From assembly GCA_964356325.1 (NCBI GenBank), contig CAYHHL010000006.1:6536-70535 (forward strand): a DNA stretch of 64,000 nt. Reading direction: 5' to 3'. Below the pieces are notes generated by a model that had not been told where the DNA came from, did no database searches, and saw only the letters and a list, made by a program, of their open reading frames with translations. Below are positions 1 through 64,000 of this stretch, in pieces. Within the stretch, counting starts at the first letter, position 1. Every line of letters begins with the position of its first letter. Both the position numbers and the translations under genes were made by a program. The stretch is from an uncultured Enterobacteriaceae bacterium (GTDB lineage: Bacteria > Myxococcota_A > UBA9042).

Positions 1-620
1 GGCCCGAGCGTCTTTTCACGGATGCGCAGCGCCCGTTCGTACAGCGGCTTGGCCGCGGCATGGTCGCCCATGGTCAGCAGCAGGTTGGCCAGGCTGTTCA
101 GCGATTGCAGCACATCGGGATGCTCAGGCCCTAGCGCCTTTTCCCGCACGTGCAGCACGCGCTCGTACACCGGTTTGGCTGCAGCGTAATCGCCTATTGA
201 AGAGATCAGGTCTGCGAGGGTGTTCAGCGATTGCGCTACATCGGGATGCTCGGGGCCGAGCGCTTTTTCGCGAATTCGCACCACCCGCTCGAACAGAGGC
301 TTGGCCGCGGCGGATTCGCCTGTAGCCCGGAGCAGTTCGGCCAGGTTGTTCAAGGCTGTCGCGACATCGAGATGCTCGGGGCCGAGCACCTTCTCGAAGA
401 GGCGCAACGCCTCACGCGCGTGAGCCAACGCCTCGCGGAACTTGCCCCGGGCGTAGAGCACGAGAACCTGTTGGTTCAGGGCCACCGCCCGCGCAAGCCA
501 CGGATCCTGCTCGGTGCTCGGCGATTGGGCGACGGCGTTCGGGCTGAGCGGCAGCAAGCAGCCAGGCATCGCGCAAGCCGCGAGAATCAAGCGTGCTAGC
601 AGTGTCTTGCGTCGCAACAT
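1..620 (-). CDS. TPR-repeat (kinesin-light-chain-type) lipoprotein; 3' end runs past the window start
   Basis: A reverse-strand ATG at 618-620 gives MLRRKTLLARLILAACAMPGC..., a signal peptide with a lipobox-like LAAC. This is followed by at least four tandem ~42-aa TPR units (xAAAKPLYERALRIREKALGPEHPDVxQSLNxLAxLL). No stop occurs before position 1, which is why the ORF track omits it. Confidence 0.75.
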   Translation of the reverse strand, partial: MLRRKTLLARLILAACAMPGCLLPLSPNAVAQSPSTEQDPWLARAVALNQQVLVLYARGKFREALAHAREALRLFEKVLGPEHLDVATALNNLAELLRATGESAAAKPLFERVVRIREKALGPEHPDVAQSLNTLADLISSIGDYAAAKPVYERVLHVREKALGPEHPDVLQSLNSLANLLLTMGDHAAAKPLYERALRIREKTLG

Positions 621-646
621 CGCTTCCCAGGCCGCGCTCGCCGAGG

Positions 647-1897
647 TCAACCGGCGCCGAACAGGCCTTTGAGCGACATACCCGGCACCAACTGGTCGTA
701 CTGCTCCAGCAGGGCGCGGAAACGGCCCGGCACCTCCTCCTGCAGTTTGGCGTCGATCTCCTTGCGCACGAAATCCAGCTTGATATCCGGGGCCTGCCCC
801 CCGACGGGATGACCGGTGGCCATGCCGAGCAGTTGCACGAGTCCGACCAGCCCGTCGGCCAGCCGCTCTGCGGACAGGTCGTAGTCGAAGGTGAAAGTGC
901 CACCGCGCGCGATGTTCACCGAGCGCATGTCGAGTTCCTTGAATTCCTTGAAGTTGCCCGAGACAGGCTTGACGCGGATGCCCTTGCCGCCCGCGCCCAA
1001 GCTCAGCGACTGGATGACGGGATGGGCCAACGCGCCCTGCGATTGCGCGGACAGCGACAAGGGCGTGCCCTGGTCGATGACCAACTCCATGCCGCTGTCG
1101 CCCAGCGGTACCCGAAATTCCTTCGGCAAATCGACGTTCAGGCCTGCCGACGCATCGCGCAGCTTGCCGGCCATGCCACCGGCGCCGCCAGCACCCGCGC
1201 CAGGTGCTTGCGCGAAGTCGAACATCCGCGTCATCTGGCTAATCGTTCCGGCCAGATCCAGGTCGGTACGCGGACTGTAGCCTGCGCGCTGCACGGCGGC
1301 CGGCAGCAAGGGTTTGAGCTTCTGATCCAGGACCTTGGCGATCTTCCACGAGCCCAGGCGGCCGAGCACGCCCAGCACGTCGAAATGCGCAGCGGCGGCG
1401 TCCGTGATGAAGCGACCCTCAGCAAAGCTCCACGTGATCGATTTCAAGCGGAAATCTGGGGCGTTGCGCACCTGGATCAGGATTCCGGGCTCCGCGGTCA
1501 GGTGAATGCCGCCGCCATCCAACCGCGCCGCCAGCCGCGACCCTGGATCGAAGTCCACTTGGATATCCGAGTCCTTGTAGGCCGTCGTGCCTTCGGTCAT
1601 GGTGGCCCCGACATTTGCCGAGCGCACGGACTGTTGCGCCATACCCATCGCTTCGCCGGGCGACTGCGGCAGGCCGGGGAGGGCGGCCGGCTGCACCGCT
1701 CGCTTGCCATCCGCGTAGTTTTTGCCGCGGAGATCGTCGTTGCTGGCAGGCGCACCGGGCGCTCCACCGGGGGGCCGTGCCGCAGCCGGCTTCCCTTGCG
1801 CTGCAGCGGGTTTGCCTTGCGTGGCACCGGCGGCGGGCCGCCCTGCGGGGGCTGGCGCTTGCGGCGGCTTGGCATCGGGACTTGGCGCTGCGGGCAT
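647..1897 (-). CDS. Hypothetical protein with a Pro/Ala-rich N-terminus; no recognisable domain
   Basis: A 416-aa ORF, co-directional with and 22 nt upstream of the TPR gene and 22 nt downstream of menH. It has a low-complexity Pro/Ala/Gly N-terminus followed by a mixed-composition, beta-rich sequence. The exact start is uncertain. Confidence 0.45.
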   Translation of the reverse strand: MPAAPSPDAKPPQAPAPAGRPAAGATQGKPAAAQGKPAAARPPGGAPGAPASNDDLRGKNYADGKRAVQPAALPGLPQSPGEAMGMAQQSVRSANVGATMTEGTTAYKDSDIQVDFDPGSRLAARLDGGGIHLTAEPGILIQVRNAPDFRLKSITWSFAEGRFITDAAAAHFDVLGVLGRLGSWKIAKVLDQKLKPLLPAAVQRAGYSPRTDLDLAGTISQMTRMFDFAQAPGAGAGGAGGMAGKLRDASAGLNVDLPKEFRVPLGDSGMELVIDQGTPLSLSAQSQGALAHPVIQSLSLGAGGKGIRVKPVSGNFKEFKELDMRSVNIARGGTFTFDYDLSAERLADGLVGLVQLLGMATGHPVGGQAPDIKLDFVRKEIDAKLQEEVPGRFRALLEQYDQLVPGMSLKGLFGAG

Positions 1898-1918
1898 GAG
1901 ACACCTCCGCCCGGCAAC

Positions 1919-2764
1919 CTAGCGCGCTGATCGACAGCCGGCAAGGCGAACGGCATTGCCTGGTGCCAGTAGACCCTCGCTGGTTGCGTTTGCCAAACAG
2001 AGTACTTCTGCAACCTCCACCATGGCCTCGTGCCAAAGTGCGTGCCCGCCCGGCAACACGACGCTTTGCCCCTGCGGTGCCACGCCGGCCGCGCGCTGCG
2101 CCAGGTCCAGGTAGCGGGCGTCGTGGGTGCCCGCGAGCCACCACGAGGGCATCGTCAGCTTCGCAAGCTGCGGCCACAGGTTGGCCTGCCGACCGAGCGA
2201 GAACCGGCGCACCGCCACGGCCAGCCGGGCTGGATCGCCCTGGCGCCGGCGGGCGAGCAACTCGGCGAAGTCTGGCCGCTGCGATAGCTTGGCGAACAGC
2301 GGCTGGTCATACCAACGCGCCAGGAACGGCGCCATACCGTCGCGTGCCAATCCGGACGCCAGGAGGTCGTCAGCCGCCGCGCGCGCTTGGCGTTCGGCAG
2401 GGTCCGACAGCCCGGGCGAGGCCGACGTGACGAGCAGTCCCCGGCACCGCGTCGGCGCCGCCAAGGCCGCGTGCAGAGCCAGCCGCCCGCCGAGAGAGTA
2501 GCCCGCAAGGACCGCATGGCCGATGCCGAGACTGTCCAAGGTTGCCCAGAGTTGCCGACCAGCGGCCGGCAGTCCGCCAGGGCCCACGTCGGGCGAATCG
2601 CCATGCCCGGGCAGGTCGACCAACACGCAATGCCACCGCGGGACGCACCGTGCCGCCAGCGCCTGGCCATCGCGGCGGTCACCCAGCCACCCGTGCAGCA
2701 AGACCAGCACCGGCGCGTCGCAGGGTCCGAGCACTGCGGTCGCGAGCGGCGTCAGGTCGGCCAC
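1919..2764 (-). CDS. menH: Alpha/beta-hydrolase, MenH-like (SHCHC synthase)
   Basis: VLVLLHGWLGD ... GYSLGGRLAL (GxSxG nucleophile elbow) ... C-terminal His. Its position immediately after menD in the men operon supports the MenH assignment. Confidence 0.7.
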   Translation of the reverse strand: MADLTPLATAVLGPCDAPVLVLLHGWLGDRRDGQALAARCVPRWHCVLVDLPGHGDSPDVGPGGLPAAGRQLWATLDSLGIGHAVLAGYSLGGRLALHAALAAPTRCRGLLVTSASPGLSDPAERQARAAADDLLASGLARDGMAPFLARWYDQPLFAKLSQRPDFAELLARRRQGDPARLAVAVRRFSLGRQANLWPQLAKLTMPSWWLAGTHDARYLDLAQRAAGVAPQGQSVVLPGGHALWHEAMVEVAEVLCLANATSEGLLAPGNAVRLAGCRSAR

Positions 2765-4500
2765 GTTGCCTCCAACGACTCGCGGATGCGCGCGTGCAAG
2801 GTGAGGTGCAGCGCGTGGTCGGCGCGACGGTCCGTGCGCACGTGCAGCAGGCGCGGCGACGGTGATCGCCAGGATTCGTGCAAGACTTCGAGTAGATGCG
2901 TGCCATCGACGGCCTGGTAGGACACGCCCCAGGCGGCGCAGGCGGCGGCGAAGTCCGTGCCGTGCGGGGCGGCATAGAAGCGCTCGAACACATCGGTTTG
3001 TGCCGCGATGTCGAGGAACTGGAAGATGCCGCCGCCGTCGTTGTCGACCAGCACGATCGTCACCGGTGCGCGGCTCCTGCCCAGCAACGCGAGCGAGCCG
3101 ACGTCATGCAAGCACGCCTGATCACCCAGCAACAGTGTGACCGGACGACTGGCACCGACAGCGCAGCCCGTGGCCGTGGCGATGAGGCCGTCGATGCCGC
3201 TGGCGCCGCGGTTGGCGACCACCGTGCGCGGGCCACCAGTGCCCGGCGTGAACATGTCCAGATCGCGAATCGCCATGCTACTGGCGCACATCAGCACCTG
3301 CTCGGTCGGCAACGAGCGTGCCAGCGTCCGGGCGGTGGCGATGTCGTTCGCGTTATCTTGGCTGGCCAGCAGTTCGTCGACCAGCGCTTCGAGGCGAACG
3401 GACGCCGCCTGCAGGCGCAGCACCCGTGCGGAACTCCCGACGGCTCGCTGCGGCAACGCCGAGACCAACTCCGGCAAGCCGCAGATCAAGCGCAAGGTCA
3501 CGGTGTGCAACGGATCGCGGCGCTCAGAGTCGGCGCGGACCACGACGTGCGCCTCGGGTCGCGTCGCCGCCAGCCACTGCCCCAATCGCTTCGACGTCAC
3601 CGCTCCGCCGACCTGGACGACCGTGTCAGGCGCCTCGGTCTGACGCAACGCCGCTGACAACAGGAGCATATCGAACATCGGCACGAGGCCCGGCACGCTG
3701 GGATCGCCGCGCAGGCCGCTCGTCACATCGGCCAGCACCGGCCAACCGAGCCAGCCAGCCAGCGTGCGCACCGCGGCCTGCTCGCTCGCGTCGCGCAGGC
3801 CACCGACGACCAGCAACCCCTGGCGCGCATTCGCGACCACCGCCGTCAGGTCGCGCATCGCCTCGGCATCCGGCTGCAGACTCGGGCGGTGGTAGCGCGT
3901 CCACGGCCGCCCGCTTGCCAGCCACGTCGCGAGGCTCGGATCGGCCACCTCGACCGGAACCGGCCCGAGCGGCTCGCGCAGCATCGCGTTGATGTGCACG
4001 GGGCCAGCCGGAGGGCCCAGGCTGCGATGCACCGCCTGATCCAGCGTCGAAAGCAGAAACGCCGGCGGAACGGCAACATCCGGGCAAGGCAGGTCGACGT
4101 GCCAGCGCACGTGGCCGCCGAAGAGATGCACTTGATCCAACGTCTGATTGGCGCCCGTGGCGCGCAGTTCCGGCGGTCGATCGGCGGACATCAGCAGCAA
4201 CGGCACGGCATCGGCCTCGGCCTCCAGCACGGCGGGAAAAGCGTGCGCCATCGCGGTGCCCGACGTGGTGACCAGGCAGGCCGGCCGTCCCGTCGCCCTG
4301 CCGATACCCAGGGCCAGGAAGGCCGCGCTGCGTTCGTCCGTCACCACGTGGGTTTGCAGGCCGGGGTGACGGGCCAGGGCGGCGACCAGGGGCGTCGAGC
4401 GCGATCCGGGCGCGATGCAGGCGTGGGCGACGCCCAACCGCGCGAGTTCCTCAGCAATCAGGCGGCCCCACAGGCTGTTGAGCGAAGCAGGGTGGGTCAT
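2752..4500 (-). CDS. menD: 2-succinyl-5-enolpyruvyl-6-hydroxy-3-cyclohexene-1-carboxylate synthase (MenD), ThDP-dependent
   Basis: The true start is MTHPASLNSLWGRLIAEELARLGV... (ATG at 4498-4500). The ThDP-enzyme N-terminal fold is present (CIAPGSRSTPL ... DERSAAFLALG ... TSGTA). The ATG overlaps the menF stop (ATGA). The track ORF 2752..4944 carries a spurious 148-aa N-terminal extension. Confidence 0.85.
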   Translation of the reverse strand: MTHPASLNSLWGRLIAEELARLGVAHACIAPGSRSTPLVAALARHPGLQTHVVTDERSAAFLALGIGRATGRPACLVTTSGTAMAHAFPAVLEAEADAVPLLLMSADRPPELRATGANQTLDQVHLFGGHVRWHVDLPCPDVAVPPAFLLSTLDQAVHRSLGPPAGPVHINAMLREPLGPVPVEVADPSLATWLASGRPWTRYHRPSLQPDAEAMRDLTAVVANARQGLLVVGGLRDASEQAAVRTLAGWLGWPVLADVTSGLRGDPSVPGLVPMFDMLLLSAALRQTEAPDTVVQVGGAVTSKRLGQWLAATRPEAHVVVRADSERRDPLHTVTLRLICGLPELVSALPQRAVGSSARVLRLQAASVRLEALVDELLASQDNANDIATARTLARSLPTEQVLMCASSMAIRDLDMFTPGTGGPRTVVANRGASGIDGLIATATGCAVGASRPVTLLLGDQACLHDVGSLALLGRSRAPVTIVLVDNDGGGIFQFLDIAAQTDVFERFYAAPHGTDFAAACAAWGVSYQAVDGTHLLEVLHESWRSPSPRLLHVRTDRRADHALHLTLHARIRESLEATWPT

Positions 4501-5864
4501 GCGGCCTCTTCGACGGCAGTGATCGGGGCGAGGTCGGCGCCCAGGGCTTGCAGCATGCTCGCCAGTTTGGCGTCGAGTTCTCGCCATTCCGCTGCTGGCC
4601 GCGATCCGGGCACGAAGCCGGCGCCGGTGAAGGCGTGTACCGAATCGTCGCGGACCAGCGCCGACCGGATGCCGACCGCGAACTCCGCGCCTTGACTGCC
4701 CAACCAACCGATCGGGGCCGCGTAGTAATGCCTCTCGAAAGGCTCGTGCTGCAAGAGGAAGTCGTGGGCCAACGCCCGTGGCAGTCCGCACACCGCCGGG
4801 GTCGGGTGGATGGCGGCCAACAGCAGGGCGGCGCGGGACTCTGCGTTTTCTTTCCGCAACCGGCCGTGGATGGGCGTGAACAGATGGTGGACGCGCGACA
4901 GCGTTACGGTGCCAGGCCGATCCGCCGCCGACACGGACTCGCAAGCGCTCGCCAGCGTGTCGACCACATGCCGCACCACCACCGAGTGCTCGAGCAGATC
5001 CTTGGGCGATTGCAGCAGCATGCGCCGGCAGCGGTCATCTTCCAGCGCATCGGCCAGCCGCGCCGTCGTGCCAGCCAGCGCTTCGGTGGCCACAGAGTCA
5101 CCTTTCAGGGCGAACAGGCGCTCTGGTGACGCTCCCACGAAGGCAGCGCCGTCCGGCAGCGGCAGGCAGAAGCGAAACGTCGCCGGATCCGCCGCGGCCA
5201 GGCGCGCCAGCAAGGTCAGCGGCGGCACCGGCGCTTCGAAGCGCAGATCCGTTCGGCGGGCCAGAACCACCTTCGTCAGCCGATGCGCGTGCAGCCCGGC
5301 CAGAGCACGTTCGCCCGTCGCCTGCCAGCCGCTCGCGTCCGGCACATGGCGGTGGCCAACCAGCCGCGGCCATTGCGGTTGCCGTTGCAAGGCGGCAGGC
5401 AGGACCAGACCGGGTTGCGACGCGTGCACGGCCAGCCAGGAGCCTGCGACATCCGTGCCGATTTCCAGTCGCGGCAGGGTGAACTGCCAGTCCGGCACGC
5501 CGCGCCAGGTGTCGTCGCCTGGCATACCGTCGGCAAAACCGAGACCTCCGTACCAACGCAGACGCGGCGGTCCGCCCGCGAGTTCGCGCATCAGCCCCGC
5601 GACACCCGCGATCGCCGTCGCCAGCGGCCCGGTTCGCTGCGCCGCCACACCGTGGCCGACGACCTGCAAACCGCCGTCGCGCGCCAACCAGGCAAACGGG
5701 TCGGTAACCGCTTGCGCCGCCAGCCAATCCAGCGACTGCCCCGTCGTCAGAGGCACTTCGACGCGCAACCAGCCGCCGTCCGCCCGCCGGTTGGCCAACG
5801 CCCGCGTCACGGCACGCAGCCCGGCGTCCACGTCGTGTTCTTCTGGCAGGCACAGCAGTTCCAT
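4497..5864 (-). CDS. menF: Isochorismate synthase (MenF)
   Basis: Chorismate-binding enzyme motifs are present (GASPERLF ... PTPAVCGLP ... ERHYYAAPIGWL ... FAVGIRSAL). It sits between ubiE and menD. Confidence 0.85.
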   Translation of the reverse strand: MELLCLPEEHDVDAGLRAVTRALANRRADGGWLRVEVPLTTGQSLDWLAAQAVTDPFAWLARDGGLQVVGHGVAAQRTGPLATAIAGVAGLMRELAGGPPRLRWYGGLGFADGMPGDDTWRGVPDWQFTLPRLEIGTDVAGSWLAVHASQPGLVLPAALQRQPQWPRLVGHRHVPDASGWQATGERALAGLHAHRLTKVVLARRTDLRFEAPVPPLTLLARLAAADPATFRFCLPLPDGAAFVGASPERLFALKGDSVATEALAGTTARLADALEDDRCRRMLLQSPKDLLEHSVVVRHVVDTLASACESVSAADRPGTVTLSRVHHLFTPIHGRLRKENAESRAALLLAAIHPTPAVCGLPRALAHDFLLQHEPFERHYYAAPIGWLGSQGAEFAVGIRSALVRDDSVHAFTGAGFVPGSRPAAEWRELDAKLASMLQALGADLAPITAVEEAA

Positions 5865-5867
5865 GCG

Positions 5868-6551
5868 CTACACCTCGCCGGCATACACGTGGCAGGCGCC
5901 CAGGGTCAGCGGTGTCACCGTCACGGACCGCAGCCCGGCGGCGCGCATCTGCTCGGCGAATTCTTCGGGGGGTGGAAACGCGGCGATGCTCTGCTGCAAG
6001 TATCGGTATTCACGTGCAGACGACAGCCACGCACCCAACCGCGGCACGACGTGGTGCACGTGCCAGCGTGCCGGCCCGGCTTGCGGTTCGCCCAGTTCCA
6101 GCACCGCCACCCGCCCGCCGGGTCGTGTCACGCGCACGAATTCCCGCAGCGCTGCCGTCCGGTCCGGCACGTTGCGGATGCCGAAAGCGATGCACGTCGC
6201 AGCGAACTGCCCGTCCGCATAGGGTAAAGCCTGGGCGTCGCCGGGGGAAAGCTGAATGCGATCCGCGAGATTCGCCGCGATGACCTTGCGTTGCCCCTCG
6301 GCCAGCATGCCCGGCGACGAGTCGACGCCGATGACTCGTACGCCCGGATGCCGACGTGCCAGGGCCAGCGCCACGTCGGCGGTACCCGTCGCGACGTCGA
6401 GCACCTGATCGCCCGGGACCAACGGACCGAGTGCCGCGATCAGCCGCCGCCGCCACAAGCCGTCGAGGCCGAAACTGAGCACGCGGTTGAGCAGGTCGTA
6501 GCGCGGGGCGATGGCGTCGAACATAGCGCCGCTGCCAGGGGATGCAGTCAT
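5868..6551 (-). CDS. ubiE: Demethylmenaquinone/ubiquinone C-methyltransferase (UbiE/MenG class I SAM MTase)
   Basis: FDAIAPRYDLLNRVLSFGLDGLWRR ... VLDVATGTADVA (SAM motif I) ... RPGGRVAVLE. The start overlaps the DAHP synthase stop. Confidence 0.85.
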   Translation of the reverse strand: MTASPGSGAMFDAIAPRYDLLNRVLSFGLDGLWRRRLIAALGPLVPGDQVLDVATGTADVALALARRHPGVRVIGVDSSPGMLAEGQRKVIAANLADRIQLSPGDAQALPYADGQFAATCIAFGIRNVPDRTAALREFVRVTRPGGRVAVLELGEPQAGPARWHVHHVVPRLGAWLSSAREYRYLQQSIAAFPPPEEFAEQMRAAGLRSVTVTPLTLGACHVYAGEV

Positions 6552-7597
6552 GGTGTCACCGTGAATGAGAGGCGAGCGGCGTGGCGCGACTCGGTGTGGA
6601 GATTCGCGCCCAGGTGCACGAGCGCGGCCAGCGATAGCGCCTGCGGGCCGTCACTGCGCGCCGAAGCTGGGTCCGGGTGGCATTCGATCAGCAGACCGTC
6701 CGCACCCGCCGCCAGAGCCGCGCGCGACAGCGGTTCGATCAGATCGCGCCGGCCGACCGCATGCGACGGATCGACCAGGACAGGCTGGCCATACACGTGC
6801 TTGAGCAACGCAACCGCGCCGAGATCCAGGGTATTGCGCGTCTCCGGGTCCACGCCGACGATGCCGCGTTCGCAAAACACCACGCCGGCCGCGCCCGCCA
6901 ATAGCAGGTACTCGGCGGCGGCGCGCCACTCGGCCAAAGTCGCCGCGCGGCCTCGTTTCAGCAACACAGGTCGGCCCGTGCGACCCACCGCCGACAACAG
7001 CGCGAAGTTCTGCATGTTGCGCGAGCCTACCTGCACCAGATCGGCCACTTCGGCGACAGCCTCGACGTTGTGCTCGCTCAGGGCCTCGGTGACCAGCGCC
7101 AGACCGTAGGCATCCGCCGCCTCCCGCAGCCAGGTCAGCGCGATTTGACCATGGCCGCAGAAAGCATAGGGACTCGTGCGAGGCTTGAATGCACCGCCGC
7201 GCAGCAGCCGACCACCTGCCCGGGCGACCGCGGCCGCCGTCGTGTGCACCTGGGCTTCGGACTCCGCGCAGCACGGACCTGCCGCCAGCACGACCGGCGC
7301 GTCCCCGCCGATGCTGAGGCCCGGCCCCACCGCCACTGCTCGCCGCGATTGCCGATCGAGAAGCGGATGTTCGCTCGGTGACTGGTGGACTTCGGCCACG
7401 CCCGGCAGCCGGCGCAGCGTCTCGGCGGTTTGCGGCAGGGAGTGCGGCTCGACGCTGAACGCCGTCGTGCGTCCGCCAGCATCGCTGTGGCCCTGCACCC
7501 ACAGACCCAGCGCCTGCAGGTTGGCCCGCAAGCGAGCGGGGTCGGCGTCCGCCGTGACGGTCAAGATCGTCGCCATGGCAACCTCCTCAATTCTCAC
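6548..7597 (-). CDS. 3-deoxy-7-phosphoheptulonate (DAHP) synthase, type I-beta with an N-terminal ferredoxin-like regulatory domain
   Basis: AAGPCCAESEAQ ... KPRTSPYAF ... VQVGSRNMQNFALL ... PVLLKRG ... VVFCERG matches the DAHPS/KDO8PS family. An N-terminal ~90-aa extra domain is present. Confidence 0.75.
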   Translation of the reverse strand: MRIEEVAMATILTVTADADPARLRANLQALGLWVQGHSDAGGRTTAFSVEPHSLPQTAETLRRLPGVAEVHQSPSEHPLLDRQSRRAVAVGPGLSIGGDAPVVLAAGPCCAESEAQVHTTAAAVARAGGRLLRGGAFKPRTSPYAFCGHGQIALTWLREAADAYGLALVTEALSEHNVEAVAEVADLVQVGSRNMQNFALLSAVGRTGRPVLLKRGRAATLAEWRAAAEYLLLAGAAGVVFCERGIVGVDPETRNTLDLGAVALLKHVYGQPVLVDPSHAVGRRDLIEPLSRAALAAGADGLLIECHPDPASARSDGPQALSLAALVHLGANLHTESRHAARLSFTVTP

Positions 7598-8639
7598 GAT
7601 CTATCACTGCGGCAACTACGGCGGCGAGCGCACTGCGCGCAGGGCCGGGGCTGAACTCTGCCAGCGCCGAGTTCGCCACCGCGGCACACTCCATGGCGCG
7701 TATTCGGGTCGCGGCGATGCAGCCGGTCGACACCAGCCTGACGCGCAGGTCGGCGAGCACGGCAGAGTCGGTCCATGCGCCTGGATCTGCTGCGGCGGCC
7801 TGCAGTTCGACCAGCAACGCCGGCTCTCGCTGCACGGCAATCAGCAAAGGCCAGGTCAGCTTGCCTTCGCGCAGATCGAGCAGCACGTCCTTGCCGGTGT
7901 GTGCCGGGTCTCCGGCCAGATCCAGCGCGTCATCGGTGAGTTGGAACGCTTGCCCCAGCGCCGAGCCAAAGCGGGCCGCCGCGCTCACCTCGGGCACCGT
8001 GCAACCCGCGGCCGTCGTGCCCGCCTGCATCGCCCATGCGAACAGTGACGAGGTCTTGGCCGCGACGATGCGGTCGTACAGCGCGGGATCCGGGTCGAAA
8101 CGCCCGCGCAGTTCGAGTTGCAGTGCCTCGCCCGCCACCATGTCGCCGATGACGCCGAGCAGCGCGGTCAGAAGCTGGGGCGGCCCGGCCCGATCGACGC
8201 GCCGCAACGCCTCGACCAGCAAGTGATCGCCGCCCAGGACGCTGGCGGAGTTGCCGTAGATCATGCGCGCGGTCGGCGCACCTCGACGCTCCTCGCCGGA
8301 GTCGATCACATCGTCGTGCAGCAGCGTCGCCGCATGCGCAAGTTCGCATGCCACCGCCAGATCGCGCACCTTTGGCGCCGGCCGTGGCCCCAACCGCGCC
8401 GCCAGCAGCACGCACAGGGGCCGAATGCGCTTGCCGGGCCGTTGCAGCAGCCACGCCGCCGAACGCTCGGCCAGGTCGTCCTGCCGCCCGCACACGCCGC
8501 CCAGCTCACGCTCCAGGTCGCTGAGATCGCGAGCTAACCAGTCGCGGATCGCGTCGAAGTGTTGCGCGAGCGGCTGCAGCCCTTCGCGCCGGGTGACACG
8601 CGAAAGCGGTTCCAGAGTGTTGACAACCGGATCGTTCAT
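7587..8639 (-). CDS. All-trans polyprenyl-diphosphate synthase (hepta/octaprenyl; menaquinone side chain)
   Basis: The first DDxxD motif is LLHDDVIDSGEERRG and the second is FQLTDDALD. The length is ~350 aa. Confidence 0.85.
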   Translation of the reverse strand: MNDPVVNTLEPLSRVTRREGLQPLAQHFDAIRDWLARDLSDLERELGGVCGRQDDLAERSAAWLLQRPGKRIRPLCVLLAARLGPRPAPKVRDLAVACELAHAATLLHDDVIDSGEERRGAPTARMIYGNSASVLGGDHLLVEALRRVDRAGPPQLLTALLGVIGDMVAGEALQLELRGRFDPDPALYDRIVAAKTSSLFAWAMQAGTTAAGCTVPEVSAAARFGSALGQAFQLTDDALDLAGDPAHTGKDVLLDLREGKLTWPLLIAVQREPALLVELQAAAADPGAWTDSAVLADLRVRLVSTGCIAATRIRAMECAAVANSALAEFSPGPARSALAAVVAAVIDREN

Positions 8640-8655
8640 CCTCTACCTCTCCACC

Positions 8656-9084
8656 ATGTTCACGCACGTCTTGACAGTCAGGTTCCAACACGTCGACCGG
8701 GCGGGCATCGCCTTCTTCGCGCGCGCATTCGAGTACAGCCACGAGGCCTTCGAGGAGGTCCTAGCCGCTGCCGGTGTGACCGACGTGTTCGACCGCGAGG
8801 GTTGGGGCATGCCCCTGGTCCACGCCGAGGCCGACTTTCGCGCGCCCATGCGTCTCGGCGACCGGCTGGCAGTGGCAGTCCGCGTCGCCAGCGTGGGCCA
8901 GCGGTCCATCACGTTCGTGTTCGAGATCCGTGGCTTGCAGGATAATGTGTTGCACGCCAAGGTGCGCCACGTCCACGCCTTCGTCGACCTGAAGACTTTC
9001 CTGCCGCGCGAGGTCCCGGACAGTCTGCGCCGCGGCCTGACCGGCCTGGGCCTGCTGGAGCCATTGCCGGACGCGGCCCCGTAG
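8656..9084 (+). CDS. Hotdog-fold acyl-CoA thioesterase (4HBT/YbgC-like; candidate 1,4-dihydroxy-2-naphthoyl-CoA hydrolase)
   Basis: MFTHVLTVRFQHVDRAGIAFFARAFEYSHEAFEE ... PLVHAEADFRAPMRLGDRLAVAVRV ... fits the 4HBT pattern. It is on the plus strand inside a minus-strand men operon and overlaps the menE 3' end in antisense. Confidence 0.65.
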   Translation: MFTHVLTVRFQHVDRAGIAFFARAFEYSHEAFEEVLAAAGVTDVFDREGWGMPLVHAEADFRAPMRLGDRLAVAVRVASVGQRSITFVFEIRGLQDNVLHAKVRHVHAFVDLKTFLPREVPDSLRRGLTGLGLLEPLPDAAP

Positions 9085-11433
9085 CAGCTTGCCGGTCGCC
9101 GAGCGCGGCAGTTCAGGCACCAGCAGATAGCGGACCGGCCGACTGGGCGGCGGCACCTGCGCTGCCATGAAGTCATGCAGTTCAGCCACGCTCACCGGCG
9201 CCCGCACCACCACCACCGCCGCTGGCACTTGCCCCCAAATCGGGTGAGGCATGCCGACCACGATCGCTTCGGCCACCGCGGCATGGCGCAGCAGCGTCGT
9301 TTCGATGGGCTCGGGCGCCAGATTCTCGCCACCGCGAACGATGACGTTGTCTACGCGACCGTGAACATGCACCCGGCCATCGGCGTCGATCACACCGTGG
9401 TCGCCCGTCAGCAACGGCGAGGCACCGGCAAGCGGACCGGTCACCTGCAACCGCCCGTTCGGCAAGGTGGACACGGCGGCGAACGGCAGGGGCGGCAAGC
9501 CCGGGGCAGGATCGTCCGGAGCGGCGGTCGCTACCTGCGAGGCCGTTTCCGTCATGCCCCAAGTGCGCGCTACCGGCACGTGCAGCGCCCGGCAACGTGC
9601 AAGCAGCCCGGGCTCCGCGGGCGCGCCGCCGAGCAGAACCACCCGCAGTTCTTTCGGGAACGCGACACTTGCCCGCGTAGCCAGCACCCGCGCCAATTGG
9701 GTGGGCACCAGCGACACTGCCGTCGCGTCGCCCGCGTCGAGCGCCTGGGCCACGCGCGCTGCATCGAAGCGTTCGTGCAGCACCACGGTCGTTGCCAACC
9801 AGAGAGAACGCATCAGGATCGCCAGGCAGCCGACGTGGTGCAGCGGCAAGCAGGCCAGCCAGCGCTCGCCGGGATCGTGCCCCAGGCGAATGGCACTGCC
9901 GAACGTGCCGAACAGCCACTGCGCGGTCGTCAGCGCGACGAGCTTGGGGGAGCCGGTCGAACCCGAAGTCAGCACGTGCACGCGCACCTCGGTCAGCGCC
10001 CAGTCCTGTGCTGGATGGACAGGCAACCCGGACAACGCAGCCACGGTGGGCAGTTCACGCACGCGCCAGGGCCCCGCGGGCACAGCCAGCCCCGGTGCCA
10101 CCAGGACAATGTCGGGCTGGAGCAGCCGCAAAGCCACGGCCCGATCCGCCAGCGTAGCCCGGACGTCTAGCGGCGCCGCGACCGCGCCCAGCCAACCGAT
10201 GCCATGCAGGGCGACCACGAACGGAGCGGCGGCAGGCGCGAGCAGGGCAACGGTGTCGCGTCGATCGCGGTGAGGACCCGGACCGACGCCTTGCCGCGCG
10301 AGCCAGGTCGCTAGCTGCCCTGACAGATCAGCCAGTTGGCGAAAGTTCAGGGTCTCGTGAACATCGGCATGCAACGCGGCGTGGTGCGGGCGAGCCACGG
10401 CGGCAGCTGACAGCGGCTGGGGGATGGTCAGGCCAGCGACCGGCAGCGGCGACCGCCGGCTATGGCCAGGGGCAAGGCGGCGATCGAGACCGACGCCGAT
10501 CAGCGCGTGCGGCGGACAGGCACGGGCCACGGCGACCACGGCGGCCTCGGCGACCGGACCATCGAGGCAAGTCGTCACCACCACGCGCAATCCCGCCGCC
10601 GCCGCCGCGTGCGCGAGCGCTACGGTGCCGTGCAGGCTGCCCACCAGCATCGGCTTCAGCACCACGATGTCGGCGGCGCGCGCGGCCAGCACCGCGGCCA
10701 AGTCATTGCCATCACGGCAGGATTCATCCACTGCCAGCGCGATGCCGAGGCCGTGCTGGCTGGGCGCGCGGGTCCAGGAGCGCAGGGCGGCCAGGGCGGC
10801 GAGGTCGCGATCCCGCACCGGTTCCTCGAGCCACTCGATGCCATGTGGGGCAAAGGCGGTCAGAGCGGCTTGGGCTTCAGCCAGCGTCCAGGCTCCGTTG
10901 GCGTCCAGGCGCAGGCGCACGTCCGGGCCCACGGCCGATCGCACCGCGGCGACCCGCGCCACGTCGGCCTCAAGCGGCAGGCGGCCCACCTTGACCTTGA
11001 CCGCAGTGGCTCCGGCCGCGACGGCTGCGCGCGCCCCGGCGGCGTCGTCGACCAGCGCGTGCAGCGGCAGCGCGGCATCTTCGCGTCCACCCAAGAGGAC
11101 CGCGACACTGCGGCCGGTCCGTTGTGCCAGCAGTTCCAACAACGCCTGTTCGACGGCGTGCCCGGCGGCGGGCGGCAAGGCCAGACCGGCGACGAATTGC
11201 GCGATCTCACTGGGTTGTTCCGGCACGACGGACAAGGCGAGCTGCCGCAGGGCGAGCGCGGTGCCGCGATCGGATCGTGGCAGTGGCGCCGCTTCGCCCA
11301 CACCGGTGTGCTCGGCCTCGTCGGTCAGGCTCAGCGTCCAGCCCTGCCGCCGCGTGAGAACCGCGCGTGCGGTGTGGACGGGCGGCTGCAGGAAGCCGCG
11401 CCACGGCACCAGACCGATGGCGGTAATCCTCAT
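8761..11433 (-). CDS. menC-menE: In-frame fusion of o-succinylbenzoate synthase (MenC, enolase superfamily) and o-succinylbenzoate-CoA ligase (MenE, adenylate-forming)
   Basis: It starts [14 protein letters not shown]... (ATG at 11431-11433, overlapping the menA stop as ATGA). The MenC part includes ...LKPMLVGSL.... It continues without any stop into an ANL ligase (VLTSGSTGSPKLV ... WGMTETAS ... GDHGVIDADGRVHVHGRVDNVIVRGGENL ... SATGKLLR). The ORF then runs ~90 aa further, antisense to the thioesterase gene. The track ORF has a spurious 82-aa N-terminal extension. Confidence 0.7.
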   Translation of the reverse strand: MRITAIGLVPWRGFLQPPVHTARAVLTRRQGWTLSLTDEAEHTGVGEAAPLPRSDRGTALALRQLALSVVPEQPSEIAQFVAGLALPPAAGHAVEQALLELLAQRTGRSVAVLLGGREDAALPLHALVDDAAGARAAVAAGATAVKVKVGRLPLEADVARVAAVRSAVGPDVRLRLDANGAWTLAEAQAALTAFAPHGIEWLEEPVRDRDLAALAALRSWTRAPSQHGLGIALAVDESCRDGNDLAAVLAARAADIVVLKPMLVGSLHGTVALAHAAAAAGLRVVVTTCLDGPVAEAAVVAVARACPPHALIGVGLDRRLAPGHSRRSPLPVAGLTIPQPLSAAAVARPHHAALHADVHETLNFRQLADLSGQLATWLARQGVGPGPHRDRRDTVALLAPAAAPFVVALHGIGWLGAVAAPLDVRATLADRAVALRLLQPDIVLVAPGLAVPAGPWRVRELPTVAALSGLPVHPAQDWALTEVRVHVLTSGSTGSPKLVALTTAQWLFGTFGSAIRLGHDPGERWLACLPLHHVGCLAILMRSLWLATTVVLHERFDAARVAQALDAGDATAVSLVPTQLARVLATRASVAFPKELRVVLLGGAPAEPGLLARCRALHVPVARTWGMTETASQVATAAPDDPAPGLPPLPFAAVSTLPNGRLQVTGPLAGASPLLTGDHGVIDADGRVHVHGRVDNVIVRGGENLAPEPIETTLLRHAAVAEAIVVGMPHPIWGQVPAAVVVVRAPVSVAELHDFMAAQVPPPSRPVRYLLVPELPRSATGKLLRGRVRQWLQQAQAGQAAAQTVRDLARQESLQVDEGVDVAHLGVQHIILQATDLEHERDGPLAHAGDADCHCQPVAETHGRAKVGLGVDQGHAPTLAVEHVGHTGSG

Positions 11434-12377
11434 GACAGTACGCCTGTGAAGAGCAGCATTCCCACGGCCAGGAGCGCGCCGAACAGGGCTTCCAGGCGTG
11501 CGGTTCGCGCCAGCCACGGGTTCAGCGCCGCGCCGTCGGTCCGCCATAGGGCTCGGATGCAGACCGCCGCGACCGGCAGCGCCAGCCATGAGAGCAGCCA
11601 GCCCGGCCCGGCGCGGCCCGTGACCACGGCTAGAACTGGCGAGAGAAAAGCGAGAACGACCAAGCCCGTATACTCCCACCGAGCCGCCGTGGCGCCGAAG
11701 CGTACCGCGAGCGTCCGCTTGCCGGCTCGCGCGTCACCGCTGCGATCGCGAAGGTTGTTGACGACCAACACGCCTGTCGCCAGCGCGCCGATCGGAATCG
11801 AGGCCAGCAGACTGTTCACGGAGGCGTGACCAAGCTGCACGTACGCCGTGCCGCAGACCGCCACGGGGCCGAAGAACGTGAACACCAGGACGTCGCCGAG
11901 CCCCAGATAACCGAGTGGCCGCGGCCCGGCCGTGTAGCCGATGGCGGCTGTCACGCCGGCGAGACCGATCGCCACGACCGGCCAACCGGCGTGCCAGGTC
12001 AGCCACCCGCCTACTATCAACGCCAGCGTGAACGCCACTGCCGCGCCTTGCCACACTTGCCGCGCGGTCAGCCAACCCCGCTGCGTCGCACGGGCCGGGC
12101 CGAGACGTTCCGAGGTGTCGGCCCCGCGGGTGAAGTCTCCGGCATCATTGACGAAATTGCAGCCAATTTGTAGCAGCAGCGCGCCCGCCAACGCCGCCGC
12201 CGCAGGGCCTGCCGCGAAGCCGCCCTGCGCCGCGGCTACCGCTGACCCGACTACCACGGGCACCGCGCCCGCCGGCAGCGTCGCCGGTCGAGTCGCGGCG
12301 AGCCATACCGCCCAACTCGACGGTCGCGAGGCAGCAAACTCGGTCAAGGCGGCCTCCGGCACGTCGAAGTCCTTCAC
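11430..12377 (-). CDS. menA: 1,4-dihydroxy-2-naphthoate polyprenyltransferase (MenA, UbiA superfamily)
   Basis: A multi-TM UbiA-type sequence ([11 protein letters not shown]...). A GTG start at 12375-12377 overlaps the menB stop (GTGA). The track ORF is over-extended by ~99 aa. Confidence 0.85.
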
Positions 12378-13240
12378 GGCAAACGCGGAAAGCGCTTGAA
12401 GTCCGGCTTGCGCTTTTCCACGAACGCATCGCGACCTTCCTGGGCCTCCTGGCTCATGTAGAACAAAAGTGTGGCATTGCCAGCGAGTTCCTGGATTCCG
12501 GTTTGCCCATCGCAGTCCGCGTTCAGCGCCGACTTCAGGCAACGTAGCGCCAGCGGCGAGTGCGCCAACATTTCGCGGCACCACTGCACGGTCGTCGCTT
12601 CGAGGTCCGCTTGCGGCACCACGGTATTGACGAGACCCATCTGCAGCGCCTCGGCCGCCGAGTACTGCCGGCACAAGAACCAGATTTCTCTCGCCTTCTT
12701 CTGGCCGACGATGCGCGCCAGGTAGCCCGCGCCGAAACCGCCGTCGAAGCTGCCGACCTTGGGTCCCGTCTGACCGAAGATCGCGTTGTCACTGGCAATC
12801 GTCAGGTCGCACACGAGGTGCAGCACGTGGCCGCCGCCGATCGCGTAGCCGTTGACCATGGCTACGACCGGCTTGGGCAGCGTGCGGATGAACCTTTGCA
12901 GTTCCAGTACGTTCAAGCGTGGTACACCGTCGGCGCCGACATAGCCGGCCTCGCCGCGCACGGTCTGATCACCACCAGAGCAAAAGGCCTTGTCACCCTG
13001 GCCGGTCAACACCACGACGCCAATCTGCGGATCTTCCTTGGCGTCCAGGAATGCCGCGCTCAGGTCGAACAAGGTCTGCGGCCGGAACGCGTTGTGCACG
13101 TGCGGCCGAGCGATGGTGATGCGGGCAATGCCCTCGGCCTTGTCGTAGGTGATGTCTTCGAAGTCACGGACTTTTTGCCAGTCCAGCGTAGGCGCCGGCG
13201 ACTCCGTTGGCTTCGGTAAGTTCTGCGTATCCTGACCCAT
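12374..13240 (-). CDS. menB: 1,4-dihydroxy-2-naphthoyl-CoA synthase (MenB, crotonase fold)
   Basis: MGQDTQNL... [26 protein letters not shown] ... [18 protein letters not shown] ... is a MenB signature. The ATG at 13238-13240 is preceded by a GGAGGG Shine-Dalgarno. The track ORF is over-extended by ~98 aa. Confidence 0.9.
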
Positions 13241-13360
13241 CGTGTCGCCCTCCGTTTCTACAAGCCTACGCCGCGCCGAATCGATGTTCAAGATGTCGTG
13301 AACAACATTTGTGGCTTGCAGCGGGCTTGCAACCGGCGCGAGATCCGGCACGATGGCCGC

Positions 13361-13948
13361 ATGTCCAGCTTGCCCACCCAGCCGAACTCGTCTGAATTCG
13401 CCCGTCGGCGCCTCGATCGACTCGTGCTCCAAGTGTGTGAAAGCGTAGGCGCTTTCATCGAATGGTGGGGCTTCAAGGCGATCCACGGTCGGGTGTGGAC
13501 GCTGCTGGCCCTGCACCGCGAACCGCTGTCGCAAGCCGAAATCGCGCGCCAGCTGGGCGTGTCGCGGGCGCTACTGAGTTCAGCGATTCATGAACTGCAG
13601 GATTTTGGCCTGGTCAGACCGCTGGACGCAGGCCGCAATTCACCTTGGCAAGCGGTGCTGGACGTGTGGCCGGTCATCGGCAAAGTGCTGCGCCACCGCG
13701 AGTGGGCCATGGTCCAGGTCACGAAGGCGGCGCTCGAGGCGGCCATCGAGGAAGCCGATCTGGCCGAGGCCAGCGGGGAAGTGGTTGCGTACGATGTCCG
13801 GCGGATGCGCATGCTGTTGGCGCTGACCGAGACCGCGCACGTGACGTTGCGCCTGTTGGTGGCCCTGCGTGTACATAAGTCTATGGAATATCTGGGTGAG
13901 TCCCTGGGTCGGGCCTCGACGATCCTGCGGGTGTTGCGGCTGAAGTAG
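13361..13948 (+). CDS. Winged-helix transcriptional regulator (MarR/GbsR-like), divergent from the men operon
   Basis: [51 protein letters not shown] matches the GbsR/MarR HTH pattern. The start could be as early as 13298. Confidence 0.6.
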
Positions 13949-14075
13949 CATCCGCGGCGCTGGCTTGGGTGGCACGTTGGTGAAAATGCCGAGCCGCTGC
14001 GGTCCGGATCGCCGAGTACGGGTCACAGCCGTCGCGAGCAGTGGTAAGCTGCGCGAAGGCGGGGAGGGCGGGGCG

Positions 14076-15569
14076 GTGGACGTTCAACTGACGATCGACG
14101 GAAGGGTGCTGGACGCGCAAACCGGCGAGACCGTGCTGGAAGTTGCGGCCCGTCACGCGATTTACATCCCGACGCTGTGCCACTTCAAGGGCCTGTCGCC
14201 GCTGGACACGTGCCTGGTGTGCGTGGTCGAGCTGGCCGGCCAGGACGCCCTGGTGCCAGCGTGCGCGACACCTGTGGCGCTGGGCATGAACGTGACCGTG
14301 ACTTCGGATCGCCTGCAGGCGGCACGGCGCGGCGCGGTCGAGCTGCTGCTATCCGAACACCGCGGCGAGTGCCTTGCCCCGTGTGAAATCGCCTGTCCGG
14401 CCGGTTTGGACATTCCTGGCTTTCTGCAAGCGCTGCCAGTGGATGCCAAGGCAGCGGCGGCGCTGGCGGTGCGCGGTCTCGCCCTGCCGGCGACGCTGGG
14501 CTGGATCTGCGACGCGCCGTGCCAGCGCGCCTGTCGCCGCGGCGAGATCGACAGCACGATCGACATCCGTGCGCTGCACCTGGGCACGGCTACGCGCGAA
14601 GTGTTCTCTGACCTGGACGCCGATCCGCGCGCGCCGGCTACGGGCAAGCGGGTGGCCGTCGTCGGCAGTGGTCCGGCGGGGCTCGCGGCGGCGCTGCGGA
14701 CCTTGCTGCACGGCCACGCGTGCACGCTGTACGAACAGGAGCTGGAACTCGGCGGCACGCTGCGGGCGTCGAGCGAAAGCGTCTTGCCTGCCGCGGTGTT
14801 GGCAACCGATCTCGCGGTCCTGCAACGCCTGGGGCTGCACGTGCAGACCGGCGTGCGCTTGGGTCGCGAGCTGGAGTGGGCCGACCTGCTGGCGAGCTTC
14901 GACGCGGTGGTGCTGGCGACCGGCGACGCTTCGGACCTGCCGGCGCTCGCCGATCCGCGCACGGTGCGAGCGGGTGCCGCGGCCGGTCGCGCGGGAAAGG
15001 CCGTTCGCGTGGTGGCAGACGGTCTTGCCGCCGCCGACGCCATCGATCGCCTGCTGATGGCCAAGCCGGCGCCGCCCGCGCGCATCCGGGTGCGTTACGG
15101 TGAACTGGACCAGGCTGAGCGCACATTCCTGTATCGCAACGCGGATCCGGGACCGGCAAGCGTTGTGGCCGATGCGGCAGAGGCGGCGCGGCAGGAGGCC
15201 CTGCGTTGTCTTGCCTGCGGTTGCGCGGAGCACGACACTTGTGCCTTGCGCTTGGTGGCCGGCGCGCTGGCAGCGGTGCCCAAGCGCTTCGAGGGGGCGC
15301 ACCGTCCCATGGCCCGCGACGACTCCCACGCGGATCTCGTTTACGAATCGCACAAGTGCATCCTGTGCCAGGCGTGCGTGCGCCTCGCCGAGCCCAGCGC
15401 CGCGTATCCCGGCCTGACGATCGCGGGTCGTGGCTTTGCCTGCCGCGTGGTGGCGCCCTTGGACCAACCGCTGGCGACTGCCCTGGACTCCGCCACCGCG
15501 CTGCGCATCGCGGCTGCCTGCCCGACCAACGCGATGCGCGAGAAGTCGTCGTTCGAACGCAAGCGCTGA
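14076..15569 (+). CDS. Fe-S cluster-binding FAD/NAD(P) oxidoreductase (N-terminal 2Fe-2S ferredoxin, NuoG-like; GltD-like dinucleotide domain; C-terminal Cys clusters)
   Basis: LTIDGRVLDAQTGETVLEVAARHAIYIPTLCH...CLVCVVEL is a 2Fe-2S ferredoxin domain. CLAPCEIACPAG is a Cys cluster. KRVAVVGSGPAGLAAA is a GxGxxG motif. CLACGCAEHDTC and CILCQAC are further C-terminal Cys clusters. The GTG at 14076 has an upstream GGAGGG; an alternative ATG lies at 13986. Confidence 0.65.
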   Translation: MDVQLTIDGRVLDAQTGETVLEVAARHAIYIPTLCHFKGLSPLDTCLVCVVELAGQDALVPACATPVALGMNVTVTSDRLQAARRGAVELLLSEHRGECLAPCEIACPAGLDIPGFLQALPVDAKAAAALAVRGLALPATLGWICDAPCQRACRRGEIDSTIDIRALHLGTATREVFSDLDADPRAPATGKRVAVVGSGPAGLAAALRTLLHGHACTLYEQELELGGTLRASSESVLPAAVLATDLAVLQRLGLHVQTGVRLGRELEWADLLASFDAVVLATGDASDLPALADPRTVRAGAAAGRAGKAVRVVADGLAAADAIDRLLMAKPAPPARIRVRYGELDQAERTFLYRNADPGPASVVADAAEAARQEALRCLACGCAEHDTCALRLVAGALAAVPKRFEGAHRPMARDDSHADLVYESHKCILCQACVRLAEPSAAYPGLTIAGRGFACRVVAPLDQPLATALDSATALRIAAACPTNAMREKSSFERKR

Positions 15570-15571
15570 CC

Positions 15572-16150
15572 ATGACACTGGAAATGACGGGGCAAGACAT
15601 GGACGGAAGCGGGAATCAGACCGATGCGCCGATGCAGCGTGTGTCCAGCCGTTTGGTGCACAAGACGCCCTGGCTCGGCGTGCGCGAGGATCAGGTGCGC
15701 ATGGCCGACGGTCGCCAAAGTGCCTACACGGTCATCGAATGCGGCCATTGCGTGGGCGTGCTGCCGCTGCTCGAGGACGGTACCGTGCTGATGGTGCGCC
15801 AGTACCGTTACGTCGCGGGGTGTTACACGTGGGAGATGCCGACGGGAGGCGTGCGCCCGGGCGAGTCGTTCACTGACGCGGCGCAGCGTGAATTGGCCGA
15901 AGAGGCAGGGCACCGCGCCGGGACGCTGATTCCGTTGTCGGTCTACCACACCAGCAAGAGTTCCATCGACGAGACCGCGCACCTCTACCTCGGCCGTGAC
16001 CTGGTGCCGGCGAGCGCGACCGCGGACGAGGACGAGCAGATCGACGTGACGGCGATGCCTCTGGCGCGCGTGCTGCGGATGGTGCTGGATGGCGAGATCA
16101 CCGATAGCATGACCATCATTGCCGTGCTGCACGCCGTGCGCCTTGCCTGA
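15572..16150 (+). CDS. NUDIX hydrolase (ADP-ribose pyrophosphatase-like)
   Basis: The Nudix box GGVRPGESFTDAAQRELAEEAG is present. The start is 2 nt after the upstream stop. Confidence 0.8.
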   Translation: MTLEMTGQDMDGSGNQTDAPMQRVSSRLVHKTPWLGVREDQVRMADGRQSAYTVIECGHCVGVLPLLEDGTVLMVRQYRYVAGCYTWEMPTGGVRPGESFTDAAQRELAEEAGHRAGTLIPLSVYHTSKSSIDETAHLYLGRDLVPASATADEDEQIDVTAMPLARVLRMVLDGEITDSMTIIAVLHAVRLA

Positions 16151-16229
16151 ACGCGCTGGGCGCAGGCGCATTGTCAGGTGGCTCGCAAAGGGTTACTACC
16201 GGGCGTCAGCCGTTGCCCGGAGGTGCGCA

Positions 16230-17852
16230 GTGTCCAAGCCCGCCCAAGCTGAATTCGACTGCGATGTCCTGGTCATCGGCTCGGGCTTCGGCGGCGCCGT
16301 GTCCGCACTGCGCTTGTCCGAGAAGGGCTACGCGGTCCTGTTGGTCGAGCGCGGCAAGCGCTGGCCGGAAGGCTCCTTCCCCAAGACCAACTGGAACGTA
16401 CGCAAGTCCATGTGGGCGCCCGCGATCGGCTGTCACGGCATCCTGAACTTGTCACTGTTGGACGACGTTTTCGCCCTGTCCGGCAGCGGCGTGGGCGGCG
16501 GCAGCCTGGTGTACGCCAACACGCTGTTGGTGCCGCCCAGGCCGTTCTTCGTCGATCCGCAGTGGGCGGGCATGTGCGACTGGCAAACCGAGCTGGCGCC
16601 GCACTACCGCACCGCCCAGCGCATGCTCGGGGCCGTGCCTAATCCGGTGCTGGGGCCGGCTGATCAGGTGCTGCGTGAAGTGGCCGAGGAAATGGGCTGC
16701 GGCGATCGCGTGAAGGTCACCGACGTCGGCGTGTTCTTCGGCACTCCGGGCGAAACCGCGGCCGATCCCTACTTCGGCGGTGTAGGCCCCGACCGCAAGG
16801 GCTGCATCCGCTGCGGCGCGTGCATGACCGGCTGCAAGCACAACGCCAAGAATACGCTGGACAAGAACTACCTGTATCTCGCGGAAAAACGCGGCGCACG
16901 CATCCAGCCCGAGCGCGAAGCCGTCGCCATACGTTGCATCGGCGGCCCCGATCGGCGCGGCGCGGACGGCTACGAAGTCGTGCTGCGACCGTCCTTGGGC
17001 CCCTGGCCGCGCTTGTTCGGCGCCAGGCAGACCGTGCGCGCGCGTCAGGTCGTGTGCGCGGCGGGCGTGCTCGGCACCTTGCCTTTGCTGATGCGCAGCC
17101 GTGATCAGGGCCACTTGCCGCACTTGCCGGCCACGCTCGGCGACAAGTTGCGCACCAACAGCGAGGCGATCGTCGGCGCCATCGCTCACGGCGGTGCGGT
17201 CGACTACTCCAAGGGCGTGGCGATCACCAGCGGCGCCCACTTCGACGACCACACGCACATCGAGGTGGTCCGCTACGGTGAGGGCCAGGACGCGCTCAGC
17301 TTGCTGGGGACCCTGCTGACCGACGGCGGGGGCAAGATGCCGCGTGCGATTCGCTGGTTGGGCACTTGCTTGCGCCATCCGTTGACCTGGGCGCGCAACC
17401 TCTGGCCGTTCGGTTGGGCCAAGCACGGCATCATCCTGCTGGTGATGCAGACCTTGGACAACAGCTTGCGGGCGACCTGGCGCGGTGGACGTTTCAGCCC
17501 TTGGCGCAAGACCTTGCGCACGGAGTTGCCTCCCGGTGGCGCCGCCAACCCGACCTACATCCCGCTGGGCAACGAGGTGGCACGTCGCGTCGCCCAGAAG
17601 ATCCAGGGCCACGCCATGAGTTCGATCAACGAGGTGCTGTTCAACGTCCCGACCACCGCGCACATCCTCGGCGGCTGCGCTATCGGCCCCGAAGGCAGTG
17701 GCGTCATCGACGGCGGCAGTCGCGTGTACGGCTACCAGGGCCTGTATGTGTGCGATGGTTCGATGATGCCGGCGAACCTGGGGGTGAATCCGAGCCTGAC
17801 GATTACCGCGCTGACTGAGCATGCGATGGCGCAGGTGCCGGTCAAGGGTTGA
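16230..17852 (+). CDS. GMC-family FAD oxidoreductase (cholesterol oxidase-like)
   Basis: DVLVIGSGFGGAVSALRLSEKG is an FAD-binding GxGxxG motif. ILGGCAIG ... GLYVCDGSMMPANLGVNPSLTITALTEHA is the GMC C-terminal signature. A GTG start at 16230 follows a GGAGG Shine-Dalgarno. Confidence 0.8.
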   Translation: MSKPAQAEFDCDVLVIGSGFGGAVSALRLSEKGYAVLLVERGKRWPEGSFPKTNWNVRKSMWAPAIGCHGILNLSLLDDVFALSGSGVGGGSLVYANTLLVPPRPFFVDPQWAGMCDWQTELAPHYRTAQRMLGAVPNPVLGPADQVLREVAEEMGCGDRVKVTDVGVFFGTPGETAADPYFGGVGPDRKGCIRCGACMTGCKHNAKNTLDKNYLYLAEKRGARIQPEREAVAIRCIGGPDRRGADGYEVVLRPSLGPWPRLFGARQTVRARQVVCAAGVLGTLPLLMRSRDQGHLPHLPATLGDKLRTNSEAIVGAIAHGGAVDYSKGVAITSGAHFDDHTHIEVVRYGEGQDALSLLGTLLTDGGGKMPRAIRWLGTCLRHPLTWARNLWPFGWAKHGIILLVMQTLDNSLRATWRGGRFSPWRKTLRTELPPGGAANPTYIPLGNEVARRVAQKIQGHAMSSINEVLFNVPTTAHILGGCAIGPEGSGVIDGGSRVYGYQGLYVCDGSMMPANLGVNPSLTITALTEHAMAQVPVKG

Positions 17853-18004
17853 GGCGGTTGTCAGGCGCCGTTGCAACCCCAAGGAGTATCATGCAGGATC
17901 CGTACGGCCACCGCTGGTCCATGTCGTCCGAGCATAGCGACAAGAAGCCTGTCACCGAGAGCGACGAGTATCGCAAGCGTGCGGAGACGCGGTACCCGAC
18001 TTAG

Positions 18005-18132
<128 letters not shown>

Positions 18133-18302
18133 GATCGGCTTGCATAGGCGGCGGGGGCACTGCCACCCGGCGGGGCCGCCAACCCGACGCATTGCACATC
18201 AGCGTCGAACCGCGACGTCCTCCAACACATAGCAGCCATGTCACCGTCGCCGAATCGATCCCCGCCCCGCTGGGTTACGAACACCTCTGCGGACGGCGCG
18301 AC

Positions 18303-18521
18303 CTAAAGATCCTCCGGTCGCAACCCCGTGTTCCGGGCGAGCCGCGCCATCATCTTCGGCCCGATCTCCTCACCGTCGTGGAAGGCCCACACAACGTCCA
18401 GCCAGGCTTCCCGCCGCAGAATCTGGTGCGAGCCACCGCCACGACCTTCGACGCGCGCCCATCCCAGACGCAGCAGCGCCGCCAAGACGCGTTTCGCCTT
18501 GCACGCTGGCCAGACACTCAT
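18303..18521 (-). CDS. hicA: HicA-family toxin (mRNA interferase)
   Basis: KAKRVLAALLRLGWARVEGRGGGSHQILRREAWLDVVWAFHDGEEIGPKMMARLARNTGL matches the HicA pattern (GSH...H..EIG). Its ATG overlaps the hicB stop (ATGA). Confidence 0.75.
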   Translation of the reverse strand: MSVWPACKAKRVLAALLRLGWARVEGRGGGSHQILRREAWLDVVWAFHDGEEIGPKMMARLARNTGLRPEDL

Positions 18522-18730
18522 GCAGCACGCTTGGCCAGGGAGAATGTCACAGACGTCAGGCGCGCGGAGTGTTCGTGCTCGAGCCGATCCGCCATCACGC
18601 GCAGTGCCAGCGCCTGCACCTGCGCTATCGCGGCCGCGCGCGTTGTGCCGTAGACCAGAACGCCAGCCAACTCTGGGATCTCGGCGATCCAGCGGCCGTC
18701 TTCCTCGCGTTCCAACTCTATGTGCAGCAT
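18518..18730 (-). CDS. hicB: HicB-family antitoxin (UPF0150-like)
   Basis: MLHIELEREEDGRWIAEIPELAGVLVYGTTRAAAIAQVQALALRVMADRLEHE fits the HicB N-terminal fold. A start at M25 of the track ORF (18730) is assumed. Confidence 0.65.
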   Translation of the reverse strand: MLHIELEREEDGRWIAEIPELAGVLVYGTTRAAAIAQVQALALRVMADRLEHEHSARLTSVTFSLAKRAA

Positions 18731-18809
18731 GTTGCCTCCAGAACGCCTGGGATGATCATGTGGACGCGGGTGCCGGGTGTCAACACCCACATGCATCCGC
18801 ATGGCCGAA

Positions 18810-19030
18810 GCCGACTGGCGGCCCCGAAGGCAGCGGCGTCATCGACGGCGGCGGTCGTGTTTACGGCTACCAGGACCCGTACGTGTGCGACCGCCATGGT
18901 CTGAGATGTACTTCCGCGCTCAGGCCACATTCGCCTGGAAATGCAAGCGTATCACCCGGCTGACCAGACGCCGATTACCGTGCTGACCGAGCAGGCGATG
19001 GCTCAGGTTCCGGCCAAGGGTTGAGCCGGA
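18810..19030 (+). pseudogene. Degenerate duplicate of the 3' end of the GMC oxidoreductase gene (compare 17685-17855)
   Basis: The DNA reads ...GGCCCCGAAGGCAGCGGCGTCATCGACGGCGGCGGTCGTGTTTACGGCTACCAGG...GATTACCGTGCTGACCGAGCAGGCGATGGCTCAGGTTCCGGCCAAGGGTTGAG. This is ~75-80% identical to the end of the 16230-17852 gene, out of frame, and has no start. Confidence 0.6.
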
Positions 19031-19206
19031 AGCAGCCGCCTACGGATCGCCGGCGTCGTCCTGGCAGATGCGCGCGCGCTGTGACGGCTGGCGCGGAAGT
19101 GGGGCTCTTCTCAGCTCTTGCTGGACGCGCCGGACGCGGGGCTCGACCGTCTTGAGGTCGGGGCATTCTTTGCGAAATAATACGTAACCATCTGTATTCG
19201 CACCCG

Positions 19207-19238
19207 GGGTCACTGTATCCGCCGTGATACAGTGACCC
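19207..19238. promoter_or_regulatory. 13-bp perfect inverted repeat GGGTCACTGTATC-N6-GATACAGTGACCC in a relatively AT-rich intergenic patch
   Basis: Seen directly in the sequence. No T-tract follows, so it is not an obvious intrinsic terminator. It is a candidate operator. Confidence 0.3.
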
Positions 19239-19696
19239 GGCACGGCACCGGTTTGTGCGCCATGCAGAGCAGCCGCTTGCCGCGGCCCGGCAACAGCGCC
19301 AAGCTGCGGGGATGGAGGCTGAAGTGTCAGTTTCGCGGCGAGAAAGGCGGTCGGCTTCCGGGGAGACGGGCTTGCGCGGCCTGTGTACACCGAAGAGGAT
19401 CGCTCGATCCTGCAGTCACGGCTTGCACAGCGGTGCATAGCGGGCGACCCACGCCACGGACTCCGCCTGCCCCCGTCGGTCCGGCCGCCACCAGGGTGCC
19501 CTGTGGCTGCGCGGCGAGGTACTCGACCGGCTGGTCGGCGGACACGGAGTGCCACACGGCTTGCGGCTGTCCGGTGCAGGTCGGCTGGGTGCATGCCGTC
19601 CCGGCTAATAGTCTTGTCTTCCTTGGTAGGCGATTGGCCCGCTTGCTCGCCGGTCAATTGCTCGCCGTTTTCGTGCTGGCGGTTCAAGGCCTGCCA

Positions 19697-19965
19697 TCAC
19701 CACGGGGAACAACGCCCACCTACACAACTCAACCCGCCCCGGCATCGGTCGGCGTTGTTCACCTCCACGCAAGCCTCGCCCAGTTCCAAGCGCCTGCGAC
19801 AGAATCCCGCCACGCAACTCCGGTCGAAGTCAGCCATGCCGCAAACGCCCGCGAAGCAGGCTTCTCCCTCGGCCAGTTCGCGCAGGCACGGCGACGGTGA
19901 TCGCGCAGGCCAGCCTCCGTCGCGTCCGGTTCCGATCTCCACGCACGTTGGCGTCGCTCTCAGTG
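19697..19965 (-). pseudogene. Frameshifted partial tandem duplicate of the cysteine-rich repeat gene (N-terminal anchor segment fused to the last Cys-rich repeat)
   Basis: The DNA at 19899-19960 is homologous to the signal-anchor coding DNA at 21308-21365. The downstream sequence re-encodes LAEGEACxxxCGMxDFDRSCVxGFCRxRLELGxAC...CRxGLSCVGGxC in a different frame. Confidence 0.4.
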
Positions 19966-21357
19966 CGCACAGTGGCCGCCCACGCAACTCAGGCCCGAGC
20001 GGCAGCGCGCAACGCCTTCCCCATCCTCGCAAGCGGCACCGAGCTCCAAGCGGCTCCGACAGAATCCCTTCACGCAACTCCTGTCGAATTCCAACATTCC
20101 GCAAAGTCGTCTCGGGCAAGCATCGCCCTCGGCGAGTTCACGCACGCACAGTCGACGCTGTGGGTGGCACACGAACGGTGAGCGACAGCCCCAGTCTCCC
20201 GGCCTGAGTTCTGGGCTCGCCGAGCCGCACGGCTCTCCCTCGGTCGGCAACCCGACGCAGCGCCCGGCCCCGTCCTTCGTGGCACCCTGGCACTGCAACT
20301 CGTAACCGCACTCGTCATCGACGCGGCACGGCCCGCCAGCCTTTTGCATGCGCAGGCAGACCCGGCCCGTAGCCAGCGCGGTGCAGTACAGGCCCTCCTC
20401 GCACATCGTGGTGTCGGACCCTTCACAGGCCTGCCCTTCCCCTAGCCGCTTCGAACAGCGAGGCCCGGCGGCAGTGTCCAGGCAAAACAAGCCCTCGGCA
20501 CAGGAACCGGGCCTGCAAGCCTGGCCCTCGGCCAACCGTTCGCGACAGACGGCCGGCTTGCTTTCGACATCGCACCACAGGCCGGAAGCGGGCTCGCAGA
20601 TGTACTTGCAGCGTGCACCGGGAGTCGAGCCCCAGGGCAGGCAGCGTCCGTCGATGCAAAGCCTGGTGCCCGCATCGCAATCCGCGTCGCTCGAACAGCC
20701 CCCGTCCACCGAGGGCTTGCCCTGGACGGCGACAGCCCGGCACACGCCAGATTTGCTGTAGGGGCTCACAATGGTTGCGCTGCAGACCCGGCTCGCACAC
20801 TCCTCGCGCAACCGGCACAGTGCACCGACCACACCCTCGCCGTGGAAGACATGGGCGCAAACCGCCTCGCGAAGTTCCTCGGCGTCACAGAGACCGAACG
20901 CATGCACGCAGCGCGCGCCTGCACGGGCGTCATAGGTCAGCTTGCCGGCCCGAACGGCGTCCTCGTACTGCGAGCCGTGCATGCGGCGAAAAGCGGCAAA
21001 CATTGCCAGACAAGCTGGCAGGTCGGGACGTCGGCCGGGGCACCGGGCCAGGCTGCCGCACATGGCTTCGTCACGGGCCTCTTCGTACCGCTCGATCGGC
21101 AATGGCGCAGGCCCGTCCGTGCCAGTCGGAGCGTCGGCCAAGCGCGGCAGACCGGTGGGCACGGCGAGGCCCGCTTCGACCCCGCGTGCAGTGACGGCCG
21201 ACTGGGCCGGACCGGGCTCTCGGACGCGATGCTCGACCGTACCTGCGTTGGTTGCGACGTCCACGGGGCGGTAATCGCGAACGAAAAGCCAAGCGAGCAC
21301 CCCGACGGCGATCGCGCAGGCCAGCCAACGTCGCGTTCGGTTCCAATCTCGACGCAC
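19960..21357 (-). CDS. Membrane-anchored cysteine-rich repeat protein (myxobacterial-type Cys-rich repeats)
   Basis: A GTG at 21355-21357 gives VRRDWNRTRRWLACAIAVGVLAWLF, a signal anchor. It is followed by multiple C-x-x-G-x-C... repeat units and ends GLSCVGGHCAH. The start is uncertain. Confidence 0.6.
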   Translation of the reverse strand: MRRDWNRTRRWLACAIAVGVLAWLFVRDYRPVDVATNAGTVEHRVREPGPAQSAVTARGVEAGLAVPTGLPRLADAPTGTDGPAPLPIERYEEARDEAMCGSLARCPGRRPDLPACLAMFAAFRRMHGSQYEDAVRAGKLTYDARAGARCVHAFGLCDAEELREAVCAHVFHGEGVVGALCRLREECASRVCSATIVSPYSKSGVCRAVAVQGKPSVDGGCSSDADCDAGTRLCIDGRCLPWGSTPGARCKYICEPASGLWCDVESKPAVCRERLAEGQACRPGSCAEGLFCLDTAAGPRCSKRLGEGQACEGSDTTMCEEGLYCTALATGRVCLRMQKAGGPCRVDDECGYELQCQGATKDGAGRCVGLPTEGEPCGSASPELRPGDWGCRSPFVCHPQRRLCVRELAEGDACPRRLCGMLEFDRSCVKGFCRSRLELGAACEDGEGVARCRSGLSCVGGHCAH

Positions 21358-21620
21358 GTTGGCCTCCCGCCAGCAGAACCGCAGTCTGCGCCGCCGCCAC
21401 GGAGTTGTCAGCCCGGCAGGAAGCCCTCGAGCGCACGCTGCCAGGACAACTCGCCAGCCACCGTCTCGGCCACGGCGCGGGCAACGTCGAGAGCCTGCAC
21501 ATCGCCATTGCGGAGTCGCTTCTTCCGAAGACTGGCGTCTGAGCCGAGAGCGGACGGGCCTTGCGCCACCACCCCACCGCGCTACCCTGGCAGCCGCGCC
21601 GCACACCACCGGAGAACAGC

Positions 21621-22214
21621 ATGGGCCTGCCGCAACGTGAGACGAAACGCTTCACCTACGCCGACTACCTGCGCTGGCCGGACCCGCCGCGCCGCGAGTT
21701 GATCGACGGCTCGCCCTATGCCATGGCGCCCGCCCGCGACCTCGCGCACCAGGATGTCGTCGGCGAACTCATCCTGCAGCTCAAGCTGGCCCTCGAAGGC
21801 AAGCCCTGCCGGGCGTTCGTCGCCCCGGTCGCCGTCCGCCTGCCCAAGCACGACGAGGCCGACGAGAGCATCGACACCGTGGTCCAGCCCGACGTGTTCG
21901 TGGTGTGCGATCCCGGCAAGCTCGATCGCCGCGGCGTGCGCGGGGCACCGGACTGGGTGATCGAGGTCCTCTCGCCCGGCACCGCTGCCCACGACATGAT
22001 CCGCAAGCGGCGCGCCTACGAACAGGCCGGCGTGCGCGAGTACTGGCTGGTGCACTTGTTCGACCGCGTGGTCACCGTCTACCACCTGCAGGACGGCGCG
22101 TACGGTCGCCCGGATACCCAGGAACTCGAAGGCGAAACCGCGGTGGCGGCGCTGCCCGGCGTGGTCGTGCAATGGGCGCCGGTCGCGCGCTGGCTGCCGC
22201 CCCAAGAAGCTTGA
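21621..22214 (+). CDS. Uma2-family (DUF820) restriction-endonuclease-like protein
   Basis: YADYLRWPDPPRRELIDGSPYAMAPA ... PDVFVVCD ... PDWVIEVLSPGTAAHDMIRKRRAYEQAGVREYWLV is a PD-(D/E)xK-like Uma2 signature. Confidence 0.7.
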   Translation: MGLPQRETKRFTYADYLRWPDPPRRELIDGSPYAMAPARDLAHQDVVGELILQLKLALEGKPCRAFVAPVAVRLPKHDEADESIDTVVQPDVFVVCDPGKLDRRGVRGAPDWVIEVLSPGTAAHDMIRKRRAYEQAGVREYWLVHLFDRVVTVYHLQDGAYGRPDTQELEGETAVAALPGVVVQWAPVARWLPPQEA

Positions 22215-22236
22215 ACCTGTCACCTGGAGTCCCGCC

Positions 22237-22830
22237 ATGCTGCCCCTCGTCCTCGGTCTGCTGCTGTTCCTCGGCATCCACTCGACCTCGATCGTCGCCC
22301 CCGCCTGGCGTGACCGCACCGCCGCCCGCCTCGGCACGGGGCCGTGGAAGCTGCTCTACACCGTGGTCGGAGTCATAGGTTTCGCACTCATCGTCTGGGG
22401 TTATGGCCAGGCCCGCCGCGATCCCACGTTCCTGTACTTCCCGCCGCGTGGCCTGGGCCACTTCGCCTTGCTGCTGCTGGTGCCGGTCTTCCCCCTGCTG
22501 CTCGCCGCCTACCTGCCGGGCAAGATCCGCAGCAAAACCAAGCACCCCATGCTCGTCGCGACCAAGCTCTGGGCGCTGGCGCACCTGATGGCCAATGGCG
22601 GCTTGCATGACGTGGTGCTGTTCGGCAGCTTCCTGGCCTGGGCGGTGGCGGATCGCATCTCGCTGAAACGACGCCCGTCTCAGCCGGTCCCTGGCGCGCC
22701 GACCCTGGCCGGAGCCGAACGACGTGGGCCGTACAATGACGCCATCGTGGTGGTGGCCGGTCTGGCGCTGTACGTCGTGTTCCTGCTGTGGGGGCACCGC
22801 GCGCTCATCGGGGTGTCGCCGATGCCGTGA
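22237..22830 (+). CDS. NnrU-family membrane protein
   Basis: MLPLVLGLLLFLGIHSTSIVAPAWRDR... It has five predicted TM segments and the NnrU-like N-terminal motif. Confidence 0.65.
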   Translation: MLPLVLGLLLFLGIHSTSIVAPAWRDRTAARLGTGPWKLLYTVVGVIGFALIVWGYGQARRDPTFLYFPPRGLGHFALLLLVPVFPLLLAAYLPGKIRSKTKHPMLVATKLWALAHLMANGGLHDVVLFGSFLAWAVADRISLKRRPSQPVPGAPTLAGAERRGPYNDAIVVVAGLALYVVFLLWGHRALIGVSPMP

Positions 22831-22861
22831 CGTTGCCTGCTGCACTGGCAGCCCGCGCCGT

Positions 22862-23611
22862 TTAGACGTTGAACCAAGGCGTCACCCAAACGTACTTCAC
22901 GTTGAGCAGCAACCGCAGCGCCATCTTCAGCGGAATCGCCAACATCGTCAGCAGCAGGAACGCCGTCAACGCGTAGCGAGCCCCGCCCAGGGTCACCAGC
23001 GCGGGCGATCGGCGCCGCCACAGCCAGTACACCGGGGCCAGCGCGTACCAGCCCAGGACCAGCGCCATGCCCGCGAGGAACGCCGGCGTGCCCGTGTGGA
23101 TACCCAGCAGATCCGTCAGGTTGACGTTGGTCAGGTGCGGCGTCTTGGCGATGTCCCAGGACTGCCACGGCCAGTACCAATTCCAGCCGGGACCGCGGCA
23201 GAACACGCCGATGAGGATGGGCGCGATCCACAACCCCAAGAAACCGAACAGGAACGTGGCGATGGCGAACGGTCGCTCGCGTATCGTGTAGTAACCGCTG
23301 CCGTGCGGGTTGCGGTCCAGGTAGGGAATCGCCATGAGTCCCACGACGATGAGCAGCGGCAGGATGACGCCAGCGATCCACGGGTCGAAGTAGACCAGCA
23401 GTTCCTGCAAGCCGAGGAAATACCACGGCGCTTTGGACGGATCCGGCGTGCGGTTGGGATCGGCGGCTTCCTCCAACGGCGCGTCAATCGCGATCGACCA
23501 CACGGTCAGCACCACCATCGCCACCAACGTCGTCAGCAACTCGATGCGCACCAGATGCGGCCACGTGGTCACGGCGTCGGGCAGCGTTTCGTCGGCTGGG
23601 CGCTCGGTCAT
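22862..23611 (-). CDS. Cytochrome b C-terminal module (b6f subunit IV-like) of a split Rieske/cytb complex
   Basis: It contains a PEWYFL-type motif (SKAPWYFLGLQELLVYF). It is multi-TM and lies directly downstream of the cytochrome b6-like gene. Confidence 0.75.
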   Translation of the reverse strand: MTERPADETLPDAVTTWPHLVRIELLTTLVAMVVLTVWSIAIDAPLEEAADPNRTPDPSKAPWYFLGLQELLVYFDPWIAGVILPLLIVVGLMAIPYLDRNPHGSGYYTIRERPFAIATFLFGFLGLWIAPILIGVFCRGPGWNWYWPWQSWDIAKTPHLTNVNLTDLLGIHTGTPAFLAGMALVLGWYALAPVYWLWRRRSPALVTLGGARYALTAFLLLTMLAIPLKMALRLLLNVKYVWVTPWFNV

Positions 23612-23774
23612 CGCCGCATCTCCCGCTCGATTTCGTCCTTGCGACCCGCGCGGATCAGGCGGTCATGGCGCAAGGCCTGGCGCAACCAGACGCCGAGCAG
23701 GAAGCCCAGCGCCAGGACCATGCCGGCGATCGGCAGGTTGTCGGGTTGCTTCAGGATGGTCAGGAAGTTGTCCA

Positions 23775-24641
23775 TCAGCTGCCACTCTTGGGCCGAAAGC
23801 CGTGTGCGCGCGTGGGGGCGATTCCAGGCGATGGCTCTTCGGCGTGGGGCGGTCCCGAAATGCCGCCGTCTTTTCGCACCCGCCAGAAGTGCACGATCAT
23901 GAACACGCAGGCGACCAGGGGCAAGAACACGCAATGCAGCACGTAGAAACGCAGGATCGCCGGATCGCCCACCTGGGGTCCGCCGAGCAGAAGCGCTCGC
24001 AGATCAGTGCGTTCCGTGACGCCCGTCAGCCCGGCGCCCGGCCCCTCGTGACCGATGAACGGCGTCGCCGCGGCCATGTTGGTGCCGACCGTGATCGCCC
24101 AGCGCGCGAGTTGGTCCCACGGCAGCAGGTAGCCGGTGAACGACAGCAGCATGGTCAGCGTCAGCAGCAACACCCCGACCATCCAGTTGAATTCGCGCGG
24201 TGCCTTGTAGGAACCCGAGAGGAACACCCGCAGCATGTGCAGCCACACCAGGATGACCATCGCGTGCGCGGACCAGCGGTGCATGTTGCGCATCACCATG
24301 CCGAACGGGATCTCGTGCTGCAGGTTCTTCATGTCGACGTAGGCGTGCGCGGCGGTCGGGCGGTAGTAGAACATCAGCACGACGCCGGTGACGACGGTGA
24401 CCAGGAACATCAGGAACGACAGCCCGCCCATGCCCCACGTGTAACGCAAGCGCAGGCCGTGACGGCGGATCGTCGGCGGGTGCAGGTGCAGGAACACGTT
24501 GCCGGTGATCTGCAGCATCCGGTTGCGCGGCGTGTCGTCGAAGCGGTGACGGAACACGGAGTCGTAGAGTTGGCGCAGCAACCCCGGACGCTCCGGCTTG
24601 TTCTCGACCGGCGGCGGCTCGTGCTCGAAGGGCGCGGTCAT
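23775..24641 (-). CDS. Cytochrome b (b6-like N-terminal module; haem bL/bH His ligands)
   Basis: [11 protein letters not shown]... RHRFDDTP ... [39 protein letters not shown] shows conserved His pairs. The ATG at 24639-24641 has an AAGGAG Shine-Dalgarno and overlaps the Rieske stop (ATGA). The track ORF is over-extended by 185 aa. Confidence 0.85.
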
Positions 24642-25174
24642 GCGCGCTCCTTGGTGGGAACCGCCAGAGTGGCACCGGGTTGGCCCCAGTCGGCGCGCTC
24701 GAAACGTCGGCCGACGTCGACCCAGAGATCGCCGGCGTCGTCCTGCCAGATGCGCGCGCGTTGCAAGGGCCGCGGTGCCGGTCCCTCGAAGTTGACGCCG
24801 GCGGTGTCGAACCCCGAGCCGTGGCAGGGACATTTGAACTTGGATTCGCGGCTGTACCAGCGCGGTGTGCAGCCCAGGTGGGTGCAACGGCCGAAGATGG
24901 CGTAGAGCCGGCCGCCTTCGTGGACGATGAACACGCGCCAGGTCTTGAGGAATCGGTCGCTGACGGTGCCGGGAGCATAGTCGGTGGGCCGGCCGGCGCG
25001 AAACAGGGTGGGAGCCTCGACCGGGGCGCGGCGAAACAACAGGCGACCGAAGGCGGCGCTGGCGGCGAGCAGCGACGTGCCGACCGCGGACCAGCCCAGG
25101 GCGGTCAGGACGTCGCGGCGTCCCCACAAGTGCGCGCGGCCCGCCTTGTCGGCATCTCGTGGGCTGTCGCTCAT
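24638..25174 (-). CDS. Rieske [2Fe-2S] iron-sulfur protein with a Tat signal
   Basis: [10 protein letters not shown] is a twin-arginine signal. CTHLGC ... CPCHGS are the Rieske boxes. Its ATG overlaps the stop of the octaheme cytochrome gene. Confidence 0.85.
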
Positions 25175-27495
25175 GGCGCATCTCCCTTGCGGTCACTCTC
25201 TGGGCGTGCGTCGGCGTCGGTAGCCACGGGCAACAGCCCGAGGTGCATCAAGTAGTCTACCAGCAAGTCGATCTGCGCGCCCGCGTCGCCGCCCAGGATG
25301 TCGTGGACCGGCGTTTGGCCATCGGGGAAGAACTGCGGCATGCGCGTGCCCGGCAGCAGCTTGTCGGGATCTTGCAGGAACTTGCGAATCCACGCCGGAT
25401 CCAGGCGCTGGCGGGCCAGGCCGAGGTCGGGCGCCAGTTGCGCGGTTTCGACACCCTCGCCGCGCTGCATCCGGTGGCAGGTCACGCACTTGAGCCGGTC
25501 GAGCAACTGCGCGCCCAGCCGAGCGCGTTCAGGCGTCAGCGGCCGCGTCGCCAGGGGGCGCAGCGAGGGCGGTTGCGCGGCATGCTCGGCGAACCAGGCG
25601 GTCACGGCCTCGGCCTCTGCCGCGGTCAGGCGAAAGCGCGGCATGCGTACTTCCAGCCACGGCCGCAATGGCCCGGGATCCAACAGGTAACCGTACAGCC
25701 ATTGCGGTTGCAGGCGGGCGCCCGCGCCGTCGAGTTGCGGCGGAGCGAGGTGGGCGTCGCCATAATAGCGCGCAATCGCTCCGGCCTGACCGTCGAGCTT
25801 GTGGCACTGGCGGCAACCGCGCTCCTCGATGACGCGCTCGGCGAGGCGGTGCTGCGCGGCACGGGGCGGTTGCACGCGGTAGGCGGCGGGCGGGGAATTG
25901 GCCCTGAGTCCGCGCAGGTACACCGCCAGGCCGAGCACCTCCGGCTCGGACAGGGCCCACTGCGGCATCACCGGGTGGATATCGGCCGTCGCCAGCGCCC
26001 GCGGTGTGCGCAGCTTGGTCTCGGTGAAGCGGGCCCAGGTGCGTTGCGGGCGCGGAGGCGGCGCCGCTCCGAAGTGCATGTCGCGGGGATCCTTGGTGCC
26101 GTAGTCGCTGAGGTCTGGCCCCGGCCGGCCGTCCTGCTCGAAGCCGGCGATGTCGTGGCAGCCGAAGCAACCATAGGTACCGATGAGCTTCTTGCCCGCC
26201 TGGGCCAGCGCCGGATCGATGGGCGCCAGCAGCGCGGGTGGCGCGGGCAGCTTCGGTGTCGTCGCCGCGGTGGTCAGCCAGGATGCGAGCGCGTGCGCCT
26301 CGGAACGGGTCAGGCGCGGCGTCGGCATCGTCGCCTCGGGCCAGTACTGCGTCGGATCTTGCAACCACGCGAAAACGAAGCCGGGACGCACGCGCGCAGC
26401 CAACTCGCCCAGCGGAGGCGCGAAATCGCCGGTCTGTGCAGCATGGGCCGCCAGCGCCGCGGTCGCCGTCGCAGCTGCGGGCTCGGGCGCTTCTCCAAAC
26501 GAATCCCAAGCATCGTTGCCAGCTTGCGCGTCCGGTTTGGCCTCGCGGATCACGACGTCGTCGCGGCCCTGGCCACCGAGTGCATGGCAGCCACGGCAAC
26601 CGACGCGATCGAACAACTGCTGGCCCGCGGCGGCGAGCGCCGGATCCGCGGGCGGTGCCGTGGCAGCCGCTGGCCACGGCTCGGCAGTCTGCACCAGGTA
26701 GGCGGCGATGGCCACAGACTCGCGGTCGCGCAACTCTGCCTGTGCTGGAGACTTGTGCGCATCGGGCCAGAACTGCGGCATGCGGTGATGGGCGCGCCGA
26801 GCCTGCGGGTCGCGGATCCACGCGAGCAGGTAGCCGGGTTCGAGCTTGGCCGAGACTTTGCGCAGCGACGGCCCGCGCTTCGGCTCGGCAGGCGCGCCGT
26901 CGTGGGCATGGCAACCGCCGCAACCCAACTCGCGAAAGGCCCGGCGACCGCGGTTCAGGTCGGGCGCACCGGCAAGCGACTCCTGGTCGGCGTGGCAGCC
27001 CAGGCAACTCGCCTGCACGTAACGCCCGCGCAGCATGGGGTCCTGCCAATGCGGATCGGCCTCGCCATGCGCCGTTCCCGCTGTCAGCGCCAGGCCTTGG
27101 CCACGGTGGCAGGGCGTGCAGCCGAAGCGCGGCACCGGATGCTGACGCAAAAGCGTATCGCGCTGCGGATGGACACGCAGCACGCGCGGCACGCCAGGGC
27201 CGGTCATCGCCGGATCGTCGATGCCAGCGTGGCAGGTGATGCAACGGTCGACGACGCCGAGTTCAGGCACGACGACCTGGGCGACTGCCACTTCAGCCGC
27301 GCGGGCGGGCCGCAACTGGGCGTAGGTCTCCTGCCATTGCTTCCACGGCCGCCGCACCCAGGTCTCGTCGGCGATGGCCCACACGGTCACGGCGGCAAAC
27401 GCCAGGCTCAACACCACGAAGGCGGCGCGGAAGTGGCGGTTCTCGTCGCGCAGGTACGGAGACACGCGTGGCCTGGGATCGAACGGAGGGGCTAC
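25171..27495 (-). CDS. Membrane-anchored octaheme c-type cytochrome (8 CxxCH)
   Basis: The haem motifs are CITCH, CTPCH, CLGCH, CGGCH, CRGCH, CFGCH, CRQCH and CVTCH. An N-terminal TM helix is present ([21 protein letters not shown]). The GTG at 27493-27495 overlaps the upstream stop (GTGA). The track ORF is over-extended by 60 aa. Confidence 0.8.
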
Positions 27496-28196
27496 TTGTA
27501 CGCGTGCGAGGCGTCGACCGTGCCACCCGCCGTCACGGTGAACTTGTGCGACGCCTTGCCCAGCTTTTCCTGCCAGTACATCAGCGTATAGTCGCCCGGC
27601 GGGATGTCGGCGATGGCAAACCGCCCTTCCTTGTCGGTCACCGCGAAGTAGGGGTGGTCGAATACGGCGATCCACGCGTTCATCCAGGTGTGGCCGGCGT
27701 CGCAGCCGACCTTCATCAGGCCAGTGCGCGCGACTTTCTTCTTGATGACCTGGCCCTTCTCCGGAAGCGCGTAGTTGAACACGTCTGAAGTCGGCAAGCG
27801 GATGTGGGTGTTGTGTAATATCGCGTCTTCATTCTTGACGTGCAGTTCGGTGCCGACGGCGAAGGCCTGGACGTGCGGTTCGAAGCGACAACTCGCGTTG
27901 TCGAGCTCGGCCTTGCCGACGACGAGGGGCTTGCCGCGCTCGACGCGCTCGATGAACACCACGGCGTTGGCGACCCCTTTGCTGGCCGAGACGAGCAGGG
28001 CTTCGTCGGCCTTGTCGGCGCCACACACCTGCGTATCTTTGGTCACTGGCAGGCGAACCGGCTTGGGCACGGCGCCGAGAAAGCGCACCGACCCGCTCAA
28101 GGTGCCGCCGCCGGTCACCGGAGCGCCCGTGTAGGCGAGCGCCGTGCTGGCCATGCCGCTCAGGACAATCGCCGCTAGGAGATTCTGCCAACGCAT
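27492..28196 (-). CDS. Secreted cupredoxin-like protein (possible blue-copper electron carrier)
   Basis: A signal peptide (MRWQNLLAAIVLSGMASTALA) and a beta-rich body are present. The C-terminal GCDAGHTWM (C-x3-H-x2-M) plus upstream His resembles a type-1 copper site. The fold assignment is tentative. Confidence 0.45.
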   Translation of the reverse strand: MRWQNLLAAIVLSGMASTALAYTGAPVTGGGTLSGSVRFLGAVPKPVRLPVTKDTQVCGADKADEALLVSASKGVANAVVFIERVERGKPLVVGKAELDNASCRFEPHVQAFAVGTELHVKNEDAILHNTHIRLPTSDVFNYALPEKGQVIKKKVARTGLMKVGCDAGHTWMNAWIAVFDHPYFAVTDKEGRFAIADIPPGDYTLMYWQEKLGKASHKFTVTAGGTVDASHAYK

Positions 28197-28248
28197 CGAA
28201 GCTGCCCTCCTTTGCCCCGCCGAGCATAGGGTTGCGCCATTCGGGGTG

Positions 28249-28743
28249 TCAAGGCGGGGCCGCCGGGCCCGGCCGCTCCCGATCAGCGCAAGTCTGTATT
28301 ATCGCTCGATCGTTTCGTGGTGGCGCCAGGGTGATGGCGCCCTTGATGCACACGCGCGCGCAGTCGCCGCACGACACGCAGCGGTGCGGGATGGCCAGCG
28401 CGGCATGACCCTGATAGCGAGGTCCGAGCATACGCAGGCAGCCGAACGGGCAGAAGTCGGCGCACAAGTGGCAGCCGTTACACAAGTTTTCGTCGATGAC
28501 CGGTCGCAGCCGCTGGTCGCGCGGGATGCGCACGGCGAGCTGGCCGTTGCCGTCGAATACCGCCTGTTTGGGACAGACGAGCCCGCACACGCCGCAGTCG
28601 ATGCACAGGGCGGCGTCGATGGCGTAGCGCTCCTTGAAGTGGCCGGAGATCGCCGCCACAGGGCACTGCTGCGCGCATGCGCTGCAACCGTCGCAGGTCA
28701 GGCCGATGCCGAACGACACGCTGCCATCCTCGGGCCGGAGCAA
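28249..28743 (-). CDS. Polyferredoxin (4 x [4Fe-4S] CxxCxxCxxxCP motifs)
   Basis: The cluster motifs are CDGCSACAQQCP, CIDCGVCGLVCP, CNGCHLCADFCP and CVSCGDCARVC. Confidence 0.75.
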   Translation of the reverse strand: MLRPEDGSVSFGIGLTCDGCSACAQQCPVAAISGHFKERYAIDAALCIDCGVCGLVCPKQAVFDGNGQLAVRIPRDQRLRPVIDENLCNGCHLCADFCPFGCLRMLGPRYQGHAALAIPHRCVSCGDCARVCIKGAITLAPPRNDRAIIQTCADRERPGPAAPP

Positions 28744-28755
28744 CCGGCGCCGTCC

Positions 28756-30528
28756 TCAGTTTAGCATCACCGCTCCGAATTCACAGACTTCCCGGCAACC
28801 GCCGCAACGGATGCACGCCGCCGCGTCGATGGCCATCGGGATGCCATCGCCCAACAAGTTGATGGCCATCGAGGCACACTGTTCGGCGCAGCGCGTGCAA
28901 CCGTCACAGACGTAGGGTTCGATCTCGTAGCGCACCAGGTCTCGGCAGCGGCCAGCCGGGCAGCGCTGCTCGGCAATGTGCGCCTCGAACTCGGCGCGAA
29001 ACCAGCGCAACGTGGTCAAGACCGGATTGGGCGCCGCGCGGCCCAGGCCACAGGCCGAACTGGCGCCGACCAGGGTGGCCAGCGACTCGAGCTGCTCCAG
29101 GTCGCCACGCCGGCCATGACCCGCGCAAATGCGCTCCAAGATCTCGAGCATGCGCCGCGTGCCGACGCGACAAGCAGAACAGCGGCCGCACGATTCGTCC
29201 TGCGTGAAGGCGACGAAATAGCGCGCCACGTCGACCATGCAAGCGGTGTCGTCCATGACCACGAGGCCGCCCGAGCCCATGATCGCGCCGGTTGCGCGCA
29301 GGGCCTCGTAATCGATGCGCGTGTCGAACAGTTCCGCCGGCACGCAACCGCCCGAAGGCCCGCCGATCTGCACGGCCTTGATCGGCCGGCCGCTGCGGCT
29401 GCCACCGCCGATGGTTTCGATCACGGTGCGCAAGGTGGCGCCGAGCGGCACTTCGACCATGCCGCCGCGCCGAACGTCGCCGGCCAGCGAAAACACCTTG
29501 GTGCCGGAGCTGTCGCAAGAACCGTGGCGGGCAAACGCGGCGGCACCGTGGCCGAGGATCCACGTGACGTTGGCGTAGGTTTCGACGTTGTTGATGCTGG
29601 TTGGCTGCTGCCACAGGCCGCGCTCGGCGGGAAACGGGGGCCGGCGCCGTGGGATGCCGCGCTCGCCCTCCAGCGCGGCGATGAGTGCCGTCTCCTCGCC
29701 GCACACGAACGCGCCGGCACCACGGTGAATGCTGACATCAAAGGCAAAACCGCTGCCGCCGACAGCGTCGCCCAACCAACCGGCAGCGCGCGCCTGGGCC
29801 ACGGCCCGGTCCAAGCGCTCGACCGCCAACGGGTATTCCTCGCGCACGTAGACGATGCCGTGCGCGGCGCCGATGGCCCAGGCCGCCAGGATCATGCCCT
29901 CCAGCACGCTGTGTGGGTCGCCTTCCAAGAGGTTGCGGTCCATGAACGCGCCGGGATCGCCCTCGTCGGCGTTGCACACGACGTAGCGCAGGCTGGCCGG
30001 CGTGTCGCGGGCGAGGCGCCACTTGCGTGCGGTGGGGAAGCCGGCGCCGCCACGCCCGCGCAGGCCCGAAGTCTCGATTTCGCCAAGGACCGCGGCGGGT
30101 GATGACGTCGCCAGCGCGCGTGCCAGGGCCTGGTAGCCGCCGTGCGCGACATAGTCCTCGAGCGATTCGGGGTCGATGCGCCCGCAGCGGCCGAGCACCA
30201 GCCGTTCCTGGTGGGCGAAGAAATCGCGTTCGGCAACATAGGTTTCGCCGCGGGAGATGAGGTGGCCGGCGAGCGGCACTCCAGCGCGCAGGTGGCCATC
30301 GAGCAAGGCGGGCAAGAGTTCGGGCGTGACATCGCCGTAGAGGCAACGTCCGAGTGCGCCGCCTTCGACCTCGACCAGGACCTCGCGGTAGCACAGCCCG
30401 AGGCAACCGGTGATGCCCACTTGCGCGACAAGGCCCGATGCACGCAGGTATTGCTGCACGGCGTCCTGCACGCGCCGCCCGCCGGCCGCGATGCCGCACG
30501 AGCCCAAGCCGATGACGATGCGGGTCAC
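28756..30528 (-). CDS. NuoF-like NAD(H)-binding FMN flavoprotein (51-kDa subunit homolog) with an N-terminal thioredoxin-like [2Fe-2S] domain and two C-terminal 4Fe-4S ferredoxin motifs (HoxF/FdsB/NfnB-like architecture)
   Basis: VIGLGSCGIAAGGRRV is a 2Fe-2S thioredoxin-like domain. GRGGAGFPTARKW ... YVVCNADEGDPGAFMDR are the NuoF FMN/NADH motifs. ESCGRCSACRVG carries the N3 cluster Cys ligands. CDGCTRCAEQC and CIRCGGCREVC are ferredoxin motifs. The GTG at 30526-30528 overlaps the nuoE-like stop (GTGA). Confidence 0.85.
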   Translation of the reverse strand: MTRIVIGLGSCGIAAGGRRVQDAVQQYLRASGLVAQVGITGCLGLCYREVLVEVEGGALGRCLYGDVTPELLPALLDGHLRAGVPLAGHLISRGETYVAERDFFAHQERLVLGRCGRIDPESLEDYVAHGGYQALARALATSSPAAVLGEIETSGLRGRGGAGFPTARKWRLARDTPASLRYVVCNADEGDPGAFMDRNLLEGDPHSVLEGMILAAWAIGAAHGIVYVREEYPLAVERLDRAVAQARAAGWLGDAVGGSGFAFDVSIHRGAGAFVCGEETALIAALEGERGIPRRRPPFPAERGLWQQPTSINNVETYANVTWILGHGAAAFARHGSCDSSGTKVFSLAGDVRRGGMVEVPLGATLRTVIETIGGGSRSGRPIKAVQIGGPSGGCVPAELFDTRIDYEALRATGAIMGSGGLVVMDDTACMVDVARYFVAFTQDESCGRCSACRVGTRRMLEILERICAGHGRRGDLEQLESLATLVGASSACGLGRAAPNPVLTTLRWFRAEFEAHIAEQRCPAGRCRDLVRYEIEPYVCDGCTRCAEQCASMAINLLGDGIPMAIDAAACIRCGGCREVCEFGAVMLN

Positions 30529-31031
30529 GGGGCCAGCCGTCCGGACGCCGCGCCGGCCCGGTCCTCGATGGCGGCGACGGCGCGGCGGCTGTCGAGGCGG
30601 ACGTAGGTCTCGCCGTCTACGGTCATCACTGGCGCCAAGCTGCAACAGCCTAGGCACGCGACGGTTTTCAAGGTGAACGCCAGGTCTGACGTAGTGCCGC
30701 CCGGTGCGATGTCGAGGCGCTGCGCGACGGCTTCGGCAATGCGGCGCGCGCCGCTCACGTGGCAGGCCGTGCCCTTGCACACGCGCACCAGCACACGGCC
30801 GCGGCGCTCCAGCGAGAAACTGTCGTAGAACGTCGCCACGCCGTAGATGCGCGCCAGCGGGATGCCGGTGCGCTCGGCCAGCGCTCGCAACATCGCGCCC
30901 GGCATGTGCCCGAACTGCTTCTGCGTTTCCTGGAGCAGCGCCACTACATCGCCACCGTGGCGGGCAACGATCGCATCCAGCCACGCGCCGTGCGCTTCAG
31001 GGTCGATGGTAGCGGGTTCGGACGCGGCCAA
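30525..31031 (-). CDS. NuoE-like thioredoxin-fold [2Fe-2S] protein (24-kDa subunit homolog)
   Basis: GVATFYDSF ... CKGTACHVSG ... CLGCCSLAPVM is the NuoE cluster-binding pattern. A TTG start at 31029-31031 is preceded by AAGGAGG with a 5-nt spacer. Confidence 0.7.
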   Translation of the reverse strand: MAASEPATIDPEAHGAWLDAIVARHGGDVVALLQETQKQFGHMPGAMLRALAERTGIPLARIYGVATFYDSFSLERRGRVLVRVCKGTACHVSGARRIAEAVAQRLDIAPGGTTSDLAFTLKTVACLGCCSLAPVMTVDGETYVRLDSRRAVAAIEDRAGAASGRLAP

Positions 31032-31208
31032 GGCGGCCTCCTTGCAGCGGCGCGCCCTGATGACGCGATCGCTGCCGGGCCACACCGTAGGCTTGCCCCG
31101 GCTGGAGATCAAGGCAATGCAGCAGGATGCCAAGCGCCTGAGGTATCTGCAGCGGAAGGCAACGCCAACGTGGTCCCGCCCGCCGCGCTCTGCTACCCTC
31201 GGTCGGCG

Positions 31209-32444
31209 ATGCAACCACCAGACAACATGACTCCACTTCCATCACGACATGCCCGGGTTTCGGCGCGTTCGAAGGCGGCCCTCGCCGTGGCGGCACTGAC
31301 TTTGGCATGCGCGGCCGAACCGCTGGCACCGGGCGAAGCCAACCTGGGGCCCATCGAACACGTCGTCGACGCCAAGGCGCGCGCGGTCTGGCCCGGGCTG
31401 ACGCGCGACGACGGCAGCAGATATATTCGCCACATCAATGGATTTTTCGACGGCACGCCCACTGGTTGCTGGTTCTTCGGCCTGTCCTCGCGCGCGACGG
31501 CCGATGTCTTCGTGTTCTGCCGCGCCGGCGACAAAATGTGCCCGTTCGACGCCCAAGGCCGCGCGCAATGGTCGCACATGGCAGGCGATCCGGTGTTTGC
31601 GCGCATGCCCGGCGAGACCGGCTACTCGCCCTACTGGCTGGTGTGGGTGGTCACGGTGCCTGCAGACTACCGGGCGGGCGACCTCAAGTCGGTGGAAGGC
31701 ATCAACAAGGCCAAGGCAGCCGGCCGCGTCCAGGTCGATCAGCTCGTCTTCGACCACGGCGGCACGGTCGGCCCCGGCGTAGCGGTCATGCATTGCGCCC
31801 TGGTCCTGGCGGGCACGACGTTGGAGCGCGCGGGCGGCGATGTCGTCGGCCAGCCGGGCGTCGCGATCCGACCGATCGAGGACCGCTTGGGTTGGCACAA
31901 GCAGTATCGCGTCCACTTCTATGACTTCACCGCCAGCGAAGGGGTCGGGCCCGCCGATGCGTCCAGCCAGTCCCGGCCCATGATGATCGTCAGCGATCTC
32001 TTCGTGATCCAACGCGATTGTGCCGGTGGTTCAGCCTCGCCCTTGTGTACTGCCGGCATCGGGCGCGCTCCAGTCGGCGAACGCGACGTCGATATCGATT
32101 TCACCCACGACGGCGATAAGTTCGACACCAACTACGTGTTGATGGCGAACCCGTTCAAGGCGCCGGCCGACCCCGCGGACGCTGGCCGCGCCTACTCGCC
32201 CTTATGGCGGGTGAGCACGGTGCTGGTGCGACCCGCCCACGACGCCGAAGTGCCGCTCATCGACACCACCGGCAACCAAAGCCAATCGAGCATCAAGTCC
32301 GTGGCAGACCTGCGCGCGGCCATCGCCAAGGGAATCGCCGGCGAGCCCGAAGCCATGACCGAGGCGGCAACCGGCGCCATCCCCGGCAACGATGGCCATG
32401 CTTACTTCAGTTGCCCGTCGCAGGTGCCGTGGAACGCGCCCTGA
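31209..32444 (+). CDS. Lipoprotein of unknown function (paralog A)
   Basis: MQPPDNMTPLPSRHARVSARSKAALAVAALTLACAAEP has a lipobox (LTLAC). It is ~55% identical to the next gene over its body. It ends ...FSCPSQVPWNAP. Confidence 0.55.
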   Translation: MQPPDNMTPLPSRHARVSARSKAALAVAALTLACAAEPLAPGEANLGPIEHVVDAKARAVWPGLTRDDGSRYIRHINGFFDGTPTGCWFFGLSSRATADVFVFCRAGDKMCPFDAQGRAQWSHMAGDPVFARMPGETGYSPYWLVWVVTVPADYRAGDLKSVEGINKAKAAGRVQVDQLVFDHGGTVGPGVAVMHCALVLAGTTLERAGGDVVGQPGVAIRPIEDRLGWHKQYRVHFYDFTASEGVGPADASSQSRPMMIVSDLFVIQRDCAGGSASPLCTAGIGRAPVGERDVDIDFTHDGDKFDTNYVLMANPFKAPADPADAGRAYSPLWRVSTVLVRPAHDAEVPLIDTTGNQSQSSIKSVADLRAAIAKGIAGEPEAMTEAATGAIPGNDGHAYFSCPSQVPWNAP

Positions 32445-32570
32445 AGCTTTGACCACGACCCGGTGTGGTATGGGCTACGCAGATGGTGTAGGTTGGCAGC
32501 ACACTGCGGAACGGCCGTTTCGCAGCGCGTGCCGGGGCCTGCTCATGTGCGGCCAGACGGGAGGTATGCG

Positions 32571-33794
32571 ATGTGCGGAGCCCTTGCGCGACAGCGCCGG
32601 CACGCGAACCTGCTGAGCGTCGCGATGACCGCGCTGCTGCTTGCCGCTGCCTGCACCGCTGATCCAGAGCCGAGTGCCGAAGCCGACCTCGGCCCCATCG
32701 AGAACAGCCTCGACGACAACGCCTTGTCGGTGTTTCCCGGCCTCAAGCGGGATGACGGTAGCCATTACATCCGTCAGATCAATGGCTATTTCAACGGCCA
32801 AGAGACCGGCTACTGGTTCTTCGGCTTCGCCTCGCGCGCCACTGCCGACGTGTTCGTGTTTTGCCGGGAGGGCGACAAGGTCTGCCCGTTCGACCAGAAG
32901 GGCCACGCGCAATGGTCGCACATGGTCGGCGATCCGGTGTTCGCGCGCGTGCCGGGCCAGACCGGCTTCTCGCCATTCTGGCTGGTGTGGCAGGTCACGG
33001 TGCCGGCCAGCTACCAGGCCAACGACATCAAGTCGGTCGCTGGCGTGCACGCGGCCGTCGCTGCGGGGCGCGTCAAAATGGACCTGCACTTGCACGATCA
33101 CGGCGGCGCAATAGGCCGCGGCCAAACGATCATGCACTGCGCCCACGTGCTCGCCGACACGACGCTGGAACGGGCGGGCGAGGACATCGTCGGCAGGCCC
33201 GGCGTGAAGAACCTCGTCATCGAGCGCCGCCGCGGCTGGCACAAGCAGTACCGCATCCACCTGTTCGACTTCACCTCCAGCGAGGGCGTCACCGCGCCCG
33301 ACCCGAACAGCCAGTCGCGGCCGCTGATGCGCACGTCGGACATCTACGTCCTGTTTCGCGACTGCAACGGCGGTTCGAAATCGACCGCGTGCGGCCTGGT
33401 CAACACGTTGGCTGGTTCCGTCAGCGAGCGCGGCACCGAGACGGATCTGACCAACGACGCCGACAAGCGCGACACCAACAACGTGCTGGTCTCCTTCCCC
33501 GGCCAACTGCCCGTGGACCCCATCGATGCCGAGCGCGTGTACTCGCCGCTGTGGCGCGTCAACAAGGTGGTCGTCAAGGCCGCGTACGACAAGAACGTTC
33601 AACTGCTTGATGATACGCACGATCAGACGAAATCCAGCGTCAAGTCCGTGGCCGACATCCGAGCGCTGGTGACCCAGGGCTACGTCAAGCCGATCGAGTT
33701 CGTCGACGAAGGCATGACCGGCACGGCCATTCTCGGCAACGACGGCTTGACCTTCTTTTCCTGCCCATCCCAGGTGCCTTTCGATGCGCCTTGA
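32571..33794 (+). CDS. Lipoprotein of unknown function (paralog B, tandem duplicate of 31209..32444)
   Basis: GGGAGG-N6-ATG precedes MCGALARQRRHANLLSVAMTALLLAAAC (lipobox). The body is collinear with paralog A (DDGSxYIRxINGxFxGxxTGxWFFGxxSRATADVFVFCRxGDKxCPFD...). It ends FFSCPSQVPFDAP. Confidence 0.6.
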   Translation: MCGALARQRRHANLLSVAMTALLLAAACTADPEPSAEADLGPIENSLDDNALSVFPGLKRDDGSHYIRQINGYFNGQETGYWFFGFASRATADVFVFCREGDKVCPFDQKGHAQWSHMVGDPVFARVPGQTGFSPFWLVWQVTVPASYQANDIKSVAGVHAAVAAGRVKMDLHLHDHGGAIGRGQTIMHCAHVLADTTLERAGEDIVGRPGVKNLVIERRRGWHKQYRIHLFDFTSSEGVTAPDPNSQSRPLMRTSDIYVLFRDCNGGSKSTACGLVNTLAGSVSERGTETDLTNDADKRDTNNVLVSFPGQLPVDPIDAERVYSPLWRVNKVVVKAAYDKNVQLLDDTHDQTKSSVKSVADIRALVTQGYVKPIEFVDEGMTGTAILGNDGLTFFSCPSQVPFDAP

Positions 33795-34302
33795 CCGTTT
33801 TCGTCGCCATGTCGCGCTCGGCGCCTGGGCGCTGGCTACTGGCTGTTTGCTGACAAGCTGCGAGCCGGCCCCGGACATCGAGCCCTCGGCTTGCCGCAAT
33901 CCGGTGCCCGCGGTGGCTGAATTGGGCACGGGCGATCTCAACACCGGCTTCAAGCCGATGGCCGACGGCGCCGACGCGCTGGTCACGCTGGGGCCGCAAG
34001 GGCTGCACATGATCCTGGTGAGCGTCAAGCTGACCGGGTTCGAGGCGCCACCGGCGGGCGGCGGACGCAGTCAGCTCTGGCTCTCCGTGCGCAGCCAGGA
34101 CACGTTCCTGGGCGCGATTCCTGCGACGGAAAAGCCGGTCGTGCTGGACGACAAGACCGTGGCGTTCCTGGGCTTGCGGCCGGCGATGACGTTGGACAAT
34201 GTCAGCGCGTATTTCGGCAAGCTCTCCGAGGTCGAAGTGACGATCCGCGACGGCTGCGATCGGCTGATCCATGCCAAGCGCATGGTCCGACTGGTGCAAT
34301 GA
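33784..34302 (+). CDS. Small lipoprotein, hypothetical
   Basis: MRLDRFRRHVALGAWALATGCLLTSCEPAP has a lipobox (LTSC). Its start overlaps the previous stop. Confidence 0.5.
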   Translation: MRLDRFRRHVALGAWALATGCLLTSCEPAPDIEPSACRNPVPAVAELGTGDLNTGFKPMADGADALVTLGPQGLHMILVSVKLTGFEAPPAGGGRSQLWLSVRSQDTFLGAIPATEKPVVLDDKTVAFLGLRPAMTLDNVSAYFGKLSEVEVTIRDGCDRLIHAKRMVRLVQ

Positions 34303-35234
34303 CGCTGACTGCGGTGCTGCGCTGCGTCGCGCTGATCACCGTGACATGGGCATGCCGGTCGCCCGAGCCCACCAAGCCGTTGCCCGCGCCTGCGACACAA
34401 GCCCTGGAGATGGCTCGTGATCAGTGGTTCTTTGCCGCGCAAACCCCTGAACCTGTGCTGCTGGCGCTCATCCTCCAACGCACGCGCGACCGCGAGGCGA
34501 CCGCTACCACCCTGGAAGCCAAGGCGTTCCTGGTGGCGCGCGATCGCCTGCAGTCGCTGTTCTGGGAACGGGTGGAACTCGATCGCTGGCCCGGCGAGGA
34601 CCTGGCGACGGTCTTGACCGCGTGGCAGAAGCAGCGCAAGGGACCGGGGTTGCGGCTTGCGTTTGCCACCGAACCTGCCGGGCTGACCCTGACCGTGCGC
34701 CAGCCGGCTGGCGGCTTCACCCTGACCGCCACGGACTTGCAACCTATCGGTACGACCAACGATCCGCACGGCGAGAGCCAGCTTCGCGCCGGCACCGGTC
34801 AACTCGAGGTCAACGGCGTGAAGTGGCAGGGCCAGGTCCTCGCCGAGCACCTGGAGCCGGGCAGCCGGGCGTGGCCGAGCTTTGGCCGATTCGAGATGTG
34901 GCTCGCGGCCCCGACCGAGGGCGGCCTCGTGCTCGGTCGTTGCGATCTGCGCGCGCCGCCGCCCTGTGGCGAGGCGGTGGTGCTGTCGCCGGGCCAGCCA
35001 CCGCTCCGTCAGGGTTTCGCGGTCCAACCGTTCGATGCGCAACGCGACGTGACGACGGGATTTTTGCTGCCAAGGCGCTGGCGGCTGGAACCGATGGCCG
35101 GTGGCGAAGTCGTCTGGCGCGACGGGCAGACGGGGCGCGGTCGGGCACCGGGCGGGTCGCAGGCTGTTTACGATATCGGCGTCGCGAGCGGTCCAGGCGC
35201 GCTGGCGCTGGTCTTTCACTTGCAGGATCAATGA
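34299..35234 (+). CDS. Secreted protein or lipoprotein, hypothetical
   Basis: MTLTAVLRCVALITVTWACRSPEPT is a signal peptide. It overlaps the previous gene by ATGA. Confidence 0.5.
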   Translation: MTLTAVLRCVALITVTWACRSPEPTKPLPAPATQALEMARDQWFFAAQTPEPVLLALILQRTRDREATATTLEAKAFLVARDRLQSLFWERVELDRWPGEDLATVLTAWQKQRKGPGLRLAFATEPAGLTLTVRQPAGGFTLTATDLQPIGTTNDPHGESQLRAGTGQLEVNGVKWQGQVLAEHLEPGSRAWPSFGRFEMWLAAPTEGGLVLGRCDLRAPPPCGEAVVLSPGQPPLRQGFAVQPFDAQRDVTTGFLLPRRWRLEPMAGGEVVWRDGQTGRGRAPGGSQAVYDIGVASGPGALALVFHLQDQ

Positions 35235-36100
35235 GGTTCCGCGACAGGTAGATACGGTGCCGGAGTCGCCGTCGGTTCGCGCCACGTCGGTCGCTCGCTG
35301 AAGTAGAATCCCAAGCCGCGCGGGCGGCCGAGCGACAATACGTAGGCTACCAACGCCCAGCGATCCGCCTCGTCGGGCAGCGATTGGTCAAAGGCTGGCA
35401 TAGGCGCGCCGTCCAGGCCGGTCATGAAGGTGCGGTAGACGTCGATCGGGCCGTTGCCGCCCTTGTAGACGCCGTAAGTGAAGTCGAACACGTGGCTGAC
35501 GCTGCCATCGCTGTTGCGCGCCGTCGCCGCGGCCTTGCCATCGCCTCGGCCCTCGCTGCCATGGCACTCGCCGCAGCCCATCTTGACGTACAGCTTGGCG
35601 CCGCGCGCGATCAGGTCCGGCGTCGCGGCGACTGGGCTGATGTCTGCGGGCAGGACTACGTCTTCAGGCTGACGCGGCTCGGCGGCAAAGCGCGGCGACA
35701 GGGTTTCGAGGTAAAGTACAAGCGATGTCAGCTGATTGGGCGTGAGCTGATCGCGCCAACCGGGCATCGCGCTGCCGGGCAGGCCGAGCGCCAGCGTGCG
35801 TTCTAGGTCAGCGCGCGTCGGCAAGGTGCCGCTGGCGGTCGAGCGGAACCGGTACTCGCCGCGGGTCAAGTCGCGCGGTGGCGGCATCAAGCCCTCGCTG
35901 GCAGCACCCATGCCGTCGCCGCGCGCGCCGTGGCAGCCGGTGCAAGTCGCCAGGAACAGGCGGCGGCCCTCGGCGAGATCCGGCGGCGTGTCGGGACCGA
36001 CCGGATCGATGCGCGCCACGCCGCCAGCGCCGCACGCGACGGTCAGTGCGGTGGCCAGGAGCGCGAGCCCGAAGCGCCAGCCGTGGCTACAAAAAGCCAT
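35228..36100 (-). CDS. Dihaem c-type cytochrome lipoprotein
   Basis: MAFCSHGWRFGLALLATALTVACGAG is a signal peptide with a lipobox. CTGCHG and CGECHG are the haem motifs. The ATG is at 36098-36100. The track ORF is over-extended by 64 aa. Confidence 0.75.
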   Translation of the reverse strand: MAFCSHGWRFGLALLATALTVACGAGGVARIDPVGPDTPPDLAEGRRLFLATCTGCHGARGDGMGAASEGLMPPPRDLTRGEYRFRSTASGTLPTRADLERTLALGLPGSAMPGWRDQLTPNQLTSLVLYLETLSPRFAAEPRQPEDVVLPADISPVAATPDLIARGAKLYVKMGCGECHGSEGRGDGKAAATARNSDGSVSHVFDFTYGVYKGGNGPIDVYRTFMTGLDGAPMPAFDQSLPDEADRWALVAYVLSLGRPRGLGFYFSERPTWREPTATPAPYLPVAEPH

Positions 36101-37187
36101 GAATTTGCAGCAAGATCTCATTGGCATTGCCGTTGACCCGTTGGGGAATGTCGCGGTTGATGCGGTAGACTGCGCGCAGTTCGCTCCACTGCACCGGAAA
36201 CCATCCGAGGCCGAGAACGAACCGATCGCGCTCGTTTTCCTTGATCTCCAGCGACGGATCGAAGGACTCGAACCGGCCGCGCAGGTGCACACCCTTGTAC
36301 GCCTCGAAGTCGGCCTCCGTGAACAGCGCGACCTGGTCGTAGTCGTTCGGCGGCCCCATGCCGCGGATCCAATCCAGCGAGCCGAGCATCACCAGCCGAC
36401 CCAGGCGCAGTCCGCCATGCACGCCAGAAGTCAGCGTCTTGAAGGGAAAATCCTGAGCCGAAGTATCGTTGAAGGCCAGCGACGCCGACAGCCGGCCCCA
36501 CGGCGCGACGACGCCCACTTGCGCAGTCAACTGCTTGGCGAGGTTGGTATCGGGCCCGCCCAGACTGCCGTTGCTCACCGCCACCGAGGCCATGAACGGG
36601 TGCGGCGCGATGCCGACCTCCACGCCGAGATCTTGATTCGCATAGGTAAAACCTGTCTGTTGGCGGATGAACGCGGTGTCGTCCTGAACGCGCAGTCCGT
36701 ACGGTAGCAGGAAGTGACCAGCCTTGACGTAGCCACCCAGCGGCAGGCCTTGCAGCAGGACGAACGCCTCGCGATTGGCCGCGCCCTCCGGAGCCACCGT
36801 TTCGTCGACGTAGAAGCTCAGGCGCTGCGGCACGATTTCGGCGCGCACGTAGAGGTTAGCCTCGCTCACCTCGAACGAATTGGACGCCTTGGCCTGGTAG
36901 CGTTTGCCGTCCAGGCTGGTATGCGCCGCCAGCACGCTGCGTTGGTCCAGGCGCAGGTTGGCGCCCAGCGTCACCGATTCGCCGAGGCGCGGATCGAAGA
37001 CGCCGGGGGCGCGAAAGGTAGGCAGGTGGCTCTGGGCCCAGGCGACTCCGAAGGGCGTGCGCATGCCGCCGCCCGTGCGGTTGACGTGGCAGGCGCTGCA
37101 GGCAAGTCCCTCGCGCACGGCAAAAGCCGGTTCAGCGCGCAGGCTTGGCGCGGCGCTCAGGCCGTAGACCAGCAGGGTGGCGACGAC
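36087..37187 (-). CDS. Secreted beta-rich protein with a single N-terminal CxxCH (possible porin-like haem protein)
   Basis: ...VTAARVGFAVVATLLVYGLSAAPSLRAEPAFAVREGLACSACHVNRTGGG is followed by ~330 aa of alternating, aromatic-rich beta-type sequence. The start is uncertain. The track ORF begins in repeat-encoded SRSRSR. Confidence 0.45.
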   Translation of the reverse strand, partial: VVATLLVYGLSAAPSLRAEPAFAVREGLACSACHVNRTGGGMRTPFGVAWAQSHLPTFRAPGVFDPRLGESVTLGANLRLDQRSVLAAHTSLDGKRYQAKASNSFEVSEANLYVRAEIVPQRLSFYVDETVAPEGAANREAFVLLQGLPLGGYVKAGHFLLPYGLRVQDDTAFIRQQTGFTYANQDLGVEVGIAPHPFMASVAVSNGSLGGPDTNLAKQLTAQVGVVAPWGRLSASLAFNDTSAQDFPFKTLTSGVHGGLRLGRLVMLGSLDWIRGMGPPNDYDQVALFTEADFEAYKGVHLRGRFESFDPSLEIKENERDRFVLGLGWFPVQWSELRAVYRINRDIPQRVNGNANEILLQIHGFL

Positions 37188-37210
37188 CGCGAATCCGACG
37201 CGCGCTGCGG

Positions 37211-37720
37211 TCACTTTGCCCCCTCGTCTGCGCTGGCGTCGGCTCCGGCTCCGGCTCCGGCTCCGGGCAGCAAAGTCGCGCCCGCGTCGGCGGCATCGGC
37301 GTGCCAGTCCTTGCTCGCGCCCTCGGCGATCCATTTGCGCAGGGCACCGATCTGCGCATTGGTCAGGAACGGCGGCCCGTTGCGAGGCATGCGCGCGCCG
37401 ACACGACGCGGGTCCATGGCCGCGATCTTGACGATGAGGTAGCTGTCCTCGGGCCGACCGGGCGCCACACGCTGCATCGACGGCACCTCGGCCGCGGCCA
37501 CACCGACCAGATTCTGCAGTGCCACCGCATTGTCCAGCGACAGACCTTTGGGCGATGCACCGCCATGGTGGCACGACTGCGCGCACATCGGCTCCAGGAT
37601 CTGGGCCTGGATTTCCGGCCATGTGCGCGGCGCGACTCCGCCCGACTCCGGCGGCGCCGGCACGCCCTCGCCTGAACCGACACAGGCCGCGCACAGCCAC
37701 GTCAGCAGGAGCACTTGCAT
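37211..37720 (-). CDS. PSCyt1-like ('planctomycete cytochrome c' domain) haem lipoprotein
   Basis: MQVLLLTWLCAACVGSG has a lipobox. CAQSCHHGGASPKGLSLD ... VAPGRPEDSYLIVKIAAMDPRRVGARMPRNGPPFLTNAQIGALRKWIAEGA matches the PSCyt1 pattern. The C-terminal GAGAGAGADASADEGAK tail is encoded by the GCCGGA/GGCTCC repeat. Confidence 0.65.
   Translation of the reverse strand: MQVLLLTWLCAACVGSGEGVPAPPESGGVAPRTWPEIQAQILEPMCAQSCHHGGASPKGLSLDNAVALQNLVGVAAAEVPSMQRVAPGRPEDSYLIVKIAAMDPRRVGARMPRNGPPFLTNAQIGALRKWIAEGASKDWHADAADAGATLLPGAGAGAGADASADEGAK
37241..37267. repeat. Second short (GGCTCC)4.5 hexanucleotide run, reverse complement of the 18005 microsatellite unit
   Basis: Seen directly in the sequence, inside the 3' end of the PSCyt1 gene. 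Confidence 0.8.
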
Positions 37721-37781
37721 CGGGCCGCCTCCCTGCGACAATCGCCTACGCAGCGACTGGCTGCTCCTCGAGGTCGCCGTC

Positions 37782-38003
37782 ATGCACAGATTCCGCCTGG
37801 CAGCGCTCGCCGCGATCCTCAGCGTGGCGACCTCGCTGGGTGGTTGCGCGGCGGTCCAACCGTGGCAGCGCGGCCGTCTCAGCCAACCGGCGATGCAACT
37901 CAGCCCACGCCTGGGCGCGGAATTCCAGTCGCACCTGCGCCCCGTGCGCGAGGGCGCCATCGGCGGCGAGGGCGGGGCCGGCGGCGGCTGCGGCTGCAAC
38001 TGA
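37782..38003 (+). CDS. DUF4266-family small lipoprotein
   Basis: MHRFRLAALAAILSVATSLGGCAAVQPWQRGRLSQPAMQLSPRLGAEFQSHLRPVREGAIGGEGGAGGGCGCN. It has a lipobox, and the characteristic GGGCGCN C-terminus recalled for this family. Confidence 0.65.
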   Translation: MHRFRLAALAAILSVATSLGGCAAVQPWQRGRLSQPAMQLSPRLGAEFQSHLRPVREGAIGGEGGAGGGCGCN

Positions 38004-38023
38004 CGGTCGTGCAAGGGCATCGC

Positions 38024-39148
38024 TTACAAGTCCACGGAGACGGCGGCCTGTAGCACGGTCGCGATCGTGTCGGCCATGGGCACGAAGCGGTCCCCGTCCA
38101 CGGTGCGGAAGTCATCGTAACGCGTCCAGATCAGCATGCCCTGCGCCAGCAATTCGACGACACGCCACTTCCAGCGCAAGTTGAGGTCAACCGCATTGGA
38201 CCATTGGCCGGTCAGGCGCCTATCGCGGGTGATGTAGGCGCGGTCCACAGTGTACATCGAGCGGTAGAAGCTGGCTCGCGACTGCCAGTACAGCCGATTG
38301 GCGAGTTCGATTTCCAAGCCGTGGCCGACATCGAGGGTGGCGCCGAGTTCACCGGTGTTGCTGCGAATCGCCCAAGTATCGAGATAGCCGCGGTAAGTCG
38401 CGCGCAAGAACAGCGACCGACCGACGGCTTGGCGGCCTTCGAGCGTCAAACCGTGGCGGGTGCGGCTGTCCGGGTGGCGCTCGGCGACCCACTGCGCCTG
38501 ACTGTGCAGCCAAAGCGCGGGGTCACGCGGCACCAGCGGCACCAGGCGGTAGGGGCTCGATTGGAACCCGTCGACCAGCGCGAGCGTATATGCCACTGAA
38601 ACTATAGTGGAACGCGTGACGATTTGGCTGACCGTGGCGTCGAGACGGTGGCTCAGGCGGTCATGCCACAGCGACTCGGGCTGGCGCAGGCTGCCCAGGC
38701 GGTCCATGCCCAGACCATAGCTGAGCGCCAGTGTTAGGTTGCGCGCGAACAGCTCGGTCTGGCCGCCGGCCACCAAGGCGTGGCTGTGCGTGTCGTTCTC
38801 GGTGCTGTAGGTGTAGCCGGTATGGCCACGCCAGCCGTCGCGGTCGTAGTTGAGTTGGAAGCCCGCCTCCTTGCGCACCTCTTGGAAGCTCGGGCTGGCG
38901 CCGGAAACCATGTCGACCGATGCCGCGGTGATGAAGTCGGTGCGCACCGTGGCCTGGACGGAAGTGGATCCGAGGATCTGCTGGCGCGCCTCGAGCCACG
39001 GGCTGATGACGCTCAAGCCATCGTTATTGCTGTACACCGCCGTCCCGGTCGCTCCGTGCGTGGCCAGGCCTTCACCGTGTGCGCTGCCCGACAACGCCGA
39101 CCAGACGGCACAGCCTGCGAAAGCGGCCCGCCCGCCCCACCGGCTCAC
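38024..39148 (-). CDS. DUF3570-like outer-membrane beta-barrel candidate
   Basis: A GTG at 39146-39148 overlaps the upstream stop (GTGA). A signal-like AAFAGCAVWSALSGSAHG is followed by aromatic-rich, alternating beta sequence. The family assignment comes from pattern recall only. Confidence 0.5.
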   Translation of the reverse strand: MSRWGGRAAFAGCAVWSALSGSAHGEGLATHGATGTAVYSNNDGLSVISPWLEARQQILGSTSVQATVRTDFITAASVDMVSGASPSFQEVRKEAGFQLNYDRDGWRGHTGYTYSTENDTHSHALVAGGQTELFARNLTLALSYGLGMDRLGSLRQPESLWHDRLSHRLDATVSQIVTRSTIVSVAYTLALVDGFQSSPYRLVPLVPRDPALWLHSQAQWVAERHPDSRTRHGLTLEGRQAVGRSLFLRATYRGYLDTWAIRSNTGELGATLDVGHGLEIELANRLYWQSRASFYRSMYTVDRAYITRDRRLTGQWSNAVDLNLRWKWRVVELLAQGMLIWTRYDDFRTVDGDRFVPMADTIATVLQAAVSVDL

Positions 39149-39693
39149 TTCAGTCCCCCGGAGATCCAACCTTCCAGGGCCTTGTACGCCGGTTGGCTGC
39201 GGTCCGGGAACACGATCAAGCCATCGGCGTGGACGATGCCGCCCTGCTTGGGATCCAGGCATTTGAGCAGCAAAGCACTGTTCGCGGCCGACGTCTCGTT
39301 ACGCAAGCGCATGCACAAAGCTTCGTAGTTCCAAGACAACTCAGCATCGGTCAGGTGCTTCTCGTCGAGCGGCGTGTCCGAAAAGGCCGGAGGCGCGCGC
39401 AGGTAATCGACGGCGTACAGCGTCAGGCTGCTGCCGAGCTTGCCGTGGCAGGCGGCAAAGGCGCAACTGTGGCCGATCACAGGCTGGATCTTGGTCACGA
39501 ACACGCTGAAGTCGGCAACGGGCAATGGCGTGTACGGATTATCGACTGACGGGCAGGCAGTGGCAGTCACGGCGAGCCCGGTCAAGATCACGAAAAGCGC
39601 AGCTTGGCGACCGACTTGCGGCCACGGCGCGTCCCGCCGCTCAGTTGTCTGGGCGCATGGGGGACGCTGGACTTTCGGGTCGGTGGCACGCAT
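39145..39693 (-). CDS. Monohaem c-type lipoprotein with a PSCyt1-like C-terminus
   Basis: ALFVILTGLAVTATACPSVD has a lipobox. CAFAACHG is the haem motif. ...AYKALEGWISGGLK is the C-terminus. The true start is probably an internal GTG near 39615. Confidence 0.55.
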   Translation of the reverse strand: MRATDPKVQRPPCAQTTERRDAPWPQVGRQAALFVILTGLAVTATACPSVDNPYTPLPVADFSVFVTKIQPVIGHSCAFAACHGKLGSSLTLYAVDYLRAPPAFSDTPLDEKHLTDAELSWNYEALCMRLRNETSAANSALLLKCLDPKQGGIVHADGLIVFPDRSQPAYKALEGWISGGLK

Positions 39694-39740
39694 GGGCAGC
39701 CGTGGCGGCGTGGTGGTGGCGCCGCGTTGGTGAGGGTGGC

Positions 39741-42146
39741 ATGCTTCGGCGCGCGGCAGCGCCCTTTGCGGGGCTTCTCATTGCTGGTTTCGCGGGGCTT
39801 CTCATGGCTCGTGTCCCCGTCCCCTCCGGTTGCCGGCACCCTGGCGTCGACGTCGTGCGATGCTACGAGAAGCGGTGCGGCCGTGCAATCGCGCGCCTGG
39901 CGCTGCTGACCCTGCTCGCCGTGGCGGCTCTTGCCTGCGAGACGACGCCGACCGCCGCGGCGCGGGGCCCGACTGAAGGCTGCAACACTTCAAAATGCCA
40001 CGCAGAAATCGAGCAGATCCACTACGGTGGCCCGGCTCTGAGCTGCGTCGACTGTCACGGCGGCGATCCGCGGGCGACGACCAAGGCCGGTGCGCACGTC
40101 ACGGTGGACACGTCGTTGAACCCCTCGACGCCGGGCAAGCATTTCCTCGACGATCCCTCGCTGGCCGAACTCGCGCAGGCTTCGACCGAGGTGCTGCAGT
40201 TCCTCAACCCAGCGGATTATCGAGTTGTTTTAAGGACATGTGGCAGCACCACGCTGGCGGGCGGCGGTTGTCACTCGATCATCACGAACAACAGCCTGCT
40301 GCTCAACCGGGCGACGCTGGCAGGGCAATTGGCAGGCGGTGGCTTCATCGCCGGAACTCAGGGCAAGCAGCCGCACTATGGCATCGTGCCCGTGCAGGAT
40401 CGCTTCGTGCCCGCACAGCCGCCGCCGGGTACCGTCACCCACTTGGACCCGCTTCCGGCCGACCCACCCGCCACGGCGACCTCGGTGACTGCCAAGGCAT
40501 TCTACCCTGTCTACGAGCAGTTGTGCGCCGATTGCCACCTCGGGCGTGAGGGTTCCAAGGTGCCAGGGCGCTACTACTCGGCGGGCTGCAACGGCTGCCA
40601 CATGACCACCGCGGACGAGTCGCGCACGGCGACGGCCGACCCGACGCAGAACCGCGACGAGGCCGGTCACCCGCTCAAGCACCGATTCACCAACCTCATT
40701 CCCGACAGCCAGTGCGCGCATTGCCACATTTCGCACCTGGGCCGATCGCTGCTGGCACGCGGTGTGCGCGAGCGCTCCGAGCCCGAGGGCGACACGCTGA
40801 TGGGCGGCAAGAACACGGGTGCCGCCGATCCGCCCAACGCCGTGCCGTGGGGCAAGGAGAACTACGTCAAGTCCAAGGGCATGTTGTGGCAATACGGCAA
40901 GCCGTGGCCGTACTTCCTGGAGGATGAGGACGGCAGCAACGCCACGGACGAGACGCCACCCGACATCCACACGCAAATGGGCTTGGCCTGCATCGATTGC
41001 CACAACATGCGGGAAGCCCACGGTTCAGGCCGGGCCCAGGTGCGCATGGACCAGGAACTCGACGTGCGTTGCCAAAGTTGCCACGGCCGGCCGGGAGAGA
41101 AAGCCAAGCTGATGTCCGACTCGGGCATCACTTTTGACCAGGCGGGGACGGGCAAGGGCTCGGACGGCGCCAACCCGCAGACGGTCAAGGTCATCGGCGA
41201 TGGGAGCGTGCAGCAGCGCGACAAGCTGACCGGTGGACTGCATCCGGTCACGCAGATCACGCAACGTACTGATCCGAATGCCAAGCTGTACAATCCGCGC
41301 ACGCGCATGGGCTGCCAACTCCACGCGGGGACGGCGGCGGCGCGTCAGGCTCTCAAGGCCGAGTTCGCCGCGCTGGCTGCCCAGGATCCGGCGGCGGCGC
41401 AGAAGCAGTTTCCGGGCGTGCCGCCGGGCTTCCAGTTCGACGCCGTGGCTGTGGAGTCCGACGGCCGCACCGAATGCTTTGCCTGCCACAATGCCTGGAC
41501 GGTCAACTGCTACGGTTGCCACATGGTGCGCGACGACCGCGAGACCTACATCAGCCGGGTAAGCGGCGAGAAGCGGGTGGGCAAGGTCAAGTCCTTTGGT
41601 CTCAGCGTGATGGCCGACGCTCTCGCGCTGGGCTTCAACAGCCGAGGCCGTATCACGCCGCTGGTCGGGACCTCGATCTTCTTCACCCACATCGACGCTG
41701 CCGGCAACAAGGTCATCGATGCCGCGCCGTTGACCACGGGCGAAGGCCTGAGCGGCGACGGTAACGTTCACAACCCTGTGCACCATCACACGATTCAGAA
41801 GCAGCCTCGCGATTGCACCGGCTGCCATCCAGCGGCGGATGGCGCCGACAACGTGACGGCGGTACTGCGCGCGATCGGCTTGGGCACCGGCCAGTTCACG
41901 TTCGCCGATGGTGCTGGGCGGACCCACTGGCTCGACAGGCTGATCGTCGGTGACTACGATGGCGACGGCAAGCCGGACGACCCCATCGCGCTCGGGTTGC
42001 CCTCGTCGCTGGCGAGCGTGAAGCGCGTGGTCGGCACGACGCACATGCAGCTACCAGGCATGTCCGGAGGCCAACAGCCGGGACCGCTCGACGTCGAAAC
42101 AGTCAATCGCATCCTGAAGAACAAAGTGTTGCCGCAGCGGCCCTGA
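39741..42146 (+). CDS. Large multihaem c-type cytochrome lipoprotein (~11 CxxCH/CxnCH)
   Basis: There are two candidate signal peptides. One is MLRRAAAPFAGLLIAGFAGLLMA. The other is RLALLTLLAVAALACETTP, which carries a lipobox. The haem motifs are CNTSKCH, CVDCH, C(x9)CH, CADCH, CNGCH, CAHCH, CIDCH, CQSCH, CFACH, CYGCH and CTGCH. The start is uncertain (39741 to 39870). Confidence 0.75.
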   Translation: MLRRAAAPFAGLLIAGFAGLLMARVPVPSGCRHPGVDVVRCYEKRCGRAIARLALLTLLAVAALACETTPTAAARGPTEGCNTSKCHAEIEQIHYGGPALSCVDCHGGDPRATTKAGAHVTVDTSLNPSTPGKHFLDDPSLAELAQASTEVLQFLNPADYRVVLRTCGSTTLAGGGCHSIITNNSLLLNRATLAGQLAGGGFIAGTQGKQPHYGIVPVQDRFVPAQPPPGTVTHLDPLPADPPATATSVTAKAFYPVYEQLCADCHLGREGSKVPGRYYSAGCNGCHMTTADESRTATADPTQNRDEAGHPLKHRFTNLIPDSQCAHCHISHLGRSLLARGVRERSEPEGDTLMGGKNTGAADPPNAVPWGKENYVKSKGMLWQYGKPWPYFLEDEDGSNATDETPPDIHTQMGLACIDCHNMREAHGSGRAQVRMDQELDVRCQSCHGRPGEKAKLMSDSGITFDQAGTGKGSDGANPQTVKVIGDGSVQQRDKLTGGLHPVTQITQRTDPNAKLYNPRTRMGCQLHAGTAAARQALKAEFAALAAQDPAAAQKQFPGVPPGFQFDAVAVESDGRTECFACHNAWTVNCYGCHMVRDDRETYISRVSGEKRVGKVKSFGLSVMADALALGFNSRGRITPLVGTSIFFTHIDAAGNKVIDAAPLTTGEGLSGDGNVHNPVHHHTIQKQPRDCTGCHPAADGADNVTAVLRAIGLGTGQFTFADGAGRTHWLDRLIVGDYDGDGKPDDPIALGLPSSLASVKRVVGTTHMQLPGMSGGQQPGPLDVETVNRILKNKVLPQRP

Positions 42147-42164
42147 CGGCCGGACGAGGTCCAC

Positions 42165-42995
42165 ATGAAACGCTTGCTGCAATGCCTGGCGCTGACCTGG
42201 GGTCTGGCGGGCTGCGAGTCCAATCCGGAGCCGAGCGAGCCGGCGATCCAGGTCGAGACGCTGCCGGAGATGGCCGGCGCACCTACCAGCGTGGTCGATG
42301 GCCGTCTGACTTGCCTGGGCAAGGCCCCGGCGGCGGCCACTGCGGGCGCGCTGGAATTGACTGGCTACGTACGCACGCTGGCCGATCCCGAAGCGAAACT
42401 ACCGCCACCCGCGGCCAAGGTCGGCCTGTTCACCGCTGACGGCACGGAACTGGCCAGCGGTTTTGCCGACGCGGCCAAGGCCGGCCGTGTCTCGATCTCG
42501 GTGCCGGTCAAGGCTCAAGGCTTCGAAGGCTACGCGCTCGTGCAGCAACAAGGCTTCCTGGACTGGCGCTTCCAGACCAGCCGGCCGGTGACGACTACCG
42601 ACCTCACCGGCTGGGCTTGGCTGACCACACAGGGCGAGGTCGACACGCGAGCCAAGGCGCTGGGTTTCACGCTCAAGGCCAGCGCCGGCATCCTGGTCGG
42701 CGCCGTCCATGATTGTGACAGCTTCGGCGCGGCCAACGCCGTGGTCGTCGTCGGCGATGCGGGCGGCAACCCCGTGTATTACGTCGAAGGCTTCGATCTA
42801 GTGGCGGTACGTCCCTACACCAGCACCAGTGGCCGCTTCGTCGCTGCCAACCTCGCGCCGGGCACCGTGCAGGTCAAGGCGTTCGGGCGTACCAAAGTGG
42901 GCGGCCCGCTGGAACTCTTGTCCTCGGCGCGGGTCGTGATCGAGGCAGGCCGCATCACCGCCGTCGATCTCGCGCCGCGCACAGGCATCAAGTGA
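42165..42995 (+). CDS. Lipoprotein, hypothetical
   Basis: MKRLLQCLALTWGLAGCESNPEP has a lipobox. It lies 18 nt after the cytochrome stop. Confidence 0.55.
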   Translation: MKRLLQCLALTWGLAGCESNPEPSEPAIQVETLPEMAGAPTSVVDGRLTCLGKAPAAATAGALELTGYVRTLADPEAKLPPPAAKVGLFTADGTELASGFADAAKAGRVSISVPVKAQGFEGYALVQQQGFLDWRFQTSRPVTTTDLTGWAWLTTQGEVDTRAKALGFTLKASAGILVGAVHDCDSFGAANAVVVVGDAGGNPVYYVEGFDLVAVRPYTSTSGRFVAANLAPGTVQVKAFGRTKVGGPLELLSSARVVIEAGRITAVDLAPRTGIK

Positions 42996-44275
42996 CGCCT
43001 GGCTCAGATGCGAGGCGCTGGCACGCCGCGCCTCCGTTGGCCGCCGGTCTGTCTGCGCTGGCCATCTGCGCTGCGGGCTTCGACATCACACCTGACATGC
43101 CCGCTACGAACCTGTTCCCTTTGCTGTATTATCCGCTGCTGGTGCTGAGTCTCGGCACCGCCTGGTGGGTCTGGCGCCATCCGCGCTGCATCGGTTTTGC
43201 CACGGTGTTGGCGTTTGCCCTGGCGTTCCGTCTGCTTGCTGCCGCGGAACCGCCCTCGCTGTCGAGCGATGTCTACCGCTACGCCTGGGACGGCCACGTG
43301 CAGCGCGCCGGCATCAGCCCTTACGCCCACGCCCCTGGCGATGCCGCGTTGGCGCCGTTGCGCGATGCCGCGATCTACCCGCACATCAACCGCAAACAGG
43401 CGCACACGGTCTATCCGCCGGGCGCGCAGGTGCTGTTCCTGGCGCTGCCCTTTGGCCTGGACGCGGTCCGCCTGGCGATGATCGCCTTGGATCTGCTGAC
43501 GATCGTGCTGCTCGGCCGGCTCTTGCGCGATCTGGGCCAGGATCCGGCGCGCGCGCTGCTTTACGCCTGGTCGCCGCTCGCGATCTACGAAATCGGCAAC
43601 GGCGGCCATCTCGAGGCGGCGGTGCTGCCGTTGCTGCTGGGCGCGGTGCTGGCGTGGCGTGCAGGGCGCTGGCGGACGGTCGGGCTGCTGCTCGGCGGCG
43701 CGGCCTCGCTCAAACTGTATCCGCTGTTGCTCGGCAGTGTTCTGGCGCCGCCACGCTGGTTGCGCGTGCTCGGCCCGGCCGCGGTATTGCTGGGTGTCGT
43801 GTACTTCGCCTATGGCCTCGCGGCGGGCGTGGGCGTGCTGGGCTTCCTGCCGCAGTACCTCGGATCGGCTGAGGATCACAACAACGGACTGCGCGCGCTG
43901 TTCGAGTGGACCCTCGGCCCGCTGCCGGCGCAGTACCGGCGCCCGTTGGCGTTTGCCCTGTGCCTGGTCGCGATGGTGACCCTGATGCGCAAGGCGGCGC
44001 GCGCTGATGTGGCCATCGAACACAAGATTCGCGACCTTGCGGGCATCTACTTGGTGACGGTACCCACGGCGCTGCACCCCTGGTACGCGCTCTGGCTCGT
44101 GCCGTGGCTGTGCATCGCGCCGCACGCCGGGTGGCTGTGGCTGGTGGCGACCGTGCCGCTCTCGTACCTCAAATACGCCAGCCCCGGCGGGGTGATGCCG
44201 GCGTGGGTGATGCCGCTGGAGTTCGTGCCGACCGGAGTGCTGCTGGCGTGGCCGATGTGGCGGCGGCCGGCATGA
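42992..44275 (+). CDS. DUF2029/GT87-like polytopic membrane glycosyltransferase (polyprenol-phosphate-sugar dependent, GT-C-like)
   Basis: It has about 10 TM segments. SSDVYRYAWDGHV is the DUF2029-type periplasmic loop motif. The start overlaps the previous stop (ATGA). Confidence 0.65.
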   Translation: MTPGSDARRWHAAPPLAAGLSALAICAAGFDITPDMPATNLFPLLYYPLLVLSLGTAWWVWRHPRCIGFATVLAFALAFRLLAAAEPPSLSSDVYRYAWDGHVQRAGISPYAHAPGDAALAPLRDAAIYPHINRKQAHTVYPPGAQVLFLALPFGLDAVRLAMIALDLLTIVLLGRLLRDLGQDPARALLYAWSPLAIYEIGNGGHLEAAVLPLLLGAVLAWRAGRWRTVGLLLGGAASLKLYPLLLGSVLAPPRWLRVLGPAAVLLGVVYFAYGLAAGVGVLGFLPQYLGSAEDHNNGLRALFEWTLGPLPAQYRRPLAFALCLVAMVTLMRKAARADVAIEHKIRDLAGIYLVTVPTALHPWYALWLVPWLCIAPHAGWLWLVATVPLSYLKYASPGGVMPAWVMPLEFVPTGVLLAWPMWRRPA

Positions 44276-45723
44276 GCCTGTGGTCCGCCGTAGCCTTGCT
44301 GCCTTACCTCGGACTGCTAGCCGTGATGCTGGCTTACAGCGCCCACAGCCTGGTGCTGGTGATCGTCCACGCCCGCTCGCCGGCCCGCCGCCGAGAGTCG
44401 TGGCCATCGCCAGGAACCGAGCCGCACGTCGTTGTGCAATTGCCAGTGTACAATGAGGAAAATGTCGTCGCGCGGCTCCTGGATGCCGTTGCCGCTTTGG
44501 ATTGGCCACCCGACCGGCTGACCATCCAACTGCTCGACGACTCGACCGATGCCACCGCCGCGCTGGCCGAGCCGTGCGTCGCGCGGATGCAAGAGGCGGG
44601 TCTGCGCGTCCAACACCTGCGGCGGGCCCAGCGGCACGGCTTCAAGGCCGGCGCGCTGGCGCATGGCTTGGCGCAAACCGACGCCGCGTTCTTCGCCATC
44701 TTTGACGCCGACTTCGTACCGCCGCCCGACTTCTTGCGCCGCGCGCTGCCGCACTTCGCCGACCCGAGCATCGCCGCGGTCCAGGGCCGCTGGACGCATC
44801 TGAACCGCGACTGGTCGAGCCTGACGCGCGCTCAGGCCCTGGCCATCGACGGTCATTTCGCCATCGAGCAGGAGGCCCGCTTTCGCGCCGGCTGGTTCCT
44901 CAACTTCAACGGCAGCGCGGGGGTATGGCGGCGCGCGGCGATCGAGGCGGCCGGCGGCTGGTCGGCGGACACCTTGACCGAGGATCTGGACCTTTCCTAC
45001 CGCGCGCAGCTGTGCGGTTGGCGCCTCGCGTTCGATCGCGATCTCACATGCCCCGCCGAATTACCGAGTACTCTGGCTGCCTTCAAGGCTCAGCAACGGC
45101 GCTGGGCAACCGGGTCGATGCAGACGGCGCGCAAGCTCCTGCCGGCGATCTGGCAGAGCCGAACGAGCCTGGCCGCGCGACTGGCGGCGACGCTGCACCT
45201 GACGCACTACGCCGTGCACCCATTGCTGGCGACGACCGCGCTGCTGTCGATTCCGTGCGTTCTGCTGCCAGGGCTGTTGGCGCCCCCGGGGCCTCTGTGG
45301 GGTGTGCTGCTGCCGTTCGGCCTGGCGATGGTCGGGCCCACAGCGCTGTATCTGTACGCGCGCCGGGTGCTCGGGTTGCCGATCGCGCCGGCGCTGCGCG
45401 ATCTCGGCACGCTGACCCTGGTGGGCGTGGGCATCGCCGTCAGCAATGGTCGCGCGGTGTTGCGCGCCTTCCAGCGGCGGCAGATCCCATTCGAGCGAAC
45501 GCCCAAGCTGGGAGAGCCAGGCGACTGCATCCGCCAGCGCTATCCGGTGACCGCGGACGGCCTCGCGCGCATGGAGCTGGCCCTGGCGCTGTATTGCCTG
45601 TGCGCCGCGCTGGGACTGCTGTGGACTGGGGTGTATGCGGTGGCGCCCTTCCTGCTTCTGGACGCCGCCGGGTTCGGCTATGTAGCGGTGCGCGGCGCTG
45701 CAAGTGACCAGGAGCGTTGGTGA
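44272..45723 (+). CDS. Family-2 membrane glycosyltransferase (processive, cellulose-synthase-like fold)
   Basis: VVQLPVYNEENVV ... LLDDSTD ... FDADFVPPPDF ... QQRRWATG is a QxxRW motif. C-terminal TM helices follow. ATGA overlap with the previous gene. Confidence 0.8.
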   Translation: MSLWSAVALLPYLGLLAVMLAYSAHSLVLVIVHARSPARRRESWPSPGTEPHVVVQLPVYNEENVVARLLDAVAALDWPPDRLTIQLLDDSTDATAALAEPCVARMQEAGLRVQHLRRAQRHGFKAGALAHGLAQTDAAFFAIFDADFVPPPDFLRRALPHFADPSIAAVQGRWTHLNRDWSSLTRAQALAIDGHFAIEQEARFRAGWFLNFNGSAGVWRRAAIEAAGGWSADTLTEDLDLSYRAQLCGWRLAFDRDLTCPAELPSTLAAFKAQQRRWATGSMQTARKLLPAIWQSRTSLAARLAATLHLTHYAVHPLLATTALLSIPCVLLPGLLAPPGPLWGVLLPFGLAMVGPTALYLYARRVLGLPIAPALRDLGTLTLVGVGIAVSNGRAVLRAFQRRQIPFERTPKLGEPGDCIRQRYPVTADGLARMELALALYCLCAALGLLWTGVYAVAPFLLLDAAGFGYVAVRGAASDQERW

Positions 45724-46412
45724 AGATCGTCGCCATCCTGCCCGCGCTGAACGAGGCCGCCACCGTCGGAGCGGTGGTTCGTGGCCTCCGAGACTTCGTC
45801 GCGGCAGTGGTCGTGGTCGACGGCGGCAGTAGCGACGACACCTGCGCCCAAGCCCGCGCCGCCGGAGCCGAAGTCGTCGTCGAACCACGCCCCGGCTACG
45901 GCCGCGCCTGCCGCGCTGGCGTCGCCTTCGCCACGGACTCGAGTGCCGAGGTCGTCGCCTTTCTCGACGCCTCCAGCGCCACCTATCCGGAGGACCTGCG
46001 CGCCGTGCTGGCACCGATCCTGAACGGCGGGTTCGACTTCGTGCTCGGCTCACGTGTCAGCGGTCAGGCCGAACCGGGCTCGCTGCGCCCCTTGCAGCGC
46101 GCTGGCAACCGACTTGCCACCCAGCTCATCGCCTGGCTGCACGGCCACGCCTACAGCGATCTCGGCTCGATGCGCGCCATCCGCCTGGGTTGTCTCGCCA
46201 CCCTCGAAATGCAAGAATCCGCGCACGGCTGGCCCGCCGAGATGCAGGTCAAGGCGGCGCGGCGCGGCCTGCGCATCTGCGAGGTGCCCATCCGCTACCG
46301 CCGTCGCCGCGCGGGTCGGTCCAAGGTGTCCGGCACGGCCATCGGCTCGCTGCGGGCGGGTTTCGCCATCTTGCGCGTCGTGCTCACGGGCGCGCGAACA
46401 CGCGGCAACTAG
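45717..46412 (+). CDS. Family-2 glycosyltransferase, polyprenol-phosphate sugar synthase-like (DPM1/GtrB-type)
   Basis: VKIVAILPALNEAATVGAVV ... VVVVDGGSSDDT ... the length and motifs match DPM1/ArnC-type GT2 enzymes. Confidence 0.7.
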   Translation: MVKIVAILPALNEAATVGAVVRGLRDFVAAVVVVDGGSSDDTCAQARAAGAEVVVEPRPGYGRACRAGVAFATDSSAEVVAFLDASSATYPEDLRAVLAPILNGGFDFVLGSRVSGQAEPGSLRPLQRAGNRLATQLIAWLHGHAYSDLGSMRAIRLGCLATLEMQESAHGWPAEMQVKAARRGLRICEVPIRYRRRRAGRSKVSGTAIGSLRAGFAILRVVLTGARTRGN

Positions 46413-46486
46413 CGCAACAACCGAGCCCGCCGAAAGGGGCCGGCAGACTGCCAGGTGCGCGCCGCGTTCAAGCTGTGGGTTGTCTC

Positions 46487-48121
46487 ATGCACGCCAAGGC
46501 CGCGGTCGCCATCATCAGCAAAGTGCCGCGTCCCGGGCGATCCAAGACGCGTCTGGCCCGGACGCTCGGCTTGCCGGCGGCGCTGGACCTGCACCGCGCA
46601 TTCCTGGCCGATGAACTGCGTCAGTTGCACGCCCCGGATTGCTGGCGGCTCGTGTTCATCCACGATGCCATTGAAACTGCACAAGAAGTAGAGGAACTCG
46701 CCAGCCTCGTCGCCGGTCGCGCCGACTACGTGGTGCCGGGCAAGCGCGATCTCGCTCACGAACTTCTCGAAGCGTTTCGCCTGCTGCTTGCCGAACACGA
46801 GCGCGTGGTCATCGTCAGCGGCGATGTGCCGCACATCGATCCGGAACTGGTGGCGCGCGCGTTGGCGGCGCTCGATACCGCCGATCTGGTGCTGGGTCCC
46901 GGACCGGATGGCGGCTACTACCTCGTCGGGCTCAAGGTGCCGCACGACGTCTTCACTACGATTCCGATGGGTACCGCTGCGGTCGAGAAGGCGACCGTGG
47001 CCGCGGCGCAGCGACTGGGCCTGCAGGTGGCGCACATCGAGGCGATGGTCGATCTGGACGAGGCCCAGGATCTGCTTGCGCTCGAGGCGATGGCACCTGG
47101 GCTTGCCCAAGCGACGCGCGCGGTGGTGGCGCAACTCGGGCGTACCGATCTGAGCGCGACCCTGCCAACCGAGCTCCAGGTCGAGGTCACCAGCCGTTGC
47201 AACCTGCGCTGTTCAGCCTGCCTGATCACCCACGAAACGCTGGCGCCGGATGCGGATCTCGACATGGCGGATTGGCATCGCATCGTCGATGGCCTGCCGA
47301 ACCTTGGCCGCGTGGCCTTCCAGCTCAACGGTGAACCGCTTCTGTGTCGCGACGTATTCGCCATGATCGCGGACGCAGTGGCTCGCGGTGCCACTACGGT
47401 GATGAATACCAACGGCCTGCTTCTCGACGAACAGCGCCGTGTCGGAGTGCTGAGCAGCGGCCTGCATGAACTGCGCGTGTCGCTGGACGGCGCCAGGCCA
47501 CAAACCGTGCTTGAGATGGCAGGCGCGGATATCCTGGGCGCCGTGACGCGCCGCGTGCGCGAAATGGTCCAGGCTCGCGGCTCGGCGACCCTGCCTCGCA
47601 TCAGCCTGTGGATGGTGGCGACGCGGCTCAATATCGAGGAACTGCCAGATCTCGTGCGCCTGGCAGCTGAGCTGGGGGTCGAGGAAGTCTACGCCCAACG
47701 CCTGGTGCTGACCGGCCACGGGGTGGCGCAACGAGCGTACTCACTGCACGGCCGGAGCGGACCGCTGCTGCGCGACGTGGTGGCGCGCGCCGAGGCCATT
47801 GCGGCCGAAACCGGAGTGGCCTTGCGGGCATCGGGCAGGCAGCCGATCCTGGAGAGCTTCGCCGCCTCGGACGACCCGCATCCGCAGCGGGGTTGCTGGC
47901 GGCCCTGGCGCAGCGCTGTGGTGACTGCATCGCTGAAGGTGCTGCCGTGTTGCATCGCCAGCTTCACGCAGTCCTACGCCGAGTTGGAACTGGGCGATCT
48001 GCGAACGCAAACGTGGTCGGACATTTGGAACGGCGCCGCCTATCGACGGTTGCGCAACGGCCTCCTGGACGGCCCGCCGCAGCGCGGATGCCGCGACTGT
48101 GGCAAGGAGTGGAGCCTGTGA
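46487..48121 (+). CDS. Fusion protein: DUF2064 (TIGR04282-type glycosyltransferase-like nucleotidyltransferase fold) + radical SAM with a C-terminal SPASM domain
   Basis: The N-terminus is AAVAIISKVPRPGRSKTRLARTLG ... GDVPHIDPE ... GPGPDGGYYLVGL. The C-terminus has VEVTSRCNLRCSACL (CxxxCxxC), then CWRPWRSAVVTASLKVLPCCIAS ... GCRDCG (SPASM cysteines). Confidence 0.75.
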   Translation: MHAKAAVAIISKVPRPGRSKTRLARTLGLPAALDLHRAFLADELRQLHAPDCWRLVFIHDAIETAQEVEELASLVAGRADYVVPGKRDLAHELLEAFRLLLAEHERVVIVSGDVPHIDPELVARALAALDTADLVLGPGPDGGYYLVGLKVPHDVFTTIPMGTAAVEKATVAAAQRLGLQVAHIEAMVDLDEAQDLLALEAMAPGLAQATRAVVAQLGRTDLSATLPTELQVEVTSRCNLRCSACLITHETLAPDADLDMADWHRIVDGLPNLGRVAFQLNGEPLLCRDVFAMIADAVARGATTVMNTNGLLLDEQRRVGVLSSGLHELRVSLDGARPQTVLEMAGADILGAVTRRVREMVQARGSATLPRISLWMVATRLNIEELPDLVRLAAELGVEEVYAQRLVLTGHGVAQRAYSLHGRSGPLLRDVVARAEAIAAETGVALRASGRQPILESFAASDDPHPQRGCWRPWRSAVVTASLKVLPCCIASFTQSYAELELGDLRTQTWSDIWNGAAYRRLRNGLLDGPPQRGCRDCGKEWSL

Positions 48122-48135
48122 CTGCACCATCCGGC

Positions 48136-48906
48136 ATGTTCGGCAGGCCGCGCCCGGCACCGCATGGGCGCATGGCGCTCCTGATGGCGTCGACCTGCCT
48201 GATCGCAGCCTGCGTCGGCAGTGGCGAACTGCCGGCGACCCTGAGCGGCCAGATCGTCGGCGGGGACGATCGGCCGCTAGGTCCCGGACTGGTCCTGATC
48301 GAGCGCGGCAAAGTTCACGCCGGCGCCTATGAGGGCGGGACGCTCATCGACGCGCAAGGCAAGTTCAGCCTGCCTCTGCCAGGCGGCGGCACGTGGGGCA
48401 TCCACTTGTTCCACAGCGACTATTCCTACGTGCCCATCGAACTGACGATCGACCCGCACCAGCAAGTGGTGCTCACCAACATGATGGCCTCCTGGGGGGT
48501 GTGGCTGGACTTGACCGGGCAGCCGACCTGGCCCGATCAGCCCGACGACACCCGGCTGTTGCGCATGCCCGTCGATGACAACAAGGCCGACAACCCGGTG
48601 CTGTCCGACATCGAGATGACCTACCCGAGCAAGACGCTGATGCAGATCACGGCGCAGGCGTTCGATCCGGACGGCGACCTGTCGCGCATGGTCCTGGTGC
48701 ACGACACGGCCACGGGCGCCGGCTACGCTCTCAACCCGCCATCGCCGCCCGATGCCAAGGGTAACTACCCCAATGGTAAGTATTCGCTGAAGATATTCAT
48801 CGATCCCCGCCATGTGCCTGGGAAGTCGCTGTGGTACTTCGTCGTGTCCGACAACATGTGCAACAACACGCCGATCATGCCGGTCGCGATGCCTCCGCTG
48901 CCGTAA
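48136..48906 (+). CDS. Lipoprotein, hypothetical
   Basis: MFGRPRPAPHGRMALLMASTCLIAACVGSG has a lipobox. The mature part is beta-rich. It lies 14 nt after the radical SAM gene. Confidence 0.5.
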   Translation: MFGRPRPAPHGRMALLMASTCLIAACVGSGELPATLSGQIVGGDDRPLGPGLVLIERGKVHAGAYEGGTLIDAQGKFSLPLPGGGTWGIHLFHSDYSYVPIELTIDPHQQVVLTNMMASWGVWLDLTGQPTWPDQPDDTRLLRMPVDDNKADNPVLSDIEMTYPSKTLMQITAQAFDPDGDLSRMVLVHDTATGAGYALNPPSPPDAKGNYPNGKYSLKIFIDPRHVPGKSLWYFVVSDNMCNNTPIMPVAMPPLP

Positions 48907-49101
48907 TGACAGCACGGGCCGTTGTGTGAAAATTGGTTGCGACTGAAGCGGCCGGTGTGGAGTAGGGAGCTGGCGATGGCCGTCTGAGCAGGCTCGGACG
49001 CGTCGGGCGGGGTGGCAATGTCCCGTGGTGGGTGTAGGCTGGCTCCATTGCGCACGTCGGGTGCGCGGGCGGCCTTCGAGCCCGAGGAGACAGGCCCTGC
49101 C

Positions 49102-50130
49102 ATGGCCCAACAATCGCAGACTTCTCTGGCGTTACAGGCACCCGCCTTCGAAGCATTGTTGACGATCATCGACAGCGTCGACGCCGGCATCTATGTCGCT
49201 GACTTGCAGACCTACGAACTGCTCTTCGTCAACGATTACTTTCGCAATGTCTTCGGAGATATCGCGGGCAAGACCTGTTGGAAGGTCCTCCAGCGCGACC
49301 AGACCGGCCCGTGCGCGTTCTGCACCAATCCGCTGCTGGTCGACGCCGAGGGCAACCCGACCGGCCCGGTGGTCTGGCAGCATCACAACCTCCTGGTCGA
49401 CCGCTGGTATGAAGTGCGCGATTGCGCGATCCGCTGGGGCGATGGCCGACTCGTGCGCCTCGAGGTCGCCACAGACATCACGGCCCAGCACCAGGTGCAA
49501 GACGCCCTGCGCGAAAGCGAGCAGATGCTGCGGGACATCACGTCGGACTTGGGAGAGGGCGTGTTCGTCCTGGACGCTCGCGGCCGCGCGACTTTCGTCA
49601 ATCCCAAGGCTTCGGAACTGCTAGGTTGGACCCCACAAGAACTGCTCGGCACCGATCTGCATGAGATCCTGCACGCGAAACGCCCCGGTGGCGAGGACGT
49701 GCCTGCCGGCCAGTGCGGGCTGCTGCGCGTCCTCGAGACCGGCGAAACTTTCAAAGCGCACGAGGAGTTCTACCGCCGCAAGGACGGGACGTTCGTCCCG
49801 GTCGCGCTGGTCGCCACCTCCATCGTGCGCGACGGGCGCATCATCGGCGCCGTGACTGCATTCCACGACATCACGGCACGCAAGGCGGCTGAGGCCGAGC
49901 AAGCGCGCCTGATTACAGAGTTGCAGGACGCGCTGGCCAACGTCAGGACCTTGCGCGGCCTGCTGCCGGTCTGTGCCTGGTGCAAGAAGATTCGCGATGA
50001 TGACGGCTATTGGCAGCAAGTCGAAGTCTACTTGAGTTCGCACGCCGACGTGAAAGTCACCCACGGCATGTGCACCCAGTGCCTGACCGAAGCGATCGCG
50101 AATCTGGATCAGGAAGCTGCCGCGCGATGA
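49102..50130 (+). CDS. Cytoplasmic tandem-PAS sensor protein with a C-terminal 4-Cys (CxxC...HGxCxxC) motif
   Basis: It has two PAS-like blocks (…IYVADLQTYELLFVND… and …VFVLDARGRATFVNPKASELLGW…). It ends LPVCAWCKKIRDDDGYWQQVEVYLSSHADVKVTHGMCTQC. Confidence 0.7.
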   Translation: MAQQSQTSLALQAPAFEALLTIIDSVDAGIYVADLQTYELLFVNDYFRNVFGDIAGKTCWKVLQRDQTGPCAFCTNPLLVDAEGNPTGPVVWQHHNLLVDRWYEVRDCAIRWGDGRLVRLEVATDITAQHQVQDALRESEQMLRDITSDLGEGVFVLDARGRATFVNPKASELLGWTPQELLGTDLHEILHAKRPGGEDVPAGQCGLLRVLETGETFKAHEEFYRRKDGTFVPVALVATSIVRDGRIIGAVTAFHDITARKAAEAEQARLITELQDALANVRTLRGLLPVCAWCKKIRDDDGYWQQVEVYLSSHADVKVTHGMCTQCLTEAIANLDQEAAAR

Positions 50131-51917
50131 ACAAAGGCCGTATCAGCCGGATCGGCTTTCGTATCGCGGCACCAGCGGCCGTCGCGGCTGTGGCCCTGGT
50201 CGTCGTCTTGTTCTACATGCAGCGTCGCCAGGCGCGGGAGGGGGCGCAAGCCTATGACGGCTATGCCGATCTCCTGGGCCGTCTCATCGTCAACGACCTG
50301 CGCGACGGCATGTTGTCCGAGGACCGTCCGCGCATCCAGCGTGAATTGACGCGCCTGGCCGACATGGCGCCCATCCGCTCGGCGCGCGTCGTGGACAAGC
50401 AAGGCAAGGTAGTGTTTGCCAGCGATGCCGCAGTGTTGGGGACGGTCATGTCTCGCACGGAGCCCAGTTGCGTCGCCTGCCACCAGCGCGGCGTGCCGGC
50501 CGAGCGACGCGGACACATCCTGCGCTTCGAGGCCAACGGTCGGCGGGTGCACCGCGTCGTGCAACCCATCACCCTCGATCACGCTTGCCTGACCTGCCAC
50601 GAGGAGAAGGAGGGCGCGGTGGTCGGCGTGCTCATCACCGATCTCGACGATGACCTGCTGACCGGCGGAGTGCGGGCCGACAGCACGCGCTCGGCCTGGG
50701 CCATCACCGTGCTGTTGGCGCTGCTGGTCGCGGCGGGGGCCGTCTTTGTTTGGCGGCATGTCGTGACGCGTATCCGCAACCTTCGGCATTTGCTCGATCT
50801 ACTGCGCAGCGGTGCGCGTGCCAGTGTCTTGTCGGTCAGTTCCGCGGACGAGATCGACGAGGTCACGCGCGCCGTGCAGGCTCTGGCGCTCGACCTGGAC
50901 GGCCGCGTCGGGCTGGAGCGGGCCAGCCGTCGCCTGGCGCCCGTGCTGGAACGCGAGGCCGGCGCGGTGTTGCTGGTCGACGCCGATGGCTGGATATTCG
51001 CCGCCAACCGCGCGGCCGTGCAGCGCATGGATGTGGCGGGCGAAGGTCTGATCGGTCGTGATCGCAGCCACTTCGAAGGCCCCGGCGAGGGTCTGTCGGA
51101 TCAGGCGCACGACTTGGGCTGGGCGCTGCCGGCCGAAGGGCAGGACGGGCCCGCGGTGGTGGCGCTGGCCGACGCCGCCGGCAAGGTCATTGCCTGCCTG
51201 GAACTGTGGGCGGTCCAACCGGGCGAGCATGCAGCCGATGGTGTGGCTGAAGCGAGTCTTGCCGCGACCACGATCCCTGAGAATCCTGAGTGGTTGCTGT
51301 ATGGTGCGGTGCTCGCCGAGTCCATCCGACCTAGCCGGCAGGGCGGACCGACGGTGATGCGTTTCGACCCGCGACTGGCGCGAGCCCGGCGCCTGGCCGG
51401 CGATCTGGTGGCCTTGGGCAGCGAGGCGGCCACCGAGCGCGAGCAGGTCGATCTCAAGTCCCTGGGCATCATCATGCTGTGGGATCTGGAACGCGACATG
51501 CCGTTGCAGAAGTGGTATTTCCTGTATGATTCTGGGCAACGCGTGACGGGGGCGCGCTACCAACTGCGTGCGTTGCTGGAGCGTCTGGCACGGGCGGCTG
51601 GCCGTCAAGCCGGACCGGGCGGCCAGGTCGTCTTGTTCACGCAGGCTCGTCCCGGCCACGACGCGGTCTTTGTCGCCGCGTGGGCCAGTCGCGCGGGCGG
51701 TTCCGTGCTGCTCGACCCGCCGGACGGTCCGGCCTTGGCCAGCGCCATCGCCAGTGGTCACGGCGGCGGTGTCGAGGTCGATCCGGCCTTCGACATGCAA
51801 GCCATCCCTGGTTTCATGAACATGCGTCTGCCTTGTGGCACCGTCGGCACGCTCTTCGTGGCCGAACTGGCGGTGTCCGGCACGGTGCCCAAGCCGCATT
51901 CCCGGCATCTGGCATGA
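50127..51917 (+). CDS. Membrane sensor with a periplasmic dihaem-c domain (2 CxxCH) and a HAMP domain; no recognisable output domain
   Basis: TM1 is ...AAVAAVALVVVLFY. The periplasmic part has CVACHQ and CLTCHE. TM2 is AWAITVLLALLVAAGAVFVW. HAMP is VTRIRNLRHLLDLL...ADEIDEVTRAVQALALDLDGR. The ATG overlaps the previous stop (ATGA). Confidence 0.6.
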   Translation: MNKGRISRIGFRIAAPAAVAAVALVVVLFYMQRRQAREGAQAYDGYADLLGRLIVNDLRDGMLSEDRPRIQRELTRLADMAPIRSARVVDKQGKVVFASDAAVLGTVMSRTEPSCVACHQRGVPAERRGHILRFEANGRRVHRVVQPITLDHACLTCHEEKEGAVVGVLITDLDDDLLTGGVRADSTRSAWAITVLLALLVAAGAVFVWRHVVTRIRNLRHLLDLLRSGARASVLSVSSADEIDEVTRAVQALALDLDGRVGLERASRRLAPVLEREAGAVLLVDADGWIFAANRAAVQRMDVAGEGLIGRDRSHFEGPGEGLSDQAHDLGWALPAEGQDGPAVVALADAAGKVIACLELWAVQPGEHAADGVAEASLAATTIPENPEWLLYGAVLAESIRPSRQGGPTVMRFDPRLARARRLAGDLVALGSEAATEREQVDLKSLGIIMLWDLERDMPLQKWYFLYDSGQRVTGARYQLRALLERLARAAGRQAGPGGQVVLFTQARPGHDAVFVAAWASRAGGSVLLDPPDGPALASAIASGHGGGVEVDPAFDMQAIPGFMNMRLPCGTVGTLFVAELAVSGTVPKPHSRHLA

Positions 51918-52092
51918 ACACACCATGGCGGTGGTGCCTTCGGGGCAGCCGGAAATGGTTCTGCGGCGTCGGTGGAAATGGTGGGTCTGGGCGATGTTGG
52001 CCCGGGTTCATGGGCGGTACCTTGAGTTCGAGGCCTGCGAGATTCACAGGCTCCGAACAGGGCGCAACCCGCCCGGCAACTGGAGGCCCCAC

Positions 52093-52389
52093 ATGGACAG
52101 CAACTTCATCGGACAGCTCGTACTCAGCATCGCCATCTTCGCCCCGGGTCTGGTCATGCTCGCCGGCCTGGCGTTCATCGGACTGCTGATGATGCTGGAG
52201 CGGACCGTGCTGCGCGGCAAGCCGGACCTGGCCGTCGTGGCGAAGACTTCGGCTGCCGCGCAACACCTGCCGGCCCGCAATCCGGCGCCGGATCGCATCG
52301 TCGCTGGCTTGAAGGAGGCCGTGGCTGAACAGGCCAATCCGGTCGAGCTCGAACGCCCCGCAGACCTGCGCAACAAGGGCAGTCGCTAG
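52093..52389 (+). CDS. Small membrane protein, hypothetical
   Basis: MDSNFIGQLVLSIAIFAPGLVMLAGLAFIGLLMMLE has one or two TM segments. Support is weak (position only). Confidence 0.3.
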   Translation: MDSNFIGQLVLSIAIFAPGLVMLAGLAFIGLLMMLERTVLRGKPDLAVVAKTSAAAQHLPARNPAPDRIVAGLKEAVAEQANPVELERPADLRNKGSR

Positions 52390-52486
52390 AGACTCGAGTC
52401 CGCATCCTGTCAGGAAGCCCGCCTGAGAGACCCAGCGCCAGCAGCCCACGAGGCCCTGGCGCCCGGAGTCGAGGAGAAACAGCGCC

Positions 52487-53836
52487 ATGTCCCGCTTCGA
52501 TGCCCTGCTCAGACGCCTGTCGCGGCCGCAAGATCGTCTCCCGCCCGACCAACACCCCGGCTGGAAGGTACGCCTGCGCATGATGGCCCGCATTGCGTGG
52601 CGTTATGTGTGGGTCTACTTCGCCCTGCTGGCCCTGGCCGTGACGTGGGTCGCCGCTTCCGGCATGGACGTCTATCACCGCACGGAGATGCCCGAGTTTT
52701 GCGGGACTTGCCACGAGATGGGCGCCAACTTCGACACCTGGTCCAACTCCCGCCACGGCAGCATCCGCTGCATCGACTGCCATGCTCGCCCGGGCATCTC
52801 CGGCTGGGTCGCGGCCAAGATGGGCGGCATGTCGCAGCTGTACACTCACCTGACTGCGGATTCCATCAAGGATATCCACCTGCAGACGAAGCACGCCACC
52901 ATCGTCAGCGAAAACTGCTCGCGCTGCCACACCGACAGCGCGCGGGCGGGCGACCGTCACAGCCGTGCGATGGCCCATAGCCAGCACGCGGATCTGGGCA
53001 TACAGTGCGTCGCTTGTCATTCCGGCAATATAGCGCACCCGACCGCCGCCGAAGCGCGCGATTCGGTGGCAGGCCTGGTCGACGTCGGTACCTGCTTCAA
53101 GTGCCACGATGGCAAGCAAACGGTCGGCAAGAAGGTCGCATTTGCCGCGCGCGACGAGAAGTCGTGTGAGAAATGCCACCTGGATGCACACTTTGCCAAC
53201 CAGCATTTCGCGGGTGACAAGTCCGGCACCACGCACAAGCTTTGCCTGGACTGTCACGAGGCGCGTCCGGGGCAACCGCACTACGCCATGGACAAGCGAG
53301 ACCAGGGTCGCCTGTGTGCCAAGTGCCATGAACCGCCCAAGGATCTAGTGTCGACCCACAAGCCCTTCCGGGAGGGCAAGTGCGACGAGTGCCACCGCGT
53401 CATGACCCCGGCCTACCTGTTCCGTCACGGTCCGAAGCCGGACCAGGCGTTCTGTCTGCACTGTCATGATGATGTCGGCGCCGTCCTCGGCCTTGCCGAA
53501 CCCACGACACGGACAGCGTTTGCCGAGGCCAAGACCGACCTGCACCGCCAGCACGCCGACGACATCGGCAAAGCGACGCCCGACCTGTGCCTCAAGTGTC
53601 ATGCCGGCCACGGCAGCACCGCGCCACGCGGCCTGGTCCATCTGGCCCCGAGCGAGGACGGCGATGGCAAGCCGGGCCTCTTCAAGGCGACGAAAACTGG
53701 TGGCAGTTGCAGTGGAAGTTGTCACGGCGACGAGGCCGTCCGCTATGACCTGAATGGCAGCAAAGACGAAGACGAAGACGAAGAAGAAGCCAAGCCGGCC
53801 GCCGGCGCCAAGGTGCAAGAGGAGGTCGAACCATGA
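52487..53836 (+). CDS. Membrane-anchored NapC/NirT-like multihaem cytochrome c (12 CxxCH)
   Basis: An N-terminal TM anchor (WRYVWVYFALLALAVTWVAA) is followed by CGTCH and CIDCH in NapC/NirT spacing. Ten further haem motifs follow: CSRCH, CVACH, CFKCH, CEKCH, CLDCH, CAKCH, CDECH, CLHCH, CLKCH and CSGSCH. Confidence 0.8.
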   Translation: MSRFDALLRRLSRPQDRLPPDQHPGWKVRLRMMARIAWRYVWVYFALLALAVTWVAASGMDVYHRTEMPEFCGTCHEMGANFDTWSNSRHGSIRCIDCHARPGISGWVAAKMGGMSQLYTHLTADSIKDIHLQTKHATIVSENCSRCHTDSARAGDRHSRAMAHSQHADLGIQCVACHSGNIAHPTAAEARDSVAGLVDVGTCFKCHDGKQTVGKKVAFAARDEKSCEKCHLDAHFANQHFAGDKSGTTHKLCLDCHEARPGQPHYAMDKRDQGRLCAKCHEPPKDLVSTHKPFREGKCDECHRVMTPAYLFRHGPKPDQAFCLHCHDDVGAVLGLAEPTTRTAFAEAKTDLHRQHADDIGKATPDLCLKCHAGHGSTAPRGLVHLAPSEDGDGKPGLFKATKTGGSCSGSCHGDEAVRYDLNGSKDEDEDEEEAKPAAGAKVQEEVEP

Positions 53837-56070
53837 TTCACCGTCGCTTCCTGGTGTATTTCCTGGTGCTGTCGGCCATCACCGTGGTCGCGACGGTGGC
53901 TTTCGAAGCCTGGTCGTTCCGGCGCGCCATCGACCACTCCCTGAACCAGAACCTGCTGTTTGCACGCAGTGTCGCCCGCGTCGTGAGCGGTGCGGTCGAG
54001 CAGGAGAAGGCGCACCTCGAGCGTCTGCTGGACGCCGCGGGCAAGGACGCGGCGGATCCCAAGGCCTTGGCCGCCGACCTCAAGACGGTGCGGTTGGCTA
54101 CGCTGGACAAGGACGGCATGGCCCTGTTCGACGACAAACGTCAACTGCTGGCGGCAGATACCGATCCCGGGGGCCTGCCGCCGCCAGAAGTCCTGCTGCC
54201 AGCCCTGCGCCGGACCCAGGCATCGGGGCACGTGGTCGTGAGCGACCTGTGGAAGGGCATCGACCACAAGCCGCGCGTCGCCATCGTGCTCGGGCGCACG
54301 CTGGGGACCGGCGAGACGGCGGCGTGGCGGGCCGCGGTGGTCTACGTGCGCTTGGATGGCAAGAACTTCCAGCGCATCTTCGACAACTTCCTGGTCAACG
54401 AGCAGTCGCGGCTGCAACTGCTCGACTCGACGGGCGTGGCCCTGTACTCGACCTTGCCCCGGGAGCGCTTCCGTTCGGTGGTCCACGGCACCTACTTCAC
54501 GGACAAGGTACGGCTGGGCAACGCCGTGCAAATGCCCTGTCATTCCTGCCACAAGAACGGCGAGTCGGAGACGATTCGGCAAAGCGAGGTGACGACCGTG
54601 GCGCCCCTGGCCGGCATCGGCTGGACGGTGACCGTGCGCGAGGGCACGCGCGACCTGTACGCGCCGATGCGTGAGACCGTGTACACTTCGTCGGCACTGG
54701 TGTCCTTGATATTCGGCTGCTTTGTCGGCTTCTACGTCCTGTTGTCGCGGCGGGTTTTGAGGCCGATGCGTCAACTGGCGGAAACGGCGACGGCCTTGGC
54801 CCAGGACGCTGGCGCAACCCAGACCGGCTTTCGATCCCGGGATGAATTCGCCATGTTGTCGGAGTCCTTCGAGGCGATGCGGTCCCGTTCCACCGCCGCG
54901 AAGGACGCTTTGCCGAACAGCCCCATGCAGGCAGTCCACCGGCAACCCAGCGGGATCGTGGTCTCCGACCTGCGCAAGACCCTGAACGGCCTGGTCGATG
55001 GCGTTGCCAAGAGCAAGGCGGTGCGTTCCGTGGTCTTGCACCTGGACGGACCGGCGCTGGAGGAGGGCTTCTTCGCCTGCCAGGACATCGCCTTGCGTAG
55101 CGAGGGGCGGATCGGCGCGAGCCTGGATGCCGCGGCCGCCGGTCGGTCGCAGGTGAGCGTCGCCGACCTGGACAGCCGCGGAATCGCTGTCGAGAATGCT
55201 CACGAAACCAAGCTGTTCTACGTGCAGCGGATCCGCGTGGCCGACGCGCTGGACGGGGCGTTGTGGATCGGCGTCGCCGATGGCAGCGAGGAACTCGGGC
55301 GCTACCTTGGGCCGACGATGGCGCTCATCGCCAACCAGGTGCAATCGCTCATCGAACGCAGCCTGCTGCAGGACCAGCTGCGGGTGGAGCAGGCGCACAA
55401 GGATCGCATGCTGCGTCACCTGTTCGAGGCAGAAGCCGAGGAACGCAAGCGGATTGCTCGGGAAATCCACGACGGCACTGCGCAGGAACTGACGGCGCTG
55501 CTGCTGGTGCTGGAAACGCTACCCGACGGAGTGTCACCCGGCGACAAGGCCAACATGGAACGGGCCAAGAACCTGGTCGGCCAGATCCTCGATGGCATCA
55601 ACCGGCTGGTGCGGCGCTTGCGGCCGGCGGTGCTCGATGATCTCGGCCTCATCGAAGCCGTTCGCGCAACTGGGCAAAACCTCATGGAAACAGCGGGGAT
55701 CGGCTTCGATCTGGAAGTCGTCGGCGAGGATCTGATGGTGCCCAAGGACGTGGAAGACACGGTCTATCGCGTGTTCCAGGAAACCGCGACCAACGTCGTG
55801 CGCCACGCCGGTGCCACCCACGTCAAGATGCGCCTGCACTTGGAGCCCGAGCGGCTGATGGGCTGGATCGAGGACAACGGGCGCGGCATGGATCTGTCGT
55901 GGCTGGACGACATCGCCGCCCGACCCCGTTGGGGCCTGCTCGGCGTGCGCGAGCGTATCGTCCAGGCGGGTGGTACGATTGACTTCATGACGCCGGCCTC
56001 GGGTGGCCTGCGCATCGTATTCGAAGTGCCGCTCACCCTGAATATGTACGCGAAAGTGGCGCAAGCCTGA
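53833..56070 (+). CDS. Sensor histidine kinase (NarX/HisKA_3 type) with a periplasmic haem-c (CxxCH) sensor domain
   Basis: TM1 is FLVYFLVLSAITVVATVAF. The periplasmic domain contains MPCHSCHK. TM2 and HAMP are ...VSLIFGCFVGFYVLLSRRVLRPMRQLAETATALAQ. The H-box is ERKRIAREIHDGTAQELTAL. HATPase is ETATNVVRHAGATHVKMRLH...EDNGRGMD. ATGA overlap with the upstream gene. Confidence 0.85.
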   Translation: MIHRRFLVYFLVLSAITVVATVAFEAWSFRRAIDHSLNQNLLFARSVARVVSGAVEQEKAHLERLLDAAGKDAADPKALAADLKTVRLATLDKDGMALFDDKRQLLAADTDPGGLPPPEVLLPALRRTQASGHVVVSDLWKGIDHKPRVAIVLGRTLGTGETAAWRAAVVYVRLDGKNFQRIFDNFLVNEQSRLQLLDSTGVALYSTLPRERFRSVVHGTYFTDKVRLGNAVQMPCHSCHKNGESETIRQSEVTTVAPLAGIGWTVTVREGTRDLYAPMRETVYTSSALVSLIFGCFVGFYVLLSRRVLRPMRQLAETATALAQDAGATQTGFRSRDEFAMLSESFEAMRSRSTAAKDALPNSPMQAVHRQPSGIVVSDLRKTLNGLVDGVAKSKAVRSVVLHLDGPALEEGFFACQDIALRSEGRIGASLDAAAAGRSQVSVADLDSRGIAVENAHETKLFYVQRIRVADALDGALWIGVADGSEELGRYLGPTMALIANQVQSLIERSLLQDQLRVEQAHKDRMLRHLFEAEAEERKRIAREIHDGTAQELTALLLVLETLPDGVSPGDKANMERAKNLVGQILDGINRLVRRLRPAVLDDLGLIEAVRATGQNLMETAGIGFDLEVVGEDLMVPKDVEDTVYRVFQETATNVVRHAGATHVKMRLHLEPERLMGWIEDNGRGMDLSWLDDIAARPRWGLLGVRERIVQAGGTIDFMTPASGGLRIVFEVPLTLNMYAKVAQA

Positions 56071-56091
56071 ACGATTGCGCAAGGGGGCCCC

Positions 56092-56748
56092 ATGGCGGCA
56101 CAGGTGCGTATCATCCTGGCCGACGACCACAACCTGGTGCGCGAGGGCATGCGCGGCTTGTTGGAAGTGCGGATGCCGGAAGCCGTCGTGGTGGCGGAGG
56201 CGGCGACCGGTCACGACACCCTTCGAGAATGCGCCCGCCACCAGCCGGACCTGTTGCTGCTGGACATTTCGATGCCTGATCTCGGTGGCTTGGAGGTCCT
56301 GGCCGAACTGCCCAACGTCAGCCCGCTGACCCGCGTCGCCATCGTCTCGCAGTACACCGATCGCGCCTACGTGATTCGGGCGTTGAAGTTGGGCGCCAAG
56401 GCGTACCTGCCCAAACAGGTGATGGCGCGGGAACTGGTCGCGGCGCTGCGCAGTGTGCTGGAAGGCCGCACGTGGCTGGATCCGTCGGTGGCGGATCTGG
56501 TCGTCGCGGCGGCGCTGCATCCGGACGCCGGCACCGAAGCCCCGGAACTCGCTTCGCTGACCGACCGGGAACGCGAGGTGCTCAAGCTGATCGCAGAGGG
56601 CAATACCGCGCCGCAGATGGCGAAACTGCTAGGGATTTCAGTGCACACGGCCAACCGCCACCGCGCCAACCTGATGGAAAAGGTCCACGCGCACAGCAAG
56701 ACGGAATTGGTCAAGCTGGCGGTGCGATTGCGGGTGGTCGACGCGTAG
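56092..56748 (+). CDS. NarL/LuxR-family response regulator
   Basis: The REC domain shows VRIILADDHNLVREG...LLLLDISMPDLGG (phospho-Asp context). The LuxR HTH is LTDREREVLKLIAEGNTAPQMAKLLGISVHTANRHRANLMEKV. Confidence 0.9.
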   Translation: MAAQVRIILADDHNLVREGMRGLLEVRMPEAVVVAEAATGHDTLRECARHQPDLLLLDISMPDLGGLEVLAELPNVSPLTRVAIVSQYTDRAYVIRALKLGAKAYLPKQVMARELVAALRSVLEGRTWLDPSVADLVVAAALHPDAGTEAPELASLTDREREVLKLIAEGNTAPQMAKLLGISVHTANRHRANLMEKVHAHSKTELVKLAVRLRVVDA

Positions 56749-56864
56749 TCGGGGCGAGCCTTGGTCCTTAGAACAAGCCGATGTCCAACACGATACCCAA
56801 GTCAGCAGCAGCTATTAGCGAGTGACACGTCGACCACCTGCACGCAGGGGGCCAATTCCGGGAG

Positions 56865-57746
56865 TCACCGCGCAGGCAACGTCGGCCGCAACGCCAACAT
56901 CAGCACGCCGCCCAGAACCATCGCCCCGCCGACCCAAGTCCGCGGCCCGACGACGTTGTCCAGCGCCACCACACCCAGCAACGTCGCCAGCAGCGGCGTC
57001 GCCAGGAACCAGGGCGCCACCTGCGCCACCGGATGCCGTTGCGTCAGAACGTAGAATAGCCCGTGGCCGACCAGCGACGCGATCAGCGCGGCATACACCA
57101 CGCCGCCCCAGCCGATCCAAGTCGCATTGCGCAACGAGTCCAAGCCGTTCGATTCGACCAGCAGACTCCACGCCAACAACGGCACGATGCCGATGACCGC
57201 CGTCCAGCCCTGCTGGCTGAACATGTCCAAGCCCTTGAGTTGGCGCATCAACACCGTGCCCAGAGCGAGAAAGAAGGCTGAGGTCAACATCAGCAGCATC
57301 ACCTTCGGGTGCTCGAGCGCCGACGGTTCGAAACCGAGCACCAGCACGCCGATGAAACTGACGGCGATCGCCACACCAACGCGCAATGCCACGCGTTCGC
57401 CGAGCAGGAGCCAGGCCAGCACCGCCGCCATCGGCACGTAGCTTTGCAGCACGATGGCCGGGGAGGCGAGCGTGGTCGAGAGCTTGAGCGCCCAGAAGTT
57501 CAAGCCGAAATGCAGGACGCCGTTGCAGAGCGCCACCGCGATGAGGCGCGGCCACTGGCCTGGAGCAGGACGGCGCAGGAAGCGGCCCAGCAGCACCGCC
57601 AGCAGCACGAGGCGCAAGGCGGTGAACAGCAGCGGCGGAAATTCCTGCAACGCCAGTTTGGACGTCAGGAAATTGCCGGCCCAGGCCAAGCAGATGGCGA
57701 CGACCAGCAAGGCGTCGCGCCCGCCCAAACCCTTTGCTATGGCCAC
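56865..57746 (-). CDS. EamA/DMT-family transporter
   Basis: Ten TM helices with duplicated EamA halves. A GTG start at 57744-57746 gives VAIAKGLGGRDALLVVAICLAWAGNF.... The track ORF is over-extended by 60 aa. Confidence 0.75.
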   Translation of the reverse strand: MAIAKGLGGRDALLVVAICLAWAGNFLTSKLALQEFPPLLFTALRLVLLAVLLGRFLRRPAPGQWPRLIAVALCNGVLHFGLNFWALKLSTTLASPAIVLQSYVPMAAVLAWLLLGERVALRVGVAIAVSFIGVLVLGFEPSALEHPKVMLLMLTSAFFLALGTVLMRQLKGLDMFSQQGWTAVIGIVPLLAWSLLVESNGLDSLRNATWIGWGGVVYAALIASLVGHGLFYVLTQRHPVAQVAPWFLATPLLATLLGVVALDNVVGPRTWVGGAMVLGGVLMLALRPTLPAR

Positions 57747-57935
57747 GCCTTGCCTCCGCGTCGCAACTCCGGGCGCCCGACGCGCGGTAACGTACGGCCG
57801 GATCCTTCCGCGAGGCAAGCCCAGGTCATGGTGAGGGGACGGCGGAGGTCGCACGGAGTGAGTCTGGACCCGCGGGTGCGGTTCCGAAATCTTGGTCGTG
57901 GTCCACGGCAAAAGCCGCCGAATCAACGATCACGT

Positions 57936-58021
57936 GTAGGGGCGGGCTTCCAGCCCGCCCTCCCACGCGCCAGCGTCAATCCCAGTCCGGGGAGGAGGGC
58001 GGGCTGGAAGCCCGCCCCTAC
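57936..58021. repeat. 28-bp perfect inverted repeat (GTAGGGGCGGGCTTCCAGCCCGCCCTCC ... GGAGGGCGGGCTGGAAGCCCGCCCCTAC) with a 30-bp spacer; each arm is itself internally palindromic
   Basis: Seen directly in the sequence. It lies in the divergent intergenic region between the EamA gene and the 58152 gene. Confidence 0.8.
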
Positions 58022-58151
58022 ATTCGCCACAAGCAGCACCGTCACCGACCCGGAATCCAGAACCGCGCCCTGGACCCGCCGAGCAGGCTGGCACGGCTCC
58101 GGCTTCAATGCCATGCTCGGCGTTGCGGTCCCCATGCCGCGGAGTTCCGTC

Positions 58152-58544
58152 ATGACCGACCTGCGCAACCCCGGCGGCACTCCTGGCGGCCTGGGCCTGT
58201 TCCTCGGCGGCTGCGGCCTGAGCGCGCTCGGCTCCTACCTGCTGTTTTCCCGCGTCATAGTGTCCGCCGGCTACTGGTGGCAGGGCACGACGGGCCTCGG
58301 CTTGGGCCAAGGCGGTGGCGTGGCCCTGGTGTTGCTGCCGTTCTTCGGTGGCATCGCGCTGCTGTTTCGTAGCGCCCAGTCCAAGACCGGCTGGGTCCTG
58401 CTGATTGCCGGCATCGCGCTGCTGGTGCTGGAAATCATCATGAGCCTGCGCATCCACTTCACGCCGACGCCACTGCCTGTGGTGCTGCTGATGATCGGCT
58501 CGATCGCGGCGGGCGTGGGCATGGTGCTGCGGTCGCTGCGCTAG
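58152..58544 (+). CDS. Small Gly-rich polytopic membrane protein, hypothetical
   Basis: GGAG-N7-ATG precedes MTDLRNPGGTPGGLGLFLGGCGLSALGSYLLF.... It has three or four TM helices. The track ORF 57309..58544 upstream part is spurious. Confidence 0.45.
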   Translation: MTDLRNPGGTPGGLGLFLGGCGLSALGSYLLFSRVIVSAGYWWQGTTGLGLGQGGGVALVLLPFFGGIALLFRSAQSKTGWVLLIAGIALLVLEIIMSLRIHFTPTPLPVVLLMIGSIAAGVGMVLRSLR

Positions 58545-58559
58545 GTCAGAGCGCGCAAG

Positions 58560-60707
58560 TCACTTCCCTAGCTTGCCGCAATTCCCTTGCACTTTAGCCC
58601 AGTTTCCCGGCAGCTTGGGCGCGAATCCCGGCGTGCTCACCGCCGCCGCGGCGATCGCCCCGCTCGGCTCCGGCTTCAGCGCGATCCCGGTTACCGTCGG
58701 CTGCACGCTCGCGGACGCCCAGCCGCCTTTCATCGCCTTGGCAGCCGCGGTCGGACCGTCGCCCAGACTGTCCAGCTTGACCAGCCAGGTGTTGAAGTGC
58801 GTATTTCCTGGGGGGATTGTCCGCCCAGCCAGCGCGAAGCCACCGTCGGGCGTCGCCGCCAAGGCCACGTCGCGTTCCGGGGCCAGCGTGCCGTACGCCC
58901 GCGCGCCCACGACCGTGCCATCGCCAGCCAGGCGTGCCACGAAGGCGTCCTGGCTGCCAGTGCCCAACCCGACGCCGTGGCCCGCGATCCACAGCCCGCC
59001 CGGCACCGCCCTTACCGCGCTCGCCAGATCGTCGTCGCTACCGCCCAGACGCTGCGTCCACACGACTTCGCCGGCAGGATCCAAGCGCAGGATCAACGCG
59101 TCCCAAGCGTTTGCAGACAGGCCCTGGGTCCGGCCTGCCAAGGCAAAGCCACCGTCGGGCGTGCGCGTGGCGGCCAGCGCGAAGTCTTCTGCAGGACTGC
59201 CGTAGGCCTTGGACCACGCGAGGTTGCCATCGGCATCCAGGCGGACTGCCCAGGCGTCGTGCAGTCCCGCGCCCCAGGTCAGCGTCGTGCCGACCAGCAG
59301 GGTGCCGCCCGCGTTGCAGGCACTGTCGCGCGCCTCGACCACGTCAGCTAGCGACTCGCCCGCCGCGCCGCCAAAGGCTCGTGTCCACAGGACCTTGCCG
59401 TCCGCGCTCAGGTGGGCAGCGAACACCGCGCTCTGCTTGCCCAGCTCCGGTCCCGCCGAATAGGTATCGCCTGCCACCACGAAACCGCCGTCCTCGACCT
59501 GACGCACTCCCTTCACCTCGTCGTAACCAGGCCCGCCGATTCGGATCGACCACTGTACGCTGCCGGTGGCGTCGGTGCGCACGACCCAGCCGTCGAACCA
59601 GGGGCCCCAGCTGCGCGTCGTGCCGCCGAGCAGGAAGCCGCCATCGGCCACCTCCGCGATAGCACCCAGTTCGTCGTCATCGTCGCCGCCGTAGCCACGC
59701 ACGACGCCCGGGTTGCCACAGCCGTCGGTAAGCACCAGGAACGCGTCGCGTTTGCCCTCCTTGCTCCAAGCGTCGGTGCCGCCGATGAAGACGAGGCCGC
59801 CGTCCGGGCGGGCCAGCAAGCCGCGCGCCTCCTCTTCCGCCTTGGCGCCGAACGTGCGCGTGAAGGTGACGCCGCAGCCGCCGCCGGATGGGGCAGCGGC
59901 GCAGCTTGGGCCTGGTGGCAAGGCGCAGGGGCCGGGCAACCACACGGGGGTCGGGTCCTGCGGGCAGTCCAGCGCCGAGCCGCCGACGCACGCCCCGTTG
60001 CTGCAATGGTCCGCGGTGCACGGCTTGCCGTCGAGCTCACACGTCCCGGCTAACGTGGCGTGTTTGCAGCCCTTGTTCGGATCGCAACTGTCCGTCGTAC
60101 ACGCGTTGGCGTCGTCGCAGCCGGACCCCAGGTCATCTACCAAACCGTTGCAGTCGTTGTCCGCGCCGTCGCACACCTCAGTGGGAGCGCCTGCGAGACT
60201 GCACGCGGAAAGGCCGCCATCGCCGCAAGTGCGTTGTCCGGTGCACTGGCCGACGAGTCGATCGGTGCCGTCGTAACTGAACTTGACGCAGGCCGTGCCG
60301 ACGCCGGCGGCGATGTCCTCGAAACTACAGGTACAAGCGTCGCCCGATGGCAGGCAGAAGCTGCCCTGGTCGCCGCGCTCGGTACACTTCAGGCCGGCGG
60401 GGCAACTGGGGCCGCTGGCGCAGGGCAGGGCGCAGATCCGCCCGTCGACTCCCGATCCGCGACCGATGGCCACGCAAGCTTCGCCCGACGTGGCGCCAGG
60501 TAGCCCGGCGCAGTCGTCCTGGCTGGCGCACGGATGGCACAAGCCGTTCCAACTCGCAGTGATGTCGGCCACCGCCGTGGCGTCGGTGCTCGCGTCCGGT
60601 AGGGCCACCGGCGCCGCGACGTCCGGTGAATCGGCGTGGCCGGTCGATGGCGAGGGCTGGCTGCAAGCGCTCGCACCGCATAGCCATATCAGCATCGTGA
60701 AGACCAT
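58560..60707 (-). CDS. Large lipoprotein: N-terminal cysteine-rich repeats + C-terminal beta-propeller-type DGGF..AG repeats
   Basis: MVFTMLIWLCGASAC has a lipobox. The Cys-rich part reads CDGADNDCNGLVDDLGSGCDDANACTTDSCDPNKGCKH.... At least seven repeats then follow of the form PDGGFxLAGxTxSxG...DAxxxRLDxxGxxxWxxxxGG. Confidence 0.7.
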   Translation of the reverse strand: MVFTMLIWLCGASACSQPSPSTGHADSPDVAAPVALPDASTDATAVADITASWNGLCHPCASQDDCAGLPGATSGEACVAIGRGSGVDGRICALPCASGPSCPAGLKCTERGDQGSFCLPSGDACTCSFEDIAAGVGTACVKFSYDGTDRLVGQCTGQRTCGDGGLSACSLAGAPTEVCDGADNDCNGLVDDLGSGCDDANACTTDSCDPNKGCKHATLAGTCELDGKPCTADHCSNGACVGGSALDCPQDPTPVWLPGPCALPPGPSCAAAPSGGGCGVTFTRTFGAKAEEEARGLLARPDGGLVFIGGTDAWSKEGKRDAFLVLTDGCGNPGVVRGYGGDDDDELGAIAEVADGGFLLGGTTRSWGPWFDGWVVRTDATGSVQWSIRIGGPGYDEVKGVRQVEDGGFVVAGDTYSAGPELGKQSAVFAAHLSADGKVLWTRAFGGAAGESLADVVEARDSACNAGGTLLVGTTLTWGAGLHDAWAVRLDADGNLAWSKAYGSPAEDFALAATRTPDGGFALAGRTQGLSANAWDALILRLDPAGEVVWTQRLGGSDDDLASAVRAVPGGLWIAGHGVGLGTGSQDAFVARLAGDGTVVGARAYGTLAPERDVALAATPDGGFALAGRTIPPGNTHFNTWLVKLDSLGDGPTAAAKAMKGGWASASVQPTVTGIALKPEPSGAIAAAAVSTPGFAPKLPGNWAKVQGNCGKLGK

Positions 60708-60767
60708 GCGGGGATGGGCGGTACCGGTGCGGGGCATGGCGGCGATCCTTGCGGTGGCTTCGAACGC

Positions 60768-63700
60768 CTACTGGCAGACGCAAATCGCCGTCGAGGTCGG
60801 CAACGGCGTGGTGGCCGGCGAGAAGGACGACGGCAGCTTGAAGCCACCGCCGAAATCCTGCGGCGTGATGATCTTGGTCTTGGCCCCGCACGTCGCTTGG
60901 TCGATTGTCGACAGTGAGAGCACCTTGGTGTCGCAACTGCCGCCCGCGTCGCCAGCCGTGTCCGTCTTGACCAGGAAGCCGTCGGACTTGCCGCTGCCCT
61001 GGCCGAACGTCTGGCCGCAGAAGACGAATCCACCGGTCGTGTCGACATCGCCCGAGAAGCCGTACTGCGTCGAAGCGTTGCCGTAGATCTTCATCGAAAC
61101 CAGGTTGCCGCTCTTGTCCGTCCTGGCGTAGAACATGTCGAACTGAATGAGAGGATTGTACTTCTCCTCAGGGGTGGCGACCCACTTGATGCCAGTGTCC
61201 TTGCTGGATCCGAAGCTGGCAGTCCGCCCCGTGACCACGTAGCCGTCGGCCGTTTCGAAGCAGGCGGCGCCACGGTCGTCATCGAATCCGCCCCAACGCT
61301 TCATCCACTGCACCTTCATGTTGGCGCCGATCTTGATGAGCATGATGTCCTTGCTGTGGTAGATCGTGCCCCAGCCCGTGGTGTGTCCGGTCATCAGGAA
61401 GCCGCCGTCACTGGTGCGAATCAGGTCGGCCGCCTCGTCGTCGGCATCCAGGCCGTACAGCCAGGACGCGACGTGCTTGCCGTCCTTGTCGAGCTTGAAC
61501 AGCCAGATGTCGTCGTCGCCCATCGAATCGCTCTCCTCGCCGCCTGCCACCATCAGCGAACCATCGTCCATCTCCAGGATCTTGAACGGCGCGTCGCCCT
61601 CGGAGTCCACCGAGTCACCGCCGCCGTAGGTATGCACCCAGACCACCGTGCCCGCGCTGTCGACCTTCATGATCGTGGCCTTGTGCGTCTTGCCGACCTT
61701 GGAGCTGTAGGTGTACTGCTCGACGATGAAGGCATAGCCGCCGTCCTGCAGTTGGATGATCTTGCGGCCAAAGTCCAACCCACCGCCGCCGTACACGTTC
61801 TGCCACTGCACGTTGCCCACCGCGTCGGTCTTGACGACGTAAGTGCCCTGCCAGGTGGCCGACTCGCCGACCGCGATGAAGCCGCCGTCCACCGTGCTGG
61901 TGACGCCCCAGAACGCATCGTCCTCGTCGCCACCATAGTTCTTGGCCCAAACGAGGCTGCCGCACGCGTCGACCTTGACCAGGTAGGCATCTTTGCCGCC
62001 CGCGCTCCAACCGGTGGTATGTCCCGCCGCGACGAAGCCGCCGTCGCTGGTGTGGACCACGCCATAGAAGTTCTCCGCCTCCGCGCTGCCGACCGCCCGC
62101 TGCCACTTCTTGCCGACGCAAGCCGCCTGGATTTTGTACGCGCAGGTGCCTGATTTCGTGTCACAGGAGTCCGCCGTACAGTCGCTGCCATCGCTGCAGG
62201 TCTTCACCGCGCCCACGCAGGCGCCGGCCTTGCACGCATCGGCCAACGTGCACGCGTTGGTGTCATCGCAAGGCGTGGCGTTGTCGACCTGCACGCAGCC
62301 CTTGCCCGCGTCGCAACTGTCGTCAGTGCAAGGGTTGCCGTCGTCGCACTTGACCGCCGCGCCCGCTGCGCACGCCCCGGACTTGCAGGCGTCCCCGCTC
62401 GTGCAAGCGCTGCCGTCGTCGCAGGCCTTGCCCTCGGCGGCGGACACCATCGCGCACAGGCCGCTTTGGCTGTTGCAGAGGTTGGTCGCGCAGGCATCGT
62501 TCTTGCTTACATCGCACACGACGACCGTGCCCACAGCGATCGCGCACTTGTTCGCCTGGCACACGTGCTTGCCCGCGCACAAGTTGCCGTCGCTCTTGGC
62601 GGTGCAGTCCGCGTCGTTCAGGCACTCGCAAACATTGCCGCCGCTCACACACTTGCTGTCCTTGCATGCGTCGCCCTGGGTGCAAGCGTTGCCGTCGTCG
62701 CAAGCACCGATGCCGGCGACCGAAGCACAGGTCCCGTTGGCGCACGCGTCGACCGTGCACGGATTGCCGTCATCACAGCCCTTGGCCTTGCCGCCCTTGC
62801 ACTTGCCCAGCGCGCACACGTCGTCCAGCGTGCACCCGTCGGCGTCGTCGCAGGCATTGCCGTTGACGCCCGGACTGCTCACACAAGCGCCGGTCTTGGG
62901 ATCGCACGCGTCCGCGGTGCAAGGGTTGGCGTCGTCGCAGACCTTGGCCGCGCCGCCCGCGCACGCCCCGCCCTTGCACGAGTCTGCGCCGGTGCAGCCG
63001 TTGCCGTCGTCGCAGGCCGCGCTGTTCGGGGTGTGCGTGCAGCCCTTGGCCTTGTCGCAGGCGTCGGTCGTGCACGGGTTGGCGTCGTCGCAGGTATCCG
63101 CTTTGCCCGTCGCGCACTTGCCGGCCACGCACTTGTCGCTGACCGTACACACGTTGCCGTCCGCGTCGCACGGGCCGCCCTCGTTTTGCGCCGTGGCCGC
63201 GCACTTGCCTACCTTGGCGTCGCACACGCTCTGGCTGCACGCCGTGTCGTTGCTCGCGTCGCATTTCACCGCGGAACCGGCCTTGATCGCGCATTTCCCT
63301 TGGCTGCACGCCATTTGGCCTGCGCACAAGTCCGCGCCAGGCTTGCAGTCCGCGTCCGACTGGCACTCGCAAGTGTTCGCCCCAGTCACGCACTTGCCCG
63401 CCAGGCAGGCGTCGCCCTTGGTGCACGGGTTGCCGTCGTCGCACAGACCGCCGTCATCGATCTGACCGTCGCAGTCGTCGTCCTTGCCATTGCAGGTTTC
63501 CGCCAGTGGTTCGGGCGCGTCGCACAAGGCCTTGCCGCCAGCGTTGCAACTCCAGGTCCCTTTGCACTGGCTGACGACGTTGCCCGCGGCGTCCAGGACC
63601 ACCGCCATGCACGGCGTCGTCCACTTGCCCGCGACCGCTTGAGCACTGCAGCCGCACGCCTGGGCGTCGGGCACGCACACGGTCGCGGTTCCGCCGCCCA

Positions 63701-64000
63701 CCGGCTTGGCGCCTGCACACGTGTAGCCCGAGGGGCAGGCGCCGTTCTTTCCGCAAGCCTGGGCGCAGAATTGGCCAGCGGCACCAGCGGGCTCGCCCAA
63801 GCCGATGCACGCGGCCCCGGCCCCGAGTCCGCTGCACTGCGCGCCGGTCGTGCAAGGGTCGCACGCTCCGATGGCCCCGACGGCCTTGATATCGGCTTCG
63901 GGAGCCTTGATATCGGCTTCAGGGGCCTTGATATCGGCTTCGGGAGCCTTGATATCTGCCTCAGGAGCCTTGATATCTGCCTCAGGAGCCTTGATATCGG
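60768..64000 (-). CDS. Very large secreted cysteine-rich repeat protein (many CDDGNxCTxDxC units) + beta-propeller-type repeats; 5' end lies beyond the window end
   Basis: More than 1010 aa are in the window. The frame stays open upstream of the track start at 63800 and continues through the 21-bp tandem repeat (…APEADIKAPEADIK…). About 20 Cys-rich units such as CDDANPCTTDACDKAKGC are present. The propeller-type repeats are shared with the 58560 gene. Confidence 0.7.
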   Translation of the reverse strand, partial: DIKAPEADIKAPEADIKAPEADIKAPEADIKAPEADIKAVGAIGACDPCTTGAQCSGLGAGAACIGLGEPAGAAGQFCAQACGKNGACPSGYTCAGAKPVGGGTATVCVPDAQACGCSAQAVAGKWTTPCMAVVLDAAGNVVSQCKGTWSCNAGGKALCDAPEPLAETCNGKDDDCDGQIDDGGLCDDGNPCTKGDACLAGKCVTGANTCECQSDADCKPGADLCAGQMACSQGKCAIKAGSAVKCDASNDTACSQSVCDAKVGKCAATAQNEGGPCDADGNVCTVSDKCVAGKCATGKADTCDDANPCTTDACDKAKGCTHTPNSAACDDGNGCTGADSCKGGACAGGAAKVCDDANPCTADACDPKTGACVSSPGVNGNACDDADGCTLDDVCALGKCKGGKAKGCDDGNPCTVDACANGTCASVAGIGACDDGNACTQGDACKDSKCVSGGNVCECLNDADCTAKSDGNLCAGKHVCQANKCAIAVGTVVVCDVSKNDACATNLCNSQSGLCAMVSAAEGKACDDGSACTSGDACKSGACAAGAAVKCDDGNPCTDDSCDAGKGCVQVDNATPCDDTNACTLADACKAGACVGAVKTCSDGSDCTADSCDTKSGTCAYKIQAACVGKKWQRAVGSAEAENFYGVVHTSDGGFVAAGHTTGWSAGGKDAYLVKVDACGSLVWAKNYGGDEDDAFWGVTSTVDGGFIAVGESATWQGTYVVKTDAVGNVQWQNVYGGGGLDFGRKIIQLQDGGYAFIVEQYTYSSKVGKTHKATIMKVDSAGTVVWVHTYGGGDSVDSEGDAPFKILEMDDGSLMVAGGEESDSMGDDDIWLFKLDKDGKHVASWLYGLDADDEAADLIRTSDGGFLMTGHTTGWGTIYHSKDIMLIKIGANMKVQWMKRWGGFDDDRGAACFETADGYVVTGRTASFGSSKDTGIKWVATPEEKYNPLIQFDMFYARTDKSGNLVSMKIYGNASTQYGFSGDVDTTGGFVFCGQTFGQGSGKSDGFLVKTDTAGDAGGSCDTKVLSLSTIDQATCGAKTKIITPQDFGGGFKLPSSFSPATTPLPTSTAICVCQ
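63883..64000. repeat. 21-bp tandem repeat (GCCTTGATATCGGCTTCGGGA)n, at least 5.5 copies, each containing an EcoRV-type GATATC; on the minus strand it encodes (APEADIK)n in frame with the large Cys-rich protein
   Basis: Seen directly in the sequence. The period is 21 nt with CGG/CAG and GGC/TGC variants. Confidence 0.85.

Follow-up and report, generated by a model that had tools for sequence, protein, structure and literature searches.

The fusion gene and its cassette

The window, meaning the whole stretch of 64,000 nt that was analysed and to whose positions all coordinates refer, carries a seven-gene cassette (Table 1) in which one unbroken ORF, from ATG 46487 to TGA 48119-48121, encodes a 544-aa protein joining a DUF2064/TIGR04282-like domain (residues 1-215) to a radical SAM enzyme (residues 216-544). 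A longer ORF from TTG-46190 is not supported, because the homologues begin at the position of ATG 46487. The in-frame fusion claimed in the sequence-only reading is real, and the same architecture, sought in other genomes, was found in 54 metagenomic clusters formed at 90% identity, with proteins of about 544 aa each and 51-100% identity, and in nine GTDB species representatives. A second, independent contig encodes an identical fusion protein, residues of the interdomain linker are conserved (D189, D191, D195, L196, R219, P227), GC3 is even across the domain junction (0.78-0.79), and the AlphaFold model is a confident two-domain unit (pLDDT 90.8, pTM 0.85). Against this background, the chance that the fusion stems from a frameshift, from chimeric assembly or from a wrongly called ORF is negligible, and a frameshift in particular is excluded by the more than 50 independent metagenomic homologues, 51-77% identical, that share its length and architecture. 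The fusion is genuine and conserved and, far from being an artefact, marks an uncharacterised pathway.

Table 1. Genes, domains and motifs of the system in the window (all positions 5' to 3')
Feature	Position	Strand	Remarks
NudE-like Nudix hydrolase	15614..16141	+	
Multihaem c-type cytochrome, first cassette gene	39525..42146	+	9 CxxCH + 1 CX4CH
Lipoprotein "lipo", 276 aa	42165..42995	+	lipobox LAGC
GT-C fold glycosyltransferase (GT87/MptA_B family), 427 aa, polytopic	42992..44275	+	Pfam on identical gene and orthologues; TM-like segments
Membrane GT2 "GT2L", 483 aa	44272..45723	+	processive beta-glycan synthase motifs; TM-like segments
Small GT2 "GT2S", 231 aa, no membrane anchor	45717..46412	+	resembles AglJ, dolichyl-P-hexose transferase, PpgS
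Fusion gene, 544 aa	46487..48121	+	DUF2064/TIGR04282-like domain + radical SAM/Twitch domain; predicted soluble, cytoplasmic
N-domain, aa 1-215	46487..47131	+	CofC/MobA-like nucleotidyltransferase fold; PF09837 and PF01983 above gathering score; 3CGX match
PRPGRSKTRL motif	46526-46555	+	read from sequence
SGDVPH motif, incl. D113	46817-46834	+	read from sequence
PDGGYY motif	46904-46921	+	read from sequence
DLDEAQDL motif, incl. D189/D191/D195	47051-47074	+	
Radical SAM core + Twitch domain, aa 216-544	47132..48121	+	
CNLRCSAC (C238/C242/C245), CxxxCxxC motif	47198-47221	+	invariant in 30/30 sequences
C-x17-CC-x45-CxxC: C470, C488, C489, C535, C538	47894-48100	+	
Conserved lipoprotein "down", 244 aa (MALLMASTCLIAAC)	48172..48906	+	

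The Myxococcota cassette has the same composition in all fused loci, in the order multihaem cytochrome, lipoprotein, GT-C (GT87), processive-type GT2, small GT2, fusion and lipoprotein. The true start of the cytochrome probably lies downstream of 39525, and its match to ExtM is weak (143 bits against a cutoff of 800). Orthologues of the 276-aa lipoprotein show a weak CarboxypepD_reg-like beta-sandwich match; no paralogy is detectable between the two lipoproteins, and the second has an alternative start, GTG 48118, that overlaps the fusion stop codon. The GT-C assignment follows from GT87/MptA_B Pfam matches on an identical gene and on orthologues. GT2L carries the D (LLDDSTD), DxD (FDADF), TED (TLTEDLD) and QxxRW (QQRRW) motifs of a processive GT2, its best solved relative is BcsA, and it reaches 82-94 bits to MftF. 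GT2S, which adjoins the fusion conservedly, is a candidate polyprenyl-phosphate sugar synthase by similarity, with scores that all fall under the curated cutoffs (AglJ 124 against 325, dolichyl-P-hexose transferase 81 against 375, PpgS 63 against 370); its best solved relatives, in its N-terminal half only, are GpgS and MpgS, which both glycosylate 3-phosphoglycerate. No second radical SAM gene, DoxD-like gene or NDH-2 gene was detected in the window, and the cassette shows no flippase candidate of the GtrA/ArnEF type and no CofD/FbiA-type or other F420 gene.

Domains of the fusion protein

A Pfam scan of the N-domain bears out the DUF2064 pattern that had been read at this end of the protein, with DUF2064 (PF09837) at aa 46-163 (E 1.6e-20, 73.6 bits against a gathering score of 25.8) and CofC (PF01983) at aa 12-216 (30.9 bits against 22), and NCBIfam TIGR04282 is matched at 128.3 bits, narrowly under its cutoff of 134. 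The top match in both structure and sequence is the crystal structure of a DUF2064 protein, 3CGX (E 6e-30), after which the closest solved folds are CofC, FbiD and 3-phosphoglycerate guanylyltransferase, with matches to CofC 2I5E, FbiD 6BWH and 7P97. In the alignment with CofC, D113 (GDVP) falls on ADLP, and D189 and D191 (DLDEAQDL) fall on DIDEPEDL, the DIDE motif; all three residues are at least 90% conserved across the family. The three-Asp Mg/phosphate-binding motif of FbiD consists of D116, D188 and D190, and both FbiD and CofC are inactive without FbiA (PMC6450877), a dependence on a partner enzyme that is echoed here by covalent fusion. With CofC/FbiD (the PEP or 2-phospholactate guanylyltransferase of F420 synthesis) and MobA the N-domain shares the fold, a KxRL-type N-terminal motif and the three-Asp site, but it scores 41.6 bits to TIGR03552 against an equivalog cutoff of 105, and F420 genes are absent from the cassette. 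Given these closest folds and the retained three-Asp motif, the N-domain looks like a nucleotidyltransferase of the CofC/FbiD/MobA type, and the glycosyltransferase-like label first given to it is not substantiated.

The "glycosyltransferase" and "arsenosugar" labels of the DUF2064/TIGR04282 family derive from gene context alone. The literature search turned up nothing biochemical on DUF2064 proteins or on the radical SAM clade of the fusion; DUF2064 itself was not found, TIGR04282 appeared only incidentally, and searches combining arsenosugar, ArsS and glycosyltransferase, or on Rv0539-Rv0541c, yielded nothing usable. The mycobacterial Rv0539-Rv0541c genes are presumably a trio of GT2, DUF2064 and GT-C. 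One fused member (P0051) is without the N-domain catalytic motifs, and the whole domain is missing from an otherwise identical cassette (L009) and from two further loci (L005/L020), these sister lineages having the radical SAM enzyme alone; the nucleotidyl step would therefore be dispensable or supplied in trans.

In the C-terminal half, the Pfam scan finds Radical_SAM (PF04055) at aa 232-392 and SPASM (PF13186) at aa 470-538 with 47.2 bits. C470, C488, C535 and C538 are invariant among 20 diverse relatives and line up one-to-one with BtrN positions 169, 187, 232 and 235, which reportedly ligate the auxiliary cluster in the 2013 BtrN study of Goldman et al.; C489 is an additional invariant Cys beyond these four. 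A full seven-Cys SPASM domain with two auxiliary clusters is rejected, as there are five conserved Cys and the protein stops six residues past the first CxxC; P0081-type fusions, by contrast, have the full SPASM motif. By its four aligned Cys and their C-x17-C ... C-x2-C spacing, the C-terminal cluster is a one-cluster Twitch (half-SPASM) domain of the BtrN type. The radical SAM/SPASM assignment made from the sequence thus stands for the CxxxCxxC core and gives way to Twitch at the C-terminus.

Among solved structures BtrN ranks first for the C-domain (profile E 7.6e-21), followed by PqqE (6e-13), and the structural neighbours include the sugar-modifying enzymes DesII, BtrN and BlsE. BtrN is the 2-deoxy-scyllo-inosamine dehydrogenase of the butirosin pathway (reaction: PMC9012708). 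The fusion shares with BtrN (PDB 4M7T/4M7S) the Twitch Cys spacing and a small-molecule, carbohydrate-like substrate logic, but the similarity amounts to only about 50-78 bits and does not imply orthology; the radical SAM portion spans 329 aa against about 250, C489 is extra, a nucleotidyltransferase-like domain is fused, and the context is one of GT-C and GT2 rather than aminoglycoside genes. DesII (acting on a TDP-sugar) and BlsE (on a cytosyl-sugar) are precedents for radical SAM tailoring of nucleotide-linked sugars, at a sequence identity of 17-18% and with different auxiliary-cluster content and gene contexts. The best NCBIfam radical SAM matches are TIGR04311 ("putative metalloenzyme maturase"), TIGR04317 ("tungsten cofactor oxidoreductase maturase"), PqqE, AhbD and NirJ. 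Related radical SAM domains are fused elsewhere to GT2, GT9, aminotransferase or sulfotransferase, and the GT9 fusion sits in an HldE/GmhA-like heptose cluster. A Gaiellaceae homologue with 37% identity (L007) has no glycosyltransferase context, and functional inference is therefore limited to relatives of at least about 40% identity.

Split-gene loci in other phyla

In loci of Methylomirabilota/Rokubacteria, of Eremiobacterota and elsewhere in soil metagenomes, the radical SAM orthologue and a stand-alone TIGR04282 protein are encoded by separate, mostly adjacent genes, a neighbourhood present in thousands of soil-metagenome clusters. Their companions are a second radical SAM/SPASM gene (rSAM2), a NudE-like Nudix gene, a DoxD-like membrane protein, GT87 and GT2 genes, including GT2S; the stand-alone TIGR04282 partners reach 193.8 and 187.2 bits against the cutoff of 134. 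In one locus (L021) the order is rSAM2-rSAM-GT87-GT2S-DUF2064-Nudix, and in two others (L119 and L125) it is GT2S-rSAM2-rSAM-DoxD-GT87-GT2L-cyt-down-DUF2064-Nudix. Across the 43 split loci that have 3 kb or more of flanking sequence, where all shares are lower bounds, GT87 is present in at least 77%, rSAM2 in at least 74%, the DoxD-like 4-TM protein in at least 67%, any GT2 in at least 63% and DUF2064 in at least 60%. The Nudix gene, of the NDP-X hydrolase type, is coupled to DUF2064. A Nudix gene of the window is 54% identical to the one directly 3' of stand-alone DUF2064 in split loci and for this reason probably belongs to the same system as a dispersed gene. In 7 of the 11 informative split loci a dihaem cytochrome and a "down" lipoprotein lie 3' of GT2L, the latter homologous to the "down" lipoprotein of the window; the dihaem and the Myxococcota multihaem cytochromes show no detectable homology, and a common origin of the two was rejected.

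The fusion physically ties DUF2064 to a BtrN-like radical SAM enzyme, and since the two are neighbours when split, their functional link is independently supported. The supposition that fusion implies a shared substrate is backed to the extent that the split loci point to one pathway, but the coupling is not obligate, as the member without N-domain motifs and the loci without the domain show. The statement that TIGR04282 proteins are encoded beside radical SAM partners agrees with the split loci. The radical SAM partner of TIGR04282 elsewhere, ArsS/TIGR04167, belongs to a different family that is absent here. Fusion and split loci together would assign DUF2064 a CofC-like part in nucleotidyl activation, ahead of the radical sugar chemistry and of GT-C periplasmic glycosylation.

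A proposed pathway and its alternatives

In three-component periplasmic glycosylation systems, among them ArnC/ArnEF/ArnT with ArnA/B, GtrB/GtrA/Gtr(type), PpgS-Rv3632-Rv3779 and TfpW with DPA synthesis, tailoring of an NDP-sugar takes place in the cytoplasm, after which a small GT2 attaches the sugar to polyprenyl phosphate and a GT-C enzyme transfers it beyond the membrane. The loci described here likewise place GT2 and GT-C genes beside donor-making enzymes, but donor tailoring would fall to the radical SAM enzyme and DUF2064, and the flippase of the GtrA/ArnEF type, absent from the window, has its position taken by the DoxD-like protein in at least 67% of split loci. The nucleotidyltransferase-like N-domain, the BtrN-like C-domain and the GT-C/GT2 context are best read as sugar-nucleotide-type chemistry, a possibility already raised in the sequence-only reading, and the most likely role of the fusion is to produce a nucleotide-activated sugar and tailor it by radical chemistry for use in periplasmic glycosylation. 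Whether the protein is soluble, bifunctional and part of an uncharacterised pathway for envelope glycoconjugates that runs through nucleotidylation, radical tailoring, polyprenyl loading and GT-C transfer is, in our estimate, an even call.

By its fold and motifs, the N-domain would act in the manner of CofC, FbiD and MobA, holding an NTP and two Mg2+ with D113, D189 and D191 and nucleotidylating a phosphorylated small molecule, most likely a sugar phosphate, to give NDP-X. The BtrN-like Twitch architecture suggests that the C238/C242/C245 cluster would then cleave SAM and a hydrogen atom would be taken from the NDP-X sugar, with the radical resolved by the single auxiliary [4Fe-4S] cluster (C470/C488/C535/C538) to yield a keto-sugar by oxidation; alternatively, the invariant C489 could serve as hydrogen donor and bring about epimerisation. 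By joining the two domains, the fusion would pass a labile or scarce NDP intermediate directly from one to the other, comparable to the need of CofC and FbiD for a partner enzyme. From the gene context, GT2S would load the tailored sugar onto polyprenyl phosphate and, after flipping, the GT87 GT-C enzyme would transfer it in the periplasm to an acceptor, which would be either the beta-glycan made by the QxxRW GT2 or one of the proteins encoded alongside, the lipoproteins or the cytochrome. As a single protein predicted to be soluble, the fusion could be expressed to seek both activities.

Several observations sit against this glycan model: the GT2S matches to polyprenyl-phosphate sugar synthases are all below cutoffs, with GpgS and MpgS as its best solved relatives; flippase, second radical SAM and DoxD genes are missing within the window; the N-domain or its motifs are lost in the members named above; and the radical SAM families nearest to the enzyme in NCBIfam are those of putative metalloenzyme maturases. 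The last of these would fit a protein or metalloprotein maturase, in which the Twitch radical SAM enzyme, together with rSAM2 where present, modifies the co-encoded c-type cytochrome, the beta-sandwich lipoproteins or their haem, and the glycosyltransferases then decorate the same protein. SPASM/Twitch enzymes mostly act on peptides or proteins, the best NCBIfam matches, from TIGR04311 to NirJ, point the same way, every Myxococcota cassette is headed by a multihaem cytochrome, and the dihaem cytochrome and "down" recur after GT2L as described. We nevertheless regard this maturase as unlikely, since the small-molecule enzyme BtrN is the clear best solved relative, a single auxiliary cluster is predicted, the Pfam scan finds no PqqD/RRE domain in the fusion protein, and the fusion partners of relatives are sugar-tailoring enzymes. 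The cytochrome association is also weaker than those with GT87, DUF2064 and GT2, and L021 and many other loci lack an in-cluster cytochrome. The neighbouring precursor peptide that had been suggested as worth seeking did not appear either: in about 90 loci no small ORF between 20 and 69 aa is conserved, matches occurring solely between near-identical loci, and membership in the RiPP or peptide-modifying SPASM maturases is rejected on this ground and on the lack of a PqqD/RRE match.

The CofC/MobA-like N-domain would also suit a route to a small-molecule cofactor or nucleotide-derived metabolite instead of a glycan donor, where the nucleotidyltransferase, two radical SAM enzymes and the Nudix hydrolase would build a redox-active or lipid-linked cofactor that serves quinone/cytochrome electron transfer, and the GT2s would add sugars later, as MftF does in mycofactocin. 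The similarity of the radical SAM domains to MoaA, PqqE and MftC, the GT2L score to MftF, the coupling of Nudix to DUF2064 and the recurrence of DoxD-like proteins, NDH-2 and cytochromes in the clusters speak for it, but every one of these similarities is far under the equivalog cutoffs, no precursor peptide was found in the loci, GT2L has processive synthase motifs, and the most constant partner (at least 77%) is a GT-C enzyme, a user of lipid-phosphate-linked sugar donors; this cofactor reading, too, is improbable, if worth keeping in view. Arsenosugar or organoarsenical biosynthesis is suggested by the current NCBIfam name of TIGR04282, "arsenosugar biosynthesis glycosyltransferase", to which the N-domain scores 128 bits and the split-locus partners score above cutoff. 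The TIGR04282/TIGR04283/ArsS set ("rSAM/selenodomain-associated transferase") resembles the present system in that DUF2064/TIGR04282 is accompanied by a radical SAM enzyme, a small GT2 and a phosphohydrolase. The fused radical SAM enzyme is, however, of the BtrN-like Twitch family with no ArsS (TIGR04167) match among the matches listed, rSAM2 reaches 28.7 bits against 300, and the AglJ/Dpm1-like GT2S reaches 41 bits to TIGR04283 against 182. The cassette is built on GT-C and GT2 envelope enzymes, the system further includes GT-C and processive GT2 enzymes, a second radical SAM of the SPASM type, DoxD-like proteins and cytochromes, and nothing ties it to arsenic; membership in the arsenosugar set is rejected, and a role in organoarsenical synthesis is very unlikely.

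The fusion defines an 8-10-gene system that is common in poorly known soil phyla and associated with c-type cytochromes. These cytochromes recur near the cluster and are left unexplained by the glycan model. Under a broader reading, which we put forward tentatively and rate below even, the fusion would be part of a widespread envelope system found in uncultured phyla of soil (Methylomirabilota/Rokubacteria, Eremiobacterota and a Myxococcota clade) that makes a new radical-SAM-tailored lipid-linked sugar or glycoconjugate, a product perhaps coupled functionally to periplasmic cytochromes. Its parts would be two radical SAM enzymes, the TIGR04282 nucleotidyltransferase, the NudE-like Nudix hydrolase, the DoxD-like protein, the GT-C enzyme, the processive GT2, a c-type cytochrome and a beta-sandwich lipoprotein. 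Such coupling may, for example, mean that electron-transfer proteins are glycosylated or anchored by glycans, or that a lipid-linked sugar undergoes quinone-linked redox tailoring.

One reading frame, two domains

The sequence-only reading had claimed an in-frame fusion at 46487-48121 (+), and the gene is indeed one unbroken 544-aa ORF, from an ATG at 46487 to a TGA at 48119-48121, in which Pfam finds DUF2064 (PF09837, E 1.6e-20) and CofC (PF01983) over residues about 12-216 and Radical_SAM and SPASM over residues 232-538. The motifs quoted in that reading are all present where it placed them, and the N-terminal part scores 128.3 bits against TIGR04282 in NCBIfam, just short of the cutoff of 134. 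For the radical SAM half NCBIfam gives no equivalog match, with TIGR04311 scoring best at 110 bits against 400. An artefact, such as the frameshift or assembly error that the reading had considered, is ruled out by an identical copy of the protein on a second contig, by the presence of both domains in fifty-four 90%-identity clusters (about 544 aa, 51-100% identity to the fusion), by nine GTDB species representatives that carry the fusion, by a conserved inter-domain segment, by flat GC3 over the junction, and by an AlphaFold model (30-sequence alignment) that forms a confident single unit (pLDDT 90.8, pTM 0.85). Almost all of these nine bear the labels uncultured Myxococcales, Polyangiaceae or Deltaproteobacteria. 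Among 1.84 billion library representatives, the full-length architecture occurs in only about five 50%-identity clusters, whereas stand-alone relatives of some 340 aa number in the hundreds, which makes the fusion lineage-specific. In public annotation the fused proteins are simply named 'DUF2064 domain-containing protein', and a literature search found no publications on DUF2064 or on the gene cluster of the fusion.

Predicted activities of the domains

The top structural and sequence match of the N-domain is 3CGX, the sole DUF2064 structure, followed by CofC (2I5E), FbiD (6BWH/6BWG) and 3-phosphoglycerate guanylyltransferase (7P97). In a phmmer alignment with CofC, GDVPH (D113) lies over ADLP and VDLDEAQDL (D189, D191) over DIDEPEDL; in FbiD, D116, D188 and D190 form the binding site for two Mg2+ ions and for the phosphate of the substrate (PMC6450877). 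With these matches and three aligned Asp, the N-domain looks like a nucleotidyltransferase activating a phosphorylated small molecule, and the 'glycosyltransferase' label of the DUF2064 family is putative. Both FbiD and CofC proved inactive without their partner FbiA (PMC6450877); membership of CofC was rejected for the fusion. Some lineages do without the N-domain or carry a degenerate one. The fused-family member P0051 (probably L017:7115-8746) keeps a domain of fold length in which KTRL and all three metal-motif Asp are gone (D113Q, D189E, D191H), and which may be a pseudo-enzyme. Locus L009 has an otherwise identical cassette, but its radical SAM stands alone, as a protein of 329 aa without DUF2064, and similar versions occur in P0057 and L020.

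The invariant Cys of the C-domain are C238/C242/C245, for the SAM cluster, and C470, C488, C489, C535 and C538; among 20 diverse relatives C470, C488, C535 and C538 are invariant, and C489 is kept in the closer ones. The radical SAM core that had been claimed stands, whereas the C-terminal Cys cluster falls short of a full SPASM motif, since the protein ends six residues past C538 and so lacks its distal half. In a phmmer alignment the four Cys fall exactly on BtrN positions 169, 187, 232 and 235, the ligands of its single auxiliary cluster. A profile search, too, ranks BtrN first among solved relatives (7.6e-21; PqqE 6e-13), and the Foldseek neighbours include the carbohydrate-modifying DesII, BtrN and BlsE together with the peptide maturases SuiB, CteB and SkfB. 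BtrN oxidises an aminocyclitol secondary alcohol (PMC9012708). Membership of BtrN proper and of the full-SPASM maturases was rejected for the fusion.

Gene neighbourhoods of fused and split loci

The fusion is the sixth gene of a co-directional set of overlapping or closely spaced genes (Table), an order that repeats in each fused locus examined, to as low as 52% identity. The small GT2 (GT2S) matches known families only below their cutoffs, with GpgS/MpgS as best solved relatives, and no flippase candidate is present in the window. The cassette cytochrome bears a weak likeness to ExtM, a selenite/tellurite-reduction operon cytochrome (143 bits, cutoff 800). L003, L005 and L009 share the synteny of the cassette with the genes listed at 31335-35228 and 37857-39591, and in L005 the DUF3570/DUF4266 set also adjoins a radical SAM without the N-domain.

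Features in the window and, where marked L, in related loci
Feature	Position	Strand	Remarks
NudE-like Nudix	15614-16141	+	30 kb upstream of fusion; 54% identical to Nudix directly after split-locus DUF2064
Second large multihaem cytochrome	25246-28124	-	50% identical to 737-aa cytochrome of L001; CarboxypepD_reg-like protein precedes
DUF7482-like genes	31335-32441, 32679-33791		tandem duplicated
DUF7482-like pair, 154-aa and 270-aa unknowns, DUF4266/DUF3570/150-aa trio	31335-35228, 37857-39591		
Multihaem cytochrome	39525-42146	+	9 CxxCH, 1 CX4CH (CNTSKCH)
Lipoprotein	42165-42995	+	
GT-C (GT87/MptA_B)	42992-44275	+	
GT2L, 483-aa membrane GT2	44272-45723	+	D, DxD, TED, QQRRW motifs; BcsA best solved relative
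GT2S, 231-aa GT2	45717-46412	+	resembles AglJ, Dol-P-hexose transferase, PpgS
Fusion	46487-48121	+	DUF2064/CofC + Radical_SAM/SPASM (Pfam)
Lipoprotein 'down'	48172-48906	+	
Multihaem cytochrome ORF	52487-56070	+	several CxxCH; overlapping sensor histidine kinase gene follows
Two SAM-dependent methyltransferases, cupin	L126:4415-5960; also L127, L134, L140, L142		inserted between DUF2064-Nudix and GT87-GT2S in one split-cluster subtype
Dihaem cytochrome	L119:14420-15092; also L113, L125, L146, L156, L157, L092		

Split loci provide an independent test of the Rosetta-stone inference, as DUF2064 and the radical SAM occur there as separate genes of one neighbourhood. On L021, a Candidatus Baltobacteraceae (Eremiobacterota) contig, the order is NDH-2, HAMP-HD, DoxD-like, a second radical SAM/SPASM (rSAM2), a 40% identical Twitch radical SAM ortholog, GT87, GT2S, DUF2064 (193.8 bits to TIGR04282) and Nudix; L092 is similar. 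A metagenome scan seeded with unfused orthologues, mapped with HMM profiles of the cassette proteins, gave 80 loci, apparently mostly soil, with typical orders rSAM2-rSAM-DUF2064-DoxD-GT87-GT2L, GT2S-rSAM2-rSAM-DoxD-GT87-GT2L-dihaem cytochrome-'down' lipoprotein-DUF2064-Nudix, and rSAM2-rSAM-DUF2064-Nudix-methyltransferases-cupin-GT87-GT2S. In the 43 split loci whose flanks reach 3 kb or more, the radical SAM shares its locus with GT87 in 77%, rSAM2 in 74%, a DoxD-like gene in 67%, any GT2 in 63% and DUF2064 in 60%, all lower bounds as contigs are short, and the shared pathway proposed for the fused halves thereby gains independent support. The Nudix after DUF2064 is NudE-like, of the ADP-compound hydrolase type. 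The unfused radical SAM extends to >3,500 90%-identity clusters at E<=1e-40, the named ones being Rokubacteria/Methylomirabilota MAGs. In L003 a methyltransferase follows the 'down' gene.

Proposed pathway, redox partners and related fusions

The best-supported reading of the fusion is a bifunctional cytoplasmic enzyme. The analysis establishes which domains and motifs are present, that the fusion is conserved and which genes surround it. On that basis we infer catalytic steps in which the N-domain would form a nucleotide-activated sugar or sugar-like phosphate and the BtrN-like domain would abstract an H atom, leading to oxidation via the auxiliary cluster or, with C489, to epimerisation. GT2S would then take the product onto polyprenyl phosphate, and GT87 would use the loaded product outside the membrane, on the glycan of the QxxRW-GT2 or on the co-encoded lipoproteins/cytochrome. 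Points that weaken this scheme are the loss or decay of the N-domain in some lineages, the sub-cutoff matches of GT2S and the absence of a flippase candidate from the window. The cluster would resemble three-component periplasmic glycosylation of the Arn, Gtr and PpgS types, with a radical SAM stage added for donor tailoring; its composition echoes the TIGR04282/TIGR04283/ArsS set, and membership of the ArsS system was rejected. The fusion is an entry point, amenable to experiment, to a system that is both widespread and unstudied.

Two other roles for the cluster, in protein or metalloprotein maturation and in a cofactor pathway, are kept alive by its recurring redox partners, namely the Myxococcota multihaem cytochrome, the split-locus dihaem cytochrome, DoxD-like proteins and NDH-2. 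The dihaem cytochrome follows GT2L in 7 of the 11 informative split loci and has no detectable homology to the multihaem one, so that the cluster is linked with cytochromes twice, in unrelated forms. No conserved small ORF was found as a precursor peptide candidate. The dihaem protein, a conserved cytochrome of the c type, has about 220 aa (W..SPDP.NPVACATCHHDP and a second CxxCH) and is encoded between the processive GT2 and a 'down'-like lipoprotein. In the window, the minus-strand cytochrome and its CarboxypepD_reg-like neighbour are another cytochrome/beta-sandwich pair.

Other fusions seen in relatives of the radical SAM domain suggest the same direction as the bifunctional enzyme proposed here. 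These include GT2-radical SAM proteins (P0104, P0145, P0087), GT9-radical SAM in an HldE/GmhA-like heptose cluster (P0068/69), radical SAM-radical SAM tandems, a radical SAM-radical SAM-aminotransferase (class-III; P0141) and a radical SAM-sulfotransferase with TPR (P0132); GT2-DUF2064 fusions also occur (P0078/97). Tandem radical SAM/SPASM arrays hold 2-3 modules and reach about 1,400 aa, and P0126 is a further fused or tandem relative. A second DUF2064-radical SAM family (P0081, P0086 and P0092, L091:1018-2946) has 614-642 aa, a full 7-Cys SPASM and only 22-24% identity to the window protein, and probably represents an independent fusion event.

Follow-up and report, generated by a model that had tools for sequence, protein, structure and literature searches.

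A putative haem c signalling cassette containing a 12-haem cytochrome in uncultured Myxococcales-type bacteria

In the window, as the entire analysed stretch of 64,000 nucleotides is called here, genes for two membrane sensors with haem c attachment motifs are located on either side of a gene for a multihaem cytochrome, which raises the question whether this cytochrome takes part in signal perception or is produced under the control of the sensors. The answer proposed here is that in uncultured Myxococcales-type bacteria the five genes of positions 50127–56748 form a self-contained signalling unit, which reads a periplasmic redox signal via covalently bound haem; in our estimate, this proposal is evenly poised between right and wrong.

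Organization of the gene cassette

The region comprises six genes, all located on the plus strand. Independent gene calls on public contig copies gave identical boundaries, and the uniform direction of the genes as well as the ATGA overlaps at 50127 and 53833, both part of the original prediction, are confirmed by the sequence. Genes and relevant sites are as follows:

49102–50130, plus strand: PAS4C, soluble protein of 342 aa (Pfam PAS_9, PAS and PAS_4)
50127–51917, plus strand: P2, predicted membrane pseudo-histidine-kinase of 596 aa
50469–50483, plus strand: putative haem motif 1 of P2, CVACH, residues 115–119, kept in 16 of 17 homologues
50586–50600, plus strand: putative haem motif 2 of P2, CLTCH, residues 154–158, invariant (17 of 17)
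52093–52389, plus strand: small membrane protein of 98 aa with one long hydrophobic segment, accessory cassette member
52487–53836, plus strand: MHC, membrane-anchored 12-haem cytochrome of 449 aa
53833–56070, plus strand: HK, histidine kinase of 745 aa, the start overlapping the MHC stop (ATGA)
54484–54486, plus strand: His218 of HK (VHGTY motif), candidate distal axial haem ligand, invariant in 32 of 32 close relatives
54538–54552, plus strand: putative haem c motif of HK, CHSCH, residues 236–240, invariant in 32 of 32 relatives
56092–56748, plus strand: RR, NarL/FixJ-type regulator of 218 aa (Pfam Response_reg, 7e-26; GerE, 2e-15)

As delimited by synteny, the conserved unit is made up of P2, the small membrane protein, MHC, HK and RR, and was found again in nine more Myxococcales-type loci with complete flanks. 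The order P2–(small)–MHC–HK–RR is repeated in L003–L008, L010 and L011, the flanks of which are not alike. In the window, the MHC stop and the HK start overlap (−4 nt); they are 2 nt apart in eight loci and 10 nt apart in another, so that the distance does not exceed 10 nt in any of the 10 loci. RR, composed of a receiver domain and a GerE helix-turn-helix, begins 21 nt past HK, and its orthologues (75–81% identical) follow the kinase in L003–L011. Judged by gene order and spacing, MHC sits within the signalling cassette and is tightly coupled to it. In the more distant locus L002, whose P2 is 32% identical, kinase core and regulator are absent, while P2, the small gene, MHC and a sensor-HAMP protein of 353 aa still adjoin each other and a Ser/Thr kinase is encoded two genes downstream. 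Because sensor and cytochrome persist as a pair without kinase core and regulator, their link is independent of the transcriptional output.

The first gene, which overlaps the P2 gene by ATGA, had been described as a tandem-PAS protein with a C-terminus containing four cysteines, and two PAS domains followed by a C-terminal CxxC-29-CxxC tail are indeed present. Its inclusion in the unit could not be upheld, as PAS4C is absent from all related loci, with no tblastn match in loci L002–L011. According to this comparison, PAS4C is a lineage-specific add-on outside the conserved cassette. The small membrane protein, which starts at ATG 52093 with a GGAGG 7 nt upstream, gave no match in family searches; homologues are found in L002, L007, L010, L011 and L012, and L003, L004, L005, L006 and L008 have lost the gene.

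The predicted pseudo-histidine-kinase P2

P2 consists of TM1, a periplasmic single-Cache domain with two haem c motifs, TM2, a HAMP-like segment, a PAS domain and a degenerate DHp and catalytic domain. Originally, P2 had been taken for a membrane sensor with a periplasmic dihaem domain and HAMP but no output. The two motifs were recovered and the HAMP domain, which scores below Pfam detection, is reduced to a HAMP-like segment; the output-less reading was rejected, since about 340 cytoplasmic residues are predicted to fold as a PAS domain followed by a histidine-kinase-like DHp/catalytic fold without catalytic residues. In the AF2 model (pLDDT 79), the top Foldseek match of P2 is a full-length WalK model (E 9e-22), kinase catalytic domains are matched with a TM score of about 0.7, and DivL, RetS and NifL are among the matches. 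Pfam gave neither a HisKA nor a HATPase hit, the sequence profile of the C-terminus displays no similarity to the DHp and catalytic domain of HK, and no invariant residue occupies the positions of the phospho-acceptor His, the N-box Asn and the DxGxG motif across 17 members of the P2 family. Assigned from its predicted fold, P2 is a catalytically dead, full-length pseudo-histidine-kinase. The kinase-like fold without catalytic residues, conserved across the P2 family, is shared with RetS (acting on GacS), DivL and NifL; however, these lack a two-haem periplasmic sensor such as that of P2. The earlier suggestion that the upstream sensor acts as a co-sensor or scaffold fits a pseudokinase.

The periplasmic domain of P2 matches the Pfam family Tll0287-like (PF11845, DUF3365, ‘sCache_heme’) with 28.3 bits at a cut-off of 24.1. 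Profile matches to GSU0935 and GSU0582 (E 0.006–0.009) bring the canonical motif into register, with CLTCH of motif 2 aligned to CQSCH of both proteins (3B42 and 3B47, respectively), and in P2, as in these, the single-Cache fold is flanked by two TM helices. On the basis of the hit above the gathering score and the profile matches, P2 is kin to the structurally solved haem c sensors GSU0935 and GSU0582, and motif 2 can be assigned as the canonical motif of the Tll0287/sCache_heme family. Motif 1 (CVACH) falls where both Geobacter sensors are gapped and is thus extra; hhalign pairs it with CHSCH of HK at 88.6% probability. Two-haem versions of such sensors have been reported for Anaeromyxobacter and Geobacter (PMC3831638). 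In contrast to the GSU0582/GSU0935 family, P2 is joined to a dead kinase instead of a chemoreceptor or an active enzyme.

The double-Cache histidine kinase HK

According to Pfam and structural models, HK comprises TM1, a periplasmic double-Cache domain, TM2, HAMP, about 185 unassigned residues at a position occupied by GAF in relatives, HisKA_3 and HATPase_c. Its catalytic residues H546, N654, D681, G683 and G685 are nearly invariant. Of the original assignment as a NarX-type kinase with periplasmic CxxCH, the HisKA_3 transmitter and the motif stand, whereas the sensor is double-Cache and not NarX-like; the NarL-family regulator after the kinase was likewise recovered and yields a HisKA_3/NarL pair.

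Foldseek relates the HK sensor to dCache ligand-binding domains (E 1e-10 to 1e-7, TM up to 0.73), and the predicted fold matches those of the dCache_1 kinases and chemoreceptors DctB, PctA–C, Mlp24 and TlpA. In the dCache domains known so far, small organic ligands are bound without the aid of a cofactor, mostly by the membrane-distal module. What is conserved in HK, by contrast, is a motif for haem attachment, located in the membrane-proximal module about 46 residues before TM2. The overall pLDDT of the AF2 model is 81, with the lowest confidence around the haem motif (residues 221–250). As modelled, the HK sensor is a double-Cache fold whose membrane-proximal module holds both the haem motif and an invariant His; it is missed by the Tll0287-like family model. 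This histidine, His218, probably represents the sixth ligand of the sensor haem.

The CxxCH motifs of P2 and HK lie between two hydrophobic helices, the second of which is followed directly by HAMP in HK and, in P2, by a HAMP-like segment, and are therefore periplasmic; by topology, this holds for all sensor CxxCH. Conservation is complete among the 32 HK relatives compared, which reach down to 37% identity, and nearly so in the P2 family (17/17 and 16/17). Neither of the two outcomes named in advance as speaking against the original observation, cytoplasmic placement of the motifs and their lack of conservation in orthologues, was thus obtained. The CHxCH pattern of the HK family recurs as CHHCH in DcrA, a likeness at the level of the motif. 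DcrA of Desulfovibrio vulgaris is a transmembrane chemoreceptor with one covalent periplasmic haem, for which a role in the perception of redox potential or oxygen has been suggested (PMC8396549). Its output is chemotaxis, in contrast to the kinase and regulator found here. To our knowledge, neither a quinol dehydrogenase nor a pseudokinase is co-encoded with DcrA.

A related layout is found in Cache_heme-HAMP (CHH) receptors, in which a haem c Cache domain and HAMP without an enzymatic output of their own partner with Ser/Thr kinases (preprint 10.64898/2026.05.25.727664). The sensor-HAMP protein of L002 with its nearby Ser/Thr kinase shares this layout. However, the sensor of the window is fused to a working HisKA_3 kinase and its Cache domain is double instead of single, and P2 continues into PAS and pseudokinase domains instead of ending at HAMP.

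The 12-haem cytochrome MHC

The prediction of a 12-haem NapC/NirT-type cytochrome was supported. MHC contains a single N-terminal TM helix (N-in) and 12 haem sites, 11 CxxCH and one CSGSCH, which account for all 24 Cys. Matches were obtained to Cytochrom_NNT (48 bits), to TIGR03153 NrfH (83 bits, under the cut-off of 134) and to NrfH 2J7A_C (E 3e-5). Based on these matches, MHC is a NapC/NirT (NrfH-like) 12-haem protein, the N-terminal part of which forms an NrfH/NapC-type quinol-dehydrogenase module with CGTCHEM at haem 1, followed by an extension of c7/DmsE-like haems. Nine orthologues whose gene is intact retain all 12 haem motifs and CHEM. The membrane helix, the four-haem core and CxxCHxM at haem 1 are shared with NrfH, CymA and NapC; in contrast to these, MHC has eight further haems, and no terminal reductase, be it NrfA or another partner, is encoded nearby.

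Distribution of dCache-CHxCH sensors

The wider dCache-CHxCH family, in which HK relatives exceed the Pfam cut-off of dCache_1, comprises at least 384 cluster representatives. CxxCH, nearly always CHxCH, is present at the matching position in 127 of 139 further representatives, and the His218 column is one of only 7 that are invariant in an alignment at 20–33% identity. In P0064 and P0068, His218 and CxxCH are lost together.

Ccm genes adjoin some members. Among the neighbours of 80 sampled loci, multihaem cytochromes are the commonest non-regulatory family, with an enrichment per ORF that is not significant (18/328 near vs 3/71 farther away). The genes immediately beside the sensors vary widely, FdhD, MobA-like and SelA being among them; this diversity and the lack of significant enrichment count against the cytochrome as a partner of the sensors. 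In another branch (L015, L020 and L038), genes for a 9-haem cytochrome and a cytochrome b561-type membrane subunit lie 3 nt upstream of the kinase, and in L016 a set of Fe-S, NrfD and cytochrome c genes precedes it; other quinol-oxidising modules here take the position of MHC, which speaks for the proposed partnership. In L030, L032, L039, L052, L053 and L091, cytochrome, Fe-S or NrfD genes lie downstream of the regulator in the manner of a target operon.

Alternative explanations

Bacteria most commonly place a regulator beside its target operon, and this would account for the synteny as well, which counts against the cytochrome being a partner of the sensors. The sensor haems could bind a small molecule (NO, O2, CO or sulfide), with MHC as the respiratory or detoxifying product of an autoregulated two-component operon, as suggested by the six loci with redox genes downstream of the regulator and by the selective binding of NO to signalling-type Cache_heme domains (PMC12889525; 10.64898/2026.05.25.727664). 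However, MHC is situated inside the cassette and coupled to the HK start instead of following the regulator, stays with both sensors in L002, and would be an odd sole target as a quinol dehydrogenase without a catalytic partner. The invariant distal His points to six-coordination of the haem, the ligand of which could still be displaceable. Altogether, a ligand sensor with MHC as its target is possible, if somewhat unlikely. That sensor and cytochrome are tightly coupled and persist as a pair would likewise fit a TorC-TorS-like feedback, in which MHC, apo or holo, binds the sensor domain, tunes the kinase and reports its own maturation or occupancy without electron transfer. In the TMAO respiration of E. 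coli, TorC, a multihaem cytochrome of the NapC/NirT family, contacts the periplasmic domain of the sensor kinase of TorS/TorR and modulates the kinase, apo TorC inhibiting TorS via its periplasmic region (PMC8534201, citing Ansaldi 1999). TorC, however, belongs to the target operon together with the reductase TorA, a pseudokinase is lacking, and the TorS sensor is an all-helical fold without haem. The invariant haem motifs in both sensors of the cassette would be left unexplained by such feedback, which seems improbable.

Regulation of the surroundings, namely of adjacent cytochrome loci (39.7 kb, 22.9–31.0 kb) and glycosylation genes by a redox or gas sensor block, had been the original proposal. 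A 9-haem protein (39525–42146), glycosyltransferases (44104–46412) and a cytochrome b/8-haem cytochrome c set (22862–27675) are present in the window, and O-antigen ligase and acyltransferase genes are found upstream in one relative clade. However, the cytochrome b/c set is on the opposite strand and 20 kb away, the flanks differ and beyond the cassette nothing is common to the window and related loci, and a search for regulator binding sites gave no supporting evidence; we consider this proposal quite improbable. As two Cys and three His are able to bind metal, CHxCH and His of HK might also form a Cu, Zn or Fe site or a thiol-disulfide switch instead of binding haem, and in the AF2 model, the motif falls in a strand at low confidence. 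Against this, the organism encodes many c-type cytochromes, Ccm genes adjoin family members and one of the P2 haem motifs can be aligned with that of HK. Moreover, cytochrome c maturation systems recognize CxxCH in exported segments, and CHHCH of DcrA was reportedly shown by Fu et al. in 1994 to carry haem c. A site without haem is rated highly improbable.

Proposed mode of signal perception

The cassette is best read as sensing either the redox state of periplasm or quinone pool or a ligand of haem, with the cytochrome as functional partner of the sensors. Periplasmic haem c sensors are established by DcrA, GSU0582/GSU0935 and the sCache_heme family (PMC8396549, PMC12889525); that tested signalling-type sCache_heme domains are NO sensors and not redox relays counts against the relay variant (PMC12889525). 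In the proposed partnership, MHC would oxidise menaquinol and its haem chain would come into equilibrium with the haems of the sensors or, alternatively, with acceptors in the periplasm. Through their state of oxidation or ligation, the sensor haems, two in the single-Cache domain of P2 and one at CHSCH in the membrane-proximal Cache module of the working sensor HK, might then report the balance between quinone pool and periplasm. A change at the TM2-adjacent haem could pass via HAMP and the GAF-like linker to the DHp/catalytic core, with the pseudokinase P2 modulating HK through protein-protein contact, and phosphorylated RR would alter transcription of a regulon. HK itself belongs to a large family of haem-motif double-Cache sensor kinases, which is apparently undescribed.

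Organization and conservation of the cassette

The cassette region comprises six open reading frames (ORFs), which run in the same direction and display a coding-type codon bias:

49102–50130, + strand, PAS4C: tandem-PAS gene with a 4-Cys tail (ORF, codon bias)
50127–51917, + strand, P2: upstream haem sensor (ORF, codon bias)
52093–52389, + strand, small: 98-aa membrane protein (start ATG at 52093, GGAGG upstream)
52487–53836, + strand, MHC: 449-aa 12-haem cytochrome (ORF, codon bias)
53833–56070, + strand, HK: 745-aa histidine kinase (ORF, codon bias)
56092–56748, + strand, RR: 218-aa NarL-type regulator (ORF, codon bias)

The genes described in the original prediction are real, with boundaries identical in independent gene calls on public copies, and the ATGA overlaps at 50127 and 53833 are present in the sequence. 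An identical copy of the HK gene is located on an 8-kb ENA metagenome contig, and a protein identical to P2 is recorded from a 73-kb NCBI/ENA contig. The G+C content of the window contig is about 68%. The relatives found in genome collections are without exception MAGs and carry the label uncultured Myxococcales or "Proteobacteria".

A tblastn comparison of the window proteins with nine genome loci and one metagenome locus revealed eight loci with complete flanks in which the order is P2-(small)-MHC-HK-RR. Neither PAS4C nor any window flanking gene found a match in the ten related loci, and no relative has PAS4C beside P2. Distant cassettes retain the small gene, but one clade has lost it. The distance between the MHC stop and the HK start is 2 nt in eight loci and 10 nt in one, while the window shows a 4-nt overlap.

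Locus L002, whose P2 is 32% identical, carries a fourth gene that encodes only the sensor and HAMP (353 aa). The regulator is absent, and P2, the small gene and the cytochrome have been retained. A Ser/Thr kinase is encoded two genes downstream of the sensor-HAMP gene, an arrangement resembling Cache_heme-HAMP receptors that signal through Ser/Thr kinases (10.64898/2026.05.25.727664). Behind the 353-aa haem dCache sensor, L002 6589–18431 encodes a TPR protein of 1134 aa, then a Ser/Thr kinase and an HD-domain protein.

Two samples contain a decayed version of the cassette (L012/L013), in which deletions have fused cytochrome and sensor and shortened the regulator. At L012 6001–8107, and likewise in L013, cytochrome residues 1–364 are joined in frame to kinase residues 148–304, the kinase has lost its cytoplasmic part, and residues 1–41 of the regulator are missing. 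The related protein P0067 was considered as a natural cytochrome-sensor fusion ('Rosetta stone') and rejected, since its locus contains two deletions and a shortened regulator and is therefore read as a decaying cassette.

About 130 nt upstream of P2, the loci L003, L004, L005, L006, L008 and L011 share a conserved element, GTGACAnAAGTnnGACAAAA, in which GACAnAA is directly repeated at a spacing of one helical turn and which could represent a promoter or regulator site. No copy was found in the window, L007, L010 or L002. Due to its confinement to one closely related clade the element is uninformative as a shared regulator site.

The multihaem cytochrome and PAS4C

The proposed 12-haem NapC/NirT-like cytochrome is borne out by a match of MHC residues 44–186 to Cytochrom_NNT (PF03264; 48 bits, cut-off 24.1) and by its haem motifs. 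All 24 Cys residues of the protein reside in 11 CxxCH motifs and one CSGSCH, and every orthologue whose gene is intact keeps all 12 haem motifs, even the most distant one. A single N-terminal transmembrane helix (residues 41–59) is preceded by five Lys/Arg residues. Haems 1–3 align with the quinol dehydrogenase NrfH (2J7A_C, E 3e-5), with haem 1 displaying the CxxCHxM signature. MHC remains below the cut-off of the NrfH equivalog model TIGR03153 (83.3 bits, cut-off 134.2), and no nitrite-reductase-type family was detected among the cassette neighbours scanned.

PAS4C consists of PAS domains, confirmed by Pfam, and a C-terminal CxxC-29-CxxC tail ('LPVCAWCKKIRDDDGYW...HGMCTQC'). The tail has no match in Pfam, NCBIfam, the PDB, structure searches or the literature search; it is a candidate that could serve as a metal- or Fe-S-binding output module. 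Four further Cys residues (C59, C71, C74 and C108) are found in the first PAS domain.

P2 combines a predicted two-haem single-Cache sensor with a putative pseudokinase

The sensor domain of P2 is enclosed by transmembrane helices 13–31 and 190–208, the second of which is followed by a HAMP-like helix pair, and is thus extracytoplasmic. It belongs to the Tll0287-like family (PF11845; 28.3 bits, cut-off 24.1), with the match covering profile positions 80–143 of 144; the same match is precomputed for the P2 relatives P0007, P0012 and P0013. This family was recently reclassified as single-Cache domains with covalent haem, "sCache_heme" (2026 preprint, PMC12889525). Among 17 homologues, 42–69% identical, motif 2 (CLTCH, C154–H158), which sits at the haem position of the PF11845 family, is invariant (17/17) and motif 1 (CVACH, residues 115–119) is kept in 16. 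The P2 profile also matches the solved Geobacter haem-c sensors GSU0935 and GSU0582, and motif 2 aligns with the CQSCH haem motif of 3B42 and 3B47. In contrast, motif 1 lies in a region absent from both Geobacter sensors. Two-haem variants are on record for sensors of Anaeromyxobacter and Geobacter (PMC3831638).

P2 had been described as lacking an output domain, a view that does not agree with the AF2 model (pLDDT 79) and Foldseek, which reveal a PAS domain and a kinase-like C-terminus. The model runs from TM, Cache, TM and the HAMP-like helix pair to PAS, a helical hairpin and an alpha/beta domain; Foldseek aligns it with a full-length model of WalK (E 9e-22) and with kinase catalytic domains (TM about 0.7). 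A Pfam scan of P2 yielded no HisKA or HATPase match. Throughout the 17 homologues the hairpin lacks a conserved His, and the N-box Asn and DxGxG are absent. The only invariant His residues of the family are H158 of the haem motif and H545, and residues 385–445 of the window P2 are free of His. The predicted kinase fold, which has lost the phospho-acceptor His and the ATP-binding motifs family-wide, marks P2 as a conserved pseudokinase with its own two-haem sensor, the haems likewise being predicted. Because hhalign detected no profile similarity between the P2 C-terminus and the DHp and catalytic domains of HK, the pseudokinase assignment rests on the predicted fold.

The kinase carries a double-Cache sensor with a CHSCH motif

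The transmitter of HK contains HAMP, HisKA_3 (43 bits) and HATPase_c (39 bits), as anticipated. Residues H546, N654, D681, G683, G685, G701 and G704 are nearly invariant in the alignment of relatives; phospho-acceptor His, N, G1 and G2 boxes are thus intact and place HK in the HisKA_3 class (NarX/DesK/LiaS). RR possesses a receiver (Response_reg, 91 bits) and a GerE domain (57 bits), confirming its proposed assignment to the NarL/FixJ family.

The designation of HK as NarX-type does not extend to the sensor. Instead of a periplasmic four-helix bundle with a P-box, the AF2 model (pLDDT 81) displays a double-Cache fold, in which a long N-terminal helix and two stacked PAS-like modules are arranged between two transmembrane helices. 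NCBIfam scores for NarX (57 bits, cut-off 578) and NarQ (48 bits, cut-off 553) reflect the transmitter part only. The top Foldseek matches of the sensor are all dCache ligand-binding domains (E 1e-10 to 1e-7, target-normalised TM 0.58–0.73), including Mlp24, PctB, TlpA, DctB and the HK1S series. At the sequence level, the window HK matches neither dCache_1 (PF02743) nor PF11845 at E ≤ 0.01, and its sensor profile found no solved sensor domain, the matches being confined to HAMP. A precomputed dCache_1 match exists for the HK relative P0057, and members of the wider family score 51–70 bits against a cut-off of 45. Between the HK and P2 profiles, a local match of 43 columns (88.6% probability) aligns CHSCH and the preceding strand with motif 1 of P2.

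About 46 residues separate the CHSCH motif (residues 236–240), which is part of the membrane-proximal module, from TM2. Around this motif the model has its lowest confidence, which would be expected of a prediction that leaves out a haem. C236, H237, C239 and H240, together with H218, a candidate distal axial ligand, are invariant in all 32 HK relatives (37–69% identical).

Two hydrophobic helices flank the CxxCH motifs of either sensor, and the second helix leads directly into HAMP in HK and into the HAMP-like helix pair in P2; the motifs are therefore periplasmic. A cytoplasmic location, or loss of the motifs from orthologues, had been named as the findings that would speak against haem-based sensing. 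Neither was observed, the motifs being kept in 32/32 HK relatives and in 17/17 and 16/17 P2 homologues, and the core of the original prediction therefore stands.

A wider family of dCache-CHxCH sensors

Since a search with the HK sensor alone gave six matches, mostly fragments, a full-length HK query was needed for the relatives. An exhaustive profile search with the HK sensor retrieved at least 384 cluster representatives at E ≤ 1e-10. In 127 of 139 newly listed representatives one CxxCH is found at the same place, nearly always as CHxCH. At 20–33% identity, the only invariant columns of the alignment are a strand Asp/Gly pair, the His equivalent to H218 and C-H-x-C-H; two members without CxxCH also lack this His. 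The almost invariant CHxCH and upstream 'DH' His of the membrane-proximal Cache module recur in the HK sensor (window 53833–54690), in the proteins P0061–P0199 and at the loci L014–L096, and current domain models annotate these proteins as dCache_1 only.

Ten members scanned with Pfam contain HAMP, usually GAF, and HisKA_3 or HisKA; HATPase_c was detected in nine and dCache_1 in nine, five of them above the cut-off. None of the ten matched the Tll0287-like family (E ≤ 0.001). HK residues 353–536 have no Pfam match, and the GAF domain of relatives at this position suggests that they form a divergent GAF domain. The literature search found no paper describing haem in a double-Cache domain; sCache_heme has been called the first Cache domain with a covalent cofactor (PMC12889525).

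As the first query of the metagenome scan (A5) was too divergent, a narrower alignment was used. At L015, L020 and L038, the genes of a 9-haem cytochrome and a cytochrome b561-type membrane protein stop 3 nt upstream of the kinase, and at L016 a set of Fe-S, NrfD and cytochrome c genes lies upstream of it. For part of the 80 metagenome loci, 126 co-directional neighbours were classified, and the non-regulatory families that occur most often are multihaem cytochromes (11), 4Fe-4S proteins (7), NrfD (4) and CcmB (3). Multihaem enrichment per ORF was not significant (18/328 near versus 3/71 farther; 12 of 37 loci), and therefore recurrent arrangements of sub-families rather than a general association with cytochromes are claimed: a recurrent anaerobic-respiration context, with a tightly coupled quinol-oxidising module in two sub-families. 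Elsewhere in the CHxCH kinase family, the immediate upstream gene encodes FdhD in L017 and L018, a MobA-like/NUDIX fusion in L029 and L033 and SelA (selenocysteine synthase) in L048, which points to control of molybdo- or seleno-enzyme respiration.

Neighbouring genes of the window

The proposed regulation of neighbouring cytochrome and glycosylation loci by the cassette received no comparative support, and no tie to the respiratory genes at 22862–31031 or 39525–42146 was found. Besides a split cytochrome b and an 834-aa protein with eight CxxCH motifs, the former region (- strand) encodes a ferredoxin and a flavoprotein of NuoF-like type that is fused to Fe-S domains; the latter (+ strand) encodes a separate 873-aa protein with nine CxxCH motifs, next to a DUF3570 gene. 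Downstream of two family-2 glycosyltransferases (44104–46412), a single ORF (46490–48121) combines a DUF2064/CofC-like nucleotidyltransferase with radical SAM and SPASM domains. At 58560–60737 (- strand), a 725-aa Cys-rich secreted or lipoprotein-like ORF contains Dictyostelium-type CTDC and MopE-like metal-binding repeats, behind which beta-propeller-like segments recur many times.

Role of the cytochrome and implications

The cassette is real and conserved, and unusual in its predicted double-Cache haem site, its pseudokinase co-sensor and the embedded NrfH-like 12-haem cytochrome. On balance, the cassette is best read as a haem-based sensor system of the periplasm, with the cytochrome as functional partner of the sensors. 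This reading draws on the position of MHC inside the cassette, on its conserved coupling to the HK start, and on its retention where the transcriptional output is lost, along with the absence of any terminal reductase. In the model we prefer, MHC would pass electrons to the sensor haems. By analogy with TorC, a binding partner of TorS (PMC8534201), it may instead act by binding the sensors, or it may merely be a regulated product of the system. Independently of the role of MHC, the signal may be a haem ligand such as NO (PMC12889525) instead of the redox state.

Extending the electron-transfer model, we tentatively propose, as a rather doubtful reading, that a respiratory-type quinol dehydrogenase was recruited as sensory input. 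MHC would wire the menaquinol pool to the haems of the dCache kinase and the pseudokinase, so that direct electron transfer reads the quinone-pool or periplasmic redox poise, and the dCache-CHxCH family, with its at least 384 clusters, would represent a widespread, unrecognised class of extracytoplasmic redox sensors that work through haem in the membrane-proximal Cache module.

Few of the known periplasmic haem-c sensors have been characterised, and the membrane-proximal module is the least understood part of dCache domains. To these the locus adds a kinase sensor of double-Cache type, whose invariant CHxCH/His site lies in this very module and whose large family is labelled simply dCache_1, a conserved pseudokinase co-sensor with two predicted haems, and a quinol dehydrogenase embedded in and tightly coupled to signalling genes. 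The cassette is also a useful lead to a large unannotated sensor family. If the cytochrome does feed electrons to the sensors, the respiratory chain would be linked to gene regulation by a direct molecular route, and the question of how metal- and anaerobe-type bacteria sense redox poise beyond the cytoplasm would have a concrete, testable answer.
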